The notes beneath the pieces were generated by a model that made no database searches, was not told the origin of the DNA, and saw nothing but the letters and a program-made list of their open reading frames with translations. Positions 1 through 64,000 of a stretch of 64,000 nucleotides of DNA are shown here, piece after piece; position 1 is the first letter of the stretch; each line of letters opens with the position of its first letter. The stretch spans positions 24,118 through 88,117 of the forward strand of contig DAORAL010000010.1 in assembly GCA_035344155.1 (NCBI GenBank), written 5' to 3'. The position numbers were made by a program, and so were the translations under genes. The stretch is from Phycisphaerae bacterium (GTDB lineage Bacteria > Planctomycetota > Phycisphaerae > UBA1845).

Positions 1-362
1 ACGCGATTCCAACCCATGTGCGGAACCGTTTCCGTCACCAGCCGAACCACAGCGCCGGGAATCAAACCCAAACCGTCAACACCCGGCGACTCTTCGCTGG
101 ATTCAAGCAGCAACTGCGCCCCAAGGCAGATACCCAACAGCGGCTTACCCGAATCCGCAAAAGCTGCCAACCGTCGATCCTGCCCGGTCTCAACGAGCGT
201 CTGCATCGCCGATTGAAAATGCCCAACGCCCGGTAGAATCACCCGATCGCATTGGGCAAAGTCCGCGTCCGACTCGGCCAATCGCCAAGCCATACCAAGG
301 TGGTCAAGCGCATTGGCGAGGCTCTGCATGTTCCCCGCACCATAGTCCACGACGCCGATCAT
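1..362 (-). CDS. hisH: Imidazole glycerol phosphate synthase, glutamine amidotransferase subunit HisH (5' part; runs off the window)
   Basis: Own translation of the minus strand from ATG at 362: MIGVVDYGAGNMQSLANAL...GKPLLGICLGAQLLL...VPHMGWN. These are the classic HisH motifs (DYGxGN, GICLGxQ, PHMGWN). The ATG overlaps the TGA of the upstream HAD gene (ATGA). Confidence 0.85.
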   Translation of the reverse strand, partial: MIGVVDYGAGNMQSLANALDHLGMAWRLAESDADFAQCDRVILPGVGHFQSAMQTLVETGQDRRLAAFADSGKPLLGICLGAQLLLESSEESPGVDGLGLIPGAVVRLVTETVPHMGWNR

Positions 363-1396
363 GCCCGACTTTCCACGCAACCGGCGCAACCCGAAAGCCA
401 CATTTCGCAGTCAGCCAGTCGCGGCGCCACCAGACCCGTCAACGCACTGCCCGCGATCGCTTCCCGCACGTCCTCCGGCGACAAACCCGAATCGATATGC
501 ACATAGGTCACCGCCAATCCCAACGCCCGCGCCCGCTGAGCGGCTTCAAAGTCTGCCGGCGCATCGCCAACGTAAACAACGTCCCGTACCGCTGCCGTCG
601 AATCAACGGCGCCACTTCGACACGCCTTGATCGCCGTCTCAAAACCCAGCGCCGCACAAAGCAGCGGAAACGGGTGCGGCTTGGCCAGGTGTGACAGACT
701 CAAACGCGCCTCTGCCGCGACGGCTTGGTCGTTGGTCACGATGCGGTCCCGATCGAAACAATCAAGAATGCCAAGATGTGACATCGGCTCAACCGTTTCC
801 GACTCCGCCCGCGACGTACAAACGCCCAGCGTGTATCCGGCTCCCTTCAATCGCTCAAACAACGCGCGCAAATCATTGGCGGGAAGGACCGGTACCTGTC
901 GTTCAAACGACCAGCCAATCCGCGCCCAATCAACCTCGTCCGATTCTTCAAAGATAAGTTGAAATTCAGCGACGACTTCCTGAAAGAACGCACCGCTGCG
1001 CTCGATACCGAATCGATTCAACGGGTCCGAAACTTCGCCCTCGCGCCAAAGTGCTTCCATCCCGCGCTTGAGACGCGTCGCAAAGCCCGCATAGCGCCTG
1101 GAATTCAGTTCGCCCAGGAGCGCGGCTCGGCGGGAATCGTCTTCCACCGCCCGAATCATCACAGCCGCAAGATCCCAGTTCGAATTGCAGCCGCGTCCCT
1201 TCGTCACGCCCTGCACGCAATCGTCCACAAAGCAAGCCGAACTCAACGACTCCCATCGGGCAGGCGCACCGCACGACATGCCAAAACGGTGCATCATGGT
1301 CACGAGCGCCGTATTCCAATACGGCATCTCATCCATGAACACGCCGTCGGCATCGAGTATGAGCAAAGGGTTGGGTCGCATGGGCGTTACTCTCAC
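359..1396 (-). CDS. HAD-superfamily hydrolase with a large cap insertion, embedded in the his operon
   Basis: HAD motifs: ILDADGVF (DxDGx), GVCTSR, AKPHP, VYVGDAPADFEAA (GDxxxD). 4-nt overlaps with both neighbours (IGPD-like upstream, hisH downstream). Confidence 0.7.
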   Translation of the reverse strand: MRVTPMRPNPLLILDADGVFMDEMPYWNTALVTMMHRFGMSCGAPARWESLSSACFVDDCVQGVTKGRGCNSNWDLAAVMIRAVEDDSRRAALLGELNSRRYAGFATRLKRGMEALWREGEVSDPLNRFGIERSGAFFQEVVAEFQLIFEESDEVDWARIGWSFERQVPVLPANDLRALFERLKGAGYTLGVCTSRAESETVEPMSHLGILDCFDRDRIVTNDQAVAAEARLSLSHLAKPHPFPLLCAALGFETAIKACRSGAVDSTAAVRDVVYVGDAPADFEAAQRARALGLAVTYVHIDSGLSPEDVREAIAGSALTGLVAPRLADCEMWLSGCAGCVESRA

Positions 1397-2097
1397 TTCT
1401 TCTTAATCACTTTGGTTTCATAGCGCGGCGGACCAGCCAACCCGCTGCCATCACCGGGCAGCCGGACACTCGTCCCCAGCGCCACCCCGACCGCATCCCC
1501 CAGCGCCCGGAAAATCACTTCATACACGTGGTGCAGATTCGTCCCAGCCCGCACCGAAACCATCAACGTCGCCCCACTGCCCAGCGCAAATCCATCCAGG
1601 AATTGTCGCAGATTCGTTCCGAAACACTGACCGGCTTGCGTTCCGTCTGCCGCGTACCACGAATCGACAAACCCATCGATGTCGAGCCCCGGTTCAACGC
1701 ACCACGTGCATCGCGGCCGCGACTCCAATCCGATCTCAACCGATGCCGACGCGTCATCCATCACCCCCGAACACGACGCACGCCCGATGATGCCAACCGC
1801 ATCCGTCCGTTCCCGCGCGATCGCAGCCACCCCGGCACCGAGCAACTGACCCATGTCTTCGCAAAGCACATGATCAAACTGCCACGAACCGGGCCAATCT
1901 GCTTGAGCGGTGGACGCAACGATCCCCGAACCGCGCGAAAAGTGATCGACAAAGTGCGACAACAACCGGTTGGGAATGTCCAGCGAATCAAACGCCCCCG
2001 TACGCGGCGACAGCGTCAGCGAAAACTCCGTCTCTGCCGTCCGGCGCGACACCTGCAAGGGCGAAAATGTTGGCTTGATTTCGTTCTTCATGTTCAT
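1393..2097 (-). CDS. hisB: Imidazoleglycerol-phosphate dehydratase-like protein (divergent HisB/IGPD)
   Basis: RRTAETEFSLTL (cf. RxTKET), FVDHF (FxDHM), FDHVLCEDMGQLLG (DDHHxxEDxGxxLG), VMDDASASVEIGLESRP (PMDEaL...D.SGRP), NLHHVYEVIFRALG (NxHHxxExxFKAxG). Sits in the his operon. Confidence 0.7.
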   Translation of the reverse strand: MNMKNEIKPTFSPLQVSRRTAETEFSLTLSPRTGAFDSLDIPNRLLSHFVDHFSRGSGIVASTAQADWPGSWQFDHVLCEDMGQLLGAGVAAIARERTDAVGIIGRASCSGVMDDASASVEIGLESRPRCTWCVEPGLDIDGFVDSWYAADGTQAGQCFGTNLRQFLDGFALGSGATLMVSVRAGTNLHHVYEVIFRALGDAVGVALGTSVRLPGDGSGLAGPPRYETKVIKKK

Positions 2098-2150
2098 ATC
2101 AATTCAAACAGTTCAACACGTCCGATTATTAGCCGCAAAACGCGCTGCGA

Positions 2151-3443
2151 TCAGGACCAGTTCTCAACGGCGAGATGGTGCGCACTAAAACCTTCGTCGC
2201 GACTCATCACCGAGACGACATCACCGATTGCCCCGAATCCTTCGCGATTAACTTTTCCCACCGACGATCGCTTGAGAAAATCCAGCACCGAAACGCACGA
2301 CCGCGTCATCGCCCGCCCACCGGTCGGCAGAATCGCATTCAACCCCATCGCATAATTACCGAGACTGATGATCGGATAATCGCCAATCAAAATCTCGCCG
2401 GCATTGCGAATCGACTTGACGATTTCGTCGCCGCGATCGGACATGATAGCCAAGTGCTCCGGCGCAAACGCATTCACAAACGCCACCGATTCCTCCAGCG
2501 ATGTCGTCACGACGATTCCGCCGTTCTCTTCGAGCACTTGCGACGCGAATGCCTGCCGCTGCGGACTCATCAACTCGATCTTCTTCGCGACAGCACCTGC
2601 CACCTGCCGAGCCAACACGCCATCGTGCGTCACCATGACCGCGCACGAATTTTCGCCATGCTCGGCTTCGATCAGAAGATTCCATGCCGCGTTATCCGGA
2701 TTGATGCCCGCGTCACACAGCACGATCGATTCACTCGGGCCAGCCGGCGAACCGGGATCAATCCGATCGCTCAGCAATTGACGGGCGGCAGAGACATACA
2801 CGTTGCCCGGTCCAACAATTTTCGTACACGGTTCGATCGTCGCGGTGCCATAAGCCATCGCCGCCACCGCCTGCGCTCCACCGATGCGATATACACAATC
2901 GATGCCAATCAGGTTGGCCGCAACCAGCGTGGCATCGTCGACCCGACCATCGGGTCCGGGCGGCGTGCATACGACGATTCGCTCCACCCCCGCAACGACG
3001 GCTGGCACCCCGAGCATGCACATCACCGACGAAAACGCGCCACGCCCACGCGGTACATACAGACAAACCGAATCGAGCGGCGTCCATCGATCGCCACACC
3101 AGACCCCCGGCTCGACTTCCATCATCGGCTCGTCCGCTGGCATCTGCTGCGTGTGAAACCGATTGATGTTTCGGATCGCGTGGGCCAGCGCCGCACGCAT
3201 GTCGGCATCGAGATTTTCCTCAGCCGCTGCGAACTCATCCTTGCCGACACGCAGCCCGCACGACGTCAGATCAACCTTGTCGAATTGACGCGTGTAATCG
3301 AAAAGGGCTTCGTCACCGCGCGTCCGCACGTTTTCAATCACGTCGCGACAAGTGTCCGCAGCTTCCGTCGCCGACGTATCCACCCGACGAATCGAATCCG
3401 GAATCAAACCATCCTGCGATTGGCTATCTAAAATGCGAACCAT
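2151..3443 (-). CDS. hisD: Histidinol dehydrogenase
   Basis: 430 aa. RIGGAQAVAAMAYGT, KIVGPGNVYVSAAR, GPSESIVLCD, EAEHGENS and FAPEHL motifs are typical of HisD. Confidence 0.95.
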   Translation of the reverse strand: MVRILDSQSQDGLIPDSIRRVDTSATEAADTCRDVIENVRTRGDEALFDYTRQFDKVDLTSCGLRVGKDEFAAAEENLDADMRAALAHAIRNINRFHTQQMPADEPMMEVEPGVWCGDRWTPLDSVCLYVPRGRGAFSSVMCMLGVPAVVAGVERIVVCTPPGPDGRVDDATLVAANLIGIDCVYRIGGAQAVAAMAYGTATIEPCTKIVGPGNVYVSAARQLLSDRIDPGSPAGPSESIVLCDAGINPDNAAWNLLIEAEHGENSCAVMVTHDGVLARQVAGAVAKKIELMSPQRQAFASQVLEENGGIVVTTSLEESVAFVNAFAPEHLAIMSDRGDEIVKSIRNAGEILIGDYPIISLGNYAMGLNAILPTGGRAMTRSCVSVLDFLKRSSVGKVNREGFGAIGDVVSVMSRDEGFSAHHLAVENWS

Positions 3444-3479
3444 AACGAACCGTTTCTTCCCATTCCCAATATCAGCCGA

Positions 3480-4349
3480 CTACGCCACAACTTTCTGCAG
3501 GGCGGTCTGCAGCACGTCCGTCGCACCTGCCCGCAAGACAGCCGGCAGCACCTTGGGCACCTCACTCCGCAAGACAGCCACCCGCACCGCGAACCCACCA
3601 TTGCCCCGAAGCGGCTGAACCGTGGGCGACTTCATCGCCGGCAACAACTCAATCACCCGATCGATCGCGTCGGCACTGACATTCATGTCCAAGAGCACCC
3701 GACGCCGCCCCTCAAGCACGCTCGATACCAGCATGACCACTTCGTCGATCACTTCGCGCCGCGCAGGGTCAGCCACCGTCTCTTTGCAGGCGATGATCCG
3801 CGTACTCGATTGCAAAATCTCATCGACCACCTCCAACCCATTGGATCGCAGCGCCGACCCGGTGGCCGTGTTGTCCACGATCAGGTCGGCATCTTCTGGT
3901 GGAAAAACTTCCGTCGCCCCATACGTTCGCAGGTAGCGATACGCGCACCCTTTGCGCTCCATGTATTTTCGCGTGATGTTTTCGTATTCCGACGCCACGA
4001 TGAGCGACTGGCCATTTTCCGATGCAAACGGATCGCTGCCTTTCGGAGCCGCCGACACCAGTCGCACCGGCAGCAAACCGGTGTCCAAAAGCTCGGCTAC
4101 ATCCGCATCGGTCTCTTCAATCCAATCGAACCCGGTCATGCCCAGATCGTGCGCGCCGTATTCGACGAGCTTGGGAATGTTGGCCGCTTTCAACAGCTTG
4201 ACCTCAAAGCGCTCGTCGCTGCATGCCGGACGATACCCCTTGGCGCTGGCTGATATCGAAAGTCCCGCGTCGGCGAGCAACCCGACGATTTCGTCCTGCT
4301 GACGCCCCTTGGGAACCGCCAACCTGATTTTTTGTGTGATGCGTTTCAT
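3480..4349 (-). CDS. hisG: ATP phosphoribosyltransferase (long form)
   Basis: 289 aa. IRLAVPKGR..., HDLGMTGFDWIEE, DLIVDNTATGSALRSNGL, plus a C-terminal regulatory domain. Directly upstream of hisD. Confidence 0.9.
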   Translation of the reverse strand: MKRITQKIRLAVPKGRQQDEIVGLLADAGLSISASAKGYRPACSDERFEVKLLKAANIPKLVEYGAHDLGMTGFDWIEETDADVAELLDTGLLPVRLVSAAPKGSDPFASENGQSLIVASEYENITRKYMERKGCAYRYLRTYGATEVFPPEDADLIVDNTATGSALRSNGLEVVDEILQSSTRIIACKETVADPARREVIDEVVMLVSSVLEGRRRVLLDMNVSADAIDRVIELLPAMKSPTVQPLRGNGGFAVRVAVLRSEVPKVLPAVLRAGATDVLQTALQKVVA

Positions 4350-4379
4350 ACAAGTTCAAACCTTCGATACCGTTAACCG

Positions 4380-4694
4380 CTACTTGGATCGCTCCAGAAT
4401 GATGCGATACCCGCCCGGACCTTCTTTAAGCCACTTGGCGATCCGCGCCACGGTCCGCGAGCTCATCTGCGTCGCCTCTTCGATCTGGCGATACGAATCA
4501 CCGTTGGCCAACATCGACACCACCTTCCAGCGTCGCCCGAGCATGTCGAACTCGTCGTCGGTGAGCAGATCGCGAAAGAATCGCCGGGCTTCGCCCATGT
4601 GCCGAAGCGAGAGAATCGCCCGCAGCAATGCCTCGGCTTCCGCGTTCACCTCGGCGGGCGGGTCTTTTCTGCTTGTCGTCATTTTCTTCGCCAT
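4380..4694 (-). CDS. YerC/YecD (TrpR-like) family DNA-binding protein
   Basis: 104 aa. ...FFRDLLTDDEFDMLGRRWKVVSMLANGDSYRQIEEATQMSSRTVARIAKWL has the TrpR/YerC fold signature. Only 30 nt upstream of hisG on the same strand. Confidence 0.75.
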   Translation of the reverse strand: MAKKMTTSRKDPPAEVNAEAEALLRAILSLRHMGEARRFFRDLLTDDEFDMLGRRWKVVSMLANGDSYRQIEEATQMSSRTVARIAKWLKEGPGGYRIILERSK

Positions 4695-4761
4695 GCTTTA
4701 CCTTGGAACAGTGTAGACTTTCACATAGTAAAGTCAAGCCCGGCCAGGGCATTCCTGGGAC

Positions 4762-4898
4762 ACCTTGAATCCAACCGTACCGGCGCGCAAGCACCGTCAT
4801 TCCCGCGAAAGCGGGAATCCAGGGGCAAAACGATGTCCATCCAGGTAAGTACCGGCCCCCCTGCTGCGAAGAGTGGCCGAGCAAGTCGCCACGCTTGG
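4762..4898. repeat. REP/MITE-like repeat, copy A (about 137 bp) with central hairpin ATTCCCGC-GAAA-GCGGGAAT (4798-4817)
   Basis: The reverse complement aligns by eye along its length with 8194-8347, e.g. GCCGGTAC..ACCTGGATGGAC.TCGTTT.GCCCCTGGATTCCCGC....GCGGGAATGAC. Lies in the intergenic space downstream of the BlaR1-like gene. Confidence 0.7.
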
Positions 4899-5044
4899 AT
4901 TGATATCGCTATAAGCCGAACAAGAACCGCCGTGCTGCCCCCAGCATGGAGAGCCACCGCAAGGGTGCCGCCGACCTGAAAAACCGGCTTGTGGTCTTGA
5001 AACAGGGGCTAGGGAATTCCCAGGAAAGGAAAGGCCTGACCGGG

Positions 5045-6547
5045 TTAGGGCGTCGGGAGAATGGGCGTATCCGGAGGCGTCGGCTCGCTCAAGCCGCCAA
5101 CGGACCAGGGACGTCCGCCCGAAGACTGCCGCGGCTTCGACGGCGCTTCTTCGGTCTTGTCTTCGATCTCGCGATCGTCGTCGGATGCGTTGGCCAGCAT
5201 CTCGCCATCTTCAGGCATATCACCGCCCAGTGAATCCGCATCGTTCGCAGGGTCTGCGGCAGGAGGCGCATCGGATTCGATGTCACCCATCGCCAGTTCG
5301 TTGGCCGGAATCGCTTGACCGTTGACGCCTTCGTCAGCTTCACCGCCGACTGCGCCCTGAGCGAACTGCGCGTCAGACCCAACCAATCGATGCGTCTGAC
5401 CGGGTTCGACGATCTGGAAAACTCCGGGATTCTGCGACAACTCTTCAATCGTCACGCGCACAATCTGACCGCTCGCATCGAACACTTCAACGGTGGACTG
5501 GGTCGGGGCAATAAGCCGCGGCAGCGTGAACAACATGATCGCCACCATGAAATAGCCCCACTTGGAACGGTCGGCTGCACTCTTTTCCACTTCGTCAGAA
5601 AGCAAGAAGTGCAAGCGCCGCCGCAACACACCGGCTGAGCTCGCGTCTCCCAGAATCCCCATCGAAAAACCTTTGCGGGCAAACTGACCGGACACGACAT
5701 TCATCAGCGTGTTCACATAATCCGAAGGCAACACACCGCTCTCGACCACCTGCATGTCGCAGCAAAGCTCGTTGTTGATTCGAACGCGACTATAGGCCCA
5801 ATGGGCGATCGGATGAAACCAGAAGAACGCCACGGTAATCGCGGCCAACATCGTCGCGAGATCATCGCGCCGCGCAAGGTGCGACAACTCGTGTCGAAGC
5901 ACTTGCAGGAATCGATCACGCTCCAACTGCGTCGGGTCGCGGTGTTCGTTCACCCATGGAAGCAGATTCTCAGGGATCACCACAACCGAGCGCCAAGCGC
6001 CAAGGGTGGCAGGCCCCGATTCATCGGGCGTGATGATGATGCGGGCATTGGGCGAAACATCGAGCGTCGGATCGAGCACCTTCACGCTCGACGGCTTGAG
6101 GATGTAACCACGATCCGCGGCATCTTCGATCATCTGGTTGCTGACAATCGCCCGCCGCCAGAGGATGTACAGCATCACCCCGGTCCCGAAGAGCCAAAGG
6201 TACGCAACAACCTTGAGGAACACGGCTCCGGATCCGCCGTCAGCCAACAGGCTGTCGCCAGCCACATGCGGAGAGAGCAGATCGCCCAGAAAATTGCCGG
6301 CCGTCAAAAAGGATGGGAGATGAATCAGTCCGGGAAAGAATCCCGTCACCACCGTCGCGAACGGTTTGAGCATCGCCAGCAACCAGATCCGACGACGCCA
6401 AAGCGGTGAAGTACCCGGGCGAATCGCCAACAAACAAACCACCAGGAATCCCACCAACAGGAACTCCAGGCTGGCGATCGCCAGGTTGGGAATCAGGTAG
6501 TTGACCAGGGAGTCTTGCACTGTTGGGCATCCTGATAGAGGCCACAC
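5045..6547 (-). CDS. BlaR1/MecR1-family M56 peptidase, membrane signal transducer
   Basis: Multiple TM helices, zinc motif RHELSHLARRDD (HExxH), a WFHP motif, and an acidic low-complexity C-terminus. Downstream of a BlaI-family repressor gene. Confidence 0.8.
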   Translation of the reverse strand: MWPLSGCPTVQDSLVNYLIPNLAIASLEFLLVGFLVVCLLAIRPGTSPLWRRRIWLLAMLKPFATVVTGFFPGLIHLPSFLTAGNFLGDLLSPHVAGDSLLADGGSGAVFLKVVAYLWLFGTGVMLYILWRRAIVSNQMIEDAADRGYILKPSSVKVLDPTLDVSPNARIIITPDESGPATLGAWRSVVVIPENLLPWVNEHRDPTQLERDRFLQVLRHELSHLARRDDLATMLAAITVAFFWFHPIAHWAYSRVRINNELCCDMQVVESGVLPSDYVNTLMNVVSGQFARKGFSMGILGDASSAGVLRRRLHFLLSDEVEKSAADRSKWGYFMVAIMLFTLPRLIAPTQSTVEVFDASGQIVRVTIEELSQNPGVFQIVEPGQTHRLVGSDAQFAQGAVGGEADEGVNGQAIPANELAMGDIESDAPPAADPANDADSLGGDMPEDGEMLANASDDDREIEDKTEEAPSKPRQSSGGRPWSVGGLSEPTPPDTPILPTP

Positions 6548-6713
6548 GCCTGGGGATTTAGAAAATATCCACGCTCAGTTTACTCTCGATCCTGCGCAAG
6601 ATTCCATTCCAACACAGACACAACAAAACACGTTGGCTTACGACAGACGGCGACAACTTCAAATCGACGTTCCCCAAAGGCGATGCACCACACACCAAAC
6701 AGCCCCGAAGGAT

Positions 6714-7115
6714 TTACGCCTGTGCGCCGTCCACCCTCTTGAGTCGGGCTTGCTCGACAATGGATTCCAACTCGCGCAAGTCACGTTCCGACAATCGATC
6801 CGTTTCCGCAAAGTGCGAAAGCATCGCCGGAACCGATCCTGAAAAGAAATCATTGACGATATTGACAGCCCCACGCAAGCCAAATCTCGCACGGCTGACC
6901 GTCGGTTCATAGACATTCGCCCGGCCAACCCGGTGCGAACCCACAAATCCCTTTCTTTCCAAGACCTGCATCATCGTGAGAACCGACGTGTAAGCCAGGT
7001 CCCGCTTGTCCTTCAGTGCATCCTGCACTTTGCGCACGGTGACCTCGCCCTCGTCCCACACCACATCCATTATCAAAGATTCAAGTGGCGTCAGGTTTTT
7101 CGGCATCTTGGCCAT
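6714..7115 (-). CDS. BlaI/MecI/CopY-family transcriptional repressor
   Basis: 133 aa. LTPLESLIMDVVWDEGEVTVRKVQDAL...AYTSVLTMMQVLERKGFV is the winged-helix Penicillinase_R signature. Confidence 0.85.
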   Translation of the reverse strand: MAKMPKNLTPLESLIMDVVWDEGEVTVRKVQDALKDKRDLAYTSVLTMMQVLERKGFVGSHRVGRANVYEPTVSRARFGLRGAVNIVNDFFSGSVPAMLSHFAETDRLSERDLRELESIVEQARLKRVDGAQA

Positions 7116-7144
7116 AATTACGGTCGCTCCAAATCAGTCATGGG

Positions 7145-7178
7145 GGTTACTAACCTTAATAGTATCGGCTAGTTATCG
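7145..7178. promoter_or_regulatory. AT-rich operator-like motif, copy 1 (GGTTACTAACCTTAATAGTAT...)
   Basis: 18 of 21 positions are identical to copy 2 at 7250. About 30 nt upstream of the blaI-like start. AT-rich patch in a GC-rich genome. Confidence 0.4.
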
Positions 7179-7249
7179 CTCAATCAACGAACTTCTCAAA
7201 ACACTTCGCACCATAAAATCTTCACCCAAACCCAAATAATGCTTGATTT

Positions 7250-7283
7250 GGTTACTAAACTATATAGTATGCTTAGTAGCTAG
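7250..7283. promoter_or_regulatory. AT-rich operator-like motif, copy 2 (GGTTACTAAACTATATAGTAT...), containing the perfect palindrome ACTATATAGT
   Basis: Direct repeat of 7145-7178. Inner 10-bp palindrome at 7259-7268, flanked by TACTAA/TTAGTA arms. Confidence 0.4.
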
Positions 7284-7633
7284 ATTGGGCAACGCTTCTT
7301 CCAAGTATGCCCACCCGCCCTTGGGCGGGTTAGAGACGTCACACAGTCAGTTCCTCCTTCTAAGTGATGGCACCACCCATCACGAACCGCGTCTCCCGCC
7401 TAGAGACGCTTGATTGGGGACCCTTCTGCGGCTTGACCACCACACACCCCCCCTGACCCCAGCCGCAGAAGGGGACGTTCCCCCCGCCACGCCCCAAGCC
7501 ATCGCCACCCTCAATTGCCCACCGCGCAATTTCACGAAACACCCCGGAGACGCGACAACACGGTTGCCTGATCGCGCCGTCTCCATAACATCCAGTCACC
7601 AGAACGAATCAAATCTTCAACCAGACGGTGATC

Positions 7634-8176
7634 ATGAGACAAAACGCAGACGTAAAGACGCTCGGACTACTGATCGTTTCGCTCGGAATTCTGGCAGGCG
7701 GATGCCATCGACCCAACGCAGAGGTTCAACAAATGAACGTACCGGGAATCGTCAACTTAAAAAGCGCCGGCGACATTCTGATCTCAGGAGCCGCAGACGA
7801 ACGCGGCATCGAATTCGTCAAATCGGAAGGCGTCACCGATATCATCGATCTGCGACGCAATGAAGAAGTCGATCCCGACTACGTCGCAGCCGTCAAAAGC
7901 GCCGGCATGACGTACCACCACATTCCCATGATGTCGAACGAGATGACCGACGAGCAAGCCGATCAGTTCCTTAAGACCATGAACGAGATCAAAGACACGC
8001 GCGTGCTCCTGCAATGCGCGTCAGCCAACCGCTCGGGCGGAATGTTCGGTCTGTATCTCGGCGCAACAGGAAAGTGCTCGGCGGAAGAGGCGCTCACCCA
8101 GGCGCAGGCAGCCGGCATGCGCCATCCGGGCCTCGCCCATTCGATTCAGGTTTATCTGCAGAAACACGCCAAGTAA
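7634..8176 (+). CDS. Lipoprotein with a DUF442/PTP-like (Cys-x4-Arg) phosphatase-type domain
   Basis: Lipobox LAGGC. VLLQCASANRSG resembles the CxSGxRS loop of DUF442/dual-specificity phosphatase-like proteins. The start could instead be GTG at 7628. Confidence 0.5.
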   Translation: MRQNADVKTLGLLIVSLGILAGGCHRPNAEVQQMNVPGIVNLKSAGDILISGAADERGIEFVKSEGVTDIIDLRRNEEVDPDYVAAVKSAGMTYHHIPMMSNEMTDEQADQFLKTMNEIKDTRVLLQCASANRSGGMFGLYLGATGKCSAEEALTQAQAAGMRHPGLAHSIQVYLQKHAK

Positions 8177-8193
8177 GTTCTCGCGATCTCAAT

Positions 8194-8347
8194 CCAAGCG
8201 CGGCGCTTTGCTCGTCCACCTTTCAGCGCACGGGCGCCGGTACGCACCTGGATGGACTTCGTTTCGCCCCTGGATTCCCGCCTGCGCGGGAATGACGGCC
8301 CCGCACGGAAATGACGACGCTGTCGCTCCGCTACGATTGGATTGGGA
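8194..8347. repeat. REP/MITE-like repeat, copy B (opposite orientation to copy A), hairpin ATTCCCGC-CTGC-GCGGGAAT (8274-8293)
   Basis: Aligns with the reverse complement of 4762-4898. Sits between convergent genes (7634-8176 plus strand, 8353-10332 minus strand). Confidence 0.7.
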
Positions 8348-8352
8348 ATACC

Positions 8353-10332
8353 CTAGTCGGCATGCATCGACAATTCGTCGGGATTGGCGCTTGATTGGAT
8401 GATGACTTCGCACTCGGGAAGCGCTTTGAGAAATGATCGGCCATACTGCTTGGTCACGACGCGCGGGTCGAGAATGACCACGATGCCGTGGTCCGTCTTG
8501 GCTCGGATCAGTCGGCCAAAGCCCTGGCGAAACTTCAAAATCGCCTCGGGCAATTGAAACTCCATGAATGGATTGCCACCGCGTCGACGAATCTGCTCGA
8601 TCCGTGCTTCGATCGCCGGCCTGTCTGGTACGGCGAACGGCAAGCGCGTCATGATGATGTTGCAAAGCGCATCGCCCGGCACATCCACGCCCGTCCAGAA
8701 ACTATCCGTCCCGAAGATCACGCTTCGCTCCGACTCGCGGAACCGATTCAGCAGCGTCGAGCGCAACATCCCCTGCCCCTGAACCAATAACTCGATGTCG
8801 AGATCGGCAAAGAAGTCGGCCAATGCTTCGGCGCATCGATTCATCAGGTCATAACCGGTGAACAACACAAACGCCCTGCCGTCCGTCATCTTGATGTACT
8901 TTTCGATGCGATCGCAGACGGCATTTGCGTAGTCCATCGACGATGGTTCTGGCATGTCCTTTTCGACGTAGACCTTCACCTGCTCGGCATAATCAAACGG
9001 CGAACCGAGCGACGCCTGCGACACGTCCGACAACCCAAGGCGATTGCGCATGTAACCGAACGCATCACTCGGATTCACCGTCAGCGTCGCACTGGTCATG
9101 ACCACACTGGGCACCGTGCTGAATAGCGTGTCTTTCAACGATGCCGCGACATCAATAGGCCGCCCATGCAGCGCAACCCGCCCGTCGCGACGGTCTTCAA
9201 GTTCAACCCAATAAACCCAATCGTCGTGTTGCTGCTCAATTGTTTCTTCCAACAGTTCCGCGAAACTGCTGACCCGATCCATGTGGGCGTTGATCTCGAA
9301 GCGATCCTCTTCTTCTTCAATCTGGCTGCGAACCGCCCGAAGGCGACGATTCAACTCCCGAAGCGCATCACTAAGACCATTGCGCACCGGCGGCGGTTCA
9401 ACCAAACGCCCGTTGGAGCGGCCATGACTGCGCTGCCAATTACGCAACTCATCAAAAAACTGCTCCATGCTGTCATAAGCAGCCCGCACCGCGCGGACAG
9501 CCGACTCCGCATGAAAGCCTGCAAGCAAACCGCGTTTGGTGCGATCGTTGTAGAGGCTGGTCAACAGGTACCGAATCTGCGAATTCGTCAGGTGAATCCC
9601 GAAGTGATCGCCCGCAACCGAATCGATCGTGTGGGCTTCGTCGAGAATGGCAAAATCATAATCCGGAAGCACGCCCGCTCCCGCCCGCCGCAGCGCCAGG
9701 TCCGCAAAGAAGAGCGCGTGATTGACCACGAGAAGCTTCGCATGACGCGCCCGACGACGCGCCTGCTGATAGTGGCACTTGTCGTAATAGTTGCATCGCC
9801 GACCCATGCAGTTGCCGTGTTCACTCTTGACCCGCTCCCAAACCGGATACGGCGGGGCGACGGGAAGGTCAGCCAACGATCCATCGGTCGTCTTGTACGC
9901 CCAATCCTCGATTTGCCAGAGCGATTCAACGTGTTCGCGGGATTGAAAAAGCAGATCCTGACGCCGACTCGCCTGCGCCAAACGCCGAAGCCCGATGTAG
10001 TTTGAGCGGCCTTTGACCAAAACTGCCGAGAACTCATCGGGCAGAACCGACGCCAGAAATGGAATGTCCTTCTCGAACAACTGCTCCTGAAGCGCAATCG
10101 TGTGCGTCGACACGACGACGCGATCGCCATACTCCGTCACGCGTTCGATCGCCGGAAGCAGATAGGCAAAACTCTTGCCCACACCGGTCCCGGCTTCGAT
10201 GAGCAAATGCTCGCGCTCATCAAACGCCCGCGCCACTTCCTCGACCATTTCGAGTTGCTGGGGGCGCACCTCAAAACCGGGCATCCGCCGGGCGATGAGG
10301 CCTTCACTGGCAAGCGCTTCGGTACAACCCAT
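8353..10332 (-). CDS. dinG: DinG/Rad3-family ATP-dependent DNA helicase (Fe-S type)
   Basis: 659 aa. Walker A GTGVGKSFAYLLPA, DEAH box ILDEAHTI, Cys cluster CMGRRCNYYDKC, and C-terminal helicase motifs (FGTDSFWTGVDVPG, GRLIR). Confidence 0.85.
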   Translation of the reverse strand: MGCTEALASEGLIARRMPGFEVRPQQLEMVEEVARAFDEREHLLIEAGTGVGKSFAYLLPAIERVTEYGDRVVVSTHTIALQEQLFEKDIPFLASVLPDEFSAVLVKGRSNYIGLRRLAQASRRQDLLFQSREHVESLWQIEDWAYKTTDGSLADLPVAPPYPVWERVKSEHGNCMGRRCNYYDKCHYQQARRRARHAKLLVVNHALFFADLALRRAGAGVLPDYDFAILDEAHTIDSVAGDHFGIHLTNSQIRYLLTSLYNDRTKRGLLAGFHAESAVRAVRAAYDSMEQFFDELRNWQRSHGRSNGRLVEPPPVRNGLSDALRELNRRLRAVRSQIEEEEDRFEINAHMDRVSSFAELLEETIEQQHDDWVYWVELEDRRDGRVALHGRPIDVAASLKDTLFSTVPSVVMTSATLTVNPSDAFGYMRNRLGLSDVSQASLGSPFDYAEQVKVYVEKDMPEPSSMDYANAVCDRIEKYIKMTDGRAFVLFTGYDLMNRCAEALADFFADLDIELLVQGQGMLRSTLLNRFRESERSVIFGTDSFWTGVDVPGDALCNIIMTRLPFAVPDRPAIEARIEQIRRRGGNPFMEFQLPEAILKFRQGFGRLIRAKTDHGIVVILDPRVVTKQYGRSFLKALPECEVIIQSSANPDELSMHAD

Positions 10333-10397
10333 CGTTGTTACCTTCTATGCGTGCGCGTCGGTGCATGCAGCCAACGCGTTGTGTGCGAAACTGTTCG

Positions 10398-11021
10398 TTA
10401 TTCAGAGACCGTCAAGATCAGCGAGTCCAATGCAGACTCGACGTTGTCTGCCGCGCCATCGTTAAACGCAATGTCAATGCGCTCGATGGTCGTACCTGCC
10501 GGCGCTTCGATCTCGACCGTGGCATCGTTGACCGGTACGGCGATCGCCGCAATCGGCGACGACGTTGTGCCGGCGCTATCGGTAAAGGTCAGCTGTGCGG
10601 GATCTTCGCCTTCGAGTCGACCCCAGAAGAACCGGGCTTTGACAACATTCAAACCCGCAAGGTCAATTCGCCCCGCATCCATCGACGAGTTGATCATCCA
10701 CGACCGCGAACCCTCGCCATAGAGCGCCGGAATCCCGCGACGAATCGCAAACCCACCGGTGAAATCGATGCTTCTGCCATCCACTTCAAACGTCACATCG
10801 GTGTCGTCTTCCGGAAAACCGGTCGCGGCTTCAAATGTAATCGTCGACAGATCGGTCTCATTGCCATTCTGCCCGCCGTCGTTTCCACCGTTATTCCCGC
10901 CATCGTTACCGCCGTCATTCCCACCATCGCCATCGGGGATGATGTCGCATCCCGCGAGTCCGACGAGCAGAATACCGATTCCAAACATTCGCAACGTTTT
11001 TGACAGCAGTTGATTGAGCAT
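10398..11021 (-). CDS. Hypothetical lipoprotein with a Gly/Asn/Asp repeat linker
   Basis: Signal peptide with lipobox LVGLAGC, then GDGGNDGGNDGGNNGGNDGGQNGN. No recognisable catalytic motif. Confidence 0.5.
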   Translation of the reverse strand: MLNQLLSKTLRMFGIGILLVGLAGCDIIPDGDGGNDGGNDGGNNGGNDGGQNGNETDLSTITFEAATGFPEDDTDVTFEVDGRSIDFTGGFAIRRGIPALYGEGSRSWMINSSMDAGRIDLAGLNVVKARFFWGRLEGEDPAQLTFTDSAGTTSSPIAAIAVPVNDATVEIEAPAGTTIERIDIAFNDGAADNVESALDSLILTVSE

Positions 11022-11158
11022 GGATGTTCCTTTTGCAAAGCGGCAAGTGCGACCGCGCGCACGGTCGACCGCCTGGGGCCCGATTTTTCATGTCATAAGT
11101 AAATCAATCACCGCGGCTGAGCGGATCGCTCATATGCGACTTGATTGCCAACGCCATG

Positions 11159-11977
11159 TTAACGGCTCGGCGCTTTCGCAACAATCTGCAAATGCCCCGC
11201 CCGCGCCACCGCATCGGGATCGCGGCTTAGCTTCTTTTCAATCCGCATCCACTCCAACCGGTTCGCCGAATCGTCCAGCAAACCGCGAAACGCTTTCTGG
11301 TTGAAGTTCAGTACCGTCTTGCCTCGAATTTCCAGTACATCAAAGCCAGCCGTCTCAAAGAGCGACTTGGCTTCTTGCGGTGTAAAGGTGTGAATATCGA
11401 ACTGCTCTTCTTTTTCCTTGGTCAGCCAATGCGTCTTGCCCGTTCGGATGAAGTCGGACATCTGCTTTGGCGAACCTTCCTTGAGATAGTAATCGAGCGC
11501 GCCGAGTTTGTTGTCGAGCGTCGCGATCAGAATGGAACCGGGTATCAACTTCTTTTTGATTTCCTTCAGCGCCCGACCCGGTTTGCTAGCACAGCCGATC
11601 GGATCACCCATCGCCACCGCGAACGAATACCGCTCATCCGCCAACTCACTCAGGTCGCAAAGGTCGGCTTGAAAAAACTCCGCCCGATCGGTTCGCCCCT
11701 GCTCTTCCACAGCCAGCTTGGCTTTTCCGATCATCGCACCGGAAATATCCACGCAGGCCACGCTGTACCCGCTCGTCAACAGCTTCAGCCCCCACTTGCC
11801 CGTCCCGCAACCGAGATCGAGAACCGGAATGGACAAGTCGGCTGGCAGGTGCGGTTTGAGATAATCCCAGGTCAGGGCATCGTGAAAACGCCAATACGCA
11901 TCGTCGTACGACGCGTCGTAACGGCGGGCAACCCGATCGTGGTAACGTTGGACGGCTGGCTTGTTTCGGCGACTCAT
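11159..11977 (-). CDS. Class I SAM-dependent methyltransferase
   Basis: Motif I VLDLGCGTGKWG, with post-I and motif II spacing typical of Methyltransf_11/25. Confidence 0.75.
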   Translation of the reverse strand: MSRRNKPAVQRYHDRVARRYDASYDDAYWRFHDALTWDYLKPHLPADLSIPVLDLGCGTGKWGLKLLTSGYSVACVDISGAMIGKAKLAVEEQGRTDRAEFFQADLCDLSELADERYSFAVAMGDPIGCASKPGRALKEIKKKLIPGSILIATLDNKLGALDYYLKEGSPKQMSDFIRTGKTHWLTKEKEEQFDIHTFTPQEAKSLFETAGFDVLEIRGKTVLNFNQKAFRGLLDDSANRLEWMRIEKKLSRDPDAVARAGHLQIVAKAPSR

Positions 11978-12093
11978 AGATCGCTATTCTAAACACCCAA
12001 CCGCGCAGTCGCCAACCGAACCGGCAACTGTTATAAGCCAACGTTCACGACAGTCGCCAAACAGCGATTCAATCGAACACCGTGGAACCCAAG

Positions 12094-13482
12094 ATGTCCA
12101 ACCAACAGACGCCACAACCAAACGTACGCGAATGGACGATACAAGCCGACACCGAACCGTCGGTGCGTGTCGGCATCATCCTCAAGCAGGACGCCCAAAA
12201 GTTCATCCGCATCGACATTCCCGACCAACCCCATCACCTCATCGCTGATGGATTCCGCATCGGTGAATTCACCAAAACCAAGATCGGCTTGACCCTCACC
12301 GGCGGAAAGCTGGTCGTCTCTGCCGGCGACGAAAACGTATCCGCCGAAAAATCCGTCATCATCGAACCGGTGGAAGCAAGCACGTCAGCCGACGACGCCA
12401 TGGTCGTCCACGACATCATCGCCGGTCGAGGTTTCCACTGGCAAAAACGCTGCGATCAGGCGTTGGCGGGTTCAGCCGAGATTCTCGCAAACCCAGCCGG
12501 TCTGATTCTCATCAACACTTTACCGCTTGAAACATACCTCGCCGGCGTCATCACGGCTGAGATGAGCGGCGCTTGCCCGGTCGAGTTTCTCAAAGCGCAG
12601 TGCGTTGTCGCGCGATCGTGGCTACTCGCACTGTCGGAATCCAAGCACGATGCCGACCCGTTCGACCGCTGCAACGACGACTGCTGTCAGCGCTATCAAG
12701 GCATCGCCAACACGAGCGGTGCGGCATGGCGGGCTGTTGGCGAATCTCGCGGTTTGGTGCTTCTCGATGATCAGGACGGCGTCGTGGATGCCGTTTACTC
12801 GAAAAACTGCGGCGGGATTTCCGAAACGCCCGAAAGCGTTTGGGGTCATTCCAAACCGTGCGTTGAATCCATCATCGACGCGGTCGATTCGCAACCGGTA
12901 GCCGCCTTCACCCCGACGACCGAACAGGGTTTTGATACCTACCTGCGCGCCGGCGAACAGCTAGCCCCCCATGTCTATTGCAGCCCCAGTTTCGTCCCGC
13001 CCGAAGTGCATTCAAAATACCTAGGTCATGTCGATGAGCCGGACAACTACTACCGCTGGTCGGTGACGCAGTCGCGCGAAGAGTTGGAGCAGGGATTGTC
13101 GCATCGCGTTTCGCAGCTTGCGCGCCTTTTAAAACTCGTCGACCTCACCGTGACCAATCGCGGTGTCTCTGGCCGAGCGCAATGCGTCCGAATCGATTGG
13201 CTCGACGATCAAAACCAATCGCACCAAACCGACATCACGCCGGAATACAACATCCGCCACGCGCTGCATCCCGGATTTCTCTACAGCAGTGCGTTCGCCG
13301 TCGAGAAAAACCAAAGCGAATCGGGCGAGCTGAAGTCGATCACGCTAAATGGTTTGGGATGGGGACACGGTGCGGGCTTGTGTCAGATGGGTGCGCTTGG
13401 CATGGGCCTTTCGGGCAAGCAACTGACCGAGATCCTCAGCCACTACTTCCCGTCGGCGAAACAGGTTTGCGCATACAAATAA
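12094..13482 (+). CDS. SpoIID/LytB domain protein
   Basis: YLAGVITAEM...EFLKAQCVVARSW, DDCCQRYQG, AVYSKNCGGISE and GHGAGLCQMGA are hallmark SpoIID/LytB motifs. Confidence 0.8.
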   Translation: MSNQQTPQPNVREWTIQADTEPSVRVGIILKQDAQKFIRIDIPDQPHHLIADGFRIGEFTKTKIGLTLTGGKLVVSAGDENVSAEKSVIIEPVEASTSADDAMVVHDIIAGRGFHWQKRCDQALAGSAEILANPAGLILINTLPLETYLAGVITAEMSGACPVEFLKAQCVVARSWLLALSESKHDADPFDRCNDDCCQRYQGIANTSGAAWRAVGESRGLVLLDDQDGVVDAVYSKNCGGISETPESVWGHSKPCVESIIDAVDSQPVAAFTPTTEQGFDTYLRAGEQLAPHVYCSPSFVPPEVHSKYLGHVDEPDNYYRWSVTQSREELEQGLSHRVSQLARLLKLVDLTVTNRGVSGRAQCVRIDWLDDQNQSHQTDITPEYNIRHALHPGFLYSSAFAVEKNQSESGELKSITLNGLGWGHGAGLCQMGALGMGLSGKQLTEILSHYFPSAKQVCAYK

Positions 13483-13541
13483 CCGCGCCCTCGAATGAGA
13501 ACGCGGTTGAATGTTGTTGGGATAAAATGTGATCGCGGCGA

Positions 13542-13838
13542 CTAGGTGCTGGTGTAAGGAAGCAGGGCCATGAAACGCGCCTGCTTGATCGCTTCCTTCA
13601 ATGCACGCTGTTCCTGCGAGCTTGTGCCCGCACGCTTGCGCGTCATCATCTTGGCGCTGGTCGTCATGAACTTACGCAGCAGATCGACTTCCTTGTAATC
13701 GACCACCGGGCCTTCCCAATCCTTACCGCGGCGATTCGGGAACCGATGGGCAGTGTGGAAACCAAACTTCTTCTTGTCACCACCACCATTGTCGTCGTTA
13801 TTGTTGTTGCTATTGCTGTTGCGCTTGTTGAATGCCAT
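13542..13838 (-). CDS. rpsR: 30S ribosomal protein S18, with an Asn/Asp/Gly-rich N-terminal extension
   Basis: VDYKEVDLLRKFMTTSAKMMTRKRAGTSSQEQRALKEAIKQARFMALLPY matches the S18 core. Confidence 0.85.
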   Translation of the reverse strand: MAFNKRNSNSNNNNDDNGGGDKKKFGFHTAHRFPNRRGKDWEGPVVDYKEVDLLRKFMTTSAKMMTRKRAGTSSQEQRALKEAIKQARFMALLPYTST

Positions 13839-13912
13839 AACTCTTCAATCACCTGTCTCTAAACGGTTTGCACCAAAACTCGTTGGTCGACTGAGTTCGA
13901 CCGGATTCGTCT

Positions 13913-14131
13913 TTACTGTTTATTGGCGGATTCCATCACCCGACGAAATTCGCCTTCGTCCACAACTTCGGATTCATCGATCAACATGATCGGAATCCCG
14001 TCGCGAACCGGATAGCGCCGACGGGTCTTCTCGTCCGTCGAATAAAGCCATCCATCGTGCAGCACCAGCGACGCGTGCGATTCCGGACACGCGAGGATCT
14101 CAAGCAACTCTTTGTCGATCGTCTGACCCAT
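13913..14131 (-). CDS. Trm112/UPF0434-family small zinc-ribbon-like protein
   Basis: 72 aa. LLEILACPESHASL...YPVRDGIPIMLIDES. Confidence 0.8.
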   Translation of the reverse strand: MGQTIDKELLEILACPESHASLVLHDGWLYSTDEKTRRRYPVRDGIPIMLIDESEVVDEGEFRRVMESANKQ

Positions 14132-14289
14132 ATGCCCGAGGCCTCATCCTTGAACCCACACATCCCGCGCAGCACGGCTGCAACGCACTTCTCACAGCGA
14201 GCCAAGCAGTCTACAACACCGCCCGAATACTGACAAGATGCACCGCGAACGCACAATCCAGTCAGCATAAACAACTGCAGCAATTGAAG

Positions 14290-15759
14290 TTACAGAAGAT
14301 CGACCAGCTTTCGCCGTAGCAGTTTACCCGTCGCTCCATGGGGGAGTTCGTCGAGGATGCGGATTTGTTTGGGCACTTTGAACCCAGCCAGGCTCTTTCG
14401 GGCATGATCGCGAAGCTCGACCTCGGTCGCCGTCGCCCCCTCTTCAAGCGTCACGAAGGCAGCCGGCACTTCCCCGCGACTCGGGTCGGTCATCCCGATC
14501 ACCCCTGCTTCCGCGACGGCTGGATGCTGTTCGAGCACCGATTCAATCTCGCGCGGATGGACGTTCTCGCCCGCGACGATGAGCATCTCCTTGATCCGCC
14601 CGGTGATGTACACAAACCCATCGTCGTCGATCTTGCCCGCGTCACCACTCTTAAACCACCCATCGCTCGTCAACACGTTGGCCGTCGATTCCGGATCGTC
14701 GCGGTACCCCTTCATCACGTTGGGCCCCTTAATCCAGATTTCGCCTTCGTGTCCCTGCGGAACATCCGCGCCGTTTTCATCAACGATTCGAATCTGCACG
14801 TTGCGAATCGGTTTGCCAATTGAACCGTCGCGCTGTCGATGCGGAAGTTCCAACGTGCAGACCGGCGACGTTTCAGTCAAACCATAACCCTGCAGCAACC
14901 GTGCGTTGAATCGCTTCTTGTAGCCCGCAAAAATGTTCTCAGCCAACGGCTCACCACCGCTGCCCAGCAGGAACACGTTCTTGAACAAATCGTCGGGCGC
15001 CGACTTCAACCGCAAGAGCGCCCCATGCATGCTGGGGATGGCCATAAATACGGAGATGTCCTCTTCCCGGATCGCCTTCGAAATCGCCACCGGTGAAAAC
15101 CGCGGAATGCAGTAAGAAGACGCGCCGGCTGCGATCGGCACGAGCGCCGATGTGGTCAACCCAAACACGTGAAAAGGCGGCAGGCAATTCAGCAACCGAT
15201 GCCCCGGCGTAATCTCTGCCGACGCGACCATGTCCTCGGCGTTGGAGCGCAGATTTCGGTAACTCAGTTCGACCCCCTTGGGCTGAGCCGACGTTCCCGA
15301 TGTAAACAGCAGGACAGCCGTCTCGTCCGGATCGACCTTGGGCACCGGTGGCGTGCGCTTCAATGCCAACATCGCAAACCGCCGCTTGAGCGGAAGCTCG
15401 TCGAGGTACAGCGCGCGGATGCCCAATTCCTCGCACAGCGGTTTGAAGTGGGAGATGGAGACAATCAGATCCAGCTCCGCACGCTGCGCCAGCGGTCGAA
15501 GTTCGTCGGCGGCTAGCAGAAAATTCAGCGGGACCATCGTCCGCTTCGCCCACCAGACGCCGAACATGCAGCCGCTGAACAGTGCACTCGCCGGCAGAAT
15601 CACCCCGACGCGCTCCCGGTTGGTGTTGTCGATCACGTATTCGCGGATGATGCGCGACAACCCGACGAGTCGCTTGTAGGTCAGGCGGATCGAAGCGTCG
15701 GCGACGGCTGGCGCCTGGGCGTGTTCCTTCGCCGTCTGCAATAGCATTTCAACCAACAC
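14290..15759 (-). CDS. AMP-dependent synthetase/ligase (acyl-CoA ligase family)
   Basis: LLFTSGTSAQPKGVELSYRNL (AMP-binding motif), GYGLTETSP, WFKSGDAGKIDDDGFVYITGRIKE, C-terminal GKLLRR. Confidence 0.85.
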   Translation of the reverse strand: MLVEMLLQTAKEHAQAPAVADASIRLTYKRLVGLSRIIREYVIDNTNRERVGVILPASALFSGCMFGVWWAKRTMVPLNFLLAADELRPLAQRAELDLIVSISHFKPLCEELGIRALYLDELPLKRRFAMLALKRTPPVPKVDPDETAVLLFTSGTSAQPKGVELSYRNLRSNAEDMVASAEITPGHRLLNCLPPFHVFGLTTSALVPIAAGASSYCIPRFSPVAISKAIREEDISVFMAIPSMHGALLRLKSAPDDLFKNVFLLGSGGEPLAENIFAGYKKRFNARLLQGYGLTETSPVCTLELPHRQRDGSIGKPIRNVQIRIVDENGADVPQGHEGEIWIKGPNVMKGYRDDPESTANVLTSDGWFKSGDAGKIDDDGFVYITGRIKEMLIVAGENVHPREIESVLEQHPAVAEAGVIGMTDPSRGEVPAAFVTLEEGATATEVELRDHARKSLAGFKVPKQIRILDELPHGATGKLLRRKLVDLL

Positions 15760-15954
15760 AGCATGTCACCTCGACAGAAGTAAGGAATCCGACCCCAATC
15801 CCGACCCGATAGATCAAGCCCAGCCCACATTAAGACTTGCGATTCCCCGCGCCCATCGGCATTATGGGGAGGCACCGCCTCCGACCGCAAGTGTCGAAAC
15901 CCCAGGATGCGGGCCAGTCAAATTGAACCATTTAGCGAAAGCAGGTCAACAATC

Positions 15955-16830
15955 ATGGCAAACGCAAGGATGAGTTTGCTCGTTCTCTCCGGATGGATCG
16001 CACTGGTAGCCGGCTGCCAACAGCTTCCACCAGCCGCCATCCAGCAAATCGAACAAGCCCGCGGTGAATTGCAGCGTCGCAATTACGACCAATGCGAGAA
16101 AATCCTCAACCCGGTGATCGCGTCGTATCAGACCAACAACGACATCGCCGAAGCGCTCTACATGCGCGGGCAGTGCCGCCTGATGAAAGACCAGCGGCGC
16201 ATGGGTGTCAACGACCTCACCACCGCACAACACATCGCCCGCGAAAAACGCCTGCGCGCGTGGATCGAAGTGCAGTTGGCCAACGTCGCGTTTGACGACG
16301 GCTCATACCCACAAGCGCGCGAACTGTACGAATCAGCTCTCCCCGAACTGCCCGACTCACCGCCGACCGATCAGGTCATGCACCAGTTGGCGATGGCCTG
16401 CGAGCGAACCGGTGATCGCACCGAGTCCGCACGCGTGCTCGGGGAACTCGCTCAGAAATTCCCAACCTCGACTTATTCAAAAAAACCCGGACAAACCAAC
16501 ACGAAACCGCGCATCACAAAACCCCGCTACCGAACCAACGTGCAACCGAGAAATCGCACGACGCTGACCGCAACGAGCCCGACCCAACCACGCACATCGC
16601 AAACCGGGCGCTTTGAAATCCAGTGCGGCGCATATGCCCGTATCGAACACGCCCACCAGGCGGCTGCCCGTTTGCGACAACAAGGCATCAACGCACTGGC
16701 GATTCCCGAATCGCGCGGTGCCGGTGCCAAGCATGTCGTCCGGGTCGGTAAGTACAACACCTATCGCGAAGCCAGCCAGGCGCTTGCCCGCATCCGCAAG
16801 TACCACACCGACGCGTTTATTGTCCGATGA
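15955..16830 (+). CDS. Lipoprotein with TPR-like region and C-terminal SPOR (peptidoglycan-binding) domain
   Basis: Lipobox LVAGC. The C-terminus FEIQCGAYARIEHAHQAAARLRQQGI...VVRVGKYNTYREASQALARIRK is SPOR-like. Start moved to ATG 15955. Confidence 0.7.
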   Translation: MANARMSLLVLSGWIALVAGCQQLPPAAIQQIEQARGELQRRNYDQCEKILNPVIASYQTNNDIAEALYMRGQCRLMKDQRRMGVNDLTTAQHIAREKRLRAWIEVQLANVAFDDGSYPQARELYESALPELPDSPPTDQVMHQLAMACERTGDRTESARVLGELAQKFPTSTYSKKPGQTNTKPRITKPRYRTNVQPRNRTTLTATSPTQPRTSQTGRFEIQCGAYARIEHAHQAAARLRQQGINALAIPESRGAGAKHVVRVGKYNTYREASQALARIRKYHTDAFIVR

Positions 16831-17086
16831 CGACGAACGTTCAGGTAACAGGGTTGCGTGCGTTCACTCTGAGTTGACTGGTGGAATATTCCGCACAATG
16901 ACCCCATCGACCGTCCGATAATATCGCCCCGTCATTCCGCCGCGCGCCGGTCCCGGGCGATTGTTGCACCCACATCGACCACGCCCGCTCCACCCCCACG
17001 CCTTTGCGTAACAATTTTTTTGCGCGATTCCGATAGTACCAAGTGAGCATCTGTCGTTTGTTTTGGTACGGCCCAAGGAGAAGCCC

Positions 17087-18307
17087 ATGCGCGCAAGGAC
17101 CAAGCCGCATTCATCCGCCGAGCAGCACAGTCAATCGTTTGGCGACATCGAACACAATCGCCTTCCCGGGCTGCTTCGCGACTACTTCGCCAGCAAGAAT
17201 CACCTGCGCAAGGGAATCTGTCTGCTCAATGCCGGGGCCTACGAGCAAGCCGTCACCGAACTGTCTGCAGCCACCAAGCTGAATCCGGACAACAAGAATC
17301 TGTCCGGATATCTCGTGTCCGCACTCGTCGGAAGCAACGACCTGCGCCACGCAGCATCGATCACGGCGCAGTATCTCGATCAACATCCCAACGATGTCGA
17401 TGCGATCATTCGCCTTGCCCTCGTGCGCTTCAAAGCCGGCAAACACGACGAGGCTATCCGCACGCTTCGCAACGGTGTACGCGACAATGCCGACAGCGCC
17501 GAGTTGCACTTCCAACTTGGAACCATGCTCAGCGCCATCGATCAAAACGAAGAAGCCGAACTGCGCTTCACCCAGGCGCTGTCGATTCAAAAAGACCACG
17601 CCGACGCGCTCGTGTCGCAGGCGATGTGTCGCGGTGTTGCGGGCGATATGGCCGGCGCACTTCGCAGCCTGGAAAAAGCACAGAAAGCCCGGCCAACCGA
17701 TGCGAACATCGCGCTACTGCTGACCCACGCAGCCCGCGCCAATTCAACCGAAAGCAAGGGCGCGGGCGTCTGGGCGGAAATGCCCGCAGAAGACGAATCG
17801 CAAGCCAACGCGTCTGACCTCGACACGCTCAGCAAATTGATCGAAGACGATCCGGAATTCGCCGAGGCTTTCTTTGACATCGATGACGAAGACGTCAACG
17901 AAGACGTCTATCAGATGCTTGTGGCGGTACTCATGCAAGCCGTCCAGCGCAGTCCGCAACGCGCCCGGTTGCATTATCTTTGCGGCGCCGCCCTCGCGCG
18001 ACTCAACCGATCCGACGACGCCATTGCAGCCGTTGAGCAGGCCATCTCGATCAACCCGAAATTCGTCAAGGCGATGATTCTGCTGGCCAAGTTGTACGAA
18101 TGCTCGGACCGCCCGCTCGACGCAGCCAGTCGCCTCGAACAGACGATCCTGCTCGGTGCGGAATACGCCGACACCTATTACCTGCTCGGCAATCTCTACT
18201 GCGACACCGGGCAGATCGAACGCGCCCGCTGGGCGTACAAACAGGCGTTGCGCATCAACAGTGATTACGAAGCCGCCCAAAAGGCGCTCGACACCCTGGC
18301 GGCATAA
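17087..18307 (+). CDS. TPR repeat protein
   Basis: Repeated 34-aa A/Y/L patterns (e.g. YYLLGNLYCDTGQIERARWAYKQALRINSDY). AAGGAG RBS lies 6 nt before ATG 17087. Confidence 0.7.
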   Translation: MRARTKPHSSAEQHSQSFGDIEHNRLPGLLRDYFASKNHLRKGICLLNAGAYEQAVTELSAATKLNPDNKNLSGYLVSALVGSNDLRHAASITAQYLDQHPNDVDAIIRLALVRFKAGKHDEAIRTLRNGVRDNADSAELHFQLGTMLSAIDQNEEAELRFTQALSIQKDHADALVSQAMCRGVAGDMAGALRSLEKAQKARPTDANIALLLTHAARANSTESKGAGVWAEMPAEDESQANASDLDTLSKLIEDDPEFAEAFFDIDDEDVNEDVYQMLVAVLMQAVQRSPQRARLHYLCGAALARLNRSDDAIAAVEQAISINPKFVKAMILLAKLYECSDRPLDAASRLEQTILLGAEYADTYYLLGNLYCDTGQIERARWAYKQALRINSDYEAAQKALDTLAA

Positions 18308-18338
18308 ACTCCGCGAAACTTCGACAAGGCGTACACGG

Positions 18339-20048
18339 ATGTCATACTTGCTCGAAATCGTAGGTCGCGGTTTGTTGGCTGAGTTGGCCGCAGCGTTTCG
18401 CGGTACGTTCGTCGACGACGGCGTCATCGAAACGGCCACGCTCAAGCAGTTGGCCAAGCTCCACCCCACCGACATTCAACACCTGAACCGATTCGGCGTG
18501 CGCCTGCTGCGCGAAAACCTCGCGGTCGAAGCGTGCGTGACATTCGAACAATCACTCGATCAGGACCACGACGACATCACGGCTCTTCTCGGCTTGGCGT
18601 GCGCGTATGACGAAGTCAATCGCCTGCCCGACGCCATCGAAACGTTGCGCGACGCGGTCGCGCTTCAGCCGCACGAGTCGGCAATCGTTTTTGCACTGGG
18701 ATTCTGCGTTGAAAAGTCGGGCGACATCGAAGAAGCGCGCTCGCTATACCTTCAGGCAGCCGACCTGGCGCCGGAACTTCGCAACGCCCACGAACGCCTC
18801 GGCGCGATCTACCTGCGACTCGGCAACCTCGATGAGGCCATCGACCACTACGAGCAACTGTGCTTCGCCGAACCGGGTGACATCAGCCTGTCGCTGGCGC
18901 TCGCCAATTTGCACATGACCGCGGGCAACTATCCCGAAGCCATCCAGCGCTATCAGTACGCACTCACCATCGACCCCGACAACTGGGAAGCGGCTGACGA
19001 AATCGTGCAGGCATACGAGCAATCGGGGCAGTACGACGAAGCGATCCTTCATCTGCAAAAACTCATCGCAGACCAGCCGGGCTTCGCCGATCACCACGTG
19101 CAACTTGGCGACATCTACGCGAAAAAAGGCGACTCGGCGCGGGCGATGGTTCAGTACCGACAAGCCGTCAAGCTGAATCCCGACTACCTCGAAGCGTTCG
19201 TCAAGATCGGTACGCTGCACTTGCGCGCAGGGAATCATCTCGAATCCGCGAAGGCGTTCAACGATGCCGTTGAATTGAACGACCGCCTGCTGACTGCGTA
19301 CGTCGGACTGGGCGTCGCTCAATTGCAAAACGGCGACCCCGAAGAAGCACAAGCCACCTTTGAGATGGCCTCCGGAGTTGAGCCCAATAGCACGATGCTC
19401 TTTGGCGAGATCGCCCGCCTGCAACTCAAGGCGTCGATCGGCAACCAAATCAAGAAACATCTCGGCTCCGAGCAAGCCGCACAGATCGAAAGCGAATCTC
19501 AAGAGAGAGAAGCACAGCAAAGCGAAGCGTCGATCGACCTCGTCAGGCATCAGGTGCAACGCTACGAGAAGGCCATCGAGCGCCACCCGACATACGCCGA
19601 CCTGCACTATCGACTTGGCTTGCTCTTGCGTCATCAGGGCCGGCGCGAGGAAGCGATCAACGCATTCCACCGCGCACTGCAACTCAACCCCAACTACGTG
19701 AAGGCGTATATCAAGCTCGGTCTTGCGTACCGAGAAGCCGGCAAGAACGACACGGCCATCGACACCTTCAAGCGGGCGCTCGCGCTCGATACCCGAGCCG
19801 TCGAAGTGTACTACGAGTTGGGATTGATCTTCGCCGACTGTCAGAACTTCTCGCTCGCGGTCGAATACTTCGAGCAAGCCGTCCGCTGCGAACCCAACAA
19901 CGTCGAGTTCCGCGCCAACCTCGCCCTCGCCCTGCAGGACATGGGCCTGCTCGACCGAGCCACCGCAGCATGGCAATCCCTAGCCGAAATCGCCCCCGAC
20001 ACCCAAAAAGGCCGCGACATCCTCGTCGAAATCAGCAAGAAGCGGTAA
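18339..20048 (+). CDS. TPR repeat protein (large)
   Basis: More than 10 TPR units (e.g. AIDHYEQLCFAEPGD, AMVQYRQAVKLNPDYLEAF). The upstream part of ORF 18156 is Arg-rich, overlaps the previous gene and was trimmed to ATG 18339. Confidence 0.75.
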   Translation: MSYLLEIVGRGLLAELAAAFRGTFVDDGVIETATLKQLAKLHPTDIQHLNRFGVRLLRENLAVEACVTFEQSLDQDHDDITALLGLACAYDEVNRLPDAIETLRDAVALQPHESAIVFALGFCVEKSGDIEEARSLYLQAADLAPELRNAHERLGAIYLRLGNLDEAIDHYEQLCFAEPGDISLSLALANLHMTAGNYPEAIQRYQYALTIDPDNWEAADEIVQAYEQSGQYDEAILHLQKLIADQPGFADHHVQLGDIYAKKGDSARAMVQYRQAVKLNPDYLEAFVKIGTLHLRAGNHLESAKAFNDAVELNDRLLTAYVGLGVAQLQNGDPEEAQATFEMASGVEPNSTMLFGEIARLQLKASIGNQIKKHLGSEQAAQIESESQEREAQQSEASIDLVRHQVQRYEKAIERHPTYADLHYRLGLLLRHQGRREEAINAFHRALQLNPNYVKAYIKLGLAYREAGKNDTAIDTFKRALALDTRAVEVYYELGLIFADCQNFSLAVEYFEQAVRCEPNNVEFRANLALALQDMGLLDRATAAWQSLAEIAPDTQKGRDILVEISKKR

Positions 20049-20053
20049 AGGCC

Positions 20054-20080
20054 GTCATTCCCACGCACGCGGGAATCCAA
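20054..20080. repeat. REP-like core, copy C (GTCATTCCCACGCACGCGGGAATCCAA; one stem mismatch)
   Basis: Same core as at 4796, 8268 and 34364. Starts 6 nt after the stop of the TPR gene. Confidence 0.5.
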
Positions 20081-20174
20081 GCGGAAATCGCCCTGAGACC
20101 TGAAAACCAGCTTGCTTTGTACGGCATATTGCCGTATACTACAGACAATCGGTATTGAATACGGAGCCGCAGTC

Positions 20175-20465
20175 GTGATCAAACAGACCAAAACAAAGAA
20201 GTCCGCACGACTCGAAGCGCGCCTGCCCCAAAATGTGTACGCACTCCTGCAGCGGGCGGCGGAAGTTGAGGGACGAAGCATTTCTGATTTCGTCGTGTCA
20301 GCCGCCAAGGAAGCAGCCGAGCGCACGATCGCGCAACGCGAATTGATGCAACCGACCCTCGAAGATCAAATGCGCTTTGCCGAAGCGCTGCTCGACCCCG
20401 CACCACCCACACCGGCAATGAAGCGAGCGGCGGCTGCGCATAAAGAGCTTATCGACCCATCGTGA
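20175..20465 (+). CDS. DUF1778-family (TacA-like, RHH) antitoxin
   Basis: SARLEARLPQNVYALLQRAAEVEGRSISDFVVSAAKEAAERTI is the typical DUF1778 N-terminus. GTG start with a GGAG 8 nt upstream. The stop overlaps the start of the GNAT gene (GTGA). Confidence 0.8.
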   Translation: MIKQTKTKKSARLEARLPQNVYALLQRAAEVEGRSISDFVVSAAKEAAERTIAQRELMQPTLEDQMRFAEALLDPAPPTPAMKRAAAAHKELIDPS

Positions 20466-21001
20466 ATCGTCCGTTTCGCATTGAATCGCTCACCCAAGAG
20501 CGCGACCGCACCATGTTCAACTGTGGCGTCGAACCACTCAATGATTATTTTCAAGTTCGAGTCGGGCAGGACATGCGCCGCCGCGTCACTGCGTGCTACG
20601 TCGCGATCGACAACGCCACCGATCAAATCGCCGGTTACTACACGCTCGCGGCATTCGGTATCGTGATAACTGAATTGCCGCCAGATCTCGCCAAGAAGCT
20701 GCCGCGCTACCCGACCGTCCCAGCCGTCAAGGTCGGCCGCCTTGCTGTCGACATGAATTACAAAGGCAAGAAATTGGGCGGCGCCATGCTGTTCGATGCC
20801 ATCAGCCGAACCTGTAAATCAGGCATCGCCGCGTACGCATTGGTCGTCGACGCGAAAGATGAAAACGCAGCCGCGTTCTACGAGCACTTCGGATTTCAAC
20901 GTTTCAAAGACGAACCACAAACCCTGTTCATTCCGATTGGCTCCGCGCTGAAGAAACTCGCGGGGAATTGGAGACCCCTAGCGCAAACAACGGCCTCTTA
21001 A
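20462..21001 (+). CDS. GNAT-family acetyltransferase toxin (TacT/AtaT-like)
   Basis: FNCGVEPLNDYFQ..., YYTLAAFGI, VGRLAVDMNYKGKKLGGAML (acetyl-CoA loop), FYEHFGFQRF. Architecture and coupling match DUF1778-GNAT TA modules. Confidence 0.8.
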   Translation: MNRPFRIESLTQERDRTMFNCGVEPLNDYFQVRVGQDMRRRVTACYVAIDNATDQIAGYYTLAAFGIVITELPPDLAKKLPRYPTVPAVKVGRLAVDMNYKGKKLGGAMLFDAISRTCKSGIAAYALVVDAKDENAAAFYEHFGFQRFKDEPQTLFIPIGSALKKLAGNWRPLAQTTAS

Positions 21002-21867
21002 CGATCGGCGTAACCCTCCTGCCCAACAGTCCAATCTGCAGGGACGAAGCGCCGGCCATACTTCGCCCGAACTTGACTGTAAATGTATTCGACAGCGATT
21101 TGCGCTCCAAGTCGGCGATCGCCGTAAACGCATCCTTTGACTTGACCGGCGTTTTGCTCGAAGTACGGGTCACCGTAAACCGCTTGAACTTGTTCTGGAG
21201 TCATCCCCCATTGAATATTCGCGGGCGCCAACTTTGCTTTGAGGTGCTGTCTTTCCTTATCGCGCTCCTTGGTTTTGATGTGGTCGTCGATTCCGTAGAT
21301 TAAAAGCGGCGGCGCAATAACTGACGCAGCGATTGCCGGAATCAGGACATTGGGAATTGCATCAGGGCGTCCCGGATGTCGCTCTTTTGCGAATTCGACG
21401 AGTTGATCGCCGATGAGCGTGTCGCAGTTGAGAATATGCACCAGACGGTTTCTCGGATTCGCCGGGTCCAGCTTGCTTGAACTGGGCCGGTCTTTTCCGG
21501 TGATCTTGACCCTTTCTCCCCATTGCACGGGAGAAACCTGCCGCAGCTTTCCATCGCGAAAGATCATGAACACGCGGCCATTGGTCGAACCGATCGCGTA
21601 TTCCAAACCAAGCAATTCTCCCCTGTCCGATTGAGCCTGAAACCCAAACTCGCCAGCCGCGCCGGTCATCGCGTGAATTTCATCAACCGAATCGCCAAGT
21701 TGAATCCGCCCCGCGTCCTCGATGGAAATGAACAGATCAGGATCGAGCTTCTGCACGCAGCCGTGCGCGCACAGAACCGAAAACACAAAGAGGACACTTC
21801 GCATGACCATTGCATTGCTGCCAGTCATGAGAAGTGTCCTCCGATGTTGCGAGCGCCCAAATGGCAC
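20998..21867 (-). CDS. Hypothetical secreted protein/lipoprotein
   Basis: Signal-like MVMRSVLFVFSVLCAHGC. No recognisable domain. Exact start uncertain. Confidence 0.4.
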   Translation of the reverse strand: MPFGRSQHRRTLLMTGSNAMVMRSVLFVFSVLCAHGCVQKLDPDLFISIEDAGRIQLGDSVDEIHAMTGAAGEFGFQAQSDRGELLGLEYAIGSTNGRVFMIFRDGKLRQVSPVQWGERVKITGKDRPSSSKLDPANPRNRLVHILNCDTLIGDQLVEFAKERHPGRPDAIPNVLIPAIAASVIAPPLLIYGIDDHIKTKERDKERQHLKAKLAPANIQWGMTPEQVQAVYGDPYFEQNAGQVKGCVYGDRRLGAQIAVEYIYSQVRAKYGRRFVPADWTVGQEGYADR

Positions 21868-21896
21868 TCTTAATCAACTATCCAAATGCATGCGAC

Positions 21897-24800
21897 CTAC
21901 GGGCCGGCGAGGAACGATGACAGCACCGCCCAGTCGGCGAGGTCGATGTCTTCGTTCGGCAGCGCCAGGTTACCGCAACTGCATTCCGGCTGCTGACCCT
22001 TTCCAGCGCCGAAGCACTGCGTGAACGCCGAAAGGTCGACGAGGTCCCAGTCACCGTCGGCATCGTAGTCGCCCGGCGTCAGGCACGCGGTCGTGTTGAT
22101 GCCCCAGATCTCGATGTCGTCGATGTTCCAGCCGTGGTACGTCACCGAGGTATCGGTCGTACCCATCGTCCAGCGAATCAGCACGTTGGGCTGACCGTCG
22201 GCGACGGCTGAGATGTCATACGTCTGGAGCGACCAGGCACTTTCATTGAGCGACGGACCGGTGTGATTCCAGATCGTCGTCCAGTTCGAACCGTCATTCG
22301 AGATTTCCACCTTGGCGTGGTCGTAAGTCGCCGACTCAACACCGAGCCACCGCTGGAATCGAAGTTCGGCTTCTGCGACGTTGGTGCAATCAATCGGCGT
22401 CGTCGTCAAACGCTCCTCGCTCATGTTGTTGGTGTATTCACCGTTGAGGTTGAACCCATAGACGTTGATACCCGTGAAACCGCCAGCCGGGTCGCCATCG
22501 ATCGCCTGCGGTTTGCCATAGGCCCACATGTCTTCGGTCGTCCAACCGGGATTCGTATCGAGCGGCCAGAAGTAAATCTGCCCCGGCCCACCGACGAGAA
22601 TATCCACCGTCGCGGTCGTCGAATCGCCGCCATCCGGCGCAATGCCGCCGTCATTGGCTTTGAACGTGAACGAATCCAACCCGGAGTAACCCGGATCGGG
22701 CGTGTATTCCAACTGGGTTCCACCGCCCACCATCGTATACGGCAGGTCGCCGGGAACGATGACGTGGTTGTCACCGTTGTCGCGAAGGTCGCCTTGCGGC
22801 AACGTCAAAATGATCGTGGCCACCGCGCCGGGAACTTCGGGCAGACCGTCGTCGTCGACTTCCAGGTCAATGGTCAGCGGTGTGTTCTGCGCGGTCTGCA
22901 ACGATGCACTCGACGCAAACGGCGGACGCGGTCCGCATGATCCAACACCCGACAGGTCCGTCGCAAGGAAGTCCGGATCGAGTCCAGCACCAGCCGACAA
23001 ACCCGCAATCGCATCGGCGATATCCACCTGCAGGTAGCTCAACGTGATGCGGCCGTCGTAGAACATTTCAATCTGGAACGTGTTCGAGTTCGACGTCGAA
23101 ATCTCCGACACGTCGTCATACGTCACCACCGCACGGTCGGGCAGCGACTTGTAGCTGATCGTACCGCCGATCGTCGGATTGATGTCATCCCAGACCGCCG
23201 AAATGCGCGGCTCGCCAAAGTGCTCTTCAAACGTCTCCGTGTAATCACTGTCCGACGCATCGAACGTCAGGTTACCGTTGGCGTTGATATACACCGTGTT
23301 GTGCGCCGTACCGTAAAGCAAGATCGGTTGCGCCGGCGCGAACGATGAGTTGCCGTCGTCCGAAAGCGAAACGCTCGTACCGCCAGCCGGATCCGTCGGT
23401 AGCGACACGATCGACTCGATACACGCATCGTAGAAATCATTCGAACCATTTGGCGTGAATGTGATCTTGCTGTTCTGGATGTCCAGGCCAGCCGCAAACT
23501 GCTCGGTGAAGAAGTCCGGAACTTCAGGCGTCGTGAAGCTGTAGCACGCACTGCCGTTGTCGTCGGTGGCGCTGTTACCGGCTTCATCCGATGCGGACAC
23601 GCTGAAGAAGTACGTCGTATCATCCGTCAAACCAGTCAAACCGAACGCATGCGCCGTCGCCAGTCCGCCGCCAACCGATTCAGTCAGCGCCCCACAAGAC
23701 AGGCCATAGTTGACCGTACCGAAGCTTGACTCATCCGTATCAAACGAAAGCGCCGCGTCACGCGGATTCACCGTACCCACCTGCACATTGCTGATCACCG
23801 GCGGCGTGCAGTCCACGACAGCCACATCGGTCACCACAACGTTCACACCGCCATCACCGTCATCGGCATCGATGTAGGTCAGCGTCACCGTATCGCCAGC
23901 CGTCACCTGAATCACGCCGGCTCCATCCACCGTGCTGAATCCGATCGTCGCCACGAATGCGGCACTAGCCCCCGCCGTCTCGGTGAGAATCACCGTCTCA
24001 CCCGTCGGTTCGGTGCTCGATGCCACTTCGACGCTGACAGTTTCGATGACGAGATCATCCGTATTAAGTCCGCAGTCGATCACCGTCAGGATGCCTTCGC
24101 TTTCGCAGGCGTACTTCGTCCGATCCAAACGCGCCAGTCCCGCATCGCTGCAATTGACCAGCACCGGGTTGGCTGCCACCGAGAACGGCTGAGGTCCTTG
24201 CGGCACGTTGAAACCAACGACATCGACGCGCCAGGCGCCGGCCATCGGCGTCCCAACAGTCACCTGCTCAATATTGTTGACATGGTCTTCGGCATTTTGA
24301 ACCGCGGGCGTCGCCGGGCTGGCCGGGTTCAGCGTCCACGGGAAGTGGCGAACGCCATTGGGATCGTACACCTGCAAATCCAGGTCGTTGACGAGAACCG
24401 GATTGACGTTGGGCGTACCGGGCACGTCGTCCCACGCCAGCGTCACGCGCAGCTCGGGATCGCCGGGGCTCACCACGATCACCAGCGAGTAAGTGTCACC
24501 TTGTGACACAGTCTCCTCGACGAAGTTCTCCGCACGCACCAGGTTGATCGCCGGTTCAATACGCACCGAACCATAACCCGTCTTGTAGTCGGGTCCGACC
24601 TGCTCAATATCGACAGCCGTGTTCGCGAAGATCGCCTTCAGCGTCGAGTTGCGGAAGTCCGGTTCACCCGGGAACTGGGCGCGATAGTCCTGCAAGAGCA
24701 ACGCGCTCAGACCGGCGATCGTCGGCGACGCCATCGACGTTCCGCACTTACCGGTATATCCGCCCGAACTGCTCGTCGAGGTCACGTCAAAGTCGTCGTT

Positions 24801-26234
24801 GGACTGACATCCCGGTCCCGCGATGTCCGGCTTGAGTCGGCCGTCATCGACCGGTCCCCAACTGGTGAAACTTGTCACCGAGTCGTCGTTTGAATTCAAC
24901 GCACCAACGGTGATGTGGTTTTTCGCACCAGCCGGCGGAGCGGTCGTGTTGTACAAATCACCGCAGCGTGTGGTCTGACGCTCGTTACCGTTCGCCCAGA
25001 CAATTCGCATGGGGTTGCCAAGGCTGCCGCGTGCAATCGCGTCGATCAATGCGCCGCACACGCCATAGTCACCGGTCCACTCGCACGGATAACCGTTCGG
25101 AGCCGTATTCGTTCCGATCGAGTTGTTCGAGATGTCCGCACCGAAGGTGTTGATCGCTTCGTTGTAGTCGGCTTCGAGGTCGCCCGGATCGGTGTAAAGG
25201 AAACCGGGGCTGAGTCCGCCCGGCTGCTCGAATCCGTATGATTCGATGGTCACCGCGGGGGCCATCCCGCGATACAACCCACTGCTGCCCGCACCGTTTC
25301 CACCGATGGTGCCGGCCACGTGCGTGGAGTGGTCCGAAACGCCGGAGCTGTCACGAACCGTTGCCCGGCCGCCGAAGTCCGGGTGCGAAGCCAACACCTC
25401 GCCACCGTCGTAAACCAGCACGCTGACGCCCGAACCATCGAGGTTGTAGGGAGCCGCTTGCACGATGTCCGCACCAGTGATGGCGCGGTTGCTGTTGTTC
25501 ATCTCGCTGAACTGCGGGAGGGGCGGTTCCATGTACTGCACCGCATCTTCATCAGCCAGCGCCTTGAGATTCTTCGCCGGCATTTCCACGACGAAGCCGT
25601 TGATCGAACGCATGTATGACTGCACTCTGCCGCCATGGCTGCGAACCGTTTCGAGTCCGACCGTATCGAGCTTGATGTCCGGATGGAACAGGACGTAAAC
25701 CGCCACGACCATCTCGCGGTTGTCGTTGATCAGACGCGGGCTTTCCTCCTCCATCGGGTCTTTCGCACGCGGCGTCTTGGCGCCGTCGACGATCGCCCAC
25801 TCGAAAACCTCGTCACGAATGATTGAAGGGTGAAGCTTCCAATCGCGCTCGATCGCCATCGATGCCCGAAGCGACGAAACCGCGCGAAGCGCATCCTGAT
25901 TCACGCCTGCATCGTCAAACGCCGCGAAGTACGCGTTGTCGCCAACGTAGTTCAACAGCGACACGCCAGCCGCACTGAGCTTCGCACGCTGAGCGTCGGA
26001 CAGCGGACCGTCAAACTGAACCACCACGTGCTTCTGCGCGGCGCGGTTTCCGGCTAAGACACTTAAGTCCGTCGCGGCTTCCTGCGCCGTCTTGAGCGTG
26101 GTCATCACCTCGCCCGATCGCCAACGGATCTTCGACGTGTCGTGACCCGCAACCTGTGCAAACACTGGTGACGCAACGACCACCAGGCAAAGCGCAGCCG
26201 CACCGGCGCGCACGATCCCTGCAATTTTTTTCAT
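21897..26234 (-). CDS. Giant secreted subtilisin-family (S8) serine protease with multiple accessory domains and a dockerin-like C-terminal tail
   Basis: Catalytic triad contexts VLVYDGGEV (D), HSTHVAGTIGG (H), GTSMASPTIAGLSALL (S). N-terminal signal MKKIAGIVRAGAAALCLVVVASPVFAQ. FN3-like and MAM/LamG-like segments. C-terminal DYDADGDWDLVDLSAF...DIDLADWA. Confidence 0.85.
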   Translation of the reverse strand: MKKIAGIVRAGAAALCLVVVASPVFAQVAGHDTSKIRWRSGEVMTTLKTAQEAATDLSVLAGNRAAQKHVVVQFDGPLSDAQRAKLSAAGVSLLNYVGDNAYFAAFDDAGVNQDALRAVSSLRASMAIERDWKLHPSIIRDEVFEWAIVDGAKTPRAKDPMEEESPRLINDNREMVVAVYVLFHPDIKLDTVGLETVRSHGGRVQSYMRSINGFVVEMPAKNLKALADEDAVQYMEPPLPQFSEMNNSNRAITGADIVQAAPYNLDGSGVSVLVYDGGEVLASHPDFGGRATVRDSSGVSDHSTHVAGTIGGNGAGSSGLYRGMAPAVTIESYGFEQPGGLSPGFLYTDPGDLEADYNEAINTFGADISNNSIGTNTAPNGYPCEWTGDYGVCGALIDAIARGSLGNPMRIVWANGNERQTTRCGDLYNTTAPPAGAKNHITVGALNSNDDSVTSFTSWGPVDDGRLKPDIAGPGCQSNDDFDVTSTSSSGGYTGKCGTSMASPTIAGLSALLLQDYRAQFPGEPDFRNSTLKAIFANTAVDIEQVGPDYKTGYGSVRIEPAINLVRAENFVEETVSQGDTYSLVIVVSPGDPELRVTLAWDDVPGTPNVNPVLVNDLDLQVYDPNGVRHFPWTLNPASPATPAVQNAEDHVNNIEQVTVGTPMAGAWRVDVVGFNVPQGPQPFSVAANPVLVNCSDAGLARLDRTKYACESEGILTVIDCGLNTDDLVIETVSVEVASSTEPTGETVILTETAGASAAFVATIGFSTVDGAGVIQVTAGDTVTLTYIDADDGDGGVNVVVTDVAVVDCTPPVISNVQVGTVNPRDAALSFDTDESSFGTVNYGLSCGALTESVGGGLATAHAFGLTGLTDDTTYFFSVSASDEAGNSATDDNGSACYSFTTPEVPDFFTEQFAAGLDIQNSKITFTPNGSNDFYDACIESIVSLPTDPAGGTSVSLSDDGNSSFAPAQPILLYGTAHNTVYINANGNLTFDASDSDYTETFEEHFGEPRISAVWDDINPTIGGTISYKSLPDRAVVTYDDVSEISTSNSNTFQIEMFYDGRITLSYLQVDIADAIAGLSAGAGLDPDFLATDLSGVGSCGPRPPFASSASLQTAQNTPLTIDLEVDDDGLPEVPGAVATIILTLPQGDLRDNGDNHVIVPGDLPYTMVGGGTQLEYTPDPGYSGLDSFTFKANDGGIAPDGGDSTTATVDILVGGPGQIYFWPLDTNPGWTTEDMWAYGKPQAIDGDPAGGFTGINVYGFNLNGEYTNNMSEERLTTTPIDCTNVAEAELRFQRWLGVESATYDHAKVEISNDGSNWTTIWNHTGPSLNESAWSLQTYDISAVADGQPNVLIRWTMGTTDTSVTYHGWNIDDIEIWGINTTACLTPGDYDADGDWDLVDLSAFTQCFGAGKGQQPECSCGNLALPNEDIDLADWAVLSSFLAGP

Positions 26235-26529
26235 GAACATAACCGAGAGTATCCTCCAGACCGCCAAGCGGTACACCCCAAACGGAATGCAAGCGTGAAA
26301 ATGAATGACCACCACAGCGAGATGAAATCAGACGGTGCGCAAACGAGCGTCCAAAACGAGACCGCCCCTGTGCCCGGGAAATTGCATCGCGCAAAGCTCG
26401 ATGATACCGACCAAGCGCAACAGGAATCAAACGCCTTGTTGATGAATTGTGTGTCGAACTTGTTTCCAGCGAGACGTGCAGAACGAAAAAGTGAGCGAAG
26501 TGGACGTTGCTGTCGTTCACAATGAAGAC

Positions 26530-26601
26530 AGCCGAGAAAGGGATTTGAACCCTCAACCTCAGCTTTACGAAAGCTGTGCTCTACCGTTGAGCTATCTCGG
26601 C
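26530..26601 (-). tRNA. tRNA-Thr (anticodon CGU), no encoded CCA
   Basis: Minus-strand read: GCCGAGA TA GCTC AACGGTA GAGC A CAGCT TTCGTAA AGCTG AGGTT GAGGG TTCAAAT CCCTT TCTCGGC T. This gives a full cloverleaf of 72 nt. Confidence 0.9.
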
Positions 26602-26750
26602 GTAACGTCCTTGGCCACCCCGCGTTTTGCAAAACCCGCGCGGGCGGAATCTTTCGGACGGTTTCAATTATCGCATCCCACAAGCCGGTGTCAAAGTCGC
26701 TTGTCAATTGCCATTCGCCAAGTCGACAATGTGCGATAACATCGCGACTT

Positions 26751-27626
26751 ATGGACACCCTGATCGTCATCCTCATCGGCTTTGTAGCCGGCATCCTCGG
26801 CGGTTTGCTCGGGATCGGCGGAAGCATCGTCATGATCCCCGCCCTCACCGAAGCCCTCGGACCACGCCCCCACCTCTACCAAGCCGCCGCGATGATCGTC
26901 AACTTCTTCGTCGTCGCGCCCGCCCTCATCCAGCACGCCAAGGTCAAAGCCATCATCTTCCCCATCGTCCGCTCGATGGCCCCGTCGGCTGGCATCGCTG
27001 TTCTCGTCGGCGTCTGGACCAGCGAACTCGACATCTTCCGCGGACACGGGCAAGCCACCCTGATCCTCATGTTCGGCGTGTTCCTCCTCTGGGTGGCCGG
27101 TCGGCAGGTGATGGCAATCTGGTCCAACCCCATCCGCCCTGAAAATCAAGACGCCGATCAGTACCGCAACGGCTGGCGGGCTGCACTCTGGATCGGCGCA
27201 CCGATGGGCTTTATCGCCGGATTGCTGGGCGTCGGCGGCGGGGTGATCTGCGTCCCGTTTCAGGTGCGGTTCCTTAAAGTCCCGCTGCGGCAGGCGATCG
27301 CCAACTCTGCCGCCACCATCCTCGTCCTCAGTCTGATCGGCGCGATCCTCAAGAACGCGGCATTGGTCACCAGCCACCACGACATCCACCTGATCGATTC
27401 ACTGAGGCTGGCTGGCACCTTGATCCCACCCGCGATCGTCGGAAGCATGCTCGGCAGCAGACTCACCCACACGCTCCCGATCAAAATCCTGCGCGTCGCT
27501 CTCGTGCTCATCCTGCTTGCCGCCTCCGCGCGGATGATCGTCATCAGCCGTTCACTTTCAGCAAAGGAAGCCGCCGCAACCCCATCGACCACCGCACAAT
27601 CAAGCGACGTGCCATCCACCGAATAA
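26751..27626 (+). CDS. TauE/SafE-family anion (sulfite-type) exporter membrane protein
   Basis: GFVAGILGGLLGIGGSIVMIPAL and a second GFIAGLLGVGGGVICVPF repeat. About 8 TM helices. Confidence 0.8.
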   Translation: MDTLIVILIGFVAGILGGLLGIGGSIVMIPALTEALGPRPHLYQAAAMIVNFFVVAPALIQHAKVKAIIFPIVRSMAPSAGIAVLVGVWTSELDIFRGHGQATLILMFGVFLLWVAGRQVMAIWSNPIRPENQDADQYRNGWRAALWIGAPMGFIAGLLGVGGGVICVPFQVRFLKVPLRQAIANSAATILVLSLIGAILKNAALVTSHHDIHLIDSLRLAGTLIPPAIVGSMLGSRLTHTLPIKILRVALVLILLAASARMIVISRSLSAKEAAATPSTTAQSSDVPSTE

Positions 27627-27767
27627 GCCTGAATTTACTGCAAAAAATGCGCCGCACCGCTGTGCGCCGGGCATCACCAAACCAACCTCATCCAAGCAAT
27701 TTACGTCGCTGGCCGATAGCGCAGTGAGCCAAACGTTGAAGGCACCGTATTGAAGGAGAAAGACCCC

Positions 27768-27968
27768 ATGATGGCTCGAAACAAGCACCGGTTATTGGTT
27801 CTGATGACAGGCGGATTGCTGACCTTGTCGATGGCAGGCGGATGCGCCCAAGCCGAGGAATTTCGGGCGATCGCTTCAGGGCAGGTGCAGTCCGGCCTGA
27901 CGTCTATTGTGACCGGATTGATTGACGGCTTGTTCGCGGTGATCGAACCCGACGCGACGCCGGAATAA
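27768..27968 (+). CDS. Small lipoprotein (66 aa)
   Basis: GGAG about 9 nt upstream of the ATG. Lipobox LSMAGGC. Short mature peptide. Confidence 0.45.
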   Translation: MMARNKHRLLVLMTGGLLTLSMAGGCAQAEEFRAIASGQVQSGLTSIVTGLIDGLFAVIEPDATPE

Positions 27969-28075
27969 ATCGAACCGCGATTCGATCGAAAAATGCGATT
28001 TTCAAATCCGCGCAGAAAGGGCAGATGCGCCTGCAATTACTGCGCGGTGCGGGTATTGGCCCGGTGGTCGACGAA

Positions 28076-28609
28076 CTAGGGCGCGACTTTTCCAAGGCGG
28101 ACCATTCGCTCGGGACCGGTGCGGCTGTCGAATCGCTGGAACTCTTCCGCAACGATCTTGTACCCGCACTTGACGTAGCAATCGAGCGCGGGTTTGTTGT
28201 CCGGAAAAACCACCAACGAAACCTTCTTCGCCTTCTCGTCTTCAAACGCTTTTCGTGTGAGCAGGTCCGTCAACAGTCTCCCAAGACCTTCCCGCCGTCG
28301 TTGGCTGTCAATTAAGATATGACCAATCCAAAGGTGCGAGGGGTCGCCCTTCATGGGATTTAGTTCGCCATACCCGCAAGGGATCGATTCCTGCGGCTGA
28401 AACAGCAAGAACGCCTTACCGGTCTTCTTGGTCCAATTCACGACCTTGACCGGGGTTAGCGGATGCGGGGTCCGGGGGGCAAGCCAGCGAAGTTCTGCCG
28501 GCGTCTGAACCCAGGACGCCACCACCGGCGCAAAGAGCGGATCAAACGCACGTAGTTCCCCGCAAATTTCCGGTTCTGTGTGGGCCACCCTACCAATCCC
28601 CGCGATCAT
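28076..28609 (-). CDS. GNAT-family N-acetyltransferase
   Basis: IGHILIDSQRRREGLGRLLTDLL (Q/RxxGxG/A loop), ALDCYVKCGYKIV. Confidence 0.7.
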   Translation of the reverse strand: MIAGIGRVAHTEPEICGELRAFDPLFAPVVASWVQTPAELRWLAPRTPHPLTPVKVVNWTKKTGKAFLLFQPQESIPCGYGELNPMKGDPSHLWIGHILIDSQRRREGLGRLLTDLLTRKAFEDEKAKKVSLVVFPDNKPALDCYVKCGYKIVAEEFQRFDSRTGPERMVRLGKVAP

Positions 28610-28844
28610 CCTGCCAACGGATGACGTCCTTTGGACACATACGAAGCACGTTTGCTGGCGTGATCAGCGGCAGGGCTGTCCTGAACCCGGACCGATAAAA
28701 CCTCGGCAGCATCGCAACGGACAATCGGCGCGATTTTGGCGTCCGGCCCGATCCATCTTTTGCACGTCGCTGGCCCATTCCCGCGTTCTGGACGATAATG
28801 CGGATACACATGAACCCGCTTTGAGGCCCAAACGTAGTGAAGCA

Positions 28845-31037
28845 ATGAAGTCACGACAGACTCGAACCCCGAAAGCAAGATCCCCCATGCCCCCAAGTCA
28901 CCATCCGTGTTCGATCCCGACCTGTCGGCGGGTGGCCATCCTTGTCGCCGTCATCTTACTGACGACCAGTCTGCCAGCCTACGGTTATATCGGCCCCGGA
29001 GCAGGGTTTGCTGTCCTTGGATCGTTCATGGTCTTTTTTGTGGCCATGCTGTCTGCAGTATTAACCTTATTCACCTGGCCCATCCGGTGGTTATTCCGCT
29101 CCATTCGTGGACGAATAACGTATCGCCATGCGAAAATTAAGCGCGCGGTAATTGTCGGACTCGACGGAATGGAACCAACCCTCGTCGAGAAATACATCGC
29201 TGAAGGGAAGATGCCCAACCTCAAGAAGCTGCGCGAACAGGGTTGCTACAAGAAACTCGGCACCACGCTCCCACCGCTAAGCCCTGTGGCATGGTCGTCA
29301 TTTCTCACCGGTTGCAATCCCGGCAAGCACAACATCTTTGACTTCCTCACCGTCGATCGGCGCAACTATCTGCCCACGCTTTCAAGCGTGCACATCGGCG
29401 GGTCGTCGCGCAGTTTGAAAATCGGTAAATACGTCGTGCCCATCGGCAAGCCCGCGATCCGTTTGCTGCGCAAGGGCAAACCATTTTGGAACTACCTCGG
29501 CGAGCACAACATCTTCTCCGACATCATCCGCGTCCCGATCACCTTCCCTCCGGAAAAGTTTCGCGGCGTGTTGCTTTCGGCGATGTGTGTGCCCGACCTG
29601 CGCGGCAGCCAGGGGACGTTCAGCTTTTATTCAACCAAGAAAACCGACGAACTTCCGTACACCGGCGGAGAACAGATTCACGTCGTGCGCGAAGGGCAGC
29701 GCATCAAGTCGCATCTCGTCGGACCGGAGAACAGTCTCCGCGTCGATGGCGGTGTGATGAAAGCGCCGTTTGAAGTCACGATCACCGGCAAGGACTCAGC
29801 CACGCTCAGTCTCTGCGGCGAAAAAATCGAACTGAAAAAAGACGAATATACGCCGTGGATTCGCTTTCATTTCAAAGCGGCTCCGGGCATCAAGGTGCAC
29901 GGCATCTGCCAGTTCCTTCTAAAAAACACCGAACCGGAATTTGAGCTGTACGTCACACCGCTGCAGATCGATCCGGAAAAACCGGCAATGCCGATCTCGC
30001 ATCCGACCGTCTACTCGACCTACTTGGCCAAGTCGCAAGGCTCGTTCGCCACGCTCGGATTAGCCGAGGACACCTGGGCGCTCAACGAACAAATTCTCGA
30101 AGATCCGTCCTTCCTCCACCAGTGCACCGAAGCCGACAGCGAGCGCGAAGTCATGCTCGACGACGCCTTGAGCAAACTCAAACGCGGACTCGTCTGCTGC
30201 GTGTTCGACGGGACCGACCGCATCCAGCACATGTTCTGGCGCTACATCGACAAGGATCACCCGGGTCACGACGGTTTCGGCGAAGTGCGATTGAAGAACG
30301 CCATCCCCGAACTCTACGAACGGATGGACAAACTTGTCGGAAAAACGATGGCCAAGTGCGAACAGGACGACACATTGCTCATGGTCATCAGCGACCACGG
30401 ATTCAAAACCTTCCGCTACGGCATCGACCTGAATCGCTGGCTCATCGACAACGGGTACATGGTGCTCAAGAAGCCAGCCGAAGGTGAGCGCTACCTAGCC
30501 ACCGTCGACTGGTCCAAGACCAAAGCCTACGCCCTCGGACTTGCGGGCATTTATCTCAACGTCGCCAACCGCGAAAGCCAGGGCATCGTCAACGAAGGCA
30601 AGGAAGCCGACGACCTCCGCGTCGAGCTTTGCGAAAAACTTTCCGGCCTCATCGATCCGCGCCGCAACGAGATCGCCGTCAACCGCGCGTACAGCGCCCG
30701 GCAGTCTTACAAAGGGCCATACGCCGAGCACGCCCCCGACATCATTGTCGGATACAACGAAGGCTATCGCGTTTCATGGGAAGCCGCCGTCGGCGATGTC
30801 ACCGACAACGTATTCTGCGACAACACCAAGGCGTGGAGCGGCGACCACTGCATCGATCCGAAGATCGTGCCGGGCATTCTCTTTTGCAACAAACCGATCG
30901 AAGACGCCAACCCGCGATTGCTCGACCTCGGGCCAACGGTGATGAAACTCTTCGGCGTCAACGTTCCCAAGCATATGGACGGCAAACCGCTGAACGTGCA
31001 AGTCAACGGCGCCGCGTCGAAAGGAGCGGCTGCATGA
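28845..31037 (+). CDS. Alkaline-phosphatase-superfamily protein (type I phosphodiesterase/nucleotide pyrophosphatase-like), membrane anchored
   Basis: VIVGLDGMEP (metal Asp), TTLPPLSPVAWSSFLTG (nucleophile region), VISDHGF, AWSGDHC. N-terminal TM pair with a YIGPGAGF motif. The ORF-track start at 28578 was trimmed to ATG 28845. Confidence 0.8.
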   Translation: MKSRQTRTPKARSPMPPSHHPCSIPTCRRVAILVAVILLTTSLPAYGYIGPGAGFAVLGSFMVFFVAMLSAVLTLFTWPIRWLFRSIRGRITYRHAKIKRAVIVGLDGMEPTLVEKYIAEGKMPNLKKLREQGCYKKLGTTLPPLSPVAWSSFLTGCNPGKHNIFDFLTVDRRNYLPTLSSVHIGGSSRSLKIGKYVVPIGKPAIRLLRKGKPFWNYLGEHNIFSDIIRVPITFPPEKFRGVLLSAMCVPDLRGSQGTFSFYSTKKTDELPYTGGEQIHVVREGQRIKSHLVGPENSLRVDGGVMKAPFEVTITGKDSATLSLCGEKIELKKDEYTPWIRFHFKAAPGIKVHGICQFLLKNTEPEFELYVTPLQIDPEKPAMPISHPTVYSTYLAKSQGSFATLGLAEDTWALNEQILEDPSFLHQCTEADSEREVMLDDALSKLKRGLVCCVFDGTDRIQHMFWRYIDKDHPGHDGFGEVRLKNAIPELYERMDKLVGKTMAKCEQDDTLLMVISDHGFKTFRYGIDLNRWLIDNGYMVLKKPAEGERYLATVDWSKTKAYALGLAGIYLNVANRESQGIVNEGKEADDLRVELCEKLSGLIDPRRNEIAVNRAYSARQSYKGPYAEHAPDIIVGYNEGYRVSWEAAVGDVTDNVFCDNTKAWSGDHCIDPKIVPGILFCNKPIEDANPRLLDLGPTVMKLFGVNVPKHMDGKPLNVQVNGAASKGAAA

Positions 31038-33157
31038 TTCGAGCTAACTGTAGGGTGGGCCATGCCCACCAATCCGTTGAGCGCGCAAACGGCGGTGGGC
31101 ACGGCCCACCCTACGCGCAGGCAATCGCATTCATACTGTGCGCAGCAATCCTTTGCACAACGGGCATCGCGTGCAACGACGCACCGCGCGCAAAATCCCA
31201 CGGCAAGCAGGTCATCGTCCTCGGCTTCGATGGCATGGACCCGAAGCTTTCCACCGAAATGATCAACCAAGGTCTGCTACCGAACTTCTCCAAGCTCGCC
31301 GACACCGGTTCGTTCAAACCGCTCGGCACATCAACACCCCCGCAAAGCCCGGTCGCATGGACCACGTTCACCACCGGAACCAACCCCGGCGAACACGGCA
31401 TCTTCGACTTCATCCATCGCGATCCGGACACCTATAGCCCCAAATTCTCAACCTCCAACATCAGCAGCGGCGACGTCTGGGCGATCCCGTGGGGACATTG
31501 GAAACTGCCCGTGTGGGGCGAGAGCACGTTGGCCATCGCCCGCAATGGTCGCGCGTTTTGGGAGTACCTGACAGAAGCCGGCATCAATGCCCACATCTAC
31601 CGGATGCCAGCCAACTACCCCCCGTCCGAATCGCCCGGTCCCGGCGACTTTGTCACCCTCACCGACATGGGCACGCCCGACCTGACCGGCAGCCCCGGTG
31701 AAAGTTCGTTCTATACCTCCGGTTCCACGCGAAACATAAAAAACACCGGTGGCGCAAAAGCCTACACCCTCAGCATGAAACCGGTTGGCGGTGATGTCGC
31801 GATCGGCGAATTCCACGGACCGCCCGACGCATTGCTCGATCCCGACAAAGCCACCGAAGATCAACTGTACGAACCGCTCAAGGTTCCGTTCACCATCTAT
31901 CGCAACAAGAAGACCAACTCGGCGCTGATCGAATGGGACGGTGCTCGCGTTCTCCTGCAAGCCGGCGAGTGGAGCGATTGGCAAACGATCAACTTTGGAT
32001 TCGGGCCCACCGTCGCCGGGACTTCGACGCAATCGATGTCGGGCAAGGTGCGCCTGCGTTTGCGCCAGGTTCAACCGACCATCGAACTTTACGTCACGCC
32101 CGTTCAGATCGACCCCGATGCGCCGGCAATGCCGATCAGCATACCAGCCGACCTTTGCACGAAAGTCTCCGAAGCCACCGGACCGTTCTTCACGCAAGGA
32201 CTTCCCGAAGATACCCAGGGACTTCGAGCCGGCATCCTCACACGCGATGAATTCCTCGAGCAAGCCGACCTGATCTTCGCGGAACGCGTGCGCCTGCTCG
32301 ACTACGCCATCGAACACTACACCGACGGATTGCTTTTCTTCTACTTCGGCAGCACCGATCAGGTTGCGCACATGTTCTGGTCCGCGATGGCCGACTCGCA
32401 CCCAGCCCTGACACCCGAAGAAAGCGTCAAATACAGAAACGTCGTTCGCGAAGTCTACATCCAAGCCGACAAGGCGCTTGGCAAAGTCATGGACGCCTTT
32501 CCCGATGCCACCATCATCTGCGTATCCGACCACGGGTTCGCCGACTTCGACCGCGGCGTGAACCTCAACACCTGGCTCATCGAAAACGGATACGCCAAAC
32601 TCAAACCGAACGGCAGTCGCAGCGACACCAGCGGATTCGACTGGAGCGCCACCAAAGCCTACGCTGTCGGTATCAACGGCTTGTATCTCAACATGAGAGG
32701 CCGCGAAAAACACGGCATCGTCAACGAAATCGACAAGACCGACCTGATGAACGAGATCCGCGAGAAGCTCAAGACCATCCGCGACCCGCAGACCGATCGA
32801 TTCGTGATCAAGGAAGTCTACTTCGCCGACGAAGTCTACAGCGGACCGGAAATCATCCACGGACCCGACATGCAGATCGGCTACGCACTCGACTATCGAT
32901 GCGGTTGGCCGACAGCGCTGGGCGGATCACCCAAGACCATGCTGCACGACAACAAGGAAGCCTGGTGCAGCGATCACTGCATCGCCACCGACCTTGTGCC
33001 CGGCGTGATTTTCTCGAACCGCAAGGTGCCGTTTGCTGACCCCGATCTTGAAGACATGGGCCCCTCGATTCTTGCCGCATTTGGAATCGCCAAACCCGAA
33101 ACCATGAAAGGCAGCGACGTTTTCACTGCGAAAGTCGCAACCGCCCAACAGGAGTAA
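31034..33157 (+). CDS. Alkaline-phosphatase-superfamily protein, tandem paralog (lipoprotein-type signal)
   Basis: VIVLGFDGMDP, TSTPPQSPVAWTTFTTG, CVSDHGF, AWCSDHC are collinear with the upstream paralog. AAGGAG RBS at 31021. The ATG overlaps the upstream stop (ATGA). Lipobox-like TTGIAC. Confidence 0.8.
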   Translation: MIRANCRVGHAHQSVERANGGGHGPPYAQAIAFILCAAILCTTGIACNDAPRAKSHGKQVIVLGFDGMDPKLSTEMINQGLLPNFSKLADTGSFKPLGTSTPPQSPVAWTTFTTGTNPGEHGIFDFIHRDPDTYSPKFSTSNISSGDVWAIPWGHWKLPVWGESTLAIARNGRAFWEYLTEAGINAHIYRMPANYPPSESPGPGDFVTLTDMGTPDLTGSPGESSFYTSGSTRNIKNTGGAKAYTLSMKPVGGDVAIGEFHGPPDALLDPDKATEDQLYEPLKVPFTIYRNKKTNSALIEWDGARVLLQAGEWSDWQTINFGFGPTVAGTSTQSMSGKVRLRLRQVQPTIELYVTPVQIDPDAPAMPISIPADLCTKVSEATGPFFTQGLPEDTQGLRAGILTRDEFLEQADLIFAERVRLLDYAIEHYTDGLLFFYFGSTDQVAHMFWSAMADSHPALTPEESVKYRNVVREVYIQADKALGKVMDAFPDATIICVSDHGFADFDRGVNLNTWLIENGYAKLKPNGSRSDTSGFDWSATKAYAVGINGLYLNMRGREKHGIVNEIDKTDLMNEIREKLKTIRDPQTDRFVIKEVYFADEVYSGPEIIHGPDMQIGYALDYRCGWPTALGGSPKTMLHDNKEAWCSDHCIATDLVPGVIFSNRKVPFADPDLEDMGPSILAAFGIAKPETMKGSDVFTAKVATAQQE
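31050..31114. repeat. Nested palindromic element: 21-nt arms GTAGGGTGGGCCATGCCCACC / GGTGGGCACGGCCCACCCTAC
   Basis: Arms are complementary at 20 of 21 positions. Each arm is itself a hairpin (GGTGGGC-N3-GCCCACC). Lies 13 nt inside the second AP-family CDS. Confidence 0.6.
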
Positions 33158-33165
33158 CCAAAACG

Positions 33166-33354
33166 ATGGCCACCAAAATCAAAATCGAATCGTCGCTCTA
33201 CGACCGCGTCGCCAAAGTCGCCGACATTGCTGGCTATGCGAATGCCGAAGAGTTCATCACCCACATGATCGAAAAAGAGTTGGCCAAGCTCGAGTCGGCT
33301 GGCTCGCCCGAAGAAGTGACCGAACGCCTTAAAGGTCTGGGGTACCTGGAATAA
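33166..33354 (+). CDS. Small hypothetical protein, ribbon-helix-helix-like (62 aa)
   Basis: Predicted beta-strand (KIKIESSLYDRV) followed by helices (AEEFITHMIEKELAKLE). Directly follows the AP paralogs. Confidence 0.4.
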   Translation: MATKIKIESSLYDRVAKVADIAGYANAEEFITHMIEKELAKLESAGSPEEVTERLKGLGYLE

Positions 33355-33427
33355 CCAAACGATTAAGTGTGCCACTGGCTGCCAGCCAGCCAGTGTTTTC
33401 GGATTCAATCAAACGCAGTAGCAACGC

Positions 33428-34300
33428 ATGAACACCATCAACCGCATCATGACTGCCGTCTTCGACGCTTGCTTTTCAATCATGGAAAGCTGGCCCGGCT
33501 GGCTGTCGCTGACCTTCTGGTCGAGCATCACCGGCGTCGTGGCGTTGCTGATTTACAAGTACACGTCGAATCAGAAAGCCATCGGGCAAGTTCGCGACGA
33601 CATCAAAGCCAACCTGCTCGCGGTCAAACTGTTCAAGGAAGAACTGGGCGTCACGCTGAAAGCGCAGGGGCGCATCCTGTGGGCGGCATGTCGATTGCTT
33701 TGGTATTCACTGGTGCCGCTCGCGGTCATGATGATCCCGATGTCGCTCCTCATCATCCAGATGTCGTTTCGCTACGAGTGGCGACCCATGCTTCCGGGCG
33801 AAACGATTCTGCTGCGTGCGGAGTTAGCCGACGGCAAGATCGCCACCGACGCAGACGCCAGCATCAAAGTCGCCAGCGCATCGGATTCGCCCGGCGCCAT
33901 CGAAGTCAAAGCGCAGCACGCCATCTTCGACGACTTCGAGGGTCGCCCGAAACGAAACGAAGTCATCTGGCGCATCCAAGCCAACAAGCCGGGCCGCCAC
34001 ATCGTGACCGTCTCCGTCGATGGCGACGAAGCGTCGAAAGAAATCCAGGTCAGCGACAACCGCTACGCCCGCATCAGCCCGGTCCGCGCGGGGGCCGACT
34101 TTCTCGAACAGGCGATTTACCCGGTCGAAAACGCTGCATCCTCGGGCGATACCATCCAGCGCATCGAACTCGACCTAGTCAATTTTCCCAAGAACGAAAC
34201 ACCGATCTTCGGCTTCAATGTTCATTGGGTTATCAGCTTTTTGGTCATCTCGATCATCGCAGCCCTCATCATCAAACCGGTCTTGAAGGTGCGCATCTGA
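33428..34300 (+). CDS. Hypothetical membrane protein
   Basis: At least three hydrophobic helices (N-terminal pair and C-terminal WVISFLVISIIAALII). Codon usage is consistent with the neighbours. The overlapping ORF 33367-34359 is Arg/His-rich and was rejected. Confidence 0.5.
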   Translation: MNTINRIMTAVFDACFSIMESWPGWLSLTFWSSITGVVALLIYKYTSNQKAIGQVRDDIKANLLAVKLFKEELGVTLKAQGRILWAACRLLWYSLVPLAVMMIPMSLLIIQMSFRYEWRPMLPGETILLRAELADGKIATDADASIKVASASDSPGAIEVKAQHAIFDDFEGRPKRNEVIWRIQANKPGRHIVTVSVDGDEASKEIQVSDNRYARISPVRAGADFLEQAIYPVENAASSGDTIQRIELDLVNFPKNETPIFGFNVHWVISFLVISIIAALIIKPVLKVRI

Positions 34301-34363
34301 CACCCGGTAGTGTTCGTGTTAAACTTCAAGCAACCAATGCAAATAGCGGGGCAACGTAGCGCC

Positions 34364-34447
34364 GTCATTCCCGCGCAGGCGGGAATCCAGGTACGAGCGC
34401 GATACCCCAAAAAACCGCACTGGACTCCCGCCTGCGCGGGAGTGACG
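34364..34447. repeat. REP-like cores, copy D: head-to-head pair (GTCATTCCCGCGCAGGCGGGAATCCAG ... CTGGACTCCCGCCTGCGCGGGAGTGAC)
   Basis: Two inverted copies of the core about 30 nt apart, in the intergenic space between 33428-34300 and pepE. Confidence 0.65.
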
Positions 34448-34496
34448 AACAAGGGCGCGAAATAAGTTTGCAAAGCCAGCAAGAGTGGAGCGCACA

Positions 34497-35204
34497 ATGA
34501 AAATTCTCCTGGGAAGCGGCGGATTCCGAACCGACGAGCGAAAAGCCAACCTCGCGGCCATGATGCAGAAGCATTTCGGGCAGATCAAAACGCTGCTGTT
34601 CGTCCCCTACGCCCTGCACGATCACGACGCCTACGAAGCGCTCATCACCGACAACAACCTGCACGGCGACTACGAAATCCAAGGCATTCATCGAACCGAC
34701 GATCCCAAGCGCGCCGTCGAGGCGGCTGACGGTATCTACGTGGGCGGCGGCAACACGTTTCGCCTGCTCAAATCGCTGTACGACCTTGACCTGCTCGACG
34801 TCATTCGCGACCGCGTGCACGCAGGGATGCCCTATCTTGGAATCAGCGCCGGCACCAACGTCGCCTGCCCGACGATGATGACCACCAACGACATGCCGAT
34901 CTGCATGCCGCCATCGTTCGACGCACTCGGACTCGTCCCCTTCCAGATCAACGCCCATTACTTTTTCGGAAGCACATACATCAAGGAAAGTGACACATAC
35001 TGTCAGCACTTCGGCGAAACCCGCGACGACCGCCTCCGCGAATTCCACGAAATGAACGACGCCCCCGTCGTCGGCCTATGGGAGGGCGGCATGATCCAGG
35101 TCATCGAAGGCCAAGCAACGCTGCACGCCACCCCGGCCCGACTGTTTCGAAAGGGCCAAGATCCCATTGACCTGCAACCGGGTGATGCGATCGATCACGA
35201 GTGA
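34497..35204 (+). CDS. pepE: Dipeptidase E (peptidase S51)
   Basis: MKILLGSGGF..., GIYVGGGNTFRLLKSLY, YLGISAGTNVACPTMMTTNDMPI. GGAG upstream of ATG 34497. Confidence 0.85.
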   Translation: MKILLGSGGFRTDERKANLAAMMQKHFGQIKTLLFVPYALHDHDAYEALITDNNLHGDYEIQGIHRTDDPKRAVEAADGIYVGGGNTFRLLKSLYDLDLLDVIRDRVHAGMPYLGISAGTNVACPTMMTTNDMPICMPPSFDALGLVPFQINAHYFFGSTYIKESDTYCQHFGETRDDRLREFHEMNDAPVVGLWEGGMIQVIEGQATLHATPARLFRKGQDPIDLQPGDAIDHE

Positions 35205-35317
35205 CTGGCAGCGCAAGAGTTGCTTAAACCATTAAAAACAAACGTGTTACGACGCCACTTGGGCCAGAGGTCACCCATCGGCAGACCAGCGTTCCAAGGC
35301 TTGTTAAACTGGTTTGC

Positions 35318-35575
35318 ATGTTGATTGTAGACATCAACGAAATCAGCAATCATTTCGACGCACTGTTGGAACTGGTAGCCAACGGTAAATCAATCATCAT
35401 CACGAAAGCTGGCAAACCCATCGCCCGGCTCACCCCCATCAAAGAAGCGCCCCATGATCGCACCGGTGGACAATGGAAAGGGCGCGTAAAGCTCCACGGA
35501 GACTTCGACGCACCATTTCCCGAAGATGTTGCTGCACCTTTCGGCGCAAAGACGCGCAAAGGAAAGCTGCCATGA
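35318..35575 (+). CDS. Phd/YefM-family antitoxin
   Basis: MLIVDINEISNHFDALLELVANGKSIIITKAGKPIARLTPI, plus a C-terminal DFDAPFPEDVAAPF tail typical of VapB/Phd-type antitoxins. Confidence 0.8.
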   Translation: MLIVDINEISNHFDALLELVANGKSIIITKAGKPIARLTPIKEAPHDRTGGQWKGRVKLHGDFDAPFPEDVAAPFGAKTRKGKLP

Positions 35576-36189
35576 CTACCATGAACAAGACCAGAAAAAC
35601 GAAAGCCAAGAAACCACCCATCCGCATGCTGACCAAAGCGCGGGTGGCTGGTGCGATTGAAACGATGATGGCGCCTTCGGGTGGGGAGCGTTTCGGAGCC
35701 GGTAAAGCCGTCTACGTTACCGCCGAAAAAGACCCTGCCCGCGTATATCCGTACTTCGATCAGATCGCATCACTCCTCGATAGCAAGAGCAAGATCATGC
35801 GTTGGGAGTCGCTTCGAACGCTCGGCGCGCTGGCGGCTGTCGATGGCGACAAGAAACTGAGCGCCTACCTTCCTAAGTACTTGGCGTTCATCCGTGGCGA
35901 CAACATGATCAGTGCGGCCAACGCGGTGAAAGGCGCTTCGCTCATCGCCCAAGCCCGTCCCGATGTGCTCGATCGCGTTTTGAAATCGTACCTGGCCGTC
36001 GAGCGCGCCGAGTACGAAACCGACGAATGTCGCAACGTCGTGATCGGACAGGTGCTCGATTCGCTCGAAAGACTTGGCCCGCAAGTCTGCAACCGCCCCA
36101 AGGTCAAAGCGTTCATCAAACGCCAGCAGAAAAATACCCGCGCGTCAGTCGCCAAATGCGCCAAGCGGCTGACAGCAGAATTGAATTGA
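35572..36189 (+). CDS. Hypothetical all-helical (HEAT/ARM-like) protein, translationally coupled to the Phd antitoxin
   Basis: The ATG overlaps the antitoxin TGA (ATGA). 205 aa with a basic N-terminus (KTRKTKAKKPP). No PIN, RelE, Doc or GNAT motifs were recognised. Confidence 0.5.
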   Translation: MTTMNKTRKTKAKKPPIRMLTKARVAGAIETMMAPSGGERFGAGKAVYVTAEKDPARVYPYFDQIASLLDSKSKIMRWESLRTLGALAAVDGDKKLSAYLPKYLAFIRGDNMISAANAVKGASLIAQARPDVLDRVLKSYLAVERAEYETDECRNVVIGQVLDSLERLGPQVCNRPKVKAFIKRQQKNTRASVAKCAKRLTAELN

Positions 36190-36205
36190 AGCGGAGTTCG
36201 CGGAG

Positions 36206-38095
36206 TTACTGCGAATTGGCAGGGGCCAAGTTCCCTTGCGTCATGACGAACACATCACCGAACCGTGCTGAGATGGTGTATCCCAGCGCGTTCGCCTTGC
36301 TCAAGACTTCATCGACACGGTCAGCCGCAATGACGGGATCCCATCGGTCGTGCGCATCAACCACCACAACGTCGGGCCAAGCCGCATCATCAAGCGAATC
36401 GACGACGGCCAACGGGTAGATCGCCCGGTATTCCCAAACGTGCGCCGCGATTCGCTCACTCGCAAGAATCGTGTGCTCACGCGGCTGGAAATTCACATGC
36501 ACGAATGCAACCGCCTGGGCGCGGGGGTCAACCTCTGCCGGCGGCGGTGCGGCAGCCTGCAACCGTTCCGCCTGGGCGATCGGCGAAAAACCCAGCGCCT
36601 GATGAAACAGCAAGAGCGTAAAAAACAGCCCCGAAGCCAATCCGCGCGATGCATCGGGGCGCGGTGCTGGCGACGCTCCCGGCTTCTCGCCAACCACCGC
36701 CAGCGTCGCCGCACAAAAGATCAAGGGCAGCATCGAGCTCTGATGCCAGTACTTGATGTTGAGATACTGCTCGTCGCGCAGCAGCAAGACCAAAACCAGC
36801 GTCGGCAGAATCACCACCAGCAACTTCGCGTGTCGCCACAATCCGATCGCCACCGGCGCAAGCAGCGCCACCAGATAATACGCGGCTTCGGGCCGAGCCA
36901 ATCGACCGGCCACCTCATCCACGCCCACATCGCCAAAAAGCTTCAACCGCGTGTACGTCATCGCCGAAGTGAAATGCGGAATAATCACCTGCGTTGTGAG
37001 TAAAAGATACGCCACCGCTCCCACAACAATGATCACCCCATCACGCCGGCGTTTCGTGAACAGCAGCAAATACGCACCCCAGCCGACCGCCACCCCGCAC
37101 ACCGTCTCTTCACACAACACCGCGAGCACCAGACACACGTGCGAAGCCTTCCAACGATCGCACATCGCCAAACACCAAGTCCACGCCAAAAACGGTACCG
37201 CAAGGTAGATCGACTGAAAGCCATACGTTCCCGCATAGGGGAGCCGCGAGAGCGACGGCAGCAGCAACCAGCAACACGCCACCAGTATCGCCCGTCCCGA
37301 ACCACCACCGCGCCGCTTGACCATCAGGAAAAACGGAATCGCTGCCGCATTCAAAAAGAGCGGCCCAACCACCATCAGAAAAACCGGATGACGCACCAAC
37401 GCATACAGCGGCGTCAGCAGATAGAACATCCAGACCGCGTGATAACCAAGCCGCGTATCCGCAAAACGCTGCGACGCCTCGCGCCACGGCAGGCAATGCT
37501 CCAACTCGTTGACAAACAAACCCATGTCGGCATAGCCAAGCATGTACCGCTGCCAAAACGAATACTGCATCTCCGCGTGCCAAGCCGTACTCCAAAGCAC
37601 GAGCCCAAGAACCAGCCCGAAACCCGACAAGCGTCCAAATGCGTCCGCAAAATAGTCACCGGTCTCGAATTCCGGTGACTCATTAGTATTCTTAACCGCC
37701 ACTGAAACGGCGGCCGCTGCACCCAACGAGACGAATAGCAGGCTCGCGCCGAGATAGCTCGGTGACACCTTAAGCCACACCAGCGCGATCAAGCCAAGGA
37801 CGGGCCAAATGATGTGAACAGGACGCAGTGCTTCGAGAGTCGCGCGTTCGGGTTTTTCTAAAACTTGCCACCGCATCAGTGACGGTGCGCCAAGTACCAT
37901 GAGCGCAAACATCCAGGGTATTTTGGTCGTGCTGACCCGGGGAACATCGATTTGAATCGGTTCGTAGGTAACGACATTGAAGAGGACGCCATCGAGAACG
38001 CACATCCCCAGGACCAGGATGATCCCCGAAACCACACTGTAGACAACCGCCCACGAAGTCGTGTGGCGGTTGGCGGACTCGACGGAAGTGCTCAT
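36206..38095 (-). CDS. Polytopic membrane protein, DUF2079/GT-C-like
   Basis: About 14 TM helices. The GYHAVWMFYLLTPLYAL segment resembles DUF2079. Soluble C-terminal domain. Function not established. Confidence 0.5.
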   Translation of the reverse strand: MSTSVESANRHTTSWAVVYSVVSGIILVLGMCVLDGVLFNVVTYEPIQIDVPRVSTTKIPWMFALMVLGAPSLMRWQVLEKPERATLEALRPVHIIWPVLGLIALVWLKVSPSYLGASLLFVSLGAAAAVSVAVKNTNESPEFETGDYFADAFGRLSGFGLVLGLVLWSTAWHAEMQYSFWQRYMLGYADMGLFVNELEHCLPWREASQRFADTRLGYHAVWMFYLLTPLYALVRHPVFLMVVGPLFLNAAAIPFFLMVKRRGGGSGRAILVACCWLLLPSLSRLPYAGTYGFQSIYLAVPFLAWTWCLAMCDRWKASHVCLVLAVLCEETVCGVAVGWGAYLLLFTKRRRDGVIIVVGAVAYLLLTTQVIIPHFTSAMTYTRLKLFGDVGVDEVAGRLARPEAAYYLVALLAPVAIGLWRHAKLLVVILPTLVLVLLLRDEQYLNIKYWHQSSMLPLIFCAATLAVVGEKPGASPAPRPDASRGLASGLFFTLLLFHQALGFSPIAQAERLQAAAPPPAEVDPRAQAVAFVHVNFQPREHTILASERIAAHVWEYRAIYPLAVVDSLDDAAWPDVVVVDAHDRWDPVIAADRVDEVLSKANALGYTISARFGDVFVMTQGNLAPANSQ

Positions 38096-38257
38096 TTCCA
38101 GATGGTACGTTCGTCAATCCGCTCCCACAATGCCGTAAACCGCAACTTGCGACAGGTTGCAACCGAAATCAACATATGTCTGTCAACCAGCCGCCATTGG
38201 TGTGGTATAATCTATCGAACACACTCGCGGGCCGAACGCCGTAACCACATCGCGGAG

Positions 38258-39232
38258 ATGAACATGATCGATCATCGAACACTGCTTATCAGCCGTCCAT
38301 GCATCGCCATCTTTGTACTCGCAATGCTGATTGGTCCGGCCGATCTCACCTACGCCGACGCACCGCATGATGCCAATGCCGTCAACCGCATCGTCGGAAC
38401 TGTCGTTGACCACGACGGCCACCCGGTCGCCGGCGTGCAAGTCGGTGCCGCCAACCGCAAACTCGGTTACATCACCTATAGCGGTGATGGCCGCCTCTTT
38501 GTTTACGGGCAAGACAAGCGCGTTCTGCTATTCTTCAAAGCACAAAACGGCAGCTCGTCGGTGGAAAACGTGACCGACGAACAGGGTCGGTTCGTTCTGT
38601 CAAACATCATGGACGGGCCGGTCAACGTCGCCGCCGCCCACCCGCAGCATGGCGTTGCATTCATCAACAACATCGACCCGCTCAAAGACGGATCCGAAGT
38701 GAAGCTGACACTCGCAGCGCCGATTTTCGCCAGCGGCAGGGTGCAGGGCGTTCCGGCGCAACATTACAGCCCCATGCCGGGCGACGCAGCGAATCAATAC
38801 AAGTACGCCCGATTTACGCCGGTCGCCCCGCAAACGCCTGACGACATCATGTACAACATTTCAATCACAATCGGACCCGATGGACGTTTTCAAGCTGGAC
38901 CGCTTCCGCCTGACATCGACAAATGGACGCTGGCATTTGATCGCCGCGCCCGCAACTATAGCGCAACGATTCTGGAAATCCCAGTCACCATCTCAAAGCT
39001 GACCGAACATCCCATCGATATCGATTTGACCAAAGGCAAGAAGCTCGCCGGCGCGATTCGCGGCCCGGAAGATGAACTGCTTCCGGATGTTTCGATCAGC
39101 ACGGTTCGCAGCGATGGCATTCGCGTGGGCGGCGTGAGCGATGCAACCGGTAATTACGAGATCGTCGGGCTGGACGACGGCACGTACACGTTGGAAGCCA
39201 AGCGGTGGGCCAGGCGCACCGCCCCCGGTTGA
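38258..39232 (+). CDS. Secreted carboxypeptidase-regulatory-like (CarboxypepD_reg) repeat protein ending at an in-frame TGA
   Basis: Signal peptide (IAIFVLAMLIGPADLTYA). IVGTVVDHDGHPVAGVQV and SDATGNYEIVGLDDGTYTLEAKR are CarboxypepD_reg-type motifs. The frame continues open after TGA 39230-39232. Confidence 0.7.
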   Translation: MNMIDHRTLLISRPCIAIFVLAMLIGPADLTYADAPHDANAVNRIVGTVVDHDGHPVAGVQVGAANRKLGYITYSGDGRLFVYGQDKRVLLFFKAQNGSSSVENVTDEQGRFVLSNIMDGPVNVAAAHPQHGVAFINNIDPLKDGSEVKLTLAAPIFASGRVQGVPAQHYSPMPGDAANQYKYARFTPVAPQTPDDIMYNISITIGPDGRFQAGPLPPDIDKWTLAFDRRARNYSATILEIPVTISKLTEHPIDIDLTKGKKLAGAIRGPEDELLPDVSISTVRSDGIRVGGVSDATGNYEIVGLDDGTYTLEAKRWARRTAPG

Positions 39233-39775
39233 GGCCCGGGCCCCCAGGATATCTCTCTGGTCAGAGAGATCAGCTTCGTCGCAGCCGACAACAAGCCCAT
39301 CGATCTCAAGATCGACCGCTTCCTGATCATCAACCCCGGTGAACCCGCCCCCGACTTTGAAGGCACAACACTTGCGGGCGAAAAGGTCAAGCTGTCTGAT
39401 TTGCGCGGGAAGGTGGTTCTGATCGATTTCTGGGCAACGTGGTGCGCCCCATGCGTCGCCGAGATGCCCAACATCAAGCGCGCCTACGACCAATACAAAG
39501 ACAGCGGCGACTTTGTGGTCCTGGGCATCAGCGTGGACAACGACCCGCAAACAGTGTCACGCTTTGTCACCGCTAAGGGAGTCAACTGGCCCCAGATCGC
39601 AGCCGGCCCATCCGACCTGAACCCGATCGCCAAGACCTACTACGTCTCCGGCGTGCCAGCCACCTTCCTGATCAACCAGGAAGGCAAGGTCGTCGCCAAA
39701 GACCTGCGCGGAAACATGCTGGAGCATTACCTGAAGCGACTCATCAAAACGCAAGATCAACACGCGGCGAAATAG
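39233..39775 (+). CDS. TlpA/ResA-like thioredoxin-fold domain, same frame as 38258-39232, with no start codon of its own before TTG 39401
   Basis: PGEPAPDFEGTTLAGEKVKLSDLRGKVVLIDFWATWCAPCVAEMP...VSGVPATFLINQEGKVV. The fold begins upstream of the first possible start, and there is no separate signal peptide. Confidence 0.7.
   Translation, partial: GPGPQDISLVREISFVAADNKPIDLKIDRFLIINPGEPAPDFEGTTLAGEKVKLSDLRGKVVLIDFWATWCAPCVAEMPNIKRAYDQYKDSGDFVVLGISVDNDPQTVSRFVTAKGVNWPQIAAGPSDLNPIAKTYYVSGVPATFLINQEGKVVAKDLRGNMLEHYLKRLIKTQDQHAAK
39251..39270 (+). other. Perfect 8-bp hairpin with GGUC tetraloop (ATCTCTCT-GGTC-AGAGAGAT) downstream of the in-frame TGA; SECIS-like candidate
   Basis: The stem starts 18 nt after the TGA and the loop starts 26 nt after it. 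The loop sequence equals the E. coli fdhF SECIS apical loop (from memory). Confidence 0.3.
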
Positions 39776-39803
39776 AGGGGCAACGATACGAAGCTTGCAT
39801 CAG

Positions 39804-40859
39804 CTAATCCAACTCGCCCCGGTCGAGACAACAGTGAACGCTCGGTTGCTCTAATTCCCACTCCATCTCGAAGAACTCCGCGCCGCATTGTGAGCAACAT
39901 GCAGCGGCACCTTCACTCATCTGCTTCCGACATCGCATGCAGATCAATACTCCCGGAAATATGACACCAATCGTTCGATCGGTCCTGTCGTTCCGGACAG
40001 TGAATCCCGCCCAAATGACGATTGATACGAACACAACTACGGGAACCGCCAAAGTAAGGTAGAGCAAGGCATGAGGGAATATGGCATCTAGGGCGGGGAT
40101 TGGCCCCAATGCTTGAGCCATCGTGATTCCAGCCAATCCACCCGCGCAAAACCCAACAGCGTAGATTACAACCAGTGTTCTCGTGCTCAGTGATCTACTG
40201 TTGTAAGCAATGCTGAAAAAGATGAGGAGCGTCATGGATGCGACTATTGAAATGCTCAGAACTTTCGACGGTGAAGCAATGTCCCGATTCGAGAACAAGA
40301 TGATGTTGTGCAGTAGCCCAGCAAGCAATATCAATCCAAAACCGAGCCCCAATCCCCCCAAAGCTGCACCTCTGGGAGACCAGAAATAAGACTCATGTGC
40401 AATCCACAAGCGGGCATTGGAGCCCTGCCTCACTTCCCACTCTTGTTCGTAAACTCGATACAGAAAAACCCGAAGTTCATTGAAATCGCGCCCCCATCCA
40501 TAGCTCCAGACAGGCAAAATACAGAGGACAAAAGCGCACAAATAAACCTCGTCCCAAGCATCGCCGTGGAAACGGTCAGAGCCCTTCTCCCACAGCGTCT
40601 CGAAAAACGCGAGAGTCAGAAGTAATCCAACCCCAACACATAGTCCACCAAGCGATCTGTGCCATCCACGAGATTCCTTCGACGCGATGAACAATGAATA
40701 TCCAATCAGTGAGCCAAACACGCTGAACGTTAATACACCGGCACTGACAGTTTGGCTCCAGCAGGCAGAACACATGCTGACGAATACACCAAAAAGTAGG
40801 CCTACACCTACTGTTCTAACTATGGAATGACGAGGTGAGATGAATTCGACACAGCGCAT
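39804..40859 (-). CDS. Hypothetical polytopic membrane protein with C-terminal zinc-ribbon (CxxC...CCxxC), in a visibly AT-richer segment
   Basis: 351 aa with about 9 hydrophobic helices. C-terminus CMRCRKQMSEGAAACCSQCGAEF. Confidence 0.45.
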   Translation of the reverse strand: MRCVEFISPRHSIVRTVGVGLLFGVFVSMCSACWSQTVSAGVLTFSVFGSLIGYSLFIASKESRGWHRSLGGLCVGVGLLLTLAFFETLWEKGSDRFHGDAWDEVYLCAFVLCILPVWSYGWGRDFNELRVFLYRVYEQEWEVRQGSNARLWIAHESYFWSPRGAALGGLGLGFGLILLAGLLHNIILFSNRDIASPSKVLSISIVASMTLLIFFSIAYNSRSLSTRTLVVIYAVGFCAGGLAGITMAQALGPIPALDAIFPHALLYLTLAVPVVVFVSIVIWAGFTVRNDRTDRTIGVIFPGVLICMRCRKQMSEGAAACCSQCGAEFFEMEWELEQPSVHCCLDRGELD

Positions 40860-40901
40860 CGGTCATTTCCATGATCTGCACGAATATTTGGGGTCGTTGT
40901 A

Positions 40902-43166
40902 TTATAGACTCTCGACTCGCAATGTTTCCAACTGAACCAAACCCGAATTAGCCGCGCCTTTCTCGAAAGAGATAGTCACGCAGACATTCTTAAATGCCGG
41001 CGTTTTGGAGCGGGCGTCGGTGGTTTTGGGGACGAGGATGTTGGCTTCGGGGTAGTACATGATGGCGTTGCCGGCTCGCACGTCGAACGGGCGGACGAGG
41101 ATGTTGGTCATCTTTCCCGTCGCGCTCGAGACGGTGACCGGCTGATCGATTTTGAGATTGCGGGCTTCGATGTCTTCGGGGTTCATCAGGATCACGTCGC
41201 GACGTTCCTGGTTCCGGTAGATGTCCTCCTCTTCGTACACCACCGTGTTGAACTGACCTTCGCTGCGCACCGTCATTAGCCGCAACTGATCGCCCTCGCC
41301 TTGAAGCTTCGGCATCGCCACGTTGTGAAACTGTGCTCTCTTGGAAGGGGTCGCGAACACCGGTTCGTGAAACGTCCTGCCCGCGATATGAAACTCGCCA
41401 TCCTTTTTGTTGTCGTCGATCTCGCCGATTTTCTCATAACCGGGGATGGCGGCTGCGATTGCCTTGCGGATGTTTCGATGCTCGGCAAACTTCGACCAGT
41501 CGATCGGCGAATCTTCGCCAAAATAGTCTGCCGCCATCGATTGAATCACGTCGACCTCGCTGCGCGGACCTTCATACCGCGCCTTTCCGCCGTCGCTTAA
41601 ACGCACGAAGTTGAACATCGACTCCTGCGTCGTGGACTGCGCCTCTTCATCGCGGGCTTGCACCGGGAGAATCCACGTCTCCTTGCCCGTTCCATGCGCA
41701 TGACCGGTATTCAGCGTGGTCGAAAGATACACCACCGAATCGATTCCCTGCATCGCCTTCGCCGCAAACTGCTGATCCGGATTGGATGCATACAGATTCC
41801 CACCCAGACAAAGCGCAAAACGCACGTCGCCCTTGGTCGCAGCTTCCATGCAGGCCATCGTGTCCATACCAAAAGTGTCAGGCAGTGACACTTTCAGATC
41901 ACGCTGGATCCGCTCGAAGACCGCTTCCTTAAGCTTCGGCGTCACCCCCATCGACCCGATGCCCTGCACATTGCTGTGCCCGCGCAATGGCAGCAAACCC
42001 GCGCCGGGCCGCCCCACCATCCCGCGCAGCAGCGCCAGGTTCGCAATCGCCTGCACATTCTCCACGCCGTGTTCGTGGTGCGTGATGCCCATCGCCCAGC
42101 AAAACACTACGTTTTTCGCGAGGGCATAGTCCTTCGCGACGCGCCGAATCAGCGATTCCTCAACACCGCAGCCAGCAACAATCTCATCCCACTGCGCAGC
42201 TTCCACCATCGACAGAAACTCAGCCCCACCATCGGTGTACCGCTCGATGAACGAAGTCTCGACCCGCCCCAATTCGCCCAGCGCCTTAGCCACCCCGATC
42301 AAGAACGCGATGTCCCCGCCAATGTGCGGCTGAACGTACGTGCTCGCGATCGAACTGCCGAACAAAAGGGAGCGCACGTCGGACGGCACCTTAAAGCGCA
42401 CCAGTCCAAGTTCCTTCGCCGGATTGACCACGACGACTTTGCCACCGCGCCGACGCAGTTCGACCAGCTCGGCCATCAATCGCGGATGGTTGGACGCAGG
42501 ATTTCCGCCGATCAGAAAAACCATGTCGGCTTGATCGAGGTCATCGAGTGTGACGGTAGCCGTCCCCGATCCGGTCACGCTGGCCAACCCGACCCCGCTG
42601 GCTTGATGGCAATAGTACGAACAGTTGTTGACGTTGTTGGTGCCATACAACCGCGCGAACAGCTGCAAGAGGAAACCGGCTTCGTTGGAAGACCTGCCGC
42701 TGAAATAAAAGAAGCTTTCGTTCGGATCGGTCTCGCGCAGCTTGCCGACGATGCCCGCGAGCGCCTGCTCCCACGACACTTCGCGATAGTGCGTCGCGTG
42801 TTTGCCGAGGTAGAGCGGTTTGACGATGCGCCCGCTCAACTCCAGATCGCGCGGCGACATCCGGCGCAGTTGATCGATGCTGAATCGCTCAAAGAACCCG
42901 CCGCGAATCGCACCCTGAAGGTCAGCGGCCATCGCTTGCATCGACTTTTTACAGACAGCCGGGAAGTTCCCGCGCTCGTTGACCATCCCCCCGCGCTGCC
43001 CGCCCATGCCCAGCGCGCAGGTCTTGCACGCATTCTTGGAAAACATCGCCCGCAAGAGGCGCACGATCCCACCAGCCCGTTGGGCGTATTGCAGACTCTG
43101 CTTGATGGCGTGCCAGCCCCCGCCGGCATTGAGTGGTTTCATGACTTTCATATCGGAATCGACCAC
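40902..43166 (-). CDS. FdhF/YdeP-family molybdopterin oxidoreductase
   Basis: N-terminal NACKTCALGMGGQRGGMVNE...FPAVCKKS (YdeP signature), an MGD-binding domain, and a C-terminal molybdopterin dinucleotide-binding barrel. Confidence 0.85.
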   Translation of the reverse strand: MVDSDMKVMKPLNAGGGWHAIKQSLQYAQRAGGIVRLLRAMFSKNACKTCALGMGGQRGGMVNERGNFPAVCKKSMQAMAADLQGAIRGGFFERFSIDQLRRMSPRDLELSGRIVKPLYLGKHATHYREVSWEQALAGIVGKLRETDPNESFFYFSGRSSNEAGFLLQLFARLYGTNNVNNCSYYCHQASGVGLASVTGSGTATVTLDDLDQADMVFLIGGNPASNHPRLMAELVELRRRGGKVVVVNPAKELGLVRFKVPSDVRSLLFGSSIASTYVQPHIGGDIAFLIGVAKALGELGRVETSFIERYTDGGAEFLSMVEAAQWDEIVAGCGVEESLIRRVAKDYALAKNVVFCWAMGITHHEHGVENVQAIANLALLRGMVGRPGAGLLPLRGHSNVQGIGSMGVTPKLKEAVFERIQRDLKVSLPDTFGMDTMACMEAATKGDVRFALCLGGNLYASNPDQQFAAKAMQGIDSVVYLSTTLNTGHAHGTGKETWILPVQARDEEAQSTTQESMFNFVRLSDGGKARYEGPRSEVDVIQSMAADYFGEDSPIDWSKFAEHRNIRKAIAAAIPGYEKIGEIDDNKKDGEFHIAGRTFHEPVFATPSKRAQFHNVAMPKLQGEGDQLRLMTVRSEGQFNTVVYEEEDIYRNQERRDVILMNPEDIEARNLKIDQPVTVSSATGKMTNILVRPFDVRAGNAIMYYPEANILVPKTTDARSKTPAFKNVCVTISFEKGAANSGLVQLETLRVESL

Positions 43167-43203
43167 CGCCGACGTTGCAAGCCCGCGCAGCTGAGATTTC
43201 GAT

Positions 43204-43809
43204 TTACCGGTTCCACCAGCCCAGCAGACGCGATTTGTCTTCGGGTGTGTTCATGTCCTGAAGCAACCGCATTTGCGATTCATCAGGCGTGATGACGTGC
43301 GTGCGAACGGCTTGAAGTATCGCCTGCATGCGAAATCGTCGATGGTTCACCGCATCGAGGACCTGCGGGAGTATCCGCGGATGGTAGAGCGCACAGCACG
43401 CATAGAAAGGCCGCTTCTCCAGCCCCGTACCGAACGTCACCGCGTCGATCGAATCATCGGCGCGGACGATTTTCAGCATTGAAACAAGCAATTCGGATTG
43501 CAAAAGTGGAAGGTCGCACGCCAAGAGCAGCCCCCATCGATCGGGGGCGTATGCCAACAGGCTGGACAAACCGCCAATGGGACCAGACGCGCCGGACGGG
43601 TCTGGAAGTAGGCGACAGTTGAAAGCGGTTGCGTCGATTTCGCCAGACGTCCCCAGGAGGACCACATCGGACGCCACCGAACGGGCAGCCTCGATCACGT
43701 GGGCGAGGACTGTTTTTCCGCTTGGAAGTGGCTCGAGCGCCTTGGGTCGGCCAAACCGGGAACTCTTCCCCCCGACAAGGATACCAGCCACACAGGGCAA
43801 CTCGGTCAT
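43204..43809 (-). CDS. mobA: Molybdenum cofactor guanylyltransferase
   Basis: AGILVGGKSSRFGRPKALEPL (LAGGxSxRMG-type motif), LLACDLP. Adjacent to the molybdoenzyme. Confidence 0.8.
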   Translation of the reverse strand: MTELPCVAGILVGGKSSRFGRPKALEPLPSGKTVLAHVIEAARSVASDVVLLGTSGEIDATAFNCRLLPDPSGASGPIGGLSSLLAYAPDRWGLLLACDLPLLQSELLVSMLKIVRADDSIDAVTFGTGLEKRPFYACCALYHPRILPQVLDAVNHRRFRMQAILQAVRTHVITPDESQMRLLQDMNTPEDKSRLLGWWNR

Positions 43810-43848
43810 CGAAGCATCTCGTAGCCGCAAGTCGCCAATTGCAGGCCG

Positions 43849-44961
43849 CTAGTCGGCGTAGTTGTCTGAAGCGCTGGCGAACGAATCCAACTGATCGCGC
43901 CCGAAGAACCAGGCGTTGAAGCAATCGAGCAGTATCGTGCGGATGGATACGCTGCTGGACGCATCAGAATGCGAGGCGTCGAGCCCGAGGTCACCAATGG
44001 TCGAACTCCAGATATCCTCGCGGTCCTGAGGCGATTCGATGGAGGGACCATGTCCGCGACGCAATCGCGCGATCTCGTCCATCAGTTCCTTTTCCTTTTG
44101 CGCGCGGTAGGCCAGGTGTTGCCGGACGCCATCGGCATAGCCAATGCTCCGGGCGGCTGACCTGCGAATGTACTCCGTAACCTTGTCGCTTTGACTCATC
44201 CGCGCGTCGCCGAGGAAGACAGCCTCCTGCAAATCCTCCTTGAGGACGCCGATCTGATCCCGAAGAGCCCGAATCTCCTTGTCGCGTTCGGCGATGCCAG
44301 CCAACTGCTTGGCAGTCGACGCTTCGAACGCCCCTGCCTGTGTTGTGACAGCCGTTTCCAGACTGGTGCGCGATGATTCGATGCTCGAAAGACTCTCATT
44401 CAGCTTGGCGCTGGTGTCTCGAAGCGACACGAGTTCCTCCAACCGAGCCGATGCCTGCCCTTCAGCCAATGCGAGGTTCTGTCCCTGGGCCGCCAGTTCA
44501 GACTGGTGGGCAGTGACAAGTTCGTCCACTTCCTCCTGGTGCTCATCCTTCAGGTCGCTGAGGGCTTTGCTGTGTTGCCAGTTGGCTTGGGCTTGTTGGT
44601 CGAAATGAAACCAGGTGCCTGCACCCAACACGACGATCAACATGCAAACCACGCCCGTCAGGAACCGCACGCTGCGACGGGTGGCTGCGATCTGCTCGTC
44701 AAACGAAGCCCGCAGGTCAGACAAGACCGCAAGGAACTCCGGAGCGGGGTCGGTGACGCCATTGCGCAGCGCCACCTGGGTAAAGGCCATGCGCGAGAGC
44801 GGCTGACTGGCTTCGTCAATGCTTTCACCATGCCCCAGTTGCACAAGGGTGCGGCCATTCTCCCCGCGCGATTCGATTGAGTTGGATTTGATGCGTCGCC
44901 AAATTGTTCGTTCGGAAACGCCAAGGGATGCGGCAGCTTCTGCGACGGCCATCCATGCCAT
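43849..44961 (-). CDS. Membrane-anchored HTH (MerR/excisionase-like) protein with a long coiled-coil
   Basis: AGGAGG lies 7 nt before ATG 44961. MAVAEAAASLGVSERTIWRRIK is an HTH_17-like motif. One TM helix (FLTGVVCMLIVVLGAGTWF), then heptad-rich sequence. Confidence 0.55.
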   Translation of the reverse strand: MAWMAVAEAAASLGVSERTIWRRIKSNSIESRGENGRTLVQLGHGESIDEASQPLSRMAFTQVALRNGVTDPAPEFLAVLSDLRASFDEQIAATRRSVRFLTGVVCMLIVVLGAGTWFHFDQQAQANWQHSKALSDLKDEHQEEVDELVTAHQSELAAQGQNLALAEGQASARLEELVSLRDTSAKLNESLSSIESSRTSLETAVTTQAGAFEASTAKQLAGIAERDKEIRALRDQIGVLKEDLQEAVFLGDARMSQSDKVTEYIRRSAARSIGYADGVRQHLAYRAQKEKELMDEIARLRRGHGPSIESPQDREDIWSSTIGDLGLDASHSDASSSVSIRTILLDCFNAWFFGRDQLDSFASASDNYAD

Positions 44962-45305
44962 GCCAAGACCTCCTGTCTCTGCTGTCTTCTGAGATGTCTG
45001 TATGTCAGTCGATATTGACGACACGTGTCAGTCAGAATCCAATGCGGATTAACCGACCGACATTCCCGGTGCATCATTGAAGGGCATTGATCTGCCAGAC
45101 CGAAAAAAACACCCGGTCCCAACATTGATACGCCCCGTGTCAGACATGAAGATCGCCCATTTCCACGGACATGTCGCGTCTGACACATGTCAGTTTGATC
45201 GCAATTGCGCCATGTTGCAAGTGAATAATCCGGGACAACCCGTTGGCTTCGATTGATGCGGGTCGCGGCAGGCAGGCGACCTCATCGCGATGAAACGCCC
45301 ACTTG

Positions 45306-45866
45306 CTACTTGGGCAATTTCAAATCCTCACCGGCGACCATCGCATCGATCTTCATCTTCGCCACGCTTTCGGCTGTGGCATTGAGCCCGAATGATCCGT
45401 CTTCAAGGCAGGCGTGCCATCCGGTCTTGTCCTTGGGTATTGCGGCGGATGCCAACGCGCGGACATGAACGGTATTCAGGCCATTGGTTGGGTTGGTTGG
45501 AAAAGGCTTTGAAATGTAAGGACCGTAGATGTGACTTTTGTCCGGTCCGTCGTTGGGCTCGCCTTCGGACGAGGTGTACTGCGTCAGTTGCTGGATGAAG
45601 AAGTCGCCATCCGGACTGCTGTTGGACGGATCGTAGCCCGGGTATTTCGAATGCTCGGCGTAGTACCGATCGATGGCTTTGCGAACATTGGTCAGCGTGG
45701 CCTGGATGGCGTTGGCTTTGGCCCGCTGACTGGCTTGCGTCAATCGGGGTACCGCGATTGCCCCCAGCACCGCGATGATTGCGACGACCATCACCAGCTC
45801 GACCAGCGAAAACGATGAACAGCGTGAAGCGCGATGTCCCTTGGGTTGTGCACTGCTCGCATTCAT
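45306..45866 (-). CDS. Prepilin-type (GspG-like) pilin/pseudopilin
   Basis: N-terminal methylation motif SS/FSLVELVMVVAIIAVLGAIAVP, with a GspG-like continuation (ANAIQATLTNVRKAIDRYYAEHSKYPG). Confidence 0.75.
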   Translation of the reverse strand: MNASSAQPKGHRASRCSSFSLVELVMVVAIIAVLGAIAVPRLTQASQRAKANAIQATLTNVRKAIDRYYAEHSKYPGYDPSNSSPDGDFFIQQLTQYTSSEGEPNDGPDKSHIYGPYISKPFPTNPTNGLNTVHVRALASAAIPKDKTGWHACLEDGSFGLNATAESVAKMKIDAMVAGEDLKLPK

Positions 45867-45986
45867 TGCGATCTCGACCAGACAAGAAAGCCGGATCAAG
45901 TTTCGCAAAACTCGATCCGGCTGATGTCTTTCAACATTGGGAACTTAAACGATCCCGAATGCTTGATGCGATACGTCCGAATCGTC

Positions 45987-46520
45987 CTAGTAGTCGCTGT
46001 AGTTCGCTGTCGATTCGTCAGTGGCGGTCGTGTTCGCACGAATCTCGCCGGTGTTCTGGTTGTAGACCCAGCCTTCACCCGAACCTTCCGAGACCGCAGG
46101 CGGGCTCGCTGCACCAAAGAGCACGTCCTTGCTGCCCGCATTGGCTCCAACCGGAAGCGGCGGAATACCGTTGCGAAGGTACGGGCCATAGATGATGCCG
46201 GTTGCCGCATTGAACGCACCGGTCTTACCGTCGATGTCGCTGAACTTGGTCAGCTGATCGACCATGTCGGCCGCGGCTCCGGTGCCGGCTGTTCCATCGT
46301 TCTTGTTCTTACCGGGGAAGACGCCGTTGTGCTCAGCCGCGTACAGGTCAATCGCCGCACGCAAAGCTGCAACGTCCCCTCGGACAGCGGAGTCGACAGC
46401 ACCCTTGGCCCCCCGACTGATTCGTGGAACCGCAATTGCTGCTACAATTCCAATAATCACAATCACGATCACCAGCTCGACGAGGCTGAAGCCAGCTCTC
46501 TTCTGACAATTGATTCTCAT
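45987..46520 (-). CDS. Prepilin-type (GspG-like) pilin/pseudopilin
   Basis: KRAG/FSLVELVIVIVIIGIVAAIAVPR has the canonical G-1, F+1, E+5. Confidence 0.8.
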   Translation of the reverse strand: MRINCQKRAGFSLVELVIVIVIIGIVAAIAVPRISRGAKGAVDSAVRGDVAALRAAIDLYAAEHNGVFPGKNKNDGTAGTGAAADMVDQLTKFSDIDGKTGAFNAATGIIYGPYLRNGIPPLPVGANAGSKDVLFGAASPPAVSEGSGEGWVYNQNTGEIRANTTATDESTANYSDY

Positions 46521-46638
46521 CGGTTCACCTCAAAACTACGGGGTTTTGCACGCGACAATCGCGGCTGTGTATTCTAAGTATCGACGCCATTCATCATGCC
46601 TTGAGTAATTCCAGGCAAAAAGCAGGTCCTATAAAACC

Positions 46639-47193
46639 CTACTCAACGGGACGTTCGCCTATGATCGGATCCACCAATTCCAGCACTTCGATGCCCGAAG
46701 GACACTCAAAGCGAACACTGCGCTGTGCAATCTCGACAACCGCGCAATCCGCGAGCCGCTGTCCCTTGCGGAAAATGACGCCATCGACCACGGCGCTGCG
46801 CGTCCCTTGAAGCTCAATGATCGCCGAGAGCGTGTGTTCAACATTGAACGGAACAGGCGGTGGGCCCGCATTGTCCTCGCTTTTCCTGCCGTCATCGGAT
46901 TCAGCCTCCGGTCCGGACAGTCGGCGAATCACTTCCTCCGACGGTGCAAAGATGTCGCGATGGACAAGACTCAAATCAGACGATTCCGCAAACTGCGGAA
47001 ACGGTTGAATCGACAGCGCCGCAATCCCCTGCTTCGGTGCATCCGACTTGGGGGTCTCGGTTTGGGACGCGTCCGCAGCGCTGGAGGCCATCGCTTCTGC
47101 AGGACCGCTGTCGCGCGTGACGACGTCGTAGACGACCACGCACAAGCCAACACCGAGCACCGACAGATAGATTCGTTTCCGCTTTGAAGACAT
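46639..47193 (-). CDS. TM-anchored protein, PilP/GspC-like (weak)
   Basis: N-terminal TM helix. The C-terminal beta-rich segment AIIELQGTRSAVVDGVIFRKGQRLADCAVVEIAQRSVRF resembles PilP/GspC HR domains. Positioned after the pilO-like gene. Confidence 0.35.
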   Translation of the reverse strand: MSSKRKRIYLSVLGVGLCVVVYDVVTRDSGPAEAMASSAADASQTETPKSDAPKQGIAALSIQPFPQFAESSDLSLVHRDIFAPSEEVIRRLSGPEAESDDGRKSEDNAGPPPVPFNVEHTLSAIIELQGTRSAVVDGVIFRKGQRLADCAVVEIAQRSVRFECPSGIEVLELVDPIIGERPVE

Positions 47194-47199
47194 GGGTAT

Positions 47200-47793
47200 T
47201 TACGGTTTCGCGCCGGCCTCCGTGTTGGAACGGGCAGCAAAGAGGCTGACCACGAACTCGGCTTTGTGCGTCTCGTTGCCCGGTTCAAAGGTCGTTGGAG
47301 CGCCGATGATTTTCAGTTTGGTGAGGTCCGCCCAGAACGGTTCAGATTCAAAATCGCTCAGGAACGCAAGCATGGCACCGAACGTCGAGCGACATTCGAC
47401 CCGATAGTTCAACTGCGTGAGTCCGGGATATTGCTTCACATCACCGGGATCAACCGTGACGAGGTCGATCTGGTTCGATCGAATCAAACGCGTGATTGCC
47501 TGGAGGTTGGCATTGACCGGTGCAGACTTGGGAAGCGCTCCGCGCTGACTCACTTCGCCTTCGACGCCCGCCAGTTCAATGTTCGAGCTGTTCAGATTCT
47601 GCTCAACCGCCCGCAGCGCCATCTTCAAGTCCTTCTTCTCTTTCAGGGCGCGTTCCAAGCGGGCGTGGGAGTCTGGCAGGTGGACAAACGTAGTCCACAA
47701 TCCGAACAACGCGATGGCCAGGACCAAGCCGCCACCGACCACGTCGTAGAACACGAATGGATTGCCCTTCAGCGAAGACTTCACCAGGTACAC
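47200..47793 (-). CDS. pilO: PilO-like pilus assembly protein
   Basis: TM helix, coiled coil, then a ferredoxin-like C-terminus (...YRVECRSTFGAMLAFLSDFE). Gene order is pilM-N-O. Confidence 0.55.
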   Translation of the reverse strand: MYLVKSSLKGNPFVFYDVVGGGLVLAIALFGLWTTFVHLPDSHARLERALKEKKDLKMALRAVEQNLNSSNIELAGVEGEVSQRGALPKSAPVNANLQAITRLIRSNQIDLVTVDPGDVKQYPGLTQLNYRVECRSTFGAMLAFLSDFESEPFWADLTKLKIIGAPTTFEPGNETHKAEFVVSLFAARSNTEAGAKP

Positions 47794-48386
47794 TCCAATA
47801 CAAATCGGACCGCCACACCGTCAGCCAGCGGAACCTGTCCGCTCTTGACCATGTCCACGCGATTAAACAACACGCCGTCATTGAGGGCGGCCATGAATGC
47901 AAGCAATTGCTCATGCTCCAAAGCGAAACCCGTCAGTCGAAGACCGGCAGGACCTTCCAATTCAATGGTGTCGCTTTTTTCTTCCTCCTTTGTCGCGGCG
48001 CGTCGCACCGTTGCCTTGGGGGCGTGATCGTAGCTCTCAAGCGACGTCAGCCAGACCTCTTGGGGCATCTTGGCGGTCAACGTCGCCATGAGGTTTTTCC
48101 ACGGGCGCTTCGATCGAATCGCGTCGGCGCGCGAGAGTCTCTGTCGAAGATCCGTCACCATCGACAAACTCTCCGAAAGCTTGTTCTTGGTGCCGGTCAG
48201 TTGACTACGGAGCGGTTTGAGTTCATTTTCGACCGTCGAAGCCTTCGCGGCTTTGAACACGTCAAACCCGACCGGGAACGCCGACGCAAACGTAACCACG
48301 GTCACCGCGATCAACCATCCGCGCAAACGGGAAGCCCGCTTCTTGGCGCGAATGTATGATTGAGGCAGTACGTTGACGCCTATCAC
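47781..48386 (-). CDS. pilN: PilN-like pilus assembly protein
   Basis: N-terminal VNVLPQSY (INLLP-type motif) followed by a TM helix. 4-nt overlap with pilM. Confidence 0.7.
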   Translation of the reverse strand: MIGVNVLPQSYIRAKKRASRLRGWLIAVTVVTFASAFPVGFDVFKAAKASTVENELKPLRSQLTGTKNKLSESLSMVTDLRQRLSRADAIRSKRPWKNLMATLTAKMPQEVWLTSLESYDHAPKATVRRAATKEEEKSDTIELEGPAGLRLTGFALEHEQLLAFMAALNDGVLFNRVDMVKSGQVPLADGVAVRFVLECTW

Positions 48387-49507
48387 AGCGAATCTCCCGG
48401 ATCGATCGCCAATCCGATGGCGGCTGCATACTCTGGCAGGGGCTCGCGAACATGTTCGCGAAGTTGCGAGAAATCAATCTGGCTGTGCGGCTCGACGCTT
48501 TCCATGCTCGGAACAATCACTTCGATACCCAGCTTGCTGGTCAGCAATTCCGCAAGGTTCTTCATGCTCGCCGCTCCACCGACGAGCAGCAGTGGTCCGC
48601 AAGGCCGATCATTGAAACATCGAATCGCGTATTTGTATGACCGTTCCAACTCTCCAACGATCCCGCCCAACTCTTCTCGCAGGACGTTGTAAATCATCTC
48701 CGCAACGGGACCGCCCGATGCGATCTCGGAATCGCTCTTGCGGCGCTGCTGCTTTGCGGCTCCGATCCCATGATCGCGTTTGTGGCGTTCCGCGGCTTTT
48801 CGGCTGATGGACAAAGCATCCGCCAACTGGTCGGTCCATTTCCGTCCACCCTTGTTGAAACTGCGCGCCAGAACCGGAACCTGAGCCACGCAGATAATCA
48901 ACCGCGTCTGCCGCGCTCCGAGATCGAGCACGCCCCAGACATCTTTTTGCGACACGGGACCACGAAATATCGAACCGAATCGAGCCAGCGCACACGATGT
49001 CGCGTCCAGGCGCGTGCATCGAAACTTCGCCCGCTCGCAAATCGGCATCAACGTTTCAAACGCAGTCGGACAGGCAGCCACCCCAATCGCCGATGACGTC
49101 ATCTGGCGACTTTCAGGAATGGGCCAATAGTCAATGGTCGCAGCCCCATCCTCGAAACTCATCAATCGTTCGATTTCCCAGCGGGCGGCTTGCCTGGTCT
49201 GCGCCGGGCTGGCGGATGCCGGCAATTCCATCGCGTGAAGTTCAATGTCAGGCGTCGAGAGCCCCATCACGCATTCGCGTTTGCGAAACCCCATCTGCAT
49301 AAGCCAAGCGCCGATCAGTTTCGAGGCGGCTTGTGGATTCGTCCGGGTACTCAAGTCTTCAGGCAGTTGCATTCCGCCCATGCGGGTCACGGCGTACTTG
49401 TCACCGATGCGGCGCAATTGCGCGGCGCGCACGCTGCGGTCCCCCACGTCGATCCCGACGGGCGTTACGCTTCCTGCTCGTGTTGCCAGTGGTAGTGTCA
49501 AGCCCAC
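48383..49507 (-). CDS. pilM: PilM-like actin-fold pilus assembly ATPase-like protein
   Basis: VGIDVGDRSVRAAQL, VLDLGARQTRL, LLLVGGAASMKNLAELL are the ASKHA/PilM pattern. Confidence 0.8.
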   Translation of the reverse strand: MGLTLPLATRAGSVTPVGIDVGDRSVRAAQLRRIGDKYAVTRMGGMQLPEDLSTRTNPQAASKLIGAWLMQMGFRKRECVMGLSTPDIELHAMELPASASPAQTRQAARWEIERLMSFEDGAATIDYWPIPESRQMTSSAIGVAACPTAFETLMPICERAKFRCTRLDATSCALARFGSIFRGPVSQKDVWGVLDLGARQTRLIICVAQVPVLARSFNKGGRKWTDQLADALSISRKAAERHKRDHGIGAAKQQRRKSDSEIASGGPVAEMIYNVLREELGGIVGELERSYKYAIRCFNDRPCGPLLLVGGAASMKNLAELLTSKLGIEVIVPSMESVEPHSQIDFSQLREHVREPLPEYAAAIGLAIDPGDSL

Positions 49508-49520
49508 CCGTACGAACTCC

Positions 49521-50741
49521 TTAGATCGCGGACGTCATGTCGAACAACGGCATGAACAGTGAAATCGCCACCGCACCAACGACAGCGCCCATGATGATCA
49601 GAATCAGCGGCTCAATCAGCTTCGTCGCGGTGCCCAACAACTCCGTGTTCTCTTCGTCGAGTATGTCCGCGACAAATGTGATCGATTCACCGAGACGCCC
49701 GCTTTGCTCACCGGTCTTGATCGCCTGCACCACCGACGGACTGATGAGTTTTGAATTCTCAAGCGCACCGCTGATGGATTCACCGCGCGTGACCGAATCC
49801 TCCAGTGAATCATAGATGCCCTGAAACTGATCGTTGGCAGTCACGCCCCGAGCCAGGTCGAGCGATTCGAGCAAACCAACCCGCGCCTCCAGCAACATGC
49901 CCAGGATTCGAAACGTCTGGCCCTGAATCAATCGCGACATCAATCGACCCAGAACGGGTATTCGCGTTTGGGCGTTCGCCAGGATCTGACGGCCCGCCTT
50001 CGTCCTGATCAGAAACACAATGCCCCCAATGACCGAAGCCACCATCAGCACAATCAGGATCCAGTGCGATCGCAGTGTGTTGGCTGTGCTCATCATGAAT
50101 TTCGTGGACCAAGGCAGTTCAACACCCAGCGTGCCGAACATGCCCGCAAAACGGGGAACCACGAAGAACATCATCACAGCCAGAATCTTGACCGAAAGAC
50201 ACAGCAACAGGATCGGATAGATCAACGAGCCAATGATCTTGTTGCGCGTCGCCCGCTGCTTTCCGATGATGTTCGCCAAGCGACTGAACATCTGCGGTAG
50301 CGTCGCGCTCGATTCACCTGCAGCCACAACCGCGCAATACGACGAACTGAAGGCATTCGGATGCTTGCGAAGGGCGTCCGTCAGCATCATGCCCTGTTCA
50401 AGGTCGTCGCGAACCACCGAGAGCATCGCCTTGGCTGTGGGACTCTTCATTTGTGCCGACACGGCATTGATCGCGGGCACCAGCGCGCTGCCCGATGTCA
50501 GCAGCATGGACATCTGTCGCGTGAACATCATCAACTGCTTGAGCGGAAGGGAGGCCTTGTCGTCGACCCGCTTCTTCCCGGCTTTTGATCCCTGCGAAAC
50601 TTCCACCGTCGCCGGCGCGACATGCGTCACGAAGAAACCCTGGCGACGCAGCGCTTCGACACCTTCCTTCACGGACGGCGCCTGCACCGTGTCGCGAACG
50701 TGCTGTCCCTTTTCATTGATGGCGTCGAAAACCAGATTCAT
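49521..50741 (-). CDS. pilC: Type II secretion/type IV pilus platform protein (GspF/PilC family)
   Basis: 406 aa. Two T2SSF repeats, 3 TM helices, and the conserved ...EQSGRLGESI... motif. Confidence 0.9.
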   Translation of the reverse strand: MNLVFDAINEKGQHVRDTVQAPSVKEGVEALRRQGFFVTHVAPATVEVSQGSKAGKKRVDDKASLPLKQLMMFTRQMSMLLTSGSALVPAINAVSAQMKSPTAKAMLSVVRDDLEQGMMLTDALRKHPNAFSSSYCAVVAAGESSATLPQMFSRLANIIGKQRATRNKIIGSLIYPILLLCLSVKILAVMMFFVVPRFAGMFGTLGVELPWSTKFMMSTANTLRSHWILIVLMVASVIGGIVFLIRTKAGRQILANAQTRIPVLGRLMSRLIQGQTFRILGMLLEARVGLLESLDLARGVTANDQFQGIYDSLEDSVTRGESISGALENSKLISPSVVQAIKTGEQSGRLGESITFVADILDEENTELLGTATKLIEPLILIIMGAVVGAVAISLFMPLFDMTSAI

Positions 50742-52489
50742 ACGATCACCTCATCGGGCAACATGCCTGACGGATCGCAGACCACTGCCCCTTCCGAACG
50801 CGTCACGCGCAGGACTTCTTCAAGGGTCGATTCGCCACGATCGACGACATCAAGCGCCTTCTCGCGAAGCGTGCGCCAGCCCGTCTCTGCCAGGTACAAT
50901 CGAATGTCTGACTCCGACGCGCGGCGATTGATCAACCGCTTCAATTCCGCGTCGATCACCATGACTTCGTAAATGCCTGCTCGGCCTTTGAATCCGGTGT
51001 TGTGGCACTCGCGACAGCCTTCACCACGCTGGAAGAGTTCGTTGGTGCGATGCCCCCAGCCGACACTTGCAAGCAGTTCCGGCGCGGGATAGTAAGAAGC
51101 CGCACACGATCTGCAGATGCGACGGGCCAATCGCTGCGCGACGAATCCAAGCAACGCGGAACCGATCAGATAGGATTCGATGCCCATGTCCGCGAGGCGC
51201 ATGATTCCGCCAGGACAATCGTTGGTGTGCAGCGTGCTCAACACCATGTGACCGGTCAGTGCGGCTTGCACCGCGACGCGCGCGGTGTCCTCGTCGCGAA
51301 TCTCACCCACCATGATGACATCGGGGTCCTGTCGCAACACCGACCGCAGCGCCCGCGAGAACGACAGGCCCACTTCCGAATTCACTTGAATCTGGTTGAT
51401 TTGCTGAAGCTGATACTCCACCGGATCTTCGACGGTCACGATGTTGACGGCTTCATCGCGCAATAGATCGAGCGCCGAGTAAAGCGTCGTCGTCTTACCA
51501 CTACCCGTCGGACCGGTGACCAGCATCATCCCGTAGGGACTGCGAATCATGGTCTCGATGGCCATCAGGTCTTCATCAGCCACCCCGAGCTTGCTCAACT
51601 CGAGACTCAGGTTGCTCTTGTCGAGCACGCGCATCACGATCTTTTCGCCCAAGACCGTCGGCATGCTTGAGACGCGCAAGTCGATCTCCCGCCCGTCCGC
51701 CACCAGGTGAACGCGACCTTCCTGCGGCAGACGTTTTTCGGCGATGTCCATTCGCCCGACGACCTTGATGCGCGAGACGATTGCCGCATGCATTCCCTTC
51801 GGAGGGTTCAACATCTCGCGCAGTTGGCCGTCGATTCGATATCGGATATGCGTCGAACCACGATCGGGTTCGATGTGAATGTCGCTCGCACCGTCGCGGA
51901 CGGCTGTCAAAATGGCAAGGTTAACCAGGTTGATGACCGGACTGCCATCGACCATCTTGTCGAGGTCGGTGACGGGACCTTCGTCGATGGCCTCGCTTTC
52001 GGAGATGGTGACGTCCGACTCTTCGATCGACGCCAGAAATGCATCGACCGTCACTTCCGACGCGAGGTACTTGCGCTGATACTCGATGAGGTTGTCTTCA
52101 TCGACGAGCACGGGACGAATCGCATGCCCGGTGCTGTTGCTAAGTCGATCGAGCGTCGGCACAGACTGAGGATCGACCATCGCCACGGTCAGTTCGCCAT
52201 GAACCAGAAAGAGCGGAAGCACTTTGAGGTGCTCGGCCTCCTCCTTCGGAATCATTCGAGCCACCTTTGGATCGATCAGGCCGTGGCGAAGGACGCAGCC
52301 TTTGACGCCCATCCGGTCGGCCAGCGAATGAACCAGCGCCTGCGCAGACAATGACCCCAGGTCGACGAGCGCTTCACCAACGCGCTGTCCACTGGATGCC
52401 TGCTTCGCCAGCGCCTCTTCCAGTTGCTCCTGGGTGATGAGGCCTTTGGCGACGAGGTGCTCGCCCAATCTGACTTCCGGTCCGATCAT
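50738..52489 (-). CDS. GspE/PilB/MshE-family secretion ATPase with an N-terminal MshEN-type domain
   Basis: Walker A TGPTGSGKTTTLYSAL, Asp/His boxes, tetracysteine CRSC...CRECHNTGFKGR. N-terminal RLGEHLVAKGLITQEQLEEALAKQ-ASSGQ-RVGEALVDLGSLSAQALVHSLADR. Confidence 0.9.
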   Translation of the reverse strand: MIGPEVRLGEHLVAKGLITQEQLEEALAKQASSGQRVGEALVDLGSLSAQALVHSLADRMGVKGCVLRHGLIDPKVARMIPKEEAEHLKVLPLFLVHGELTVAMVDPQSVPTLDRLSNSTGHAIRPVLVDEDNLIEYQRKYLASEVTVDAFLASIEESDVTISESEAIDEGPVTDLDKMVDGSPVINLVNLAILTAVRDGASDIHIEPDRGSTHIRYRIDGQLREMLNPPKGMHAAIVSRIKVVGRMDIAEKRLPQEGRVHLVADGREIDLRVSSMPTVLGEKIVMRVLDKSNLSLELSKLGVADEDLMAIETMIRSPYGMMLVTGPTGSGKTTTLYSALDLLRDEAVNIVTVEDPVEYQLQQINQIQVNSEVGLSFSRALRSVLRQDPDVIMVGEIRDEDTARVAVQAALTGHMVLSTLHTNDCPGGIMRLADMGIESYLIGSALLGFVAQRLARRICRSCAASYYPAPELLASVGWGHRTNELFQRGEGCRECHNTGFKGRAGIYEVMVIDAELKRLINRRASESDIRLYLAETGWRTLREKALDVVDRGESTLEEVLRVTRSEGAVVCDPSGMLPDEVIV

Positions 52490-52492
52490 CGG

Positions 52493-52828
52493 CTACAAGA
52501 AACTCCGCACTGCATCCTGCAACGAGTCAAAGTAATCAACCTTCCGGGACTGACCGGTCAGTTCCAATGCTTCGCGACACGTTGCCGAAGTACCCGCAAG
52601 CCTGAGCCGACTGCCCCGACTCATCAGGCTGTCGGAGGTCTCCACGAGTCCTTCAATTCCACGACTGTCAATATATGGCACTTTTTCCATGTTCAAGACG
52701 AAACGCGGATTCGCGGTGCTTAGCTTCTCCGCCATCAAGGCGATGAGCTCCTCGGCATCCTCGTCGACGATGGGCCCAGCCGGCGCCATCACATCAACCG
52801 TCCCCACACGTTTCTGCTCAATGCTCAT
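52493..52828 (-). CDS. STAS-domain protein (anti-sigma-factor antagonist family)
   Basis: 111 aa. ...FVLNMEKVPYIDSRGIEGLV...RLAGTSATCREALELTG is the SpoIIAA/RsbV pattern, including a DSxG serine. Confidence 0.8.
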   Translation of the reverse strand: MSIEQKRVGTVDVMAPAGPIVDEDAEELIALMAEKLSTANPRFVLNMEKVPYIDSRGIEGLVETSDSLMSRGSRLRLAGTSATCREALELTGQSRKVDYFDSLQDAVRSFL

Positions 52829-54171
52829 ACCGCGGCGACTCCGTTCGCTTCGTCAGTGCATGCCAACATGGCCAGTCCGAGTTTGCGCGCTTCTGTTGAA
52901 ATGGACGCGGCCCGCGAGAGCAATGCGTCGAGCGACGGTCGCTGTGTGCCGCTGCTGGCCAACCCGCACCGCACGCCGATTTGATTACCGGGATCTCCGA
53001 GCGATTTGATCGTGTCCACGATGTGGCTTTGGATCTTCCTGACGATCAAACTGGCCAACTCTGCATCGACGCTGACCAACATGACCACGAAGGTCGATCC
53101 ATCGAAGAAACCAGCGCAGTCATTTTCGCGAACGCGCTCGCGGATGATTTCACTGATGCGGCGAATGGCGTCCTTGGCGATGTCCCAGCGGCCATTGTCC
53201 GTCAGACGGCGCAAGCCTTCGACGTTGAAATTCACCACCGATACCGGTTCGTTTTTGGCAAAAGAAGCCGCCATCGCGTGACCGGCTTTTGTCAGGAAAG
53301 CCTCGGGCGTCAGCACACCCGCCACCGAATCCGTTTCGTCCGCCAACCGGCTTCGACATGCTTCCGTCAGCGAACCCCAGCACAGGGAAACCATCGCCTC
53401 CATCAAACGAAGACGGTGCCTTGCGGCGATTTCGGTATTGGCCAACTCGCCCACCTGAATCACACCGATCAGATTGTCTTGCACGTGCACCGAAAAGCAC
53501 CAGGCGCACGCCCCCTGGATCAAGCCAGCCAATTCATGAATGGAGTCGTTGGACTTGTCGTCGCGATAAAAACTCTTTCCGCTCGTCACCACGTACCCGC
53601 GAATGCCAGCCCGCAGCGGTGGGAAGTCGTTTTCCTTCGGCGCCGTCTCGTGCAACGGAAGCAGCGTATGGTCGTCGGGCGACAGCAGTCGGTACGCCTT
53701 GATCTGCGAAGCGCCGCAACACGCCAACAACGTCGCACGCACGAATTCACCAAAGTCGGGCCAGGGGTCGGCCAGATCCCGGTGCTGCGTCAGCCATCGA
53801 TCGAATTGCCGCGGGACCGCGACGATGGACTCGATGGGCCCAACCTCTTCGGCGCGGGTTGCAGAATCCGACTTTGGGTCTGCAACCGAACCTCGTTCCG
53901 TTTGACTCGACGCCGCGATCGCCGTTCGGTGCATCTCTGGACGCACGAATCGCGGCATTGAGAACACAACAAGCGCCAAAGCGCCAGCCGCCAGCGACAC
54001 AGCAATCGCCGACGCCTGCGTTTCCAAACCGCCCATGACCACGGCTGAGAAAACCCAAAACCCGACAGACGCCAAACCCAATGCCCAAGCACTCGGGCGA
54101 CGCAGGTATCGCGCCCCAAGACCGGAGAGCATCGCGAGTGGAATCCAGTACATCGACAGCTGGAGACCCAT
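52825..54171 (-). CDS. Membrane protein with GAF domain and degenerate GGDEF domain (A-site DGSTF, I-site REND retained)
   Basis: N-terminal TM helices. GAF-like SVHVQDNLIGVIQVGELAN. GGDEF-fold context RERVRENDCAGFFDGSTFVVML (nt 53089-53130). Confidence 0.65.
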   Translation of the reverse strand: MGLQLSMYWIPLAMLSGLGARYLRRPSAWALGLASVGFWVFSAVVMGGLETQASAIAVSLAAGALALVVFSMPRFVRPEMHRTAIAASSQTERGSVADPKSDSATRAEEVGPIESIVAVPRQFDRWLTQHRDLADPWPDFGEFVRATLLACCGASQIKAYRLLSPDDHTLLPLHETAPKENDFPPLRAGIRGYVVTSGKSFYRDDKSNDSIHELAGLIQGACAWCFSVHVQDNLIGVIQVGELANTEIAARHRLRLMEAMVSLCWGSLTEACRSRLADETDSVAGVLTPEAFLTKAGHAMAASFAKNEPVSVVNFNVEGLRRLTDNGRWDIAKDAIRRISEIIRERVRENDCAGFFDGSTFVVMLVSVDAELASLIVRKIQSHIVDTIKSLGDPGNQIGVRCGLASSGTQRPSLDALLSRAASISTEARKLGLAMLACTDEANGVAAV

Positions 54172-55451
54172 TACTCAGCCTCCTTTGTTGCGGGTGAATA
54201 CGCCAAACCCTTCAAGCCCGATAAATGCCCGCTCTCAACTTTTCCGTTGGCATCTACTTTCAGTCGTCCCGACGCCAGCTCGTGCCGGATGAGCTCTTCG
54301 AACACGGGTACAAGCTTCGGGTCCCCGACCTTGCCCGCGTCTTCTCGCAAGATGGCCAGCGCTTTTTCGAATCCGAATGCTTCTCGATACGAGCGCGTCG
54401 TGGTCAGCGCGTCAAACACGTCGGCGACAAGAATGATGCGCGCGTCCAGCGGGATCCCTTCACCAGCCAAACCATCCGGATATCCGCGACCGTCGAATCG
54501 TTCGTGATGGTGTCGCACACCACCCAACGCGCCGGCCATCTGCGGAATGGCTTTGACCACGTCGTAGCTTCGAACCGGGTGCTCCTTGATGTGTTCGAAT
54601 TCCTCGTCCGTCAGCTTGCCCGGTTTCTTGAGCACATCGTCGCGAATTCCAATCTTGCCGACGTCGTGAAGCAGTGCCGCCCATTCGAGCATTTGCAGGC
54701 GATTTCCAGTCAATCCAATCGCTTGTCCAAGCAGTTTGGCGAAGTGCCCCACCCGGTTGGAATGCCCGGACGTGTATTCGTCTTTTTGGTCAACCGCGCT
54801 GACCAACGCCTTGACGGTGTCGATCGACAGTTCTCTTAAACGATCAGCCAACTCGTAATTTCGCAACAAGTCGCCGCACACCGACACGAGGGCATCGATC
54901 AAGCTCATGTCGCTTGCGTCAAAGCGTCGGTTTTTTCCGTCGTTCGCGAAGACGATCGCACAGACAAACTCGTCTCCGACGAACACCGGGGAGACCATGA
55001 TTTCCAGCACGTCGGAAATCGGATGTTCAAAGACCTTCACCACCGCCCGCTGTTGATAGATGCACGCGCGAACCTCGCCAGCCATCTCTTCCGCGTTGTG
55101 TGGAGGACCGTCGGTCCACAGGAGCATGTCATTTTTGTCCAGGCTCAGCGAATACAGTCGCATGTCCTGATAGGTGATGCGAAGCGAATCGACGAAGAGT
55201 CGGACCACGTCTTCACGCGTGTCCGCTGTCGACAGTCGGCGGGTGACCTCAAAGACAATCCCGAGCTGCTCGTATGCGCGAATCAGATCGTCAGCCAGAC
55301 CGGTGTGCTCGCTGAACACCAGGTCAATCTGGCTTTGGACCGATTCAATAACGCGATCGACCACCTCGTTGGTCGACGGAAGGCAGCAAGCAACGGCCTT
55401 CCGTAGGCTCGCCAGCTCTTCGTTGATTTGAATGTGTCTCATCTGTGGCAT
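54171..55451 (-). CDS. GAF-HD-GYP domain c-di-GMP phosphodiesterase-type protein
   Basis: HSNRVGHFAKLL, LLHDVGKIGI, HHERFDGRGYPDGL are the full HD-GYP signature. Confidence 0.85.
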   Translation of the reverse strand: MPQMRHIQINEELASLRKAVACCLPSTNEVVDRVIESVQSQIDLVFSEHTGLADDLIRAYEQLGIVFEVTRRLSTADTREDVVRLFVDSLRITYQDMRLYSLSLDKNDMLLWTDGPPHNAEEMAGEVRACIYQQRAVVKVFEHPISDVLEIMVSPVFVGDEFVCAIVFANDGKNRRFDASDMSLIDALVSVCGDLLRNYELADRLRELSIDTVKALVSAVDQKDEYTSGHSNRVGHFAKLLGQAIGLTGNRLQMLEWAALLHDVGKIGIRDDVLKKPGKLTDEEFEHIKEHPVRSYDVVKAIPQMAGALGGVRHHHERFDGRGYPDGLAGEGIPLDARIILVADVFDALTTTRSYREAFGFEKALAILREDAGKVGDPKLVPVFEELIRHELASGRLKVDANGKVESGHLSGLKGLAYSPATKEAE

Positions 55452-55497
55452 AAAGGATCACCAGATTCGGGTTTCCAAAGCTTCGCCCAATCCCCTG

Positions 55498-55905
55498 TTA
55501 TTCAACATTACGGGCTTCGACGGCGTTTCTGGACTCTTCGAGACGCTGCTCGATTTCATTACTCAACCGTGAAGGCGAAAACGGCTTCGGATGCACGGTC
55601 ACCTTGAGTTGGTGCATCTGTTCGCCGATTTGGGCCTGATCACAACGGGCACTGAGCATGACAACGGGGATGTCTGACTTGAATTCGCCACGGAGCCACT
55701 GCGCCAGTTCAATACCGTTGCAGTGGGGCATGTTGATGTCGGTGACGAGAAAGTCGACGCCGCCAGCTGCGATCACATCCTTCGCCTGAAGGCCATCCGT
55801 CGCCTCCAAGACCTGGTGCCCGTTTCGCGCCAGCCACATCGACATCAGTCGCATCACGTGCGCGTCATCTTCTGCAACGAGAATTGTTGCCATGAACTTA
55901 CCCAT
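55498..55905 (-). CDS. Single-domain response regulator (CheY-like receiver)
   Basis: ILVAEDDAHVMRLM..., FLVTDINMPHCNGIEL (phospho-Asp context), a conserved Lys region. No output domain. Confidence 0.85.
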   Translation of the reverse strand: MGKFMATILVAEDDAHVMRLMSMWLARNGHQVLEATDGLQAKDVIAAGGVDFLVTDINMPHCNGIELAQWLRGEFKSDIPVVMLSARCDQAQIGEQMHQLKVTVHPKPFSPSRLSNEIEQRLEESRNAVEARNVE

Positions 55906-55917
55906 CCTTCACAACGG

Positions 55918-57798
55918 CTATGCGTTTGATCCCTGCAACACACTGGCGCCCTTGTCCAGTGCAAGCGAGAACGAGAATGTTGCCCCCTCACCCTTCTTGC
56001 TGACCACGGTAATTTCTCCACCGTGTTGACGTACGATTTCCTGCGCGGTGGTCAGACCGATTCCCGTCCCGGTCTCTTGAAGCACATCGGGGTCTTCCGC
56101 CCGCTGGAACTTCTCGAAAATCCGACCGTGATCGCGCGGATCGATTCCGATTCCCGAATCGCGCACCGAAACCGTAAGCCCATTGTTTTCCGACTTGCAC
56201 GACATCACGACCTGCCCGTTTTCCGGCGTGTACTTCAACGCGTTACCGAGCAGGTTGTTCACCACAACCGTAAGCTTGTCGCGATCGCCCTGGATCTTCT
56301 CGGCCTTTGGCGGAAGCGTCAGCTGGAGGTCGATGTTTTTGGACTCCGCGATTCCCCGAACATCGCGAACCGCTTCCGTCAGCAGTTGACAAAGATCAAC
56401 GCGATCCATCACCAGCTGCATCGTTCCCACCTCAAGCTGCGAAATGCTCAGGATGTCTTCGATCAGGCGGGACAATCGCCGCGTTTCCTTGGTGATGACG
56501 TTGTAGCACTCCGTGATCACCTGCGGATCGTCGAACATGCCGCTCGAAAGCGTTTCGGCATACGCGCGAATGTTCGTCAACGGCGTCCGCAGTTCGTGGG
56601 TCACCTGCGAGACAAACTCCTCGCGGGCTTTGTCGGCGCGAACCTGCTGGCTGACATCCTGGATCAACGCAATCACGCGGCGCGAATGATGAACGGTCTG
56701 CATCTGGTTGATGCGAACCGAATAGAAACTCCCATCCGACATCTCGAGCTGGCAGTCGGTCGACCCGATCGCCGCACCGCCCTCGCTGCTCGCACGAATC
56801 TGGTCCGCAATCAAGACCGCGTCATTGGAAAGCTCGACGTCCGGCCCCAAGTGCCACGTCGATTCGTCATCCACCGACCATCCCATGATGCGACACGACA
56901 TCGCGTTCGCGTAAATGACCGTCATCGTTTCCGACAACAAGAGCACGCCGGTCGGAACCAACCGCATCGCCTCCGCCAGGTCGCCCGTGTTCGTTCGATC
57001 CAATGCCGCCAGCAACTCGGACGATGCCGCGCTACGCGACAACTCTTCCTCTTGCTCTGCGGCTCGATCGATCAGCCGATTCCATCCTTCAGCCAGCGCG
57101 TCAGGCGTCTGAACCAATCGCAGCGAAGACAGTTGGATGTCTCCGGAGTTGGCGGCTTGATCCAGTTGACGCGCGATCTGTTTCACGCTGCGAAAGTGTT
57201 TGCGCATGCTGCCATAAAGCAGAAGAAATGCCCCGGCACACAACAGCGCGACCACGAACATCTGGATCGATGCCGTTGAATTCGCCAACGCCTCGCGACC
57301 AAACCGCACTTCGACGTAGCGCGCGCCCGATTCACCCGTTGCAGCGATCGGCGCACGCACCGTGAACATTTCGCCGCCCTTGCCCGGGCGATGTCGCATC
57401 AGGGTCTCGACGCTTTGCGGAACGATTCGCGGCACCTCACTGGTCGCGGGCAGAGGCTGGCCCTTCTCGGTCGGTTGCGTTGAGGCAAGAATGGTGTGCG
57501 AATCGTCGAGTATCCGAACCCCCAGGCATCGATTCGCTTGCGCAAACTGGTTGATCGTCGCCAACGTCATGCGATCAACGCCCGACGCCTCCGGATCAAG
57601 TTGCTGCACAAGAAATGCAACGGACTGCCCATACGACCGTCCGACATTTTCCGAGATTGCCACGGACGTCTGGCGCTGCGACAGAATCAACAGTGCTGCC
57701 GGCGCAACCACAAACACGCCCACCAGCAGCATTCCAATCCTGCGCGGAACCTCCTCCGCATCCCAAAACAAACGAATTCTGTGCAACAGTGATTGCAT
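55918..57798 (-). CDS. Sensor histidine kinase (periplasmic sensor, PAS, HisKA, HATPase_c)
   Basis: H-box VTHELRTPLTNIRAYAETL, N/G boxes (LLGNALKYT, DSGIGI, GTGIGL). Two TM helices flank an extracytoplasmic domain. Confidence 0.85.
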   Translation of the reverse strand: MQSLLHRIRLFWDAEEVPRRIGMLLVGVFVVAPAALLILSQRQTSVAISENVGRSYGQSVAFLVQQLDPEASGVDRMTLATINQFAQANRCLGVRILDDSHTILASTQPTEKGQPLPATSEVPRIVPQSVETLMRHRPGKGGEMFTVRAPIAATGESGARYVEVRFGREALANSTASIQMFVVALLCAGAFLLLYGSMRKHFRSVKQIARQLDQAANSGDIQLSSLRLVQTPDALAEGWNRLIDRAAEQEEELSRSAASSELLAALDRTNTGDLAEAMRLVPTGVLLLSETMTVIYANAMSCRIMGWSVDDESTWHLGPDVELSNDAVLIADQIRASSEGGAAIGSTDCQLEMSDGSFYSVRINQMQTVHHSRRVIALIQDVSQQVRADKAREEFVSQVTHELRTPLTNIRAYAETLSSGMFDDPQVITECYNVITKETRRLSRLIEDILSISQLEVGTMQLVMDRVDLCQLLTEAVRDVRGIAESKNIDLQLTLPPKAEKIQGDRDKLTVVVNNLLGNALKYTPENGQVVMSCKSENNGLTVSVRDSGIGIDPRDHGRIFEKFQRAEDPDVLQETGTGIGLTTAQEIVRQHGGEITVVSKKGEGATFSFSLALDKGASVLQGSNA

Positions 57799-58188
57799 CT
57801 GACTTTCAAGACCTCAATCGTATTCCGCTGAGCGGAACGCCCCAGCCAGCCCATTGACATCGCGTATTCGACATGTCGTATATCGTCTGCAAAAGGCGGG
57901 TGCATTGGACTCGCAACCGCTACTTTCACGCCTGCTCCGCACTGCAACCCGACATCGCGTTGGGCACGATCAACATCGCCGCTGACACGCAGGAATGACC
58001 GGTGTTATCGGCCCGCGCGATATTCGCCTGATTTGCGTTTTGCCGTGAATGTTCGACCGAATCGACGGCGGCCGATAACATGGACGTCGCGTCAAAGGTC
58101 ATTTGACACGAGCGCCCTCGGAATCTTCGCGTTCCGTTGGCAGCGCCGATGACATGCGTGAAACAGGCCAACTTGGGGCATCACTTCG

Positions 58189-59001
58189 ATGAATCTGGGA
58201 AGAAAACTCTGTCTGAAAGACAAGGCGTTGATCGCGATGGTGCATGTGGGCGCGCTGCCTGGAACCCCATGCTCGAAATCATCGATCGATGAAATTGCGA
58301 ATCATGCAGCGGCTGAAGCGCTGTCGCTCGCCCATGCCGGCTTCGATGCCATCATCATCGAGAACATGCACGATCGACCCTACCTGCTCCGTGATGTCGG
58401 CCCGGAAATCACAGCATCAATGACCCGTGTGGCTGTTGAAGTCCGCCGGGCAGTCGATCTGCCAATCGGTGTGCAAATCCTCGCCGGCGCGAATACCGCC
58501 GCGCTGGCAGTCGCGGCTGCCGCTGACTTGCAGTTCGTCCGCGCCGAAGGATTCGTATTCGCGCACGTCGCCGACGAAGGCATCATGAATGAAGCGTCAG
58601 CCGCAACACTGCTTCGATATCGAAAGCAGATTTCCGCTGAAAATGTTGCAATCATCGCAGACATAAAAAAGAAACATTCCAGCCATGCAATGACCGCGGA
58701 CGTCGATCTCGCAGCCACCGCGCATGCTGCGGCGTTCTTCGGAGCCGATGGCGTCGTTGTGACGGGCGGCGCCACCGCGCAAGCCGCAACCGTCGGCGAT
58801 GTGGCAAGTGCATCCGAAGCCACGCTGCCAGTACTGGTAGGCAGCGGATTGAACCCAGAAAACCTCTCCGAATATTGGCCCCACGCCAATGGATTCATCG
58901 TGGGCTCGTCGCTGAAGATCGATGGGGTCTGGTCAAATCCGCTTGATGCCGATCGAATCGCGGCATTCGTCCAAAGCGCCAGCCGGCTCCGGAAGGCCTG
59001 A
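58189..59001 (+). CDS. BtpA/SgcQ-family TIM-barrel protein
   Basis: LIAMVHVGALPGTP..., IIIENMHDRPY, ...VVVTGGATA... are the BtpA-family pattern. Confidence 0.8.
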   Translation: MNLGRKLCLKDKALIAMVHVGALPGTPCSKSSIDEIANHAAAEALSLAHAGFDAIIIENMHDRPYLLRDVGPEITASMTRVAVEVRRAVDLPIGVQILAGANTAALAVAAAADLQFVRAEGFVFAHVADEGIMNEASAATLLRYRKQISAENVAIIADIKKKHSSHAMTADVDLAATAHAAAFFGADGVVVTGGATAQAATVGDVASASEATLPVLVGSGLNPENLSEYWPHANGFIVGSSLKIDGVWSNPLDADRIAAFVQSASRLRKA

Positions 59002-59082
59002 TTGGCCAACCTGTCAAACGTCCGCTGGGGGAAAAATCACACCGTAGGTCCGATATTCATGAATCAGTTTCACTTGAAGGTC

Positions 59083-59121
59083 AGCCCGGTCAAGAAACAC
59101 CGGCTGCATGACCGGGTTTTT
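59083..59121 (+). terminator. Rho-independent terminator candidate after btpA
   Basis: Stem CCCGGTC (59085-59091) / GACCGGG (59110-59116), 18-nt loop, followed by TTTTT. Confidence 0.55.
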
Positions 59122-59303
59122 CACAAGCAGCCACACCACGAACTTGACCGAAAATAGCCACTCAAGACGCCAAAAACGGCGATTTCGCGGTGGACTTCCT
59201 CGTTCAATGCCCAGCCCCCAATGCCATATCTACAAATGGTCTGCAGCCACTTTTCACATCCCCGGGATCGAAGATTTCTTACCCACTTTTCCATTCTATA
59301 TTC

Positions 59304-59333
59304 TTGACTCGCGCACGCCGATCTTGGTAAACT
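59304..59333 (+). promoter_or_regulatory. Sigma-70-like promoter candidate TTGACT-N18-TAAACT
   Basis: Read directly from the sequence. Located in a 670-bp AT-richer non-coding gap upstream of the PEP-CTERM gene. Confidence 0.3.
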
Positions 59334-59368
59334 CCGCATAAGACGGAGCTGAGCTAGACCACAGAGAG

Positions 59369-59441
59369 AGAGAACTAGTATCGCGTTTGGACCGGGTGCA
59401 AAGTGCGCACGGCCCGCTTGCGATATGGTTCTCTTTTTTTT
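59369..59441 (+). ncRNA. Long imperfect hairpin followed by T8: candidate sRNA 3' end or leader attenuator
   Basis: AGAGAAC/GTTCTCT (7 bp) plus TATCGC/GCGATA (6 bp) enclose a 35-nt GC-rich apical part. The T-run is at 59434-59441, about 100 nt downstream of the candidate -10. Confidence 0.4.
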
Positions 59442-59673
59442 GTTGGTGGGGAAAGTAACCTCGAAAATCGCAGTTGTTCGAGACGCATCAAATTTCCCCC
59501 CAAAAATCGTGGCCTCTCGTTTCCAAAAAGTTTTCAGTCTGTGTCTCGTTTCAGTGTGTTTTGTTGCGGTGCTTTGATAAGCGGCATCGCGTTCTCTCAA
59601 AAGTGGTTTGAAGTAAACGTTAACGATCTCTAGAGCTCTCTAAAAACAGGTAATTCTTTGAAGGAGGATGATT

Positions 59674-60582
59674 ATGAAGAAGTGTTTTGCATGTGGCATT
59701 GTGGCTCTTCTCTCAGCCAATGTCGCAATGGCAGATTACGTCGTACCGGGTGGCTTGTTGCCGAACAACCCGTCAGTCGGTCAGATTGGACCAGGTGGTC
59801 TCCAGTATGACCTCAATGGTGCGGCCATTCCGGCTGGTACCTACACCGGTTTCTCGGTCAGCTTTGACTGGGTCGCTGGTGGTGGCAATCCGTGGTCGAA
59901 CGAAGCCAACATCTTTTTTGCCGACGCCGACTTTGCAGGTCCGATCGGAACGATCCACCAGAACGGCACCACTGCAACCGCCGGCGCAGCGAGCAACGGT
60001 GACCCGACCACGCTGTCATTCGACGGGTTCTTCGCGGTCAACTACGAAGGTGGCGATCCGCTGTGGTTCCTGGGTTCACAGTCGTACACTGGTTCAACCG
60101 CGTCATGGTCGAACATCTCGGTCACGCTCACGCAGGCCGCGATCCCGACCCTCGACGACTTCCTCACCGGCACCCTCAATGGTCCGGTCGACAGCGTTTC
60201 GGGCAACACGCTCGGCGGTGGCGACAACCTCAATGGCCCGAACGGTATCGGTGCCGGTAGCTGGTCAGGTGAAGATCACGTTTACCAGCTCAACTGGGGC
60301 GGTGGCGACATCAACATCGACCTGCTCTTCTCGAACGTCGATGGCGACGTCGACCTGATCCTCTTCGGTGACAACACCGGAAACGTGGTCATCGATTCCG
60401 GTACGTCGACCGACGACAACGAAAACATCAACGTCCTCGGCCTCGCCGCCGGTACGTACTACATCGCGATTGACGGATGGCAGGGTGCGACCAATGCGTA
60501 CACCCTCAACGTCACTCCCGAACCCGCTTCATTGGCCCTGTTGGCAATGGGTGCGGCAGTCGTGATTCGTCGTCGTCGCTAA
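59674..60582 (+). CDS. PEP-CTERM-anchored secreted protein with a pre-peptidase C-terminal (PPC)-like domain
   Basis: GGAGG RBS. Signal peptide (ALLSANVAMA). The GDVDLILFGDNTG...AGTYYIAIDGWQGATNAYTLNV segment is PPC-like. C-terminus VTPEPASLALLAMGAAVVIRRRR is a PEP-CTERM sorting signal. Confidence 0.85.
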   Translation: MKKCFACGIVALLSANVAMADYVVPGGLLPNNPSVGQIGPGGLQYDLNGAAIPAGTYTGFSVSFDWVAGGGNPWSNEANIFFADADFAGPIGTIHQNGTTATAGAASNGDPTTLSFDGFFAVNYEGGDPLWFLGSQSYTGSTASWSNISVTLTQAAIPTLDDFLTGTLNGPVDSVSGNTLGGGDNLNGPNGIGAGSWSGEDHVYQLNWGGGDINIDLLFSNVDGDVDLILFGDNTGNVVIDSGTSTDDNENINVLGLAAGTYYIAIDGWQGATNAYTLNVTPEPASLALLAMGAAVVIRRRR

Positions 60583-60619
60583 TCGCGAACACGTCGTACA
60601 CGATTCAAAGTAGCATCTC

Positions 60620-60662
60620 GGCGGGTCGCCACTGTTAACAAACAGGGCGACCCGCCTTTTTT
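60620..60662 (+). terminator. Rho-independent terminator of the PEP-CTERM gene
   Basis: Perfect 11-bp stem GGCGGGTCGCC / GGCGACCCGCC, 15-nt loop, then TTTTTT. Confidence 0.8.
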
Positions 60663-61127
60663 GTGGATAGAACTATTCCGATTGGCGGGCCCAAATGCCG
60701 CCCGACCCATCGAAGCCTGCACGAAAGGCATCTCAAGCGTGGTGACCCGATTTCTCGGCTCGCAGAGGTGCAAAGAATGCAGCACATAAACGAATCATCT
60801 ATGCTGGCAAGAGACACAACGGCGCGCCCCCTTGCTTCCAGAACCGGTATGGCGCCGCGTGCATCTATTGGGCTGTACCGGCTTGAATCGCAAGAAGCGA
60901 TCGACTGGGCCACACAATCACCGCGTTAATCAGCACGCCCCAAGCAAGGGGCTCTGGCCCAATTCAAAAAGTTTATGGCGAATAAGTATGTCGCAGATGT
61001 ATCATGCTGGCGGCTTGGCATCGGACCGATCTTGGTGGGAATCATTCATCCTTGGCAATCAAGGTATTCCAATCACATTCTTGACGTGGCATCTGGCGCG
61101 GTCAGACGACCGCCATGGAGAACACTG

Positions 61128-62885
61128 ATGGCACACAAGCACTCAAAACTTTTCTGCGGGTTGATGACGATTCTGGGCTCATTATCTCTTTCAACCGAGA
61201 CCCAGGCGGGAACACTTACATTCTCCAACCAGACAGCCGCCTCGGGAATCAACGTGACCCATGCTGTGCCGGTGGGGGCGCCTTACCCGCCCATGGTTGG
61301 CGGGGGGGCCGTCGGCGACTTTAACAACGATGGATGGCAGGACCTGTTCGTGCTGTCCGGCGGAACGCAACCCGACAAACTCTACATCAACAACGGAAAC
61401 GGGACGTTCACCGATCAAGCCGCGGCATGGGGCGTCAATGTTGTTCATCAAGGAGCCGGTGCTTCGGTGGGCGACTATGATGGGAATGGATACCTCGACA
61501 TCTATGTGACCAGTTACTGCCCAGCCGGCCAATCACCGGGCCCCGGAAATCATCGCCTCTATCGAAACAACGGTGACGGAACATTCACCGAAGTTGCGGC
61601 GGCAGCGGGCGTGAATCTTGCCGCCCCGATCGCTGACGGTTTCGGCTCGGCGTTTGGCGATTACGATCTTGATGGCGATCTCGACCTGGCCATGACGGGC
61701 TGGGCGTATCAAGTGGGCGGGAATCGCCTTTTCATAAACAATGGCGACGGAACATTCTCCAACGCGACCGCCGACCTGAACTATGACGTCACGCAGATGC
61801 GCGGATTCTCGCCACGATTCGCTGACATGGACCTCGATCGATATCCCGAACTGCTCTTCGTTGCCGACTTCAACACCAGTCGTTACTTCGTCAACAAAAG
61901 AGACGGAACGTTCGAAGATCAAACCGCAGAGTCCCACACCGGCGTGGACCTCGCAGGGATGGGAACAACCGTGGGCGATTTTAATCGCGACGGATACCTC
62001 GATTGGTTTGTCACCGCCGTGTTCTTCGGCAGCAATACGACAACGCGAGGTAACATGCTCTATATGAACGACAACGGCAAACATCGCTTCATGGAGGTCA
62101 GCGAAGCCGCAAACGTATCAGACGGCGCATGGGGCTGGGGAACCGTTGCCGTTGACTTTGATCACGACATGCTCGTCGACATCGGCGAGACGAACGGCTG
62201 GAACCCCGCTCCCTGGACCAACCAGATGAATCGCCTCTACATGAACAATGGCGATGGAACTTTCACCAATAACGCCGCGGCAGCCGGTTTTAATTTCACG
62301 GGACAAGGCCGCGGTTTGGTCAATTTCGATTACGACAACGACGGCGATCAGGATGTTGTCGTCTTCCCGAACTTTGAGGCAATCCGTCTGTATCGAAACG
62401 ACCTCACCGGACCGGACACCAATTGGCTGCGAATCTTTCTGGATACGAGCGATGATCCCGGACTCGCTCCCAATGGTTTTGGCACGCGCGTCATCGTCAC
62501 CGCCGACGGCATCACCCAATACGGCTACCTCCATGGCGGCTGCAATTTCCTGTCGGTCAGCGAACTCTCCGTTCACTTCGGCCTCGGCGGAGCGACCGAT
62601 GCAGACGTCCGCGTCGAATGGTCAGACGGAACGATCACCGTCCTCAGTTCTGTTTCAGCCAACCAGACGCTGACGATTGCCAGCGGCGCCGCACGCGGTC
62701 CGGTCGGCGATCTTGATGGCGATGGAATTGTCGACCCCAGCGATCTTGAGCGCATGACCGGATGCATCAAAGGGCCCCAAGGCCACATCTACACCGGATG
62801 CGCACCGGCAGACTGGGACAGCGATGGCGACGCAGATCTCGCCGACTTCGCAGAATATCAGCTGGCGATTGAGGTCGGCCCCTAA
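61128..62885 (+). CDS. FG-GAP/VCBS repeat protein with ASPIC/UnbV domain (CRTAC1-like) and a dockerin-like C-terminal tail
   Basis: Repeated GDFNNDGWQDLFV / GDYDGNGYLDIYV / GDYDLDGDLDLAM motifs. UnbV_ASPIC-like RVIVTADGITQYGYLHGGCNFLSVSELSVHFGLG. Tail GDLDGDGIVDPSDLE...DWDSDGDADLADFAEYQ. Confidence 0.8.
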   Translation: MAHKHSKLFCGLMTILGSLSLSTETQAGTLTFSNQTAASGINVTHAVPVGAPYPPMVGGGAVGDFNNDGWQDLFVLSGGTQPDKLYINNGNGTFTDQAAAWGVNVVHQGAGASVGDYDGNGYLDIYVTSYCPAGQSPGPGNHRLYRNNGDGTFTEVAAAAGVNLAAPIADGFGSAFGDYDLDGDLDLAMTGWAYQVGGNRLFINNGDGTFSNATADLNYDVTQMRGFSPRFADMDLDRYPELLFVADFNTSRYFVNKRDGTFEDQTAESHTGVDLAGMGTTVGDFNRDGYLDWFVTAVFFGSNTTTRGNMLYMNDNGKHRFMEVSEAANVSDGAWGWGTVAVDFDHDMLVDIGETNGWNPAPWTNQMNRLYMNNGDGTFTNNAAAAGFNFTGQGRGLVNFDYDNDGDQDVVVFPNFEAIRLYRNDLTGPDTNWLRIFLDTSDDPGLAPNGFGTRVIVTADGITQYGYLHGGCNFLSVSELSVHFGLGGATDADVRVEWSDGTITVLSSVSANQTLTIASGAARGPVGDLDGDGIVDPSDLERMTGCIKGPQGHIYTGCAPADWDSDGDADLADFAEYQLAIEVGP

Positions 62886-63004
62886 CGCAGCAATCGATAC
62901 GACTGGCTGAATTTCGCACGATTTATGGGCGATGGCACGCAAGACCTCCTGCGTGTCATCGCCCAAGTTGTCGATACAATTGGTCTCGAGGAGGATCAAG
63001 GCCA

Positions 63005-64000
63005 ATGAGATCAATCAGCCCGTTTCGCGCCAACCAAGACACGCCAAGAAGAACCAGCGCGATCAGCGCGAAAGTCGCCATTTTGCTTTGCTTGATCGCA
63101 ATCGCGGCCGCCTCGACCCTCTGGGCCATTCGCAAGTCTCCCTCCGCAGACGTCAAACCGACGAACGTCCTGCTCATTACCATGGACACCACCCGCGCCG
63201 ACCACCTGGGTTGTTATGGTCATCCGGCCAACGTCACGCCAAACATCGACGCGATCGCCAACGAAGGCGTGTTGTTCGAACAATGCATGTCATCCGCACC
63301 AAGCACGCTCCCGTCACACTCGGCGATCATGACCAGCACACACCCTTTCGTGCACGGCGCCCGCGATAACATCGGATACCGACTGAGCCAAAGCAACACG
63401 ACCCTGGCTGAAGTCTTTCAACAAAAAGGGTTCAAGACTGCCGCATTCGTGTCAGCCGCCGTGCTCAATCGGCACACCGGTATCGATCAGGGATTCTCTT
63501 TGTACGTCGATGCCGGTGACGAAACCGAAATCCTCGGTCAGAAAACCTGCGACCGCGCCATCGAGTGGATTCGCGCCCAAACAGAAAATCCTTTCTTCGC
63601 CTGGGTTCATTTCTATGACCCGCATTTTGTTTACGAAGCGCCCGCCAACTTCGTTTCAACTGCGCCCAACGCATACCTGCGCGAAATCGCATACATGGAT
63701 GCACAGATTGGCCGGATTTTCGACGAACTGAAGCGTCTTGGACACTATGACGACACGCTGATCGTACTGATTGCCGACCACGGCGAAGGCCTCGGACAAC
63801 ACGGCGAAAACACGCACCTGTATTTCCTCTACAACACGACCATATCCTTGCCATTTGTGATGCGCTGCCCGCAGCAGATTCCGGCCAAGACAAGAATCGG
63901 TTCGGTGGTCCGATCGGTCGACGTCGCGCCAACCGTACTGTCGATCATGAATTCCGATCCGCTGCCCATCGCCCAGGGCACGGACTTAACGTCGTTGATT
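63005..64000 (+). CDS. Sulfatase-like (alkaline phosphatase superfamily) hydrolase/transferase, N-terminal part; runs off the window
   Basis: Own translation from ATG 63005: TM anchor, NVLLITMDTTRADHLGCYG, SSAPSTLPSHSAIMTS, WVHFYDPH, LIADHGEGLGQHGE. The frame is open to position 64000. Confidence 0.8.
   Translation, partial: MRSISPFRANQDTPRRTSAISAKVAILLCLIAIAAASTLWAIRKSPSADVKPTNVLLITMDTTRADHLGCYGHPANVTPNIDAIANEGVLFEQCMSSAPSTLPSHSAIMTSTHPFVHGARDNIGYRLSQSNTTLAEVFQQKGFKTAAFVSAAVLNRHTGIDQGFSLYVDAGDETEILGQKTCDRAIEWIRAQTENPFFAWVHFYDPHFVYEAPANFVSTAPNAYLREIAYMDAQIGRIFDELKRLGHYDDTLIVLIADHGEGLGQHGENTHLYFLYNTTISLPFVMRCPQQIPAKTRIGSVVRSVDVAPTVLSIMNSDPLPIAQGTDLTSLI

Follow-up and report, generated by a model that had tools for sequence, protein, structure and literature searches.

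Does the single in-frame TGA at 39230-39232 end a gene, or is it read as an amino acid? The codon lies within a 64,000-nucleotide stretch of DNA from a Phycisphaerae bacterium (hereafter, the window), where it separates an N-terminal open reading frame (ORF) from a segment encoding a thioredoxin fold and is followed by a hairpin with a GGUC loop. On these grounds, the initial annotation of the locus proposed recoding by selenocysteine (Sec) or by read-through. Selenocysteine recoding is borne out by our comparative analysis, in which a conserved TGA, homologues with an aligned Cys, a positioned hairpin, and a downstream stretch with coding-like substitutions were found together. At the level of sequence, these observations strongly support the TGA as a genuine selenocysteine codon, and we consider it highly probable that 38264-39775 encodes one exported selenoprotein, with a SECIS-decoded UGA and a proposed redox coupling between the Sec residue and a CxxC motif.

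Layout of the interrupted gene

Direct reading of the sequence confirms that the N-terminal ORF and the thioredoxin part share one frame, split by the TGA in the context ...RRTAPG-TGA-GPGPQDISLV.... The whole gene occupies 38264-39775 (like every feature given below, on the + strand), has a two-part layout that is common to its orthologues, and when translated through the TGA yields a product of ~503 aa with Sec as residue 323 and TAG 39773-39775 as the terminator. The ORF had originally been drawn from 38258, and the ATG at that position is indeed in frame (Sec is residue 325 when counted from it), but ATG 38264 is the likelier start, favoured by a GGAG 6 nt upstream and by gene callers, which report a protein of 322 aa. 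Downstream of the TGA, the first in-frame ATG, GTG or TTG is TTG 39401, at codon +57, as previously stated.

The encoded protein is predicted to be a single exported polypeptide composed of a signal peptide, three Ig-like/CarboxypepD_reg-like beta-sandwiches, and a C-terminal TlpA-type thioredoxin domain with a WCAPC motif. The Sec-type signal peptide (MIDHRTLLISRPCIAIFVLAMLIGPADLTYA|DAP, 38264-38356) was predicted by eye; its n-h-c layout recurs in the orthologue alignment, residues 1-27 are disordered in the AF2 model of a Cys-containing homologue (P0008), and it is the predicted sole export signal of the whole protein. The third beta-sandwich (39044-39292, delimited with Pfam PF13620 and the P0008 model) matches PF13620 with 60.2 bits against a cut-off of 32.3. 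This match covers profile positions 2-55 of 82 and stops at residue 315, just before the TGA, which indicates that the domain runs on beyond the codon; in the P0008 model, the beta-sandwich continues 3′ of the Cys. Directly N-terminal to the Sec codon lies the peptide motif R-W-A-R-R-T-A-P-G (39203-39229), which is invariant or nearly so among orthologues while its third codon positions vary synonymously, and which takes the form R-[WHYF]-x-x-R-[TV]-x-[PF]-G across the family.

The TlpA/ResA-type thioredoxin-fold domain spans 39335-39706 and scores above the Pfam cut-offs for AhpC-TSA (84.5 bits, 7e-24), Redoxin (78.8 bits, 5e-22), and Thioredoxin_8 (56.5 bits), and a Foldseek search with the model of the Cys homologue returned ResA, TlpA, and DsbE structures at target-normalised TM-scores of 0.8-0.88. 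Its WCAPC motif had been placed about 60 codons downstream of the TGA; the first Cys is in fact 71 codons after it (CxxC at 39443-39454).

The TGA codon and its cysteine counterparts

Alignment of orthologues indicates that the TGA is kept rather than replaced by a sense codon, and that the rarer full-length homologues carry Cys at that position. The codon read as selenocysteine (39230-39232) is always TGA in the distinct orthologous sequences that could be read (22 of 22, all from Planctomycetota MAGs and metagenomes, with identities down to ~35%), and in each of these the frame continues into a complete TlpA-type thioredoxin domain. The six closest database proteins (57-100% identity) all end at ...APG, and their contigs contain a TGA at that codon followed by an open frame into the thioredoxin domain; the same TGA and open frame are present in distant members (~35% identity).

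Searches at the DNA and protein levels recovered further members. With a DNA pattern, the TGA arrangement was identified in 12 GTDB species genomes, three of which are contigs already read (L001, L003, and L004), and in 7 metagenome contigs, while a motif variant, GFG-TGA-GPGP (L056), was reached independently via a protein profile. When a profile was searched against 1.84 billion cluster representatives (50% identity clusters), the best 150 representatives included 64 non-giant matches; 54 of these 64 end exactly at the motif, here R-[WHY]-x-x-R-T-x-P-G at the ends of the called proteins, and 6 are uninterrupted with Cys. A 120-aa profile of the Sec loop run against a word-indexed protein database gave two weak matches and missed known members.

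Together with P0008, the six uninterrupted proteins from the profile search make up seven Cys-form representatives (P0008, P0182, P0193, P0207, P0212, P0250, and P0258), which read ...PG-C-G-x-G... at the TGA-aligned position. A TGC codon aligned with the TGA was confirmed in the DNA of P0008 (L011) and P0250 (L057), and P0008 aligns across the entire N-terminal part. As far as seen, the family is restricted to Planctomycetota, and its sequences suggest that most members use Sec and a minority Cys.

The downstream hairpin and competing readings of the UGA

The perfect 8-bp stem that had been described at 39251-39270, ATCTCTCT-GGTC-AGAGAGAT, with a loop beginning 26 nt 3′ of the TGA, is present as reported. 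Written as RNA (AUCUCUCU-GGUC-AGAGAGAU), this SECIS-like hairpin has a 4-nt loop and a folding energy of -9.8 kcal/mol, and an alternative register (39248-39271) has one A.G mismatch and the loop CUGGUC. The 64-kb window contains only 13 perfect hairpins with stems of 8 bp or more and loops of 3-9 nt, and the chance expectation is ~0.0045 such hairpins per 22-nt SECIS interval after a given codon. Folding of 60-76 nt around the site gave unremarkable z-scores (-0.4), and the hairpin is significant through its position and conservation rather than its bulk stability.

Conservation of the hairpin among orthologues, at a fixed distance from the UGA and with differing stem sequences, was confirmed. 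It is unchanged within the clade except for one A-to-G substitution that preserves a U.G pair, and a hairpin is found in 21/21 aligned sequences, with loops of 3-8 nt, spacings of 24-26 nt, and dG values of -7.7 to -17.7 kcal/mol. In a single register, 83.6% of cells pair, compared to 31-59% with the partner slid, and none of 500 shuffles reaches 83.6%. Pair 42-49 varies (GC in 8, UA in 7, and CG in 2 sequences). Covariation is modest: the sequence of a large part of the stem (UCUC/GAGA) is itself conserved, and the same nucleotides code for the conserved D-[ILV]-S...R-E-I. Sequences that match the DNA pattern by chance (22) served as a control; their hairpins are weaker and lie at scattered distances. 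DNA of the Cys form comprises two sequences only, one of which still forms a weak hairpin (-7.2 kcal/mol) at the corresponding position.

The published bSECIS consensus specifies a loop of 3-9 nt with a G in its first two positions, a stem of 4-16 bp, a spacing of 16-37 nt, and a dG of -7.5 kcal/mol or lower (PMC13188914). The hairpin of the window lies within all four published constraints, and across the family the size, spacing, and energy ranges hold in 21/21 sequences and the loop-G rule in 11/21 minimum-energy structures. Rfam searches (the window at gathering score, the site at E up to 10) retrieved no SECIS family and two chance matches only.

Among known systems, the closest arrangement is that of E. 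coli fdhF and other genes with an intragenic SECIS, in which an in-frame UGA is followed by a stem-loop within the coding sequence and for which Cys-containing homologues also exist. The values on which the initial annotation had relied for fdhF (a GGUC loop, 18 nt between UGA and loop) agree with the E. coli K-12 sequence (UGA codon 140), and its apical loop is identical to that of the window gene. In contrast with fdhF, the spacing in the window gene is 26 nt rather than 18 nt, its hairpin has no bulged U in the perfect-stem register, and the loops of the planctomycete family vary (GGUC, GUCG, UUCACC, CUUGAU, and others); moreover, the protein is unrelated to formate dehydrogenase, and its Sec does not coordinate the metal of a Mo/W cofactor. 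Under the standard bacterial mechanism, the UGA would be decoded as selenocysteine once the hairpin, located in the coding sequence 18 nt 3′ of the UGA, had recruited a SelB-Sec-tRNA(Sec) complex. Neither ARAGORN nor tblastn queries with SelA, SelB, and SelD of E. coli found selA, selB, selD or tRNA-Sec in the 64-kb window or in ~400 kb of related contigs; complete Sec machinery is known from some Planctomycetes (PMC4807772).

That no Sec genes were found in the window and related contigs counts in favour of Sec-independent programmed read-through, in which the hairpin would perturb or slow termination and the UGA would be read by a near-cognate tRNA (for Trp, Cys or Arg), giving a selenium-free fusion protein or a regulated mixture of short and long products. 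The variable loops, with the loop-G rule holding in only 11 of 21 members, point the same way, and the shortened 322-aa product would by itself be a complete exported beta-sandwich protein. However, insertion of Trp or Arg leads one to expect relatives with a Trp or Arg sense codon, whereas uninterrupted homologues have only Cys, the residue with which Sec usually interchanges in evolution, at the TGA position (7/7 clusters), and the distance, size, and GGUC loop of the hairpin fit both the bacterial SECIS consensus and fdhF. We know of no comparable bacterial read-through system, and consider this explanation unlikely.

It is very improbable that the locus holds two separate genes, a secreted beta-sandwich protein ending at the TGA and a small thioredoxin translated by re-initiation or from an unusual start. 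All gene callers annotate it in this way, and a subgroup with the sequence GPGP-M-D has an in-frame ATG 5 codons 3′ of the TGA, but nearby start codons are missing from most members, one (L006) has none in frame between the TGA and the CxxC, and the downstream genes that are called separately start 3′ of the CxxC. The codons directly 3′ of the TGA (GPGPxD...) are instead the most conserved of the gene and always in frame. In the stretch from the TGA to the first possible start, synonymous and non-synonymous differences number 9:6, 16:9, 12:11, 14:12, and 18:9, a synonymous share that resembles that of the flanking coding segments, and such coding-like differences argue for translation through the site. 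Termination at the TGA would furthermore halve a beta-sandwich domain and leave the downstream part with no signal peptide, yet TlpA-type domains act outside the cytoplasm, and the Cys homologues are single polypeptides.

A pseudogene produced by a recent nonsense mutation, or an error of sequencing or assembly at 39230-39232, would account for a bare in-frame stop and nothing more. Both are refuted by the comparative data: the TGA recurs across independent samples, in 22 distinct orthologues and, by implication, in 54 clusters (50% identity), purifying selection acts on both sides of it, and the identical sequence is present in GCA_002338715.1 and in the Logan assembly of SRR609198. Genome-wide reassignment of UGA to sense (as in genetic codes 4 or 25), which has nothing in its favour, is refuted by the ordinary genes of the window that UGA terminates (12 of 34 long ORFs end with TGA), by the occurrence of one TGA-split coding pair only in the window (a search of the window and ~400 kb of related contigs for further pairs returned shadow ORFs only), and by the seven family members in which TGA is the true terminal stop.

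Proposed redox role and relation to known proteins

Against decoding as selenocysteine, the reading that we favour, it had been objected that the TGA lies away from the CxxC motif. Positionally this is true, but as an argument against Sec it is answered by the pairing of Cys and Sec at the site, which marks the residue as conserved and redox-type, though separate from the thioredoxin motif. In the AF2 model, which was built for the Cys homologue P0008 (mean pLDDT 84, pTM 0.74), the Cys falls in a loop (306-317) between strands 296-305 and 318-328, with pLDDT below 50 at 310-313. We infer from this model that Sec is carried by a flexible loop in an Ig-like domain, where it is probably coupled to the CxxC of the TlpA domain. 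The active site of that domain is CxPC in 16/17 Sec forms and CG[I/M/L]C in 7/7 Cys forms, a contrast that may reflect a single Cys-form clade.

In the mechanism that we propose, Sec would occupy the tip of a beta-hairpin loop, flexible and rich in Gly and Pro, in the last beta-sandwich (R-W-x-x-R-T-A-P-G-U-G-P-G-P) and serve as the substrate-facing redox residue. An extracytoplasmic substrate (a peroxide, sulfoxide or disulfide) would oxidise Sec or form a selenenylsulfide with it, and Sec would then be recycled in cis by the adjoining TlpA CxxC, itself returned to the reduced state by a membrane thiol-electron transporter. To our knowledge, nearly all known thioredoxin-fold selenoproteins have Sec in the CxxC-type motif itself; an intact CxxC combined with Sec on a neighbouring domain points to a relay of three residues and possibly to a novel catalytic role for extracytoplasmic Sec.

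Recycling in cis has precedents in Neisseria PilB, a Trx-MsrA-MsrB fusion, and in the GCUG C-terminal tail of mammalian thioredoxin reductase. The proposed recycling of Sec by the CxxC resembles the logic of both, in that a mobile or neighbouring Cys/Sec centre and a CxxC module are part of one polypeptide and Sec lies in a Gly-rich flexible segment. There is, however, no kinship in sequence or fold: the protein of the window has no MsrA/B or flavoprotein domain, and the partner of its thioredoxin module is a beta-sandwich without an assigned activity.

Relationships to TlpA-like proteins are closer. The TlpA/ResA/CcmG (DsbE) reductases share the fold and WCxxC of the C-terminal domain, and many Planctomycetes proteins have TlpA-type domains fused to CarboxypepD_reg-like modules, as here; these reductases differ in lacking both Sec and a third, conserved redox residue carried by an Ig-like domain ahead of the thioredoxin fold. 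Scores against the NCBIfam equivalogs fall far below the cut-offs for ResA (109 vs. 170), TlpA (66 vs. 230), and DsbE (39 vs. 123), and the domain is of the TlpA/ResA type yet none of the named orthologues. The UGC-containing TlpA/WAxxUGC selenoprotein (NF041054) is likewise a TlpA/ResA-type thioredoxin-fold selenoprotein of environmental bacteria. Its Sec is inside the thioredoxin active-site motif, whereas that of the window protein would be 71 residues upstream in another domain; the window protein, with Cys in its active site (WATWCAPC) and 34.1 bits against a cut-off of 300, is not a member.

Neither NCBIfam nor a 2026 list of 119 prokaryotic selenoprotein families includes the family, and our literature search retrieved no paper tying selenocysteine to carboxypeptidase-regulatory-like domains, while papers on Phycisphaerae and selenocysteine were irrelevant. 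That it constitutes a secreted selenoprotein family absent from current catalogues is strongly supported, and it would extend a prokaryotic selenoproteome (119 families in 2026) in which Planctomycetota are scarcely covered. More tentatively, it could represent a new class of extracytoplasmic selenoenzyme, Planctomycetota-specific and comprising at least 54 clusters, with Sec on the loop of an Ig-like (CarboxypepD_reg) domain, conserved Arg/Trp flanks, and regeneration in cis by TlpA. If so, this family may be a main reason for retention of the Sec machinery in the mostly uncultured Planctomycetota.

No neighbouring gene that could hint at a substrate or reductant is conserved across lineages, and nothing of the neighbourhood is shared beyond the Phycisphaerae clade; Mo-oxidoreductase and MobA-like genes adjoin the locus, with synteny limited to that clade. 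The positionally fixed but sequence-diverse hairpins provide a ready data set on SECIS/SelB specificity in Planctomycetota. Every assembly examined mis-annotates the gene: its upstream part is named 'hypothetical protein' or 'protocatechuate 3,4-dioxygenase beta subunit', and a thioredoxin fragment lacking the active site comes after it. Exported redox proteins of 500 aa, forming dozens of clusters, thereby go unseen. Recognition of the family corrects these annotations, and pipelines could call the gene with a profile that places Sec at the motif.

An interrupted reading frame and its conservation

The candidate selenoprotein gene runs on the forward strand from 38264 (or ATG 38258) to TAG 39773-39775, keeping one frame on either side of an in-frame TGA at 39230-39232 (...EAKRWARRTAPG-*-GPGPQDISLVREISFVAA...). 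The initial annotation had described an ORF and a thioredoxin segment in one frame split by this codon, and its coordinates stand apart from the start, for which ATG 38264 is likelier than 38258. As it had also noted, the earliest in-frame ATG, GTG or TTG past the TGA is TTG 39401 (codon +57), which already lies past the opening strands of the thioredoxin fold, and the active-site CxxC (39443-39454) lies downstream and away from the TGA, at a distance of 71 codons rather than about 60. The product, which is predicted to be exported, combines a signal peptide, as judged by eye, with three beta-sandwich modules and a thioredoxin domain of TlpA/ResA type whose active site is WCAPC; no separate signal peptide precedes the part downstream of the TGA. 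Pfam matches CarboxypepD_reg from profile position 2 to position 55 of 82, as far as residue 315, which means that the TGA interrupts this domain, and AhpC-TSA/Redoxin is matched at residues 360-483.

Codon differences indicate translation of the segment that follows the TGA. From the TGA as far as the earliest possible start, synonymous and non-synonymous differences from five orthologues number 9:6, 16:9, 12:11, 14:12 and 18:9, ratios that resemble those of the flanking coding segments, and the related locus L006 has no in-frame start codon at all between TGA and CxxC. Annotation pipelines place downstream genes of 103 aa that start past the CxxC and would be dead fragments. Thioredoxin fragments are called at 39401-39775 and 39464-39775 in the window, and at 4569-4880 in locus L001 and 3201-3512 in loci L054/L055. 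The N-terminal part goes under "hypothetical protein" or the erroneous "protocatechuate 3,4-dioxygenase beta subunit"; this mis-annotation is systematic and family-wide.

The initial annotation had proposed aligning orthologues at the TGA, and these keep it, with Cys in uninterrupted homologues. Using the read-through protein as query, we found six closest relatives (57-100% identity, 306-322 aa), all terminating at ...APG. The contigs that encode them come from four NCBI MAGs, a JGI metagenome and Logan assemblies. They share with the window the gene order DUF2079, selenoprotein gene, Mo-oxidoreductase, MobA-like gene and pilin genes, and in every one the codon after APG is TGA, with the frame continuing through GPGPQDISLVREISFVA... 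into an entire TlpA-like domain. Two distant relatives (P0017/L012 and P0018/L010, 36-37% identity) likewise continue from TGA in frame into a TlpA-like domain. A DNA pattern for R-T-A-P-G-TGA-G-P-G-P, run on one-genome-per-species GTDB contigs, gave 34 matches: 22 GC-rich chance matches lacking a reading frame and 12 true members (three of which, L001, L003 and L004, had already been examined), all in Planctomycetota bins (Phycisphaerae, Sedimentisphaerales, Planctomycetaceae), with two bins labelled otherwise. A stricter pattern found seven metagenome contigs, each a true member, and a protein profile recovered L056, a contig with the variant motif GFG-TGA-GPGP in which TGA, frame and hairpin are present. 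Wherever a member's sequence extends far enough, its CxxC lies 71-72 codons past the TGA.

The contig labelled "Alphaproteobacteria bacterium" (L003/L037, JANQQE010000021.1) has the gene order of the Phycisphaerae loci, and that labelled "Gemmatimonadaceae bacterium" (L035, JABWBJ010000014.1) has a Sec site identical to that of Planctomycetaceae PLA4 (L022); both bins look mislabelled. In L052 (ERZ795053 contig), 846 aa follow the Sec, and this tail contains a second thioredoxin-like module in which both cysteines are lost (FWATWAPQ), as well as a long C-terminal region.

Sec and Cys forms and the SECIS-like hairpin

An index-free search with a profile of the N-terminal part covered 1.84 billion cluster representatives. 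Of the top 150 matches, 64 are proteins shorter than 900 aa, of which 54 terminate exactly at R-[WHYF]-x-x-R-x-x-x-G, most often as RTAPG (18) or RTGPG (11), and six are uninterrupted, with ...G-C-G-x-G... and a TlpA domain. With P0008, these six make seven Cys-form clusters, and TGC at the aligned codon was verified in the DNA of L011 and L057. The TlpA site is C-x-P-C (CAPC, CGPC, CSPC or CVPC) in 16 of 17 Sec forms, the exception being L050 (CGVC), versus C-G-[I/M/L]-C in all seven Cys forms; this contrast may reflect co-adaptation of two redox centres, or simply phylogeny.

The hairpin ATCTCTCT-GGTC-AGAGAGAT at 39251-39270, a perfect 8-bp stem whose loop begins 26 nt past the UGA, was borne out as first described and folds at -9.8 kcal/mol. 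Only 13 perfect hairpins of this kind occur in the 64-kb window, and about 0.0045 would be expected by chance within the SECIS interval of a given codon. The hairpin satisfies each of the four constraints in the published bacterial SECIS model and shares its GGUC loop with E. coli fdhF, as we confirmed on the K-12 sequence. Across the family, just 11 of 21 minimum-energy structures place a G at one of the first two loop positions; many others would read G[G/U]UCA if the closing pair opened. Rfam holds no family matching the hairpin.

The hairpin is likewise conserved in orthologues, with modest co-variation. Within the window's clade its 20 nt are invariant while nearby third-codon positions vary, save for AGA to AGG in L006, which turns a U-A pair into U.G. 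Across the family, a gap-free alignment places a hairpin at the same position in 21 of 21 distinct sequences (loops 3-8 nt, spacing 24-26 nt, -7.7 to -17.7 kcal/mol), with differing stems (AUCUCUCU/AGAGAGAU, CAUCUCCUG/CAGGAGAUG, GGAUGUCG/CGACAUCC, UGCGG/CCGCA and others) that also code for conserved residues. In the register that sets positions 34-42 against 49-57, pairing is seen in 83.6% of cells, compared with 31-59% for slid partners, a value reached by none of 500 shuffles; its innermost pair is GC in eight, UA in seven and CG in two. An alternative register is weaker, and the window's own sequence can take both because of CU/AG repeats. The chance motif matches, 22 in number, served as control: their uninterrupted hairpins have a median of -5.5 kcal/mol versus -8.8 in the family, with 3/22 versus 15/20 at -7.5 kcal/mol or lower, and with distances scattered over 16-36 nt versus clustered at 24-26 nt.

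One of the two Cys-form DNAs retains a weak hairpin: L057 (3001-4464; P0250, PG-C-GPGPRD, the motif nearest to the Sec forms among Cys forms) has a G.U-rich one of -7.2 kcal/mol at the SECIS position, perhaps the remnant of a recent replacement of Sec by Cys. In many members (L032, L050, L012, L040 and others) the SECIS-like hairpin is followed immediately by a second, GC-rich one that spans P-V-G/R-D codons at nt +44 to +62 after the UGA (alignment columns 59-77), as in GGUUCCGGUUCGGAACC and GAUCCCGGUUCGGGAUC; the clade of the window lacks it, having only a weak GUCG....CGAC at 39277-39288.

Probable recoding, its alternatives and known selenoproteins

At the level of sequence, the family presents exactly the combination by which the field calls selenoproteins "predicted with high confidence", namely conserved TGA homologues, Cys/Sec pairs and a candidate bSECIS (PMC13188914). 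With TGA conservation, the Cys/Sec pair and the fixed-distance hairpin all favouring Sec among the two recodings first proposed, selenocysteine or read-through, we consider it highly probable that TGA 39230-39232 is a genuine, conserved Sec-type recoding site; the mechanism would be the standard bacterial one. Read-through of the UGA independent of Sec has a slim chance of accounting for the site. No selA, selB, selD or tRNA-Sec was found in the window and all fetched DNA, which amount to only a few percent of each genome, and complete Sec machinery is present in other Planctomycetes (PMC4807772). Two separate genes, encoding a beta-sandwich protein and a thioredoxin, are very unlikely given the coding-like differences after the TGA, the missing start in L006 and the downstream part devoid of a signal peptide. 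A very recent nonsense mutation or sequencing error, the competing explanation initially offered, is excluded, because the TGA is so broadly conserved and two assemblies carry the identical sequence. A genome-wide code change is excluded, since 12 of the window's 34 long ORFs terminate at TGA, seven family members use it as their own final stop, and no other TGA-split coding pair occurs within the window.

The Sec-type site defines a large, apparently uncatalogued selenoprotein family of Planctomycetota. The family is absent from a 2026 inventory of 119 prokaryotic selenoprotein families, whose nearest entry is the UGC-containing TlpA family (NCBIfam NF041054, WAxxUGC; "Prx-like (UGC-containing)" of the GOS survey). 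That family has Sec within the thioredoxin motif, whereas here it lies outside; the window protein scores 34 bits against NF041054 (cut-off 300), and no NCBIfam model reaches its cut-off. None of the database protein matches is annotated at full length with Sec. A recent groundwater-MAG survey reports unvalidated new candidates, so the family may have been detected earlier elsewhere.

Proposed chemistry and neighbouring genes

The Cys homologue P0008 was modelled with AlphaFold2 (mean pLDDT 84, pTM 0.74). In the model, the Cys sits at the tip of loop 306-317, which lies between the final strands of the third beta-sandwich and is the sole internal segment with pLDDT below 50; the C-terminal domain superposes on ResA, DsbE and TlpA structures (target-normalised TM-score up to 0.88). 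The most conserved residues of the family are those around Sec, R-W-x-x-R-T-A-P-G-U-G-P-G-P. From this loop, these residues and the CxPC versus CG[I/M/L]C contrast, we infer that Sec may be a redox-active, substrate-facing residue on a mobile loop. We tentatively put forward, as a hypothesis nearly as likely to be right as wrong, a relay in which it would swap electrons with the adjacent CxxC of the TlpA domain.

No neighbouring gene is conserved across lineages. Convergent with the selenoprotein gene, a 351-aa multi-pass membrane protein (39804-40859, reverse strand) with a C-terminal CxxC...CxxC zinc-ribbon-like tail has no Pfam match on record and a counterpart only at the nearest orthologous loci. 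Adjoining the selenoprotein gene is a 754-aa FdhF/YdeP-like molybdopterin oxidoreductase (40902-43166, reverse strand), with Cys, not Sec, at the position expected for such enzymes; a MobA-like nucleotidyltransferase gene lies beyond it, and the pair recurs in L001, L003, L004, L007 and L021, syntenic within the Phycisphaerae clade only.

What the first reader, a model, noticed from the sequence alone, without database searches (positions are those of the whole stretch)
45306..57798. 13-gene operon putting a type IV pilus/T2SS-like machine directly under a two-component, c-di-GMP and STAS partner-switch input layer
Seen in the sequence:
- One minus-strand array: histidine kinase, receiver-only RR, GAF-HD-GYP, GAF-degenerate GGDEF, STAS, MshE/PilB-like ATPase, PilC, PilM, PilN, PilO-like, PilP/GspC-like and two GspG-like prepilins.
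- From the HD-GYP gene to the PilP-like gene, the junctions are overlaps or gaps of 13 nt or less (1, 4, 4, 4 and 13-nt overlaps; 3, 13 and 6-nt gaps). This argues for a single translationally coupled unit.
- No secretin (PilQ/GspD), prepilin peptidase, retraction ATPase or minor pilin set is encoded in cis.

Established knowledge: c-di-GMP control of MshE-type ATPases and STAS partner switching are each known separately.

Inference: I am not aware of a described system that hard-wires a STAS protein, a degenerate GGDEF receptor and an HD-GYP enzyme into the same operon as the pilus motor. This is my best candidate for an undescribed regulatory/secretion module in the window.
Basis: partly seen in the sequence, partly recalled or inferred. 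Interest (0 to 1): 0.7.

Follow-up and report, generated by a model that had tools for sequence, protein, structure and literature searches.

The report
Signal-wired pilus-like machine operon of Phycisphaerae
A planctomycete (class Phycisphaerae) gene cluster joins a pilus or secretion-type filament motor to its own sensor kinase, c-di-GMP enzymes and a small STAS switch protein; the arrangement recurs in dozens of related species and I found no description of it.

Summary
The gene array is real and sits at the stated coordinates. All 13 minus-strand genes, the junction sizes and the missing secretin, peptidase and retraction ATPase check out. GAF domains are only sub-threshold.

The window comes from a Phycisphaerae (Planctomycetota) MAG. 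A STAS-anchored scan found relatives in 129 species-level genomes, and the 80 kept are almost all labelled Phycisphaerae or Planctomycetota. Of 58 loci with enough flank, 41 carry HK-RR-HD-GYP-GGDEF*-STAS-ATPase, and most long loci continue into PilC/M/N/O/P and pilin genes. Six or seven lack RR, HD-GYP and GGDEF* but keep HK-STAS-ATPase.

Family-wide motifs fit a working c-di-GMP circuit:
- intact HD and GYP motifs;
- GGDEF replaced by D(G/D/E)SRF, with the RxxD I-site kept;
- MshEN c-di-GMP motifs on the ATPase;
- an invariant Asp-Ser phospho-site on a SpoIIAA-fold STAS.

A terminator-like hairpin follows pilin 1 in the window and in 33 of 57 relatives. The core unit is therefore more likely 12 genes, with pilin 2 separate or read-through.

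No searched paper describes a STAS protein beside a PilB-type motor. STAS-to-GGDEF partner switches are known (HsbA-HsbD, SiaC-SiaD).

Verdict: a conserved, undescribed variant of known parts. All functions are inferred.

The parts
55918..57798 (-). Membrane sensor histidine kinase. It has two hydrophobic segments flanking a roughly 130-aa extracytoplasmic region, then PAS-like, HisKA and HATPase_c domains.
   Evidence: Pfam HisKA 60.5 bits and HATPase_c 95.6 bits; sub-threshold PAS_8 and sCache_3_2. It is the first gene of the array in almost all related loci.
55498..55905 (-). Receiver-only response regulator (135 aa).
   Evidence: Pfam Response_reg 72.5 bits. D13 is in 61 of 62 orthologues (one gapped); D56 and K107 are invariant in 62. 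No output domain and no fusion to HD-GYP in any locus.
54171..55451 (-). HD-GYP c-di-GMP phosphodiesterase with an N-terminal, possibly GAF-like, sensory region.
   Evidence: Pfam HD_5 128 bits. In 62 orthologues H262, D263, G265 and K266 are invariant, as are H315, H316, E317, G321, G323, Y324 and P325. GAF is only sub-threshold.
52825..54171 (-). Membrane-anchored degenerate GGDEF protein (hydrophobic N-terminus, GAF-like region, GGDEF*). It is a predicted c-di-GMP receptor through its I-site, not a cyclase.
   Evidence: Pfam GGDEF 27.8 bits and GAF_2 E=7e-4. The GGDEF motif is DGSTF here and D(G/D/E)SRF across the family. RxxD (REND) lies 5 residues upstream and is kept in nearly all of 62 orthologues.
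52493..52828 (-). Single-domain STAS protein (111 aa) of the SpoIIAA/RsbV type with a conserved phospho-serine position.
   Evidence: Pfam STAS 49.2 bits. The AF2 model has pLDDT 94 and matches SpoIIAA/RsbV-type antagonists at TM 0.86-0.89. D54-S55 is invariant in 82 sequences. It overlaps GGDEF* by 4 nt and stops 3 nt before the ATPase start. It sits immediately upstream of the ATPase gene in every locus that reaches that gene.
50738..52489 (-). PilB/GspE-family assembly ATPase with an N-terminal MshEN c-di-GMP-binding domain.
   Evidence: Pfam T2SSE 458.8 bits and MshEN 50 bits. NCBIfam c-di-GMP_motif scores 61.5 against a cut-off of 38; PilB 590 and GspE 571 are both below their equivalog cut-offs. 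It matches PilF/PilB structures over the full length. The N-domain aligns to the MshE (5htl) and PilF c-di-GMP domains. The motifs are conserved in 70 orthologues.
49521..50741 (-). PilC/GspF inner-membrane platform protein.
   Evidence: Pfam T2SSF 144.8 bits in two repeats. NCBIfam GspF 308 bits, below its cut-off of 424.
48383..49507 (-). PilM actin-like cytoplasmic component.
   Evidence: Pfam PilM_2 71.4 bits and FtsA; TIGR01175 pilM 83 bits.
47781..48386 (-). PilN.
   Evidence: Pfam PilN 32.4 bits.
47200..47793 (-). PilO/GspM homologue.
   Evidence: No Pfam hit alone. A profile of 22 orthologues hits M. xanthus PilO 3jc8_Oa at E=2.8e-6. There is a weak GspM hit. Positional orthologues in L008 and L091 hit Pfam PilO.
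46639..47193 (-). PilP/GspC-like protein: N-terminal hydrophobic (membrane) helix, a disordered linker and a C-terminal HR-type beta domain.
   Evidence: No Pfam or PDB sequence hit. The AF2 C-terminal domain (residues 116-175) has pLDDT about 90. Foldseek top hits are the GspC HR domain from the GspC-GspD complex (3oss_C, TMt 0.66), PilP (3jc8_Pa, 2y4y) and GspB. E-values are weak (4e-3 and above).
45987..46520 (-). Pilin 1, the probable major subunit. It is a GspG-like prepilin with cleavage motif G|FSLVE.
   Evidence: Pfam N_methyl 33.9 bits. The best NCBIfam hit is GspG, over the N-terminus only. (G/A)FSL(V/I/L)E occurs in 56 of 57 orthologues, most have no Cys, and GPY/GPW occurs in 56 of 56. 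Median identity to relatives is 50%.
45889..45922 (-). Terminator-like hairpin (15 pairs) plus a T-rich tail between pilin 1 and pilin 2.
   Evidence: A hairpin plus T-tract lies within 150 nt after pilin 1 in 33 of 57 related loci, against 39 of 551 random windows.
45306..45866 (-). Pilin 2, a paralogue of pilin 1, with S/A/G at the position before the cleavage site. It is a variable add-on.
   Evidence: Pfam N_methyl 21.2 bits. It is paralogous to pilin 1 at about E=1e-17. It is absent in some loci, for example L092.
43849..45024 (-). 391-aa HTH plus hydrophobic-segment protein directly downstream. It is a possible accessory gene of the closest subclade only.
   Evidence: Sub-threshold HTH_17. 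It is conserved after pilin 2 in L001-L019. More distant loci carry about 360-aa N_methyl proteins and GspH-like genes there instead.

Best explanation
This is a lineage-specific type IV filament machine of Phycisphaerae, intermediate between a type IVa pilus and a type II secretion system. It comes with its own built-in signalling layer.

Shown by sequence and comparison:
- The machine comprises a PilB-like ATPase, a PilC platform, a PilM/N/O alignment complex, a PilP/GspC-HR protein and GspG-like pilin(s).
- All are encoded in one conserved, tightly packed unit running from a sensor kinase to the major pilin.

Inferred mechanism:
1. The membrane kinase senses an extracytoplasmic cue and phosphorylates the receiver-only regulator.
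2. The regulator, together with the N-terminal sensory domain of the HD-GYP protein, sets the activity of the HD-GYP phosphodiesterase. This acts as a split version of REC-HD-GYP enzymes and controls a local c-di-GMP pool.
3. Two receptors in the operon read that pool. One is the MshEN domain of the assembly ATPase. The other is the membrane-anchored, catalytically dead GGDEF protein, which keeps its RxxD I-site.
4. Bound c-di-GMP licenses filament assembly, as in MshE and PilB.
5. The STAS protein is co-translated between the GGDEF* receptor and the ATPase and keeps the canonical phospho-serine. It acts as a switchable adaptor that couples or uncouples the ATPase and the signalling proteins. 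Its Ser55 state is set by a kinase/phosphatase pair encoded elsewhere.
6. The filament exits through a secretin encoded elsewhere, which the HR domain would contact.
For: Components were identified by Pfam, NCBIfam, PDB profile and fold searches.

Conservation:
- Gene order is conserved, with 41 of 58 informative loci carrying the full regulatory set. The 80 loci kept out of 129 matching species genomes are almost all labelled Phycisphaerae or Planctomycetota.
- The GGDEF*-STAS 4-nt overlap recurs in 32 loci. The STAS-ATPase junction is a 3-nt gap in 14 loci and a 4-nt overlap in 6.

Catalytic and ligand motifs:
- The HD-GYP motifs are invariant in 62 orthologues.
- The GGDEF motif is uniformly degenerate, but RxxD is kept 5 residues upstream.
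- The MshEN tandem motifs are conserved in 70 ATPases, and NCBIfam c-di-GMP_motif scores above its cut-off.
- The receiver's D56 and K107 are invariant and D13 is present in 61 of 62.

STAS:
- It has a SpoIIAA fold, with invariant D54-S55 at the N-terminus of helix 2.
- It is about as conserved as PilC (median identity 44% against 49%).
- Reduced loci keep HK-STAS-ATPase.

Precedents:
- STAS proteins act on GGDEF proteins in HsbA-HsbD (PMC5085249) and SiaC-SiaD (PMC7647112).
- c-di-GMP acts on PilB/MshE through MshEN, according to the review PMC11656802.
Against: - No function was tested. Every regulatory arrow is inferred from gene order and motifs.
- No RsbW-type serine kinase or PP2C phosphatase lies in cis in any locus examined, so how Ser55 would be switched is unknown.
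- No active diguanylate cyclase is in the operon, so the source of c-di-GMP is unspecified.
- No fusion protein links STAS or RR to another cluster member.
- The RR target is a guess.
- A minority of loci work without RR, HD-GYP and GGDEF*, so the c-di-GMP enzymes are not essential to the machine.
- Secretin, prepilin peptidase and retraction ATPase are missing from the window, and whole genomes could not be searched.
- Whether the output is a pilus or a secretion pseudopilus is unresolved. The ATPase and split PilM/PilN look pilus-like. The pilins, the PilC best hit and the HR domain look GspG-, GspF- and GspC-like.
Confidence: 0.6

Rival explanations
1. The STAS protein is an ordinary anti-sigma-factor antagonist. 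It works only through an unlinked RsbW-type anti-sigma kinase to release a sigma factor, for example one that transcribes pilin or envelope genes. Its position beside the ATPase serves co-expression, not physical interaction with the machine.
For: - It has the canonical SpoIIAA/RsbV fold and an invariant phospho-serine.
- Its nearest relatives outside the family are multi-STAS proteins fused to HATPase_c_2 kinases, which are classical partner-switch parts.
- No kinase or phosphatase is in cis, so a trans partner is needed in any case.
Against: - Partner-switch genes are usually encoded together with their kinase (my own knowledge). Here the STAS gene is instead locked between GGDEF* and the ATPase, with overlapping or near-touching reading frames in dozens of species.
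- It stays glued to the ATPase even where RR, HD-GYP and GGDEF* are absent.
- No sigma or anti-sigma gene recurs in the flanks.
Confidence: 0.2
2. STAS and GGDEF* form a SiaC-SiaD or HsbA-HsbD-like pair. STAS binds the GGDEF* protein and changes its c-di-GMP binding or its scaffolding. The ATPase is affected only indirectly through c-di-GMP.
For: - A 4-nt GGDEF*-STAS overlap occurs in 32 loci.
- The best NCBIfam hit of GGDEF* is SiaD, although far below its cut-off.
- There are published STAS-to-GGDEF interactions.
Against: - STAS persists, still adjacent to the ATPase, in loci that lack GGDEF* (L008, L047, L080, L084, L088-L091).
- GGDEF* is catalytically dead, so the known logic of activating a cyclase cannot apply.
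Confidence: 0.15
3. The regulatory genes are simply neighbours of an ordinary pilus or T2SS cluster and have no dedicated role in it.
For: Two-component and c-di-GMP genes are abundant in planctomycete genomes and often lie near motility genes (own knowledge). The promoter scan found no internal promoters, but it is not informative for this phylum.
Against: - Order, orientation and overlapping junctions are conserved down to 38-45% STAS identity in dozens of species.
- The flanking genes change from locus to locus.
Confidence: 0.05

Closest known systems
MshE / PilB-type assembly ATPases that bind c-di-GMP through MshEN (V. cholerae MSHA pilus, M. xanthus PilB, T. thermophilus PilF)
   Same: - The ATPase aligns over its full length to PilF and PilB.
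- Its N-domain aligns to the solved MshE and PilF c-di-GMP domains.
- It passes the NCBIfam c-di-GMP motif model.
   Different: - Those systems have no STAS, HD-GYP or degenerate GGDEF gene next to the ATPase, according to the review PMC11656802.
- The MSHA locus carries its secretin in cis (own knowledge). This locus does not.
- The pilins here are GspG-like.
FimX-PilZ-PilB (Pseudomonas, Xanthomonas)
   Same: A catalytically degenerate GGDEF-containing c-di-GMP receptor promotes pilus assembly by acting on the PilB motor (papers found; review read).
   Different: - FimX is a soluble REC-PAS-GGDEF*-EAL* protein that binds c-di-GMP at its EAL domain and is encoded elsewhere.
- Here the receptor is a membrane-anchored GAF-like-GGDEF* protein with a conserved I-site and no EAL domain, encoded inside the operon.
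- No PilZ gene is present.
RpfC/RpfG (REC-HD-GYP) with GGDEF partners controlling pilus motility in Xanthomonas
   Same: The signalling logic runs from sensor kinase to receiver to HD-GYP phosphodiesterase to GGDEF-domain partner to pilus ATPases. This comes from my own knowledge. The review PMC3749722 was found but not read.
   Different: - There the parts are dispersed and REC is fused to HD-GYP.
- Here REC and HD-GYP are separate adjacent genes with no fusion in any locus.
- All parts sit in the machine's operon, with an added STAS protein.
Partner switches that act on diguanylate cyclases: HptB-HsbR-HsbA-HsbD and SiaABCD (P. aeruginosa)
   Same: A phosphorylatable STAS-type protein binds a GGDEF protein and links phosphorelay input to c-di-GMP output. 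HsbD also affects type IV pili (PMC5085249, PMC7647112).
   Different: - Those systems encode the PP2C phosphatase and RsbW-like kinase with the STAS protein, and their GGDEF proteins are active cyclases.
- Here no kinase or phosphatase is in cis, and the GGDEF is dead.
- The STAS gene is tied to the motor ATPase even without GGDEF*.
Type II secretion systems (Gsp) and type IVa pili (Pil)
   Same: It shares the ATPase, platform, PilM/N/O (equivalent to GspL/M), PilP/GspC HR domain and class III signal-peptide pilins.
   Different: - It scores below the equivalog cut-offs for both PilB and GspE, and for GspF and GspG.
- It has split PilM/PilN like pili, but GspG-like pilins and a best HR match to GspC.
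- There is no secretin, peptidase or PilT in 64 kb.

Membership tests
Type IV filament superfamily machine | PilB/GspE-family hexameric ATPase | tested here: met
   T2SSE 458.8 bits. Full-length match to PilF/PilB structures at E about 1e-140.
Type IV filament superfamily machine | PilC/GspF platform protein | tested here: met
   T2SSF 144.8 bits in two repeats.
Type IV filament superfamily machine | Prepilins with an N-terminal methylation/cleavage motif | tested here: met
   N_methyl in both pilins. (G/A)FSL(V/I/L)E in 56 of 57 pilin 1 orthologues.
Type IV filament superfamily machine | Prepilin peptidase | tested here: not met
   None among the ORFs of the 64-kb window that were scanned. 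The rest of the genome could not be searched.
Type IV filament superfamily machine (diderm) | Outer-membrane secretin | tested here: not met
   None in the window or within 10 kb in the related loci examined. An HR-type domain that binds secretins in known systems is present, so one is expected in trans.
Type IVa pilus | PilB equivalog score | tested here: not met
   TIGR02538 scores 590.2 bits against a cut-off of 675.65.
Type IVa pilus | Separate PilM, PilN, PilO and PilP | tested here: met
   PilM_2 and PilN by Pfam. PilO by profile against 3jc8. PilP/GspC-HR by fold.
Type IVa pilus | PilT retraction ATPase | tested here: not met
   Absent from the window. The second ATPase in L046 and L047 is another MshEN-T2SSE protein, not PilT.
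Type II secretion system | GspE, GspF and GspG equivalog scores | tested here: not met
   GspE 571 against 630; GspF 308 against 424; GspG 40 against 88.85.
Type II secretion system | GspD secretin, GspL, and minor pseudopilins GspH-K in the locus | tested here: not met
   None in the window. Some relatives carry GspH-like and large N_methyl proteins downstream.
MshEN c-di-GMP receptor domain | Tandem 24-residue RLGxx(L/V/I)(L/V/I)xxG... motifs at the N-terminus | tested here: met
   NF053729 scores 61.5 bits against a cut-off of 38. The motifs are conserved in 70 orthologues. The domain aligns to 5htl and the PilF c-di-GMP domains.
MshEN c-di-GMP receptor domain | Actual c-di-GMP binding | not testable with these tools
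   Needs ITC, DRaCALA or a comparable binding assay.
HD-GYP phosphodiesterase | HD metal-binding residues and the HHExxDGxxGYP motif | tested here: met
   HD_5 128 bits. H262, D263, H315, H316, E317, G321, G323, Y324 and P325 are invariant in 62 orthologues.
Diguanylate cyclase (active GGDEF) | GG(D/E)EF active-site motif | tested here: not met
   DGSTF here and D(G/D/E)SRF family-wide.
Degenerate-GGDEF c-di-GMP receptor (I-site type; PelD and PopA as examples from my own knowledge) | RxxD I-site 5 residues upstream of the (degenerate) GGDEF motif | tested here: met
   REND here. R..D is kept in nearly all of 62 orthologues.
Partner-switching module (RsbV/RsbW/RsbU, SpoIIAA/AB/E) | STAS antagonist with a phosphorylatable Ser at the start of helix 2 | tested here: met
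   D54-S55 is invariant in 82 sequences. The helix spans 55-70 in the AF2 model. TM is 0.86-0.89 to SpoIIAA/RsbV-type antagonists.
Partner-switching module (RsbV/RsbW/RsbU, SpoIIAA/AB/E) | Cognate HATPase_c_2 serine kinase/anti-sigma and PP2C phosphatase encoded with it | tested here: not met
   Neither is in the window cluster nor among the recurrent flank families of 80 loci. The HK's HATPase_c_2 hit is sub-threshold (19.8 bits against 27.4).
Two-component system | HisKA plus HATPase_c kinase, and a receiver with the conserved Asp/Lys residues | tested here: met

The most novel reading that the evidence does not exclude
The SpoIIAA-type STAS protein is a dedicated, phospho-switchable subunit of the filament motor. 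It docks directly on the PilB-like ATPase, for instance through its invariant C-terminal AVRSF tail, and gates assembly. The HK/RR, HD-GYP and GGDEF* layer tunes this switch. That would be the first partner switch whose output is a type IV filament ATPase rather than a sigma factor or a cyclase. It would also define a Phycisphaerae-wide, self-contained sense-and-extend module.
Probability: 0.3. Interest if true: 0.75.

Novelty: new variant of a known kind. Interest (0 to 1): 0.55.

Why it matters
How assembly ATPases of type IV filaments are switched on is an active question. The known cofactors (PilZ, FimX, MshEN-bound c-di-GMP and others) are scattered in proteobacterial genomes, which makes the wiring hard to infer.

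Here a whole signalling chain is written into one conserved operon of a poorly studied, environmentally widespread planctomycete class. It comprises a sensor, a receiver, a c-di-GMP phosphodiesterase, a dead-GGDEF receptor, a STAS switch and an MshEN motor.

This yields testable predictions about who talks to whom. The main one is that a STAS partner-switch protein acts on a filament motor.

It also offers a first handle on pilus or secretion biology in Phycisphaerae, where I found nothing described in the searchable literature.

Tried and rejected
- **PDB sequence search for the PilP-like family:** a profile of the family found nothing meaningful. Only structure prediction plus Foldseek resolved it.
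- **Structure prediction with locus-derived rows:** A shallow 10-sequence alignment was used instead, so only the C-terminal domain is confident.
- **Rosetta-stone fusions:** I looked for STAS-ATPase, STAS-GGDEF and RR-HD-GYP fusions and found none. Longer STAS hits are multi-STAS proteins fused to HATPase_c_2, TIR or Pkinase-ankyrin domains.
- **Kinase, phosphatase, secretin, peptidase or PilT in the flanks:** I clustered the flanking ORFs of 80 loci. The recurrent families are large N_methyl proteins, GspH-like pilins and unrelated metabolic genes.
- **Second ATPase in L046 and L047:** this is another MshEN-T2SSE paralogue, not PilT.
- **RNA elements:** an Rfam scan of 43000-59500 at E<=1, which would include c-di-GMP riboswitches, gave no hit.
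- **Promoters:** the sigma-70 scan found none. It is uninformative for this phylum.
- **PilB versus GspE:** I could not decide between them. NCBIfam scores are nearly equal and both are below cut-off. The PDB comparison is biased because the GspE constructs are truncated.
- **STAS family outside Phycisphaerae:** the weak tail of the STAS profile hits is not listed by the tools. STAS-ATPase adjacency in other phyla is therefore not excluded.
- **Literature:** ten searches returned nothing on this architecture. The library lacks most subscription-journal papers, so absence is not proof.

Full report
**1. What is in the sequence**

The minus strand of 45306-57798 carries thirteen consecutive ORFs. 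Pfam assigns them as follows:

| Gene | Coordinates | Pfam |
|---|---|---|
| HK | 55918-57798 | HisKA + HATPase_c |
| RR | 55498-55905 | Response_reg only |
| HD-GYP | 54171-55451 | HD_5/HD |
| GGDEF* | 52825-54171 | weak GGDEF |
| STAS | 52493-52828 | STAS |
| ATPase | 50738-52489 | MshEN + T2SSE |
| PilC | 49521-50741 | T2SSF |
| PilM | 48383-49507 | PilM_2 |
| PilN | 47781-48386 | PilN |
| PilO-like | 47200-47793 | none |
| PilP-like | 46639-47193 | none |
| pilin 1 | 45987-46520 | N_methyl |
| pilin 2 | 45306-45908 | N_methyl |

Overlaps are 1, 4, 4, 4 and 13 nt, and gaps are 3, 13 and 6 nt.
- Other gaps are HK-RR 12 nt, RR-HD-GYP 46 nt and PilP-pilin 1 118 nt.
- The two unassigned genes were resolved here. 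A profile of 22 orthologues of the 197-aa protein hits M. xanthus PilO (3jc8, E=2.8e-6).
- The AF2 model of the 184-aa protein is confident only in its C-terminal beta domain. That domain's best Foldseek matches are the GspC HR domain from the GspC-GspD complex, PilP and GspB. E-values are weak, but nine of the top nine hits are this fold.
- GAF domains in the HD-GYP and GGDEF* proteins are supported only by sub-threshold hits.
- Pfam scans of the other large ORFs of the 64-kb window found no secretin, prepilin peptidase or PilT.

**2. Where it comes from and how conserved it is**

- The exact STAS protein is encoded on contigs of planctomycete MAGs (GCA_041399145.1, GCA_002338715.1) with identical gene order.
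- A scan of one genome per GTDB species, using a STAS alignment, found 129 genomes with a relative. The 80 loci kept are almost all labelled Phycisphaerae, Phycisphaerales or Planctomycetota.
- I compared the window's proteins with six-frame ORFs of all loci. Of 58 loci with at least 6 kb upstream of the ATPase, 41 show HK-RR-HD-GYP-GGDEF*-STAS-ATPase. Most long loci continue with PilC-PilM-PilN-PilO-PilP-pilin.
- Most of the remaining loci miss a single detection. Some misses are probably sensitivity or ORF-calling failures.
- Six or seven loci are truly reduced to HK-STAS-ATPase-PilC... (L008, L047, L080, L084, L088-L091).
- Pre-computed Pfam annotation of independent contigs gives the same picture.
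- The 4-nt GGDEF*-STAS overlap recurs in 32 loci. The STAS-ATPase junction is a 3-nt gap in 14 loci and a 4-nt overlap in 6.
- Flanking genes differ between loci.
- Median identity of distant orthologues to the window:

| Protein | Median identity |
|---|---|
| ATPase | 74% |
| pilin 1 | 50% |
| PilC | 49% |
| HD-GYP | 48% |
| RR | 46% |
| STAS | 44% |
| GGDEF* | 33% |
| PilN, PilO, PilP | 27-29% |

- The regulatory genes therefore evolve like integral parts of the cluster.

**3. Operon boundaries**

- A 15-pair hairpin followed by a T-rich tail lies on the minus strand at 45922-45889, between pilin 1 and pilin 2.
- A hairpin plus T-tract occurs within 150 nt after pilin 1 in 33 of 57 related loci, against 39 of 551 random windows of the same loci.
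- Some relatives end the cluster after a single pilin (L092).
- The conserved unit is therefore most likely 12 genes, HK to pilin 1. This is inference. Pilin 2 would be expressed by read-through or separately.
- Downstream content varies. The window's subclade has a 391-aa HTH-containing protein. More distant loci have about 360-aa and larger N_methyl proteins and GspH-like pilins, that is, minor-pilin candidates.

**4. State of the signalling parts**

- **HD-GYP.** H262, D263, G265 and K266 are invariant in 62 orthologues. So are H315, H316, E317, G321, G323, Y324 and P325. The enzyme is predicted active.
- **GGDEF\*.** The active-site motif is DGSTF here and D(G/D/E)SRF across the family. 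The RxxD I-site lies exactly five residues upstream (REND here) and is kept in nearly all 62 orthologues. This is the signature of a c-di-GMP receptor, not a cyclase. PelD and PopA are examples I recall from my own knowledge.
- **ATPase.**
  - Residues 7-57 pass NCBIfam's MshE-related c-di-GMP motif model (61.5 bits against a cut-off of 38).
  - The tandem RLGxxLVxxGLI...Q motifs are conserved in 70 orthologues, including the reduced loci.
  - The domain aligns to the solved c-di-GMP-binding domains of V. cholerae MshE (5htl) and T. thermophilus PilF.
- **RR.** D56 and K107 are invariant in 62 orthologues, and D13 is present in 61 of 62.
- **STAS.**
  - The AF2 model (pLDDT 94) superposes on SpoIIAA- and RsbV-type antagonists at TM 0.86-0.89.
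  - D54-S55 is invariant in 82 sequences and sits at the N-terminus of helix 55-70, the canonical phosphorylation site.
  - The C-terminal AVRSF is nearly invariant.
- **STAS relatives.** The nearest relatives outside the family are multi-STAS proteins, several fused to RsbW-type HATPase_c_2 kinases.
- **Missing partners.** No such kinase and no PP2C phosphatase occurs in the cluster or recurrently in its flanks.

**5. What kind of machine**

- The ATPase matches type IVa assembly ATPases over its full length (PilF and PilB, about 460-470 bits). It scores below the NCBIfam equivalog cut-offs of both PilB (590 against 676) and GspE (571 against 630).
- PilC scores best against GspF, also below cut-off.
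- PilM and PilN are separate genes, as in pili.
- The pilins are GspG-like at the N-terminus and mostly lack cysteines. They carry a GPY/GPW motif in 56 of 56 orthologues.
- The HR-domain protein implies contact with a secretin, which must be encoded elsewhere. This is inference from the GspC-GspD and PilP-PilQ precedents.
- I therefore file it as a type IV filament machine of undetermined output (pilus or pseudopilus), not as a member of T4aP or T2SS proper.

**6. Most likely mechanism**

Every step below is inferred.
1. The membrane kinase senses an external cue and phosphorylates the receiver.
2. The receiver and the N-terminal sensory domain of the HD-GYP protein set phosphodiesterase activity and thus a local c-di-GMP pool.
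3. The MshEN domain of the motor and the membrane-anchored GGDEF* I-site receptor read that pool.
4. c-di-GMP-bound ATPase is assembly-competent, as in MshE and PilB (review PMC11656802).
5. STAS is produced stoichiometrically between GGDEF* and the ATPase. It is a phospho-switchable adaptor linking the motor to the signalling proteins.

HK-STAS-ATPase survives when RR, HD-GYP and GGDEF* are absent. The STAS partner is therefore more likely the ATPase (or the HK) than GGDEF*.

The rivals are a purely canonical anti-sigma antagonist acting in trans, and a SiaC-SiaD or HsbA-HsbD-like STAS-GGDEF* pair (PMC7647112, PMC5085249). Neither is excluded.

**7. Comparison with what is known**

Each element has precedents:
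- c-di-GMP binding by MshEN;
- a degenerate GGDEF receptor acting on PilB (FimX);
- HK-REC-HD-GYP signalling to pili through GGDEF partners (Rpf system; my own knowledge);
- STAS proteins acting on GGDEF cyclases (HsbA-HsbD, SiaC-SiaD).

What I did not find anywhere is a STAS or anti-anti-sigma protein encoded next to, or proposed to act on, a PilB/GspE-type ATPase. Nor did I find this combined operon. This rests on ten full-text searches and on the 2024 review of PilB cofactors, which contains no mention of STAS, anti-sigma or HD-GYP. Database names for the STAS family are only generic. The library misses most subscription-journal papers, so this is absence of evidence.

**8. Verdict**

- The finding is real and strongly conserved. 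As far as I could check, it is undescribed.
- It is a new variant (a new wiring) of known kinds of parts, not a new kind of system.
- Interest is moderate to good. It gives concrete, testable predictions about motor regulation and opens pilus or secretion biology in Phycisphaerae.
- Every functional statement remains an inference from gene order, motifs and predicted folds.

Noticed in passing
window 45889-45922 (minus strand): A 15-pair hairpin plus T-rich tail lies right after pilin 1. The same kind of element follows pilin 1 in 33 of 57 related loci, against 7% of random windows. It suggests a terminator or attenuator that sets the major pilin apart from downstream genes.
   Followed up: yes
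window 43849-45024 (minus strand): A 391-aa protein with a sub-threshold HTH_17 hit at its N-terminus and a hydrophobic segment lies directly after pilin 2. It is conserved there only in the closest subclade (L001-L019). More distant loci carry large N_methyl (minor-pilin-like) and GspH-like genes at that position. Its role is unknown.
   Followed up: partly
window 58189-59001 (plus strand): A BtpA-family gene lies divergently upstream of the kinase. The same neighbour recurs in many but not all related loci, for example L007, L011-L019, L026, L051 and L064. No link to the cluster is evident.
   Followed up: no
L014 (JANQQE010000021.1, 666 kb contig): This MAG is labelled Alphaproteobacteria. 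It carries a 77%-identical STAS gene and the full Phycisphaerae-type cluster including BtpA. The contig or bin is probably misassigned.
   Followed up: no
window 52493-52510 (C-terminus of STAS): The last residues of the STAS protein, AVRSF(L/I), are invariant or nearly so across the family. This is unusual for the end of a STAS domain. It could be a docking motif.
   Followed up: partly
L046 19660-20333 and L047 19496-20333: Two related loci have no pilin genes after the PilP-like gene. About 3 kb downstream, after DUF2752 and glycosyltransferase genes in L046, a second MshEN-T2SSE ATPase gene starts.
   Followed up: partly
P0204, P0217, P0220, P0252, P0260, P0270: The nearest non-family relatives of this STAS are multi-STAS proteins fused to RsbW-type kinases, to a TIR domain, or to a Ser/Thr protein kinase with ankyrin repeats. 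These are unusual partner-switch architectures in their own right.
   Followed up: no
window 28578-31037 and 30629-33157 (plus strand): Two long ORFs both hit the type I phosphodiesterase/nucleotide pyrophosphatase family and overlap by about 400 nt. They are either tandem paralogues with an over-extended start or a frameshift. L007 also has two such genes in tandem near its cluster.
   Followed up: no
window 21897-26315 (minus strand): A 1472-aa subtilase (Peptidase_S8) has weak or sub-threshold hits to Big_9, MAM-like and NIDO domains. It may be a secreted or surface protease.
   Followed up: no
window 59668-60582 and 60975-62885 (plus strand): A PEP-CTERM-anchored protein with a sub-threshold PPC (pre-peptidase C-terminal) hit lies next to an FG-GAP/ASPIC-UnbV repeat protein. 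Both are also neighbours of the cluster in the closest relatives (L001-L003).
   Followed up: no
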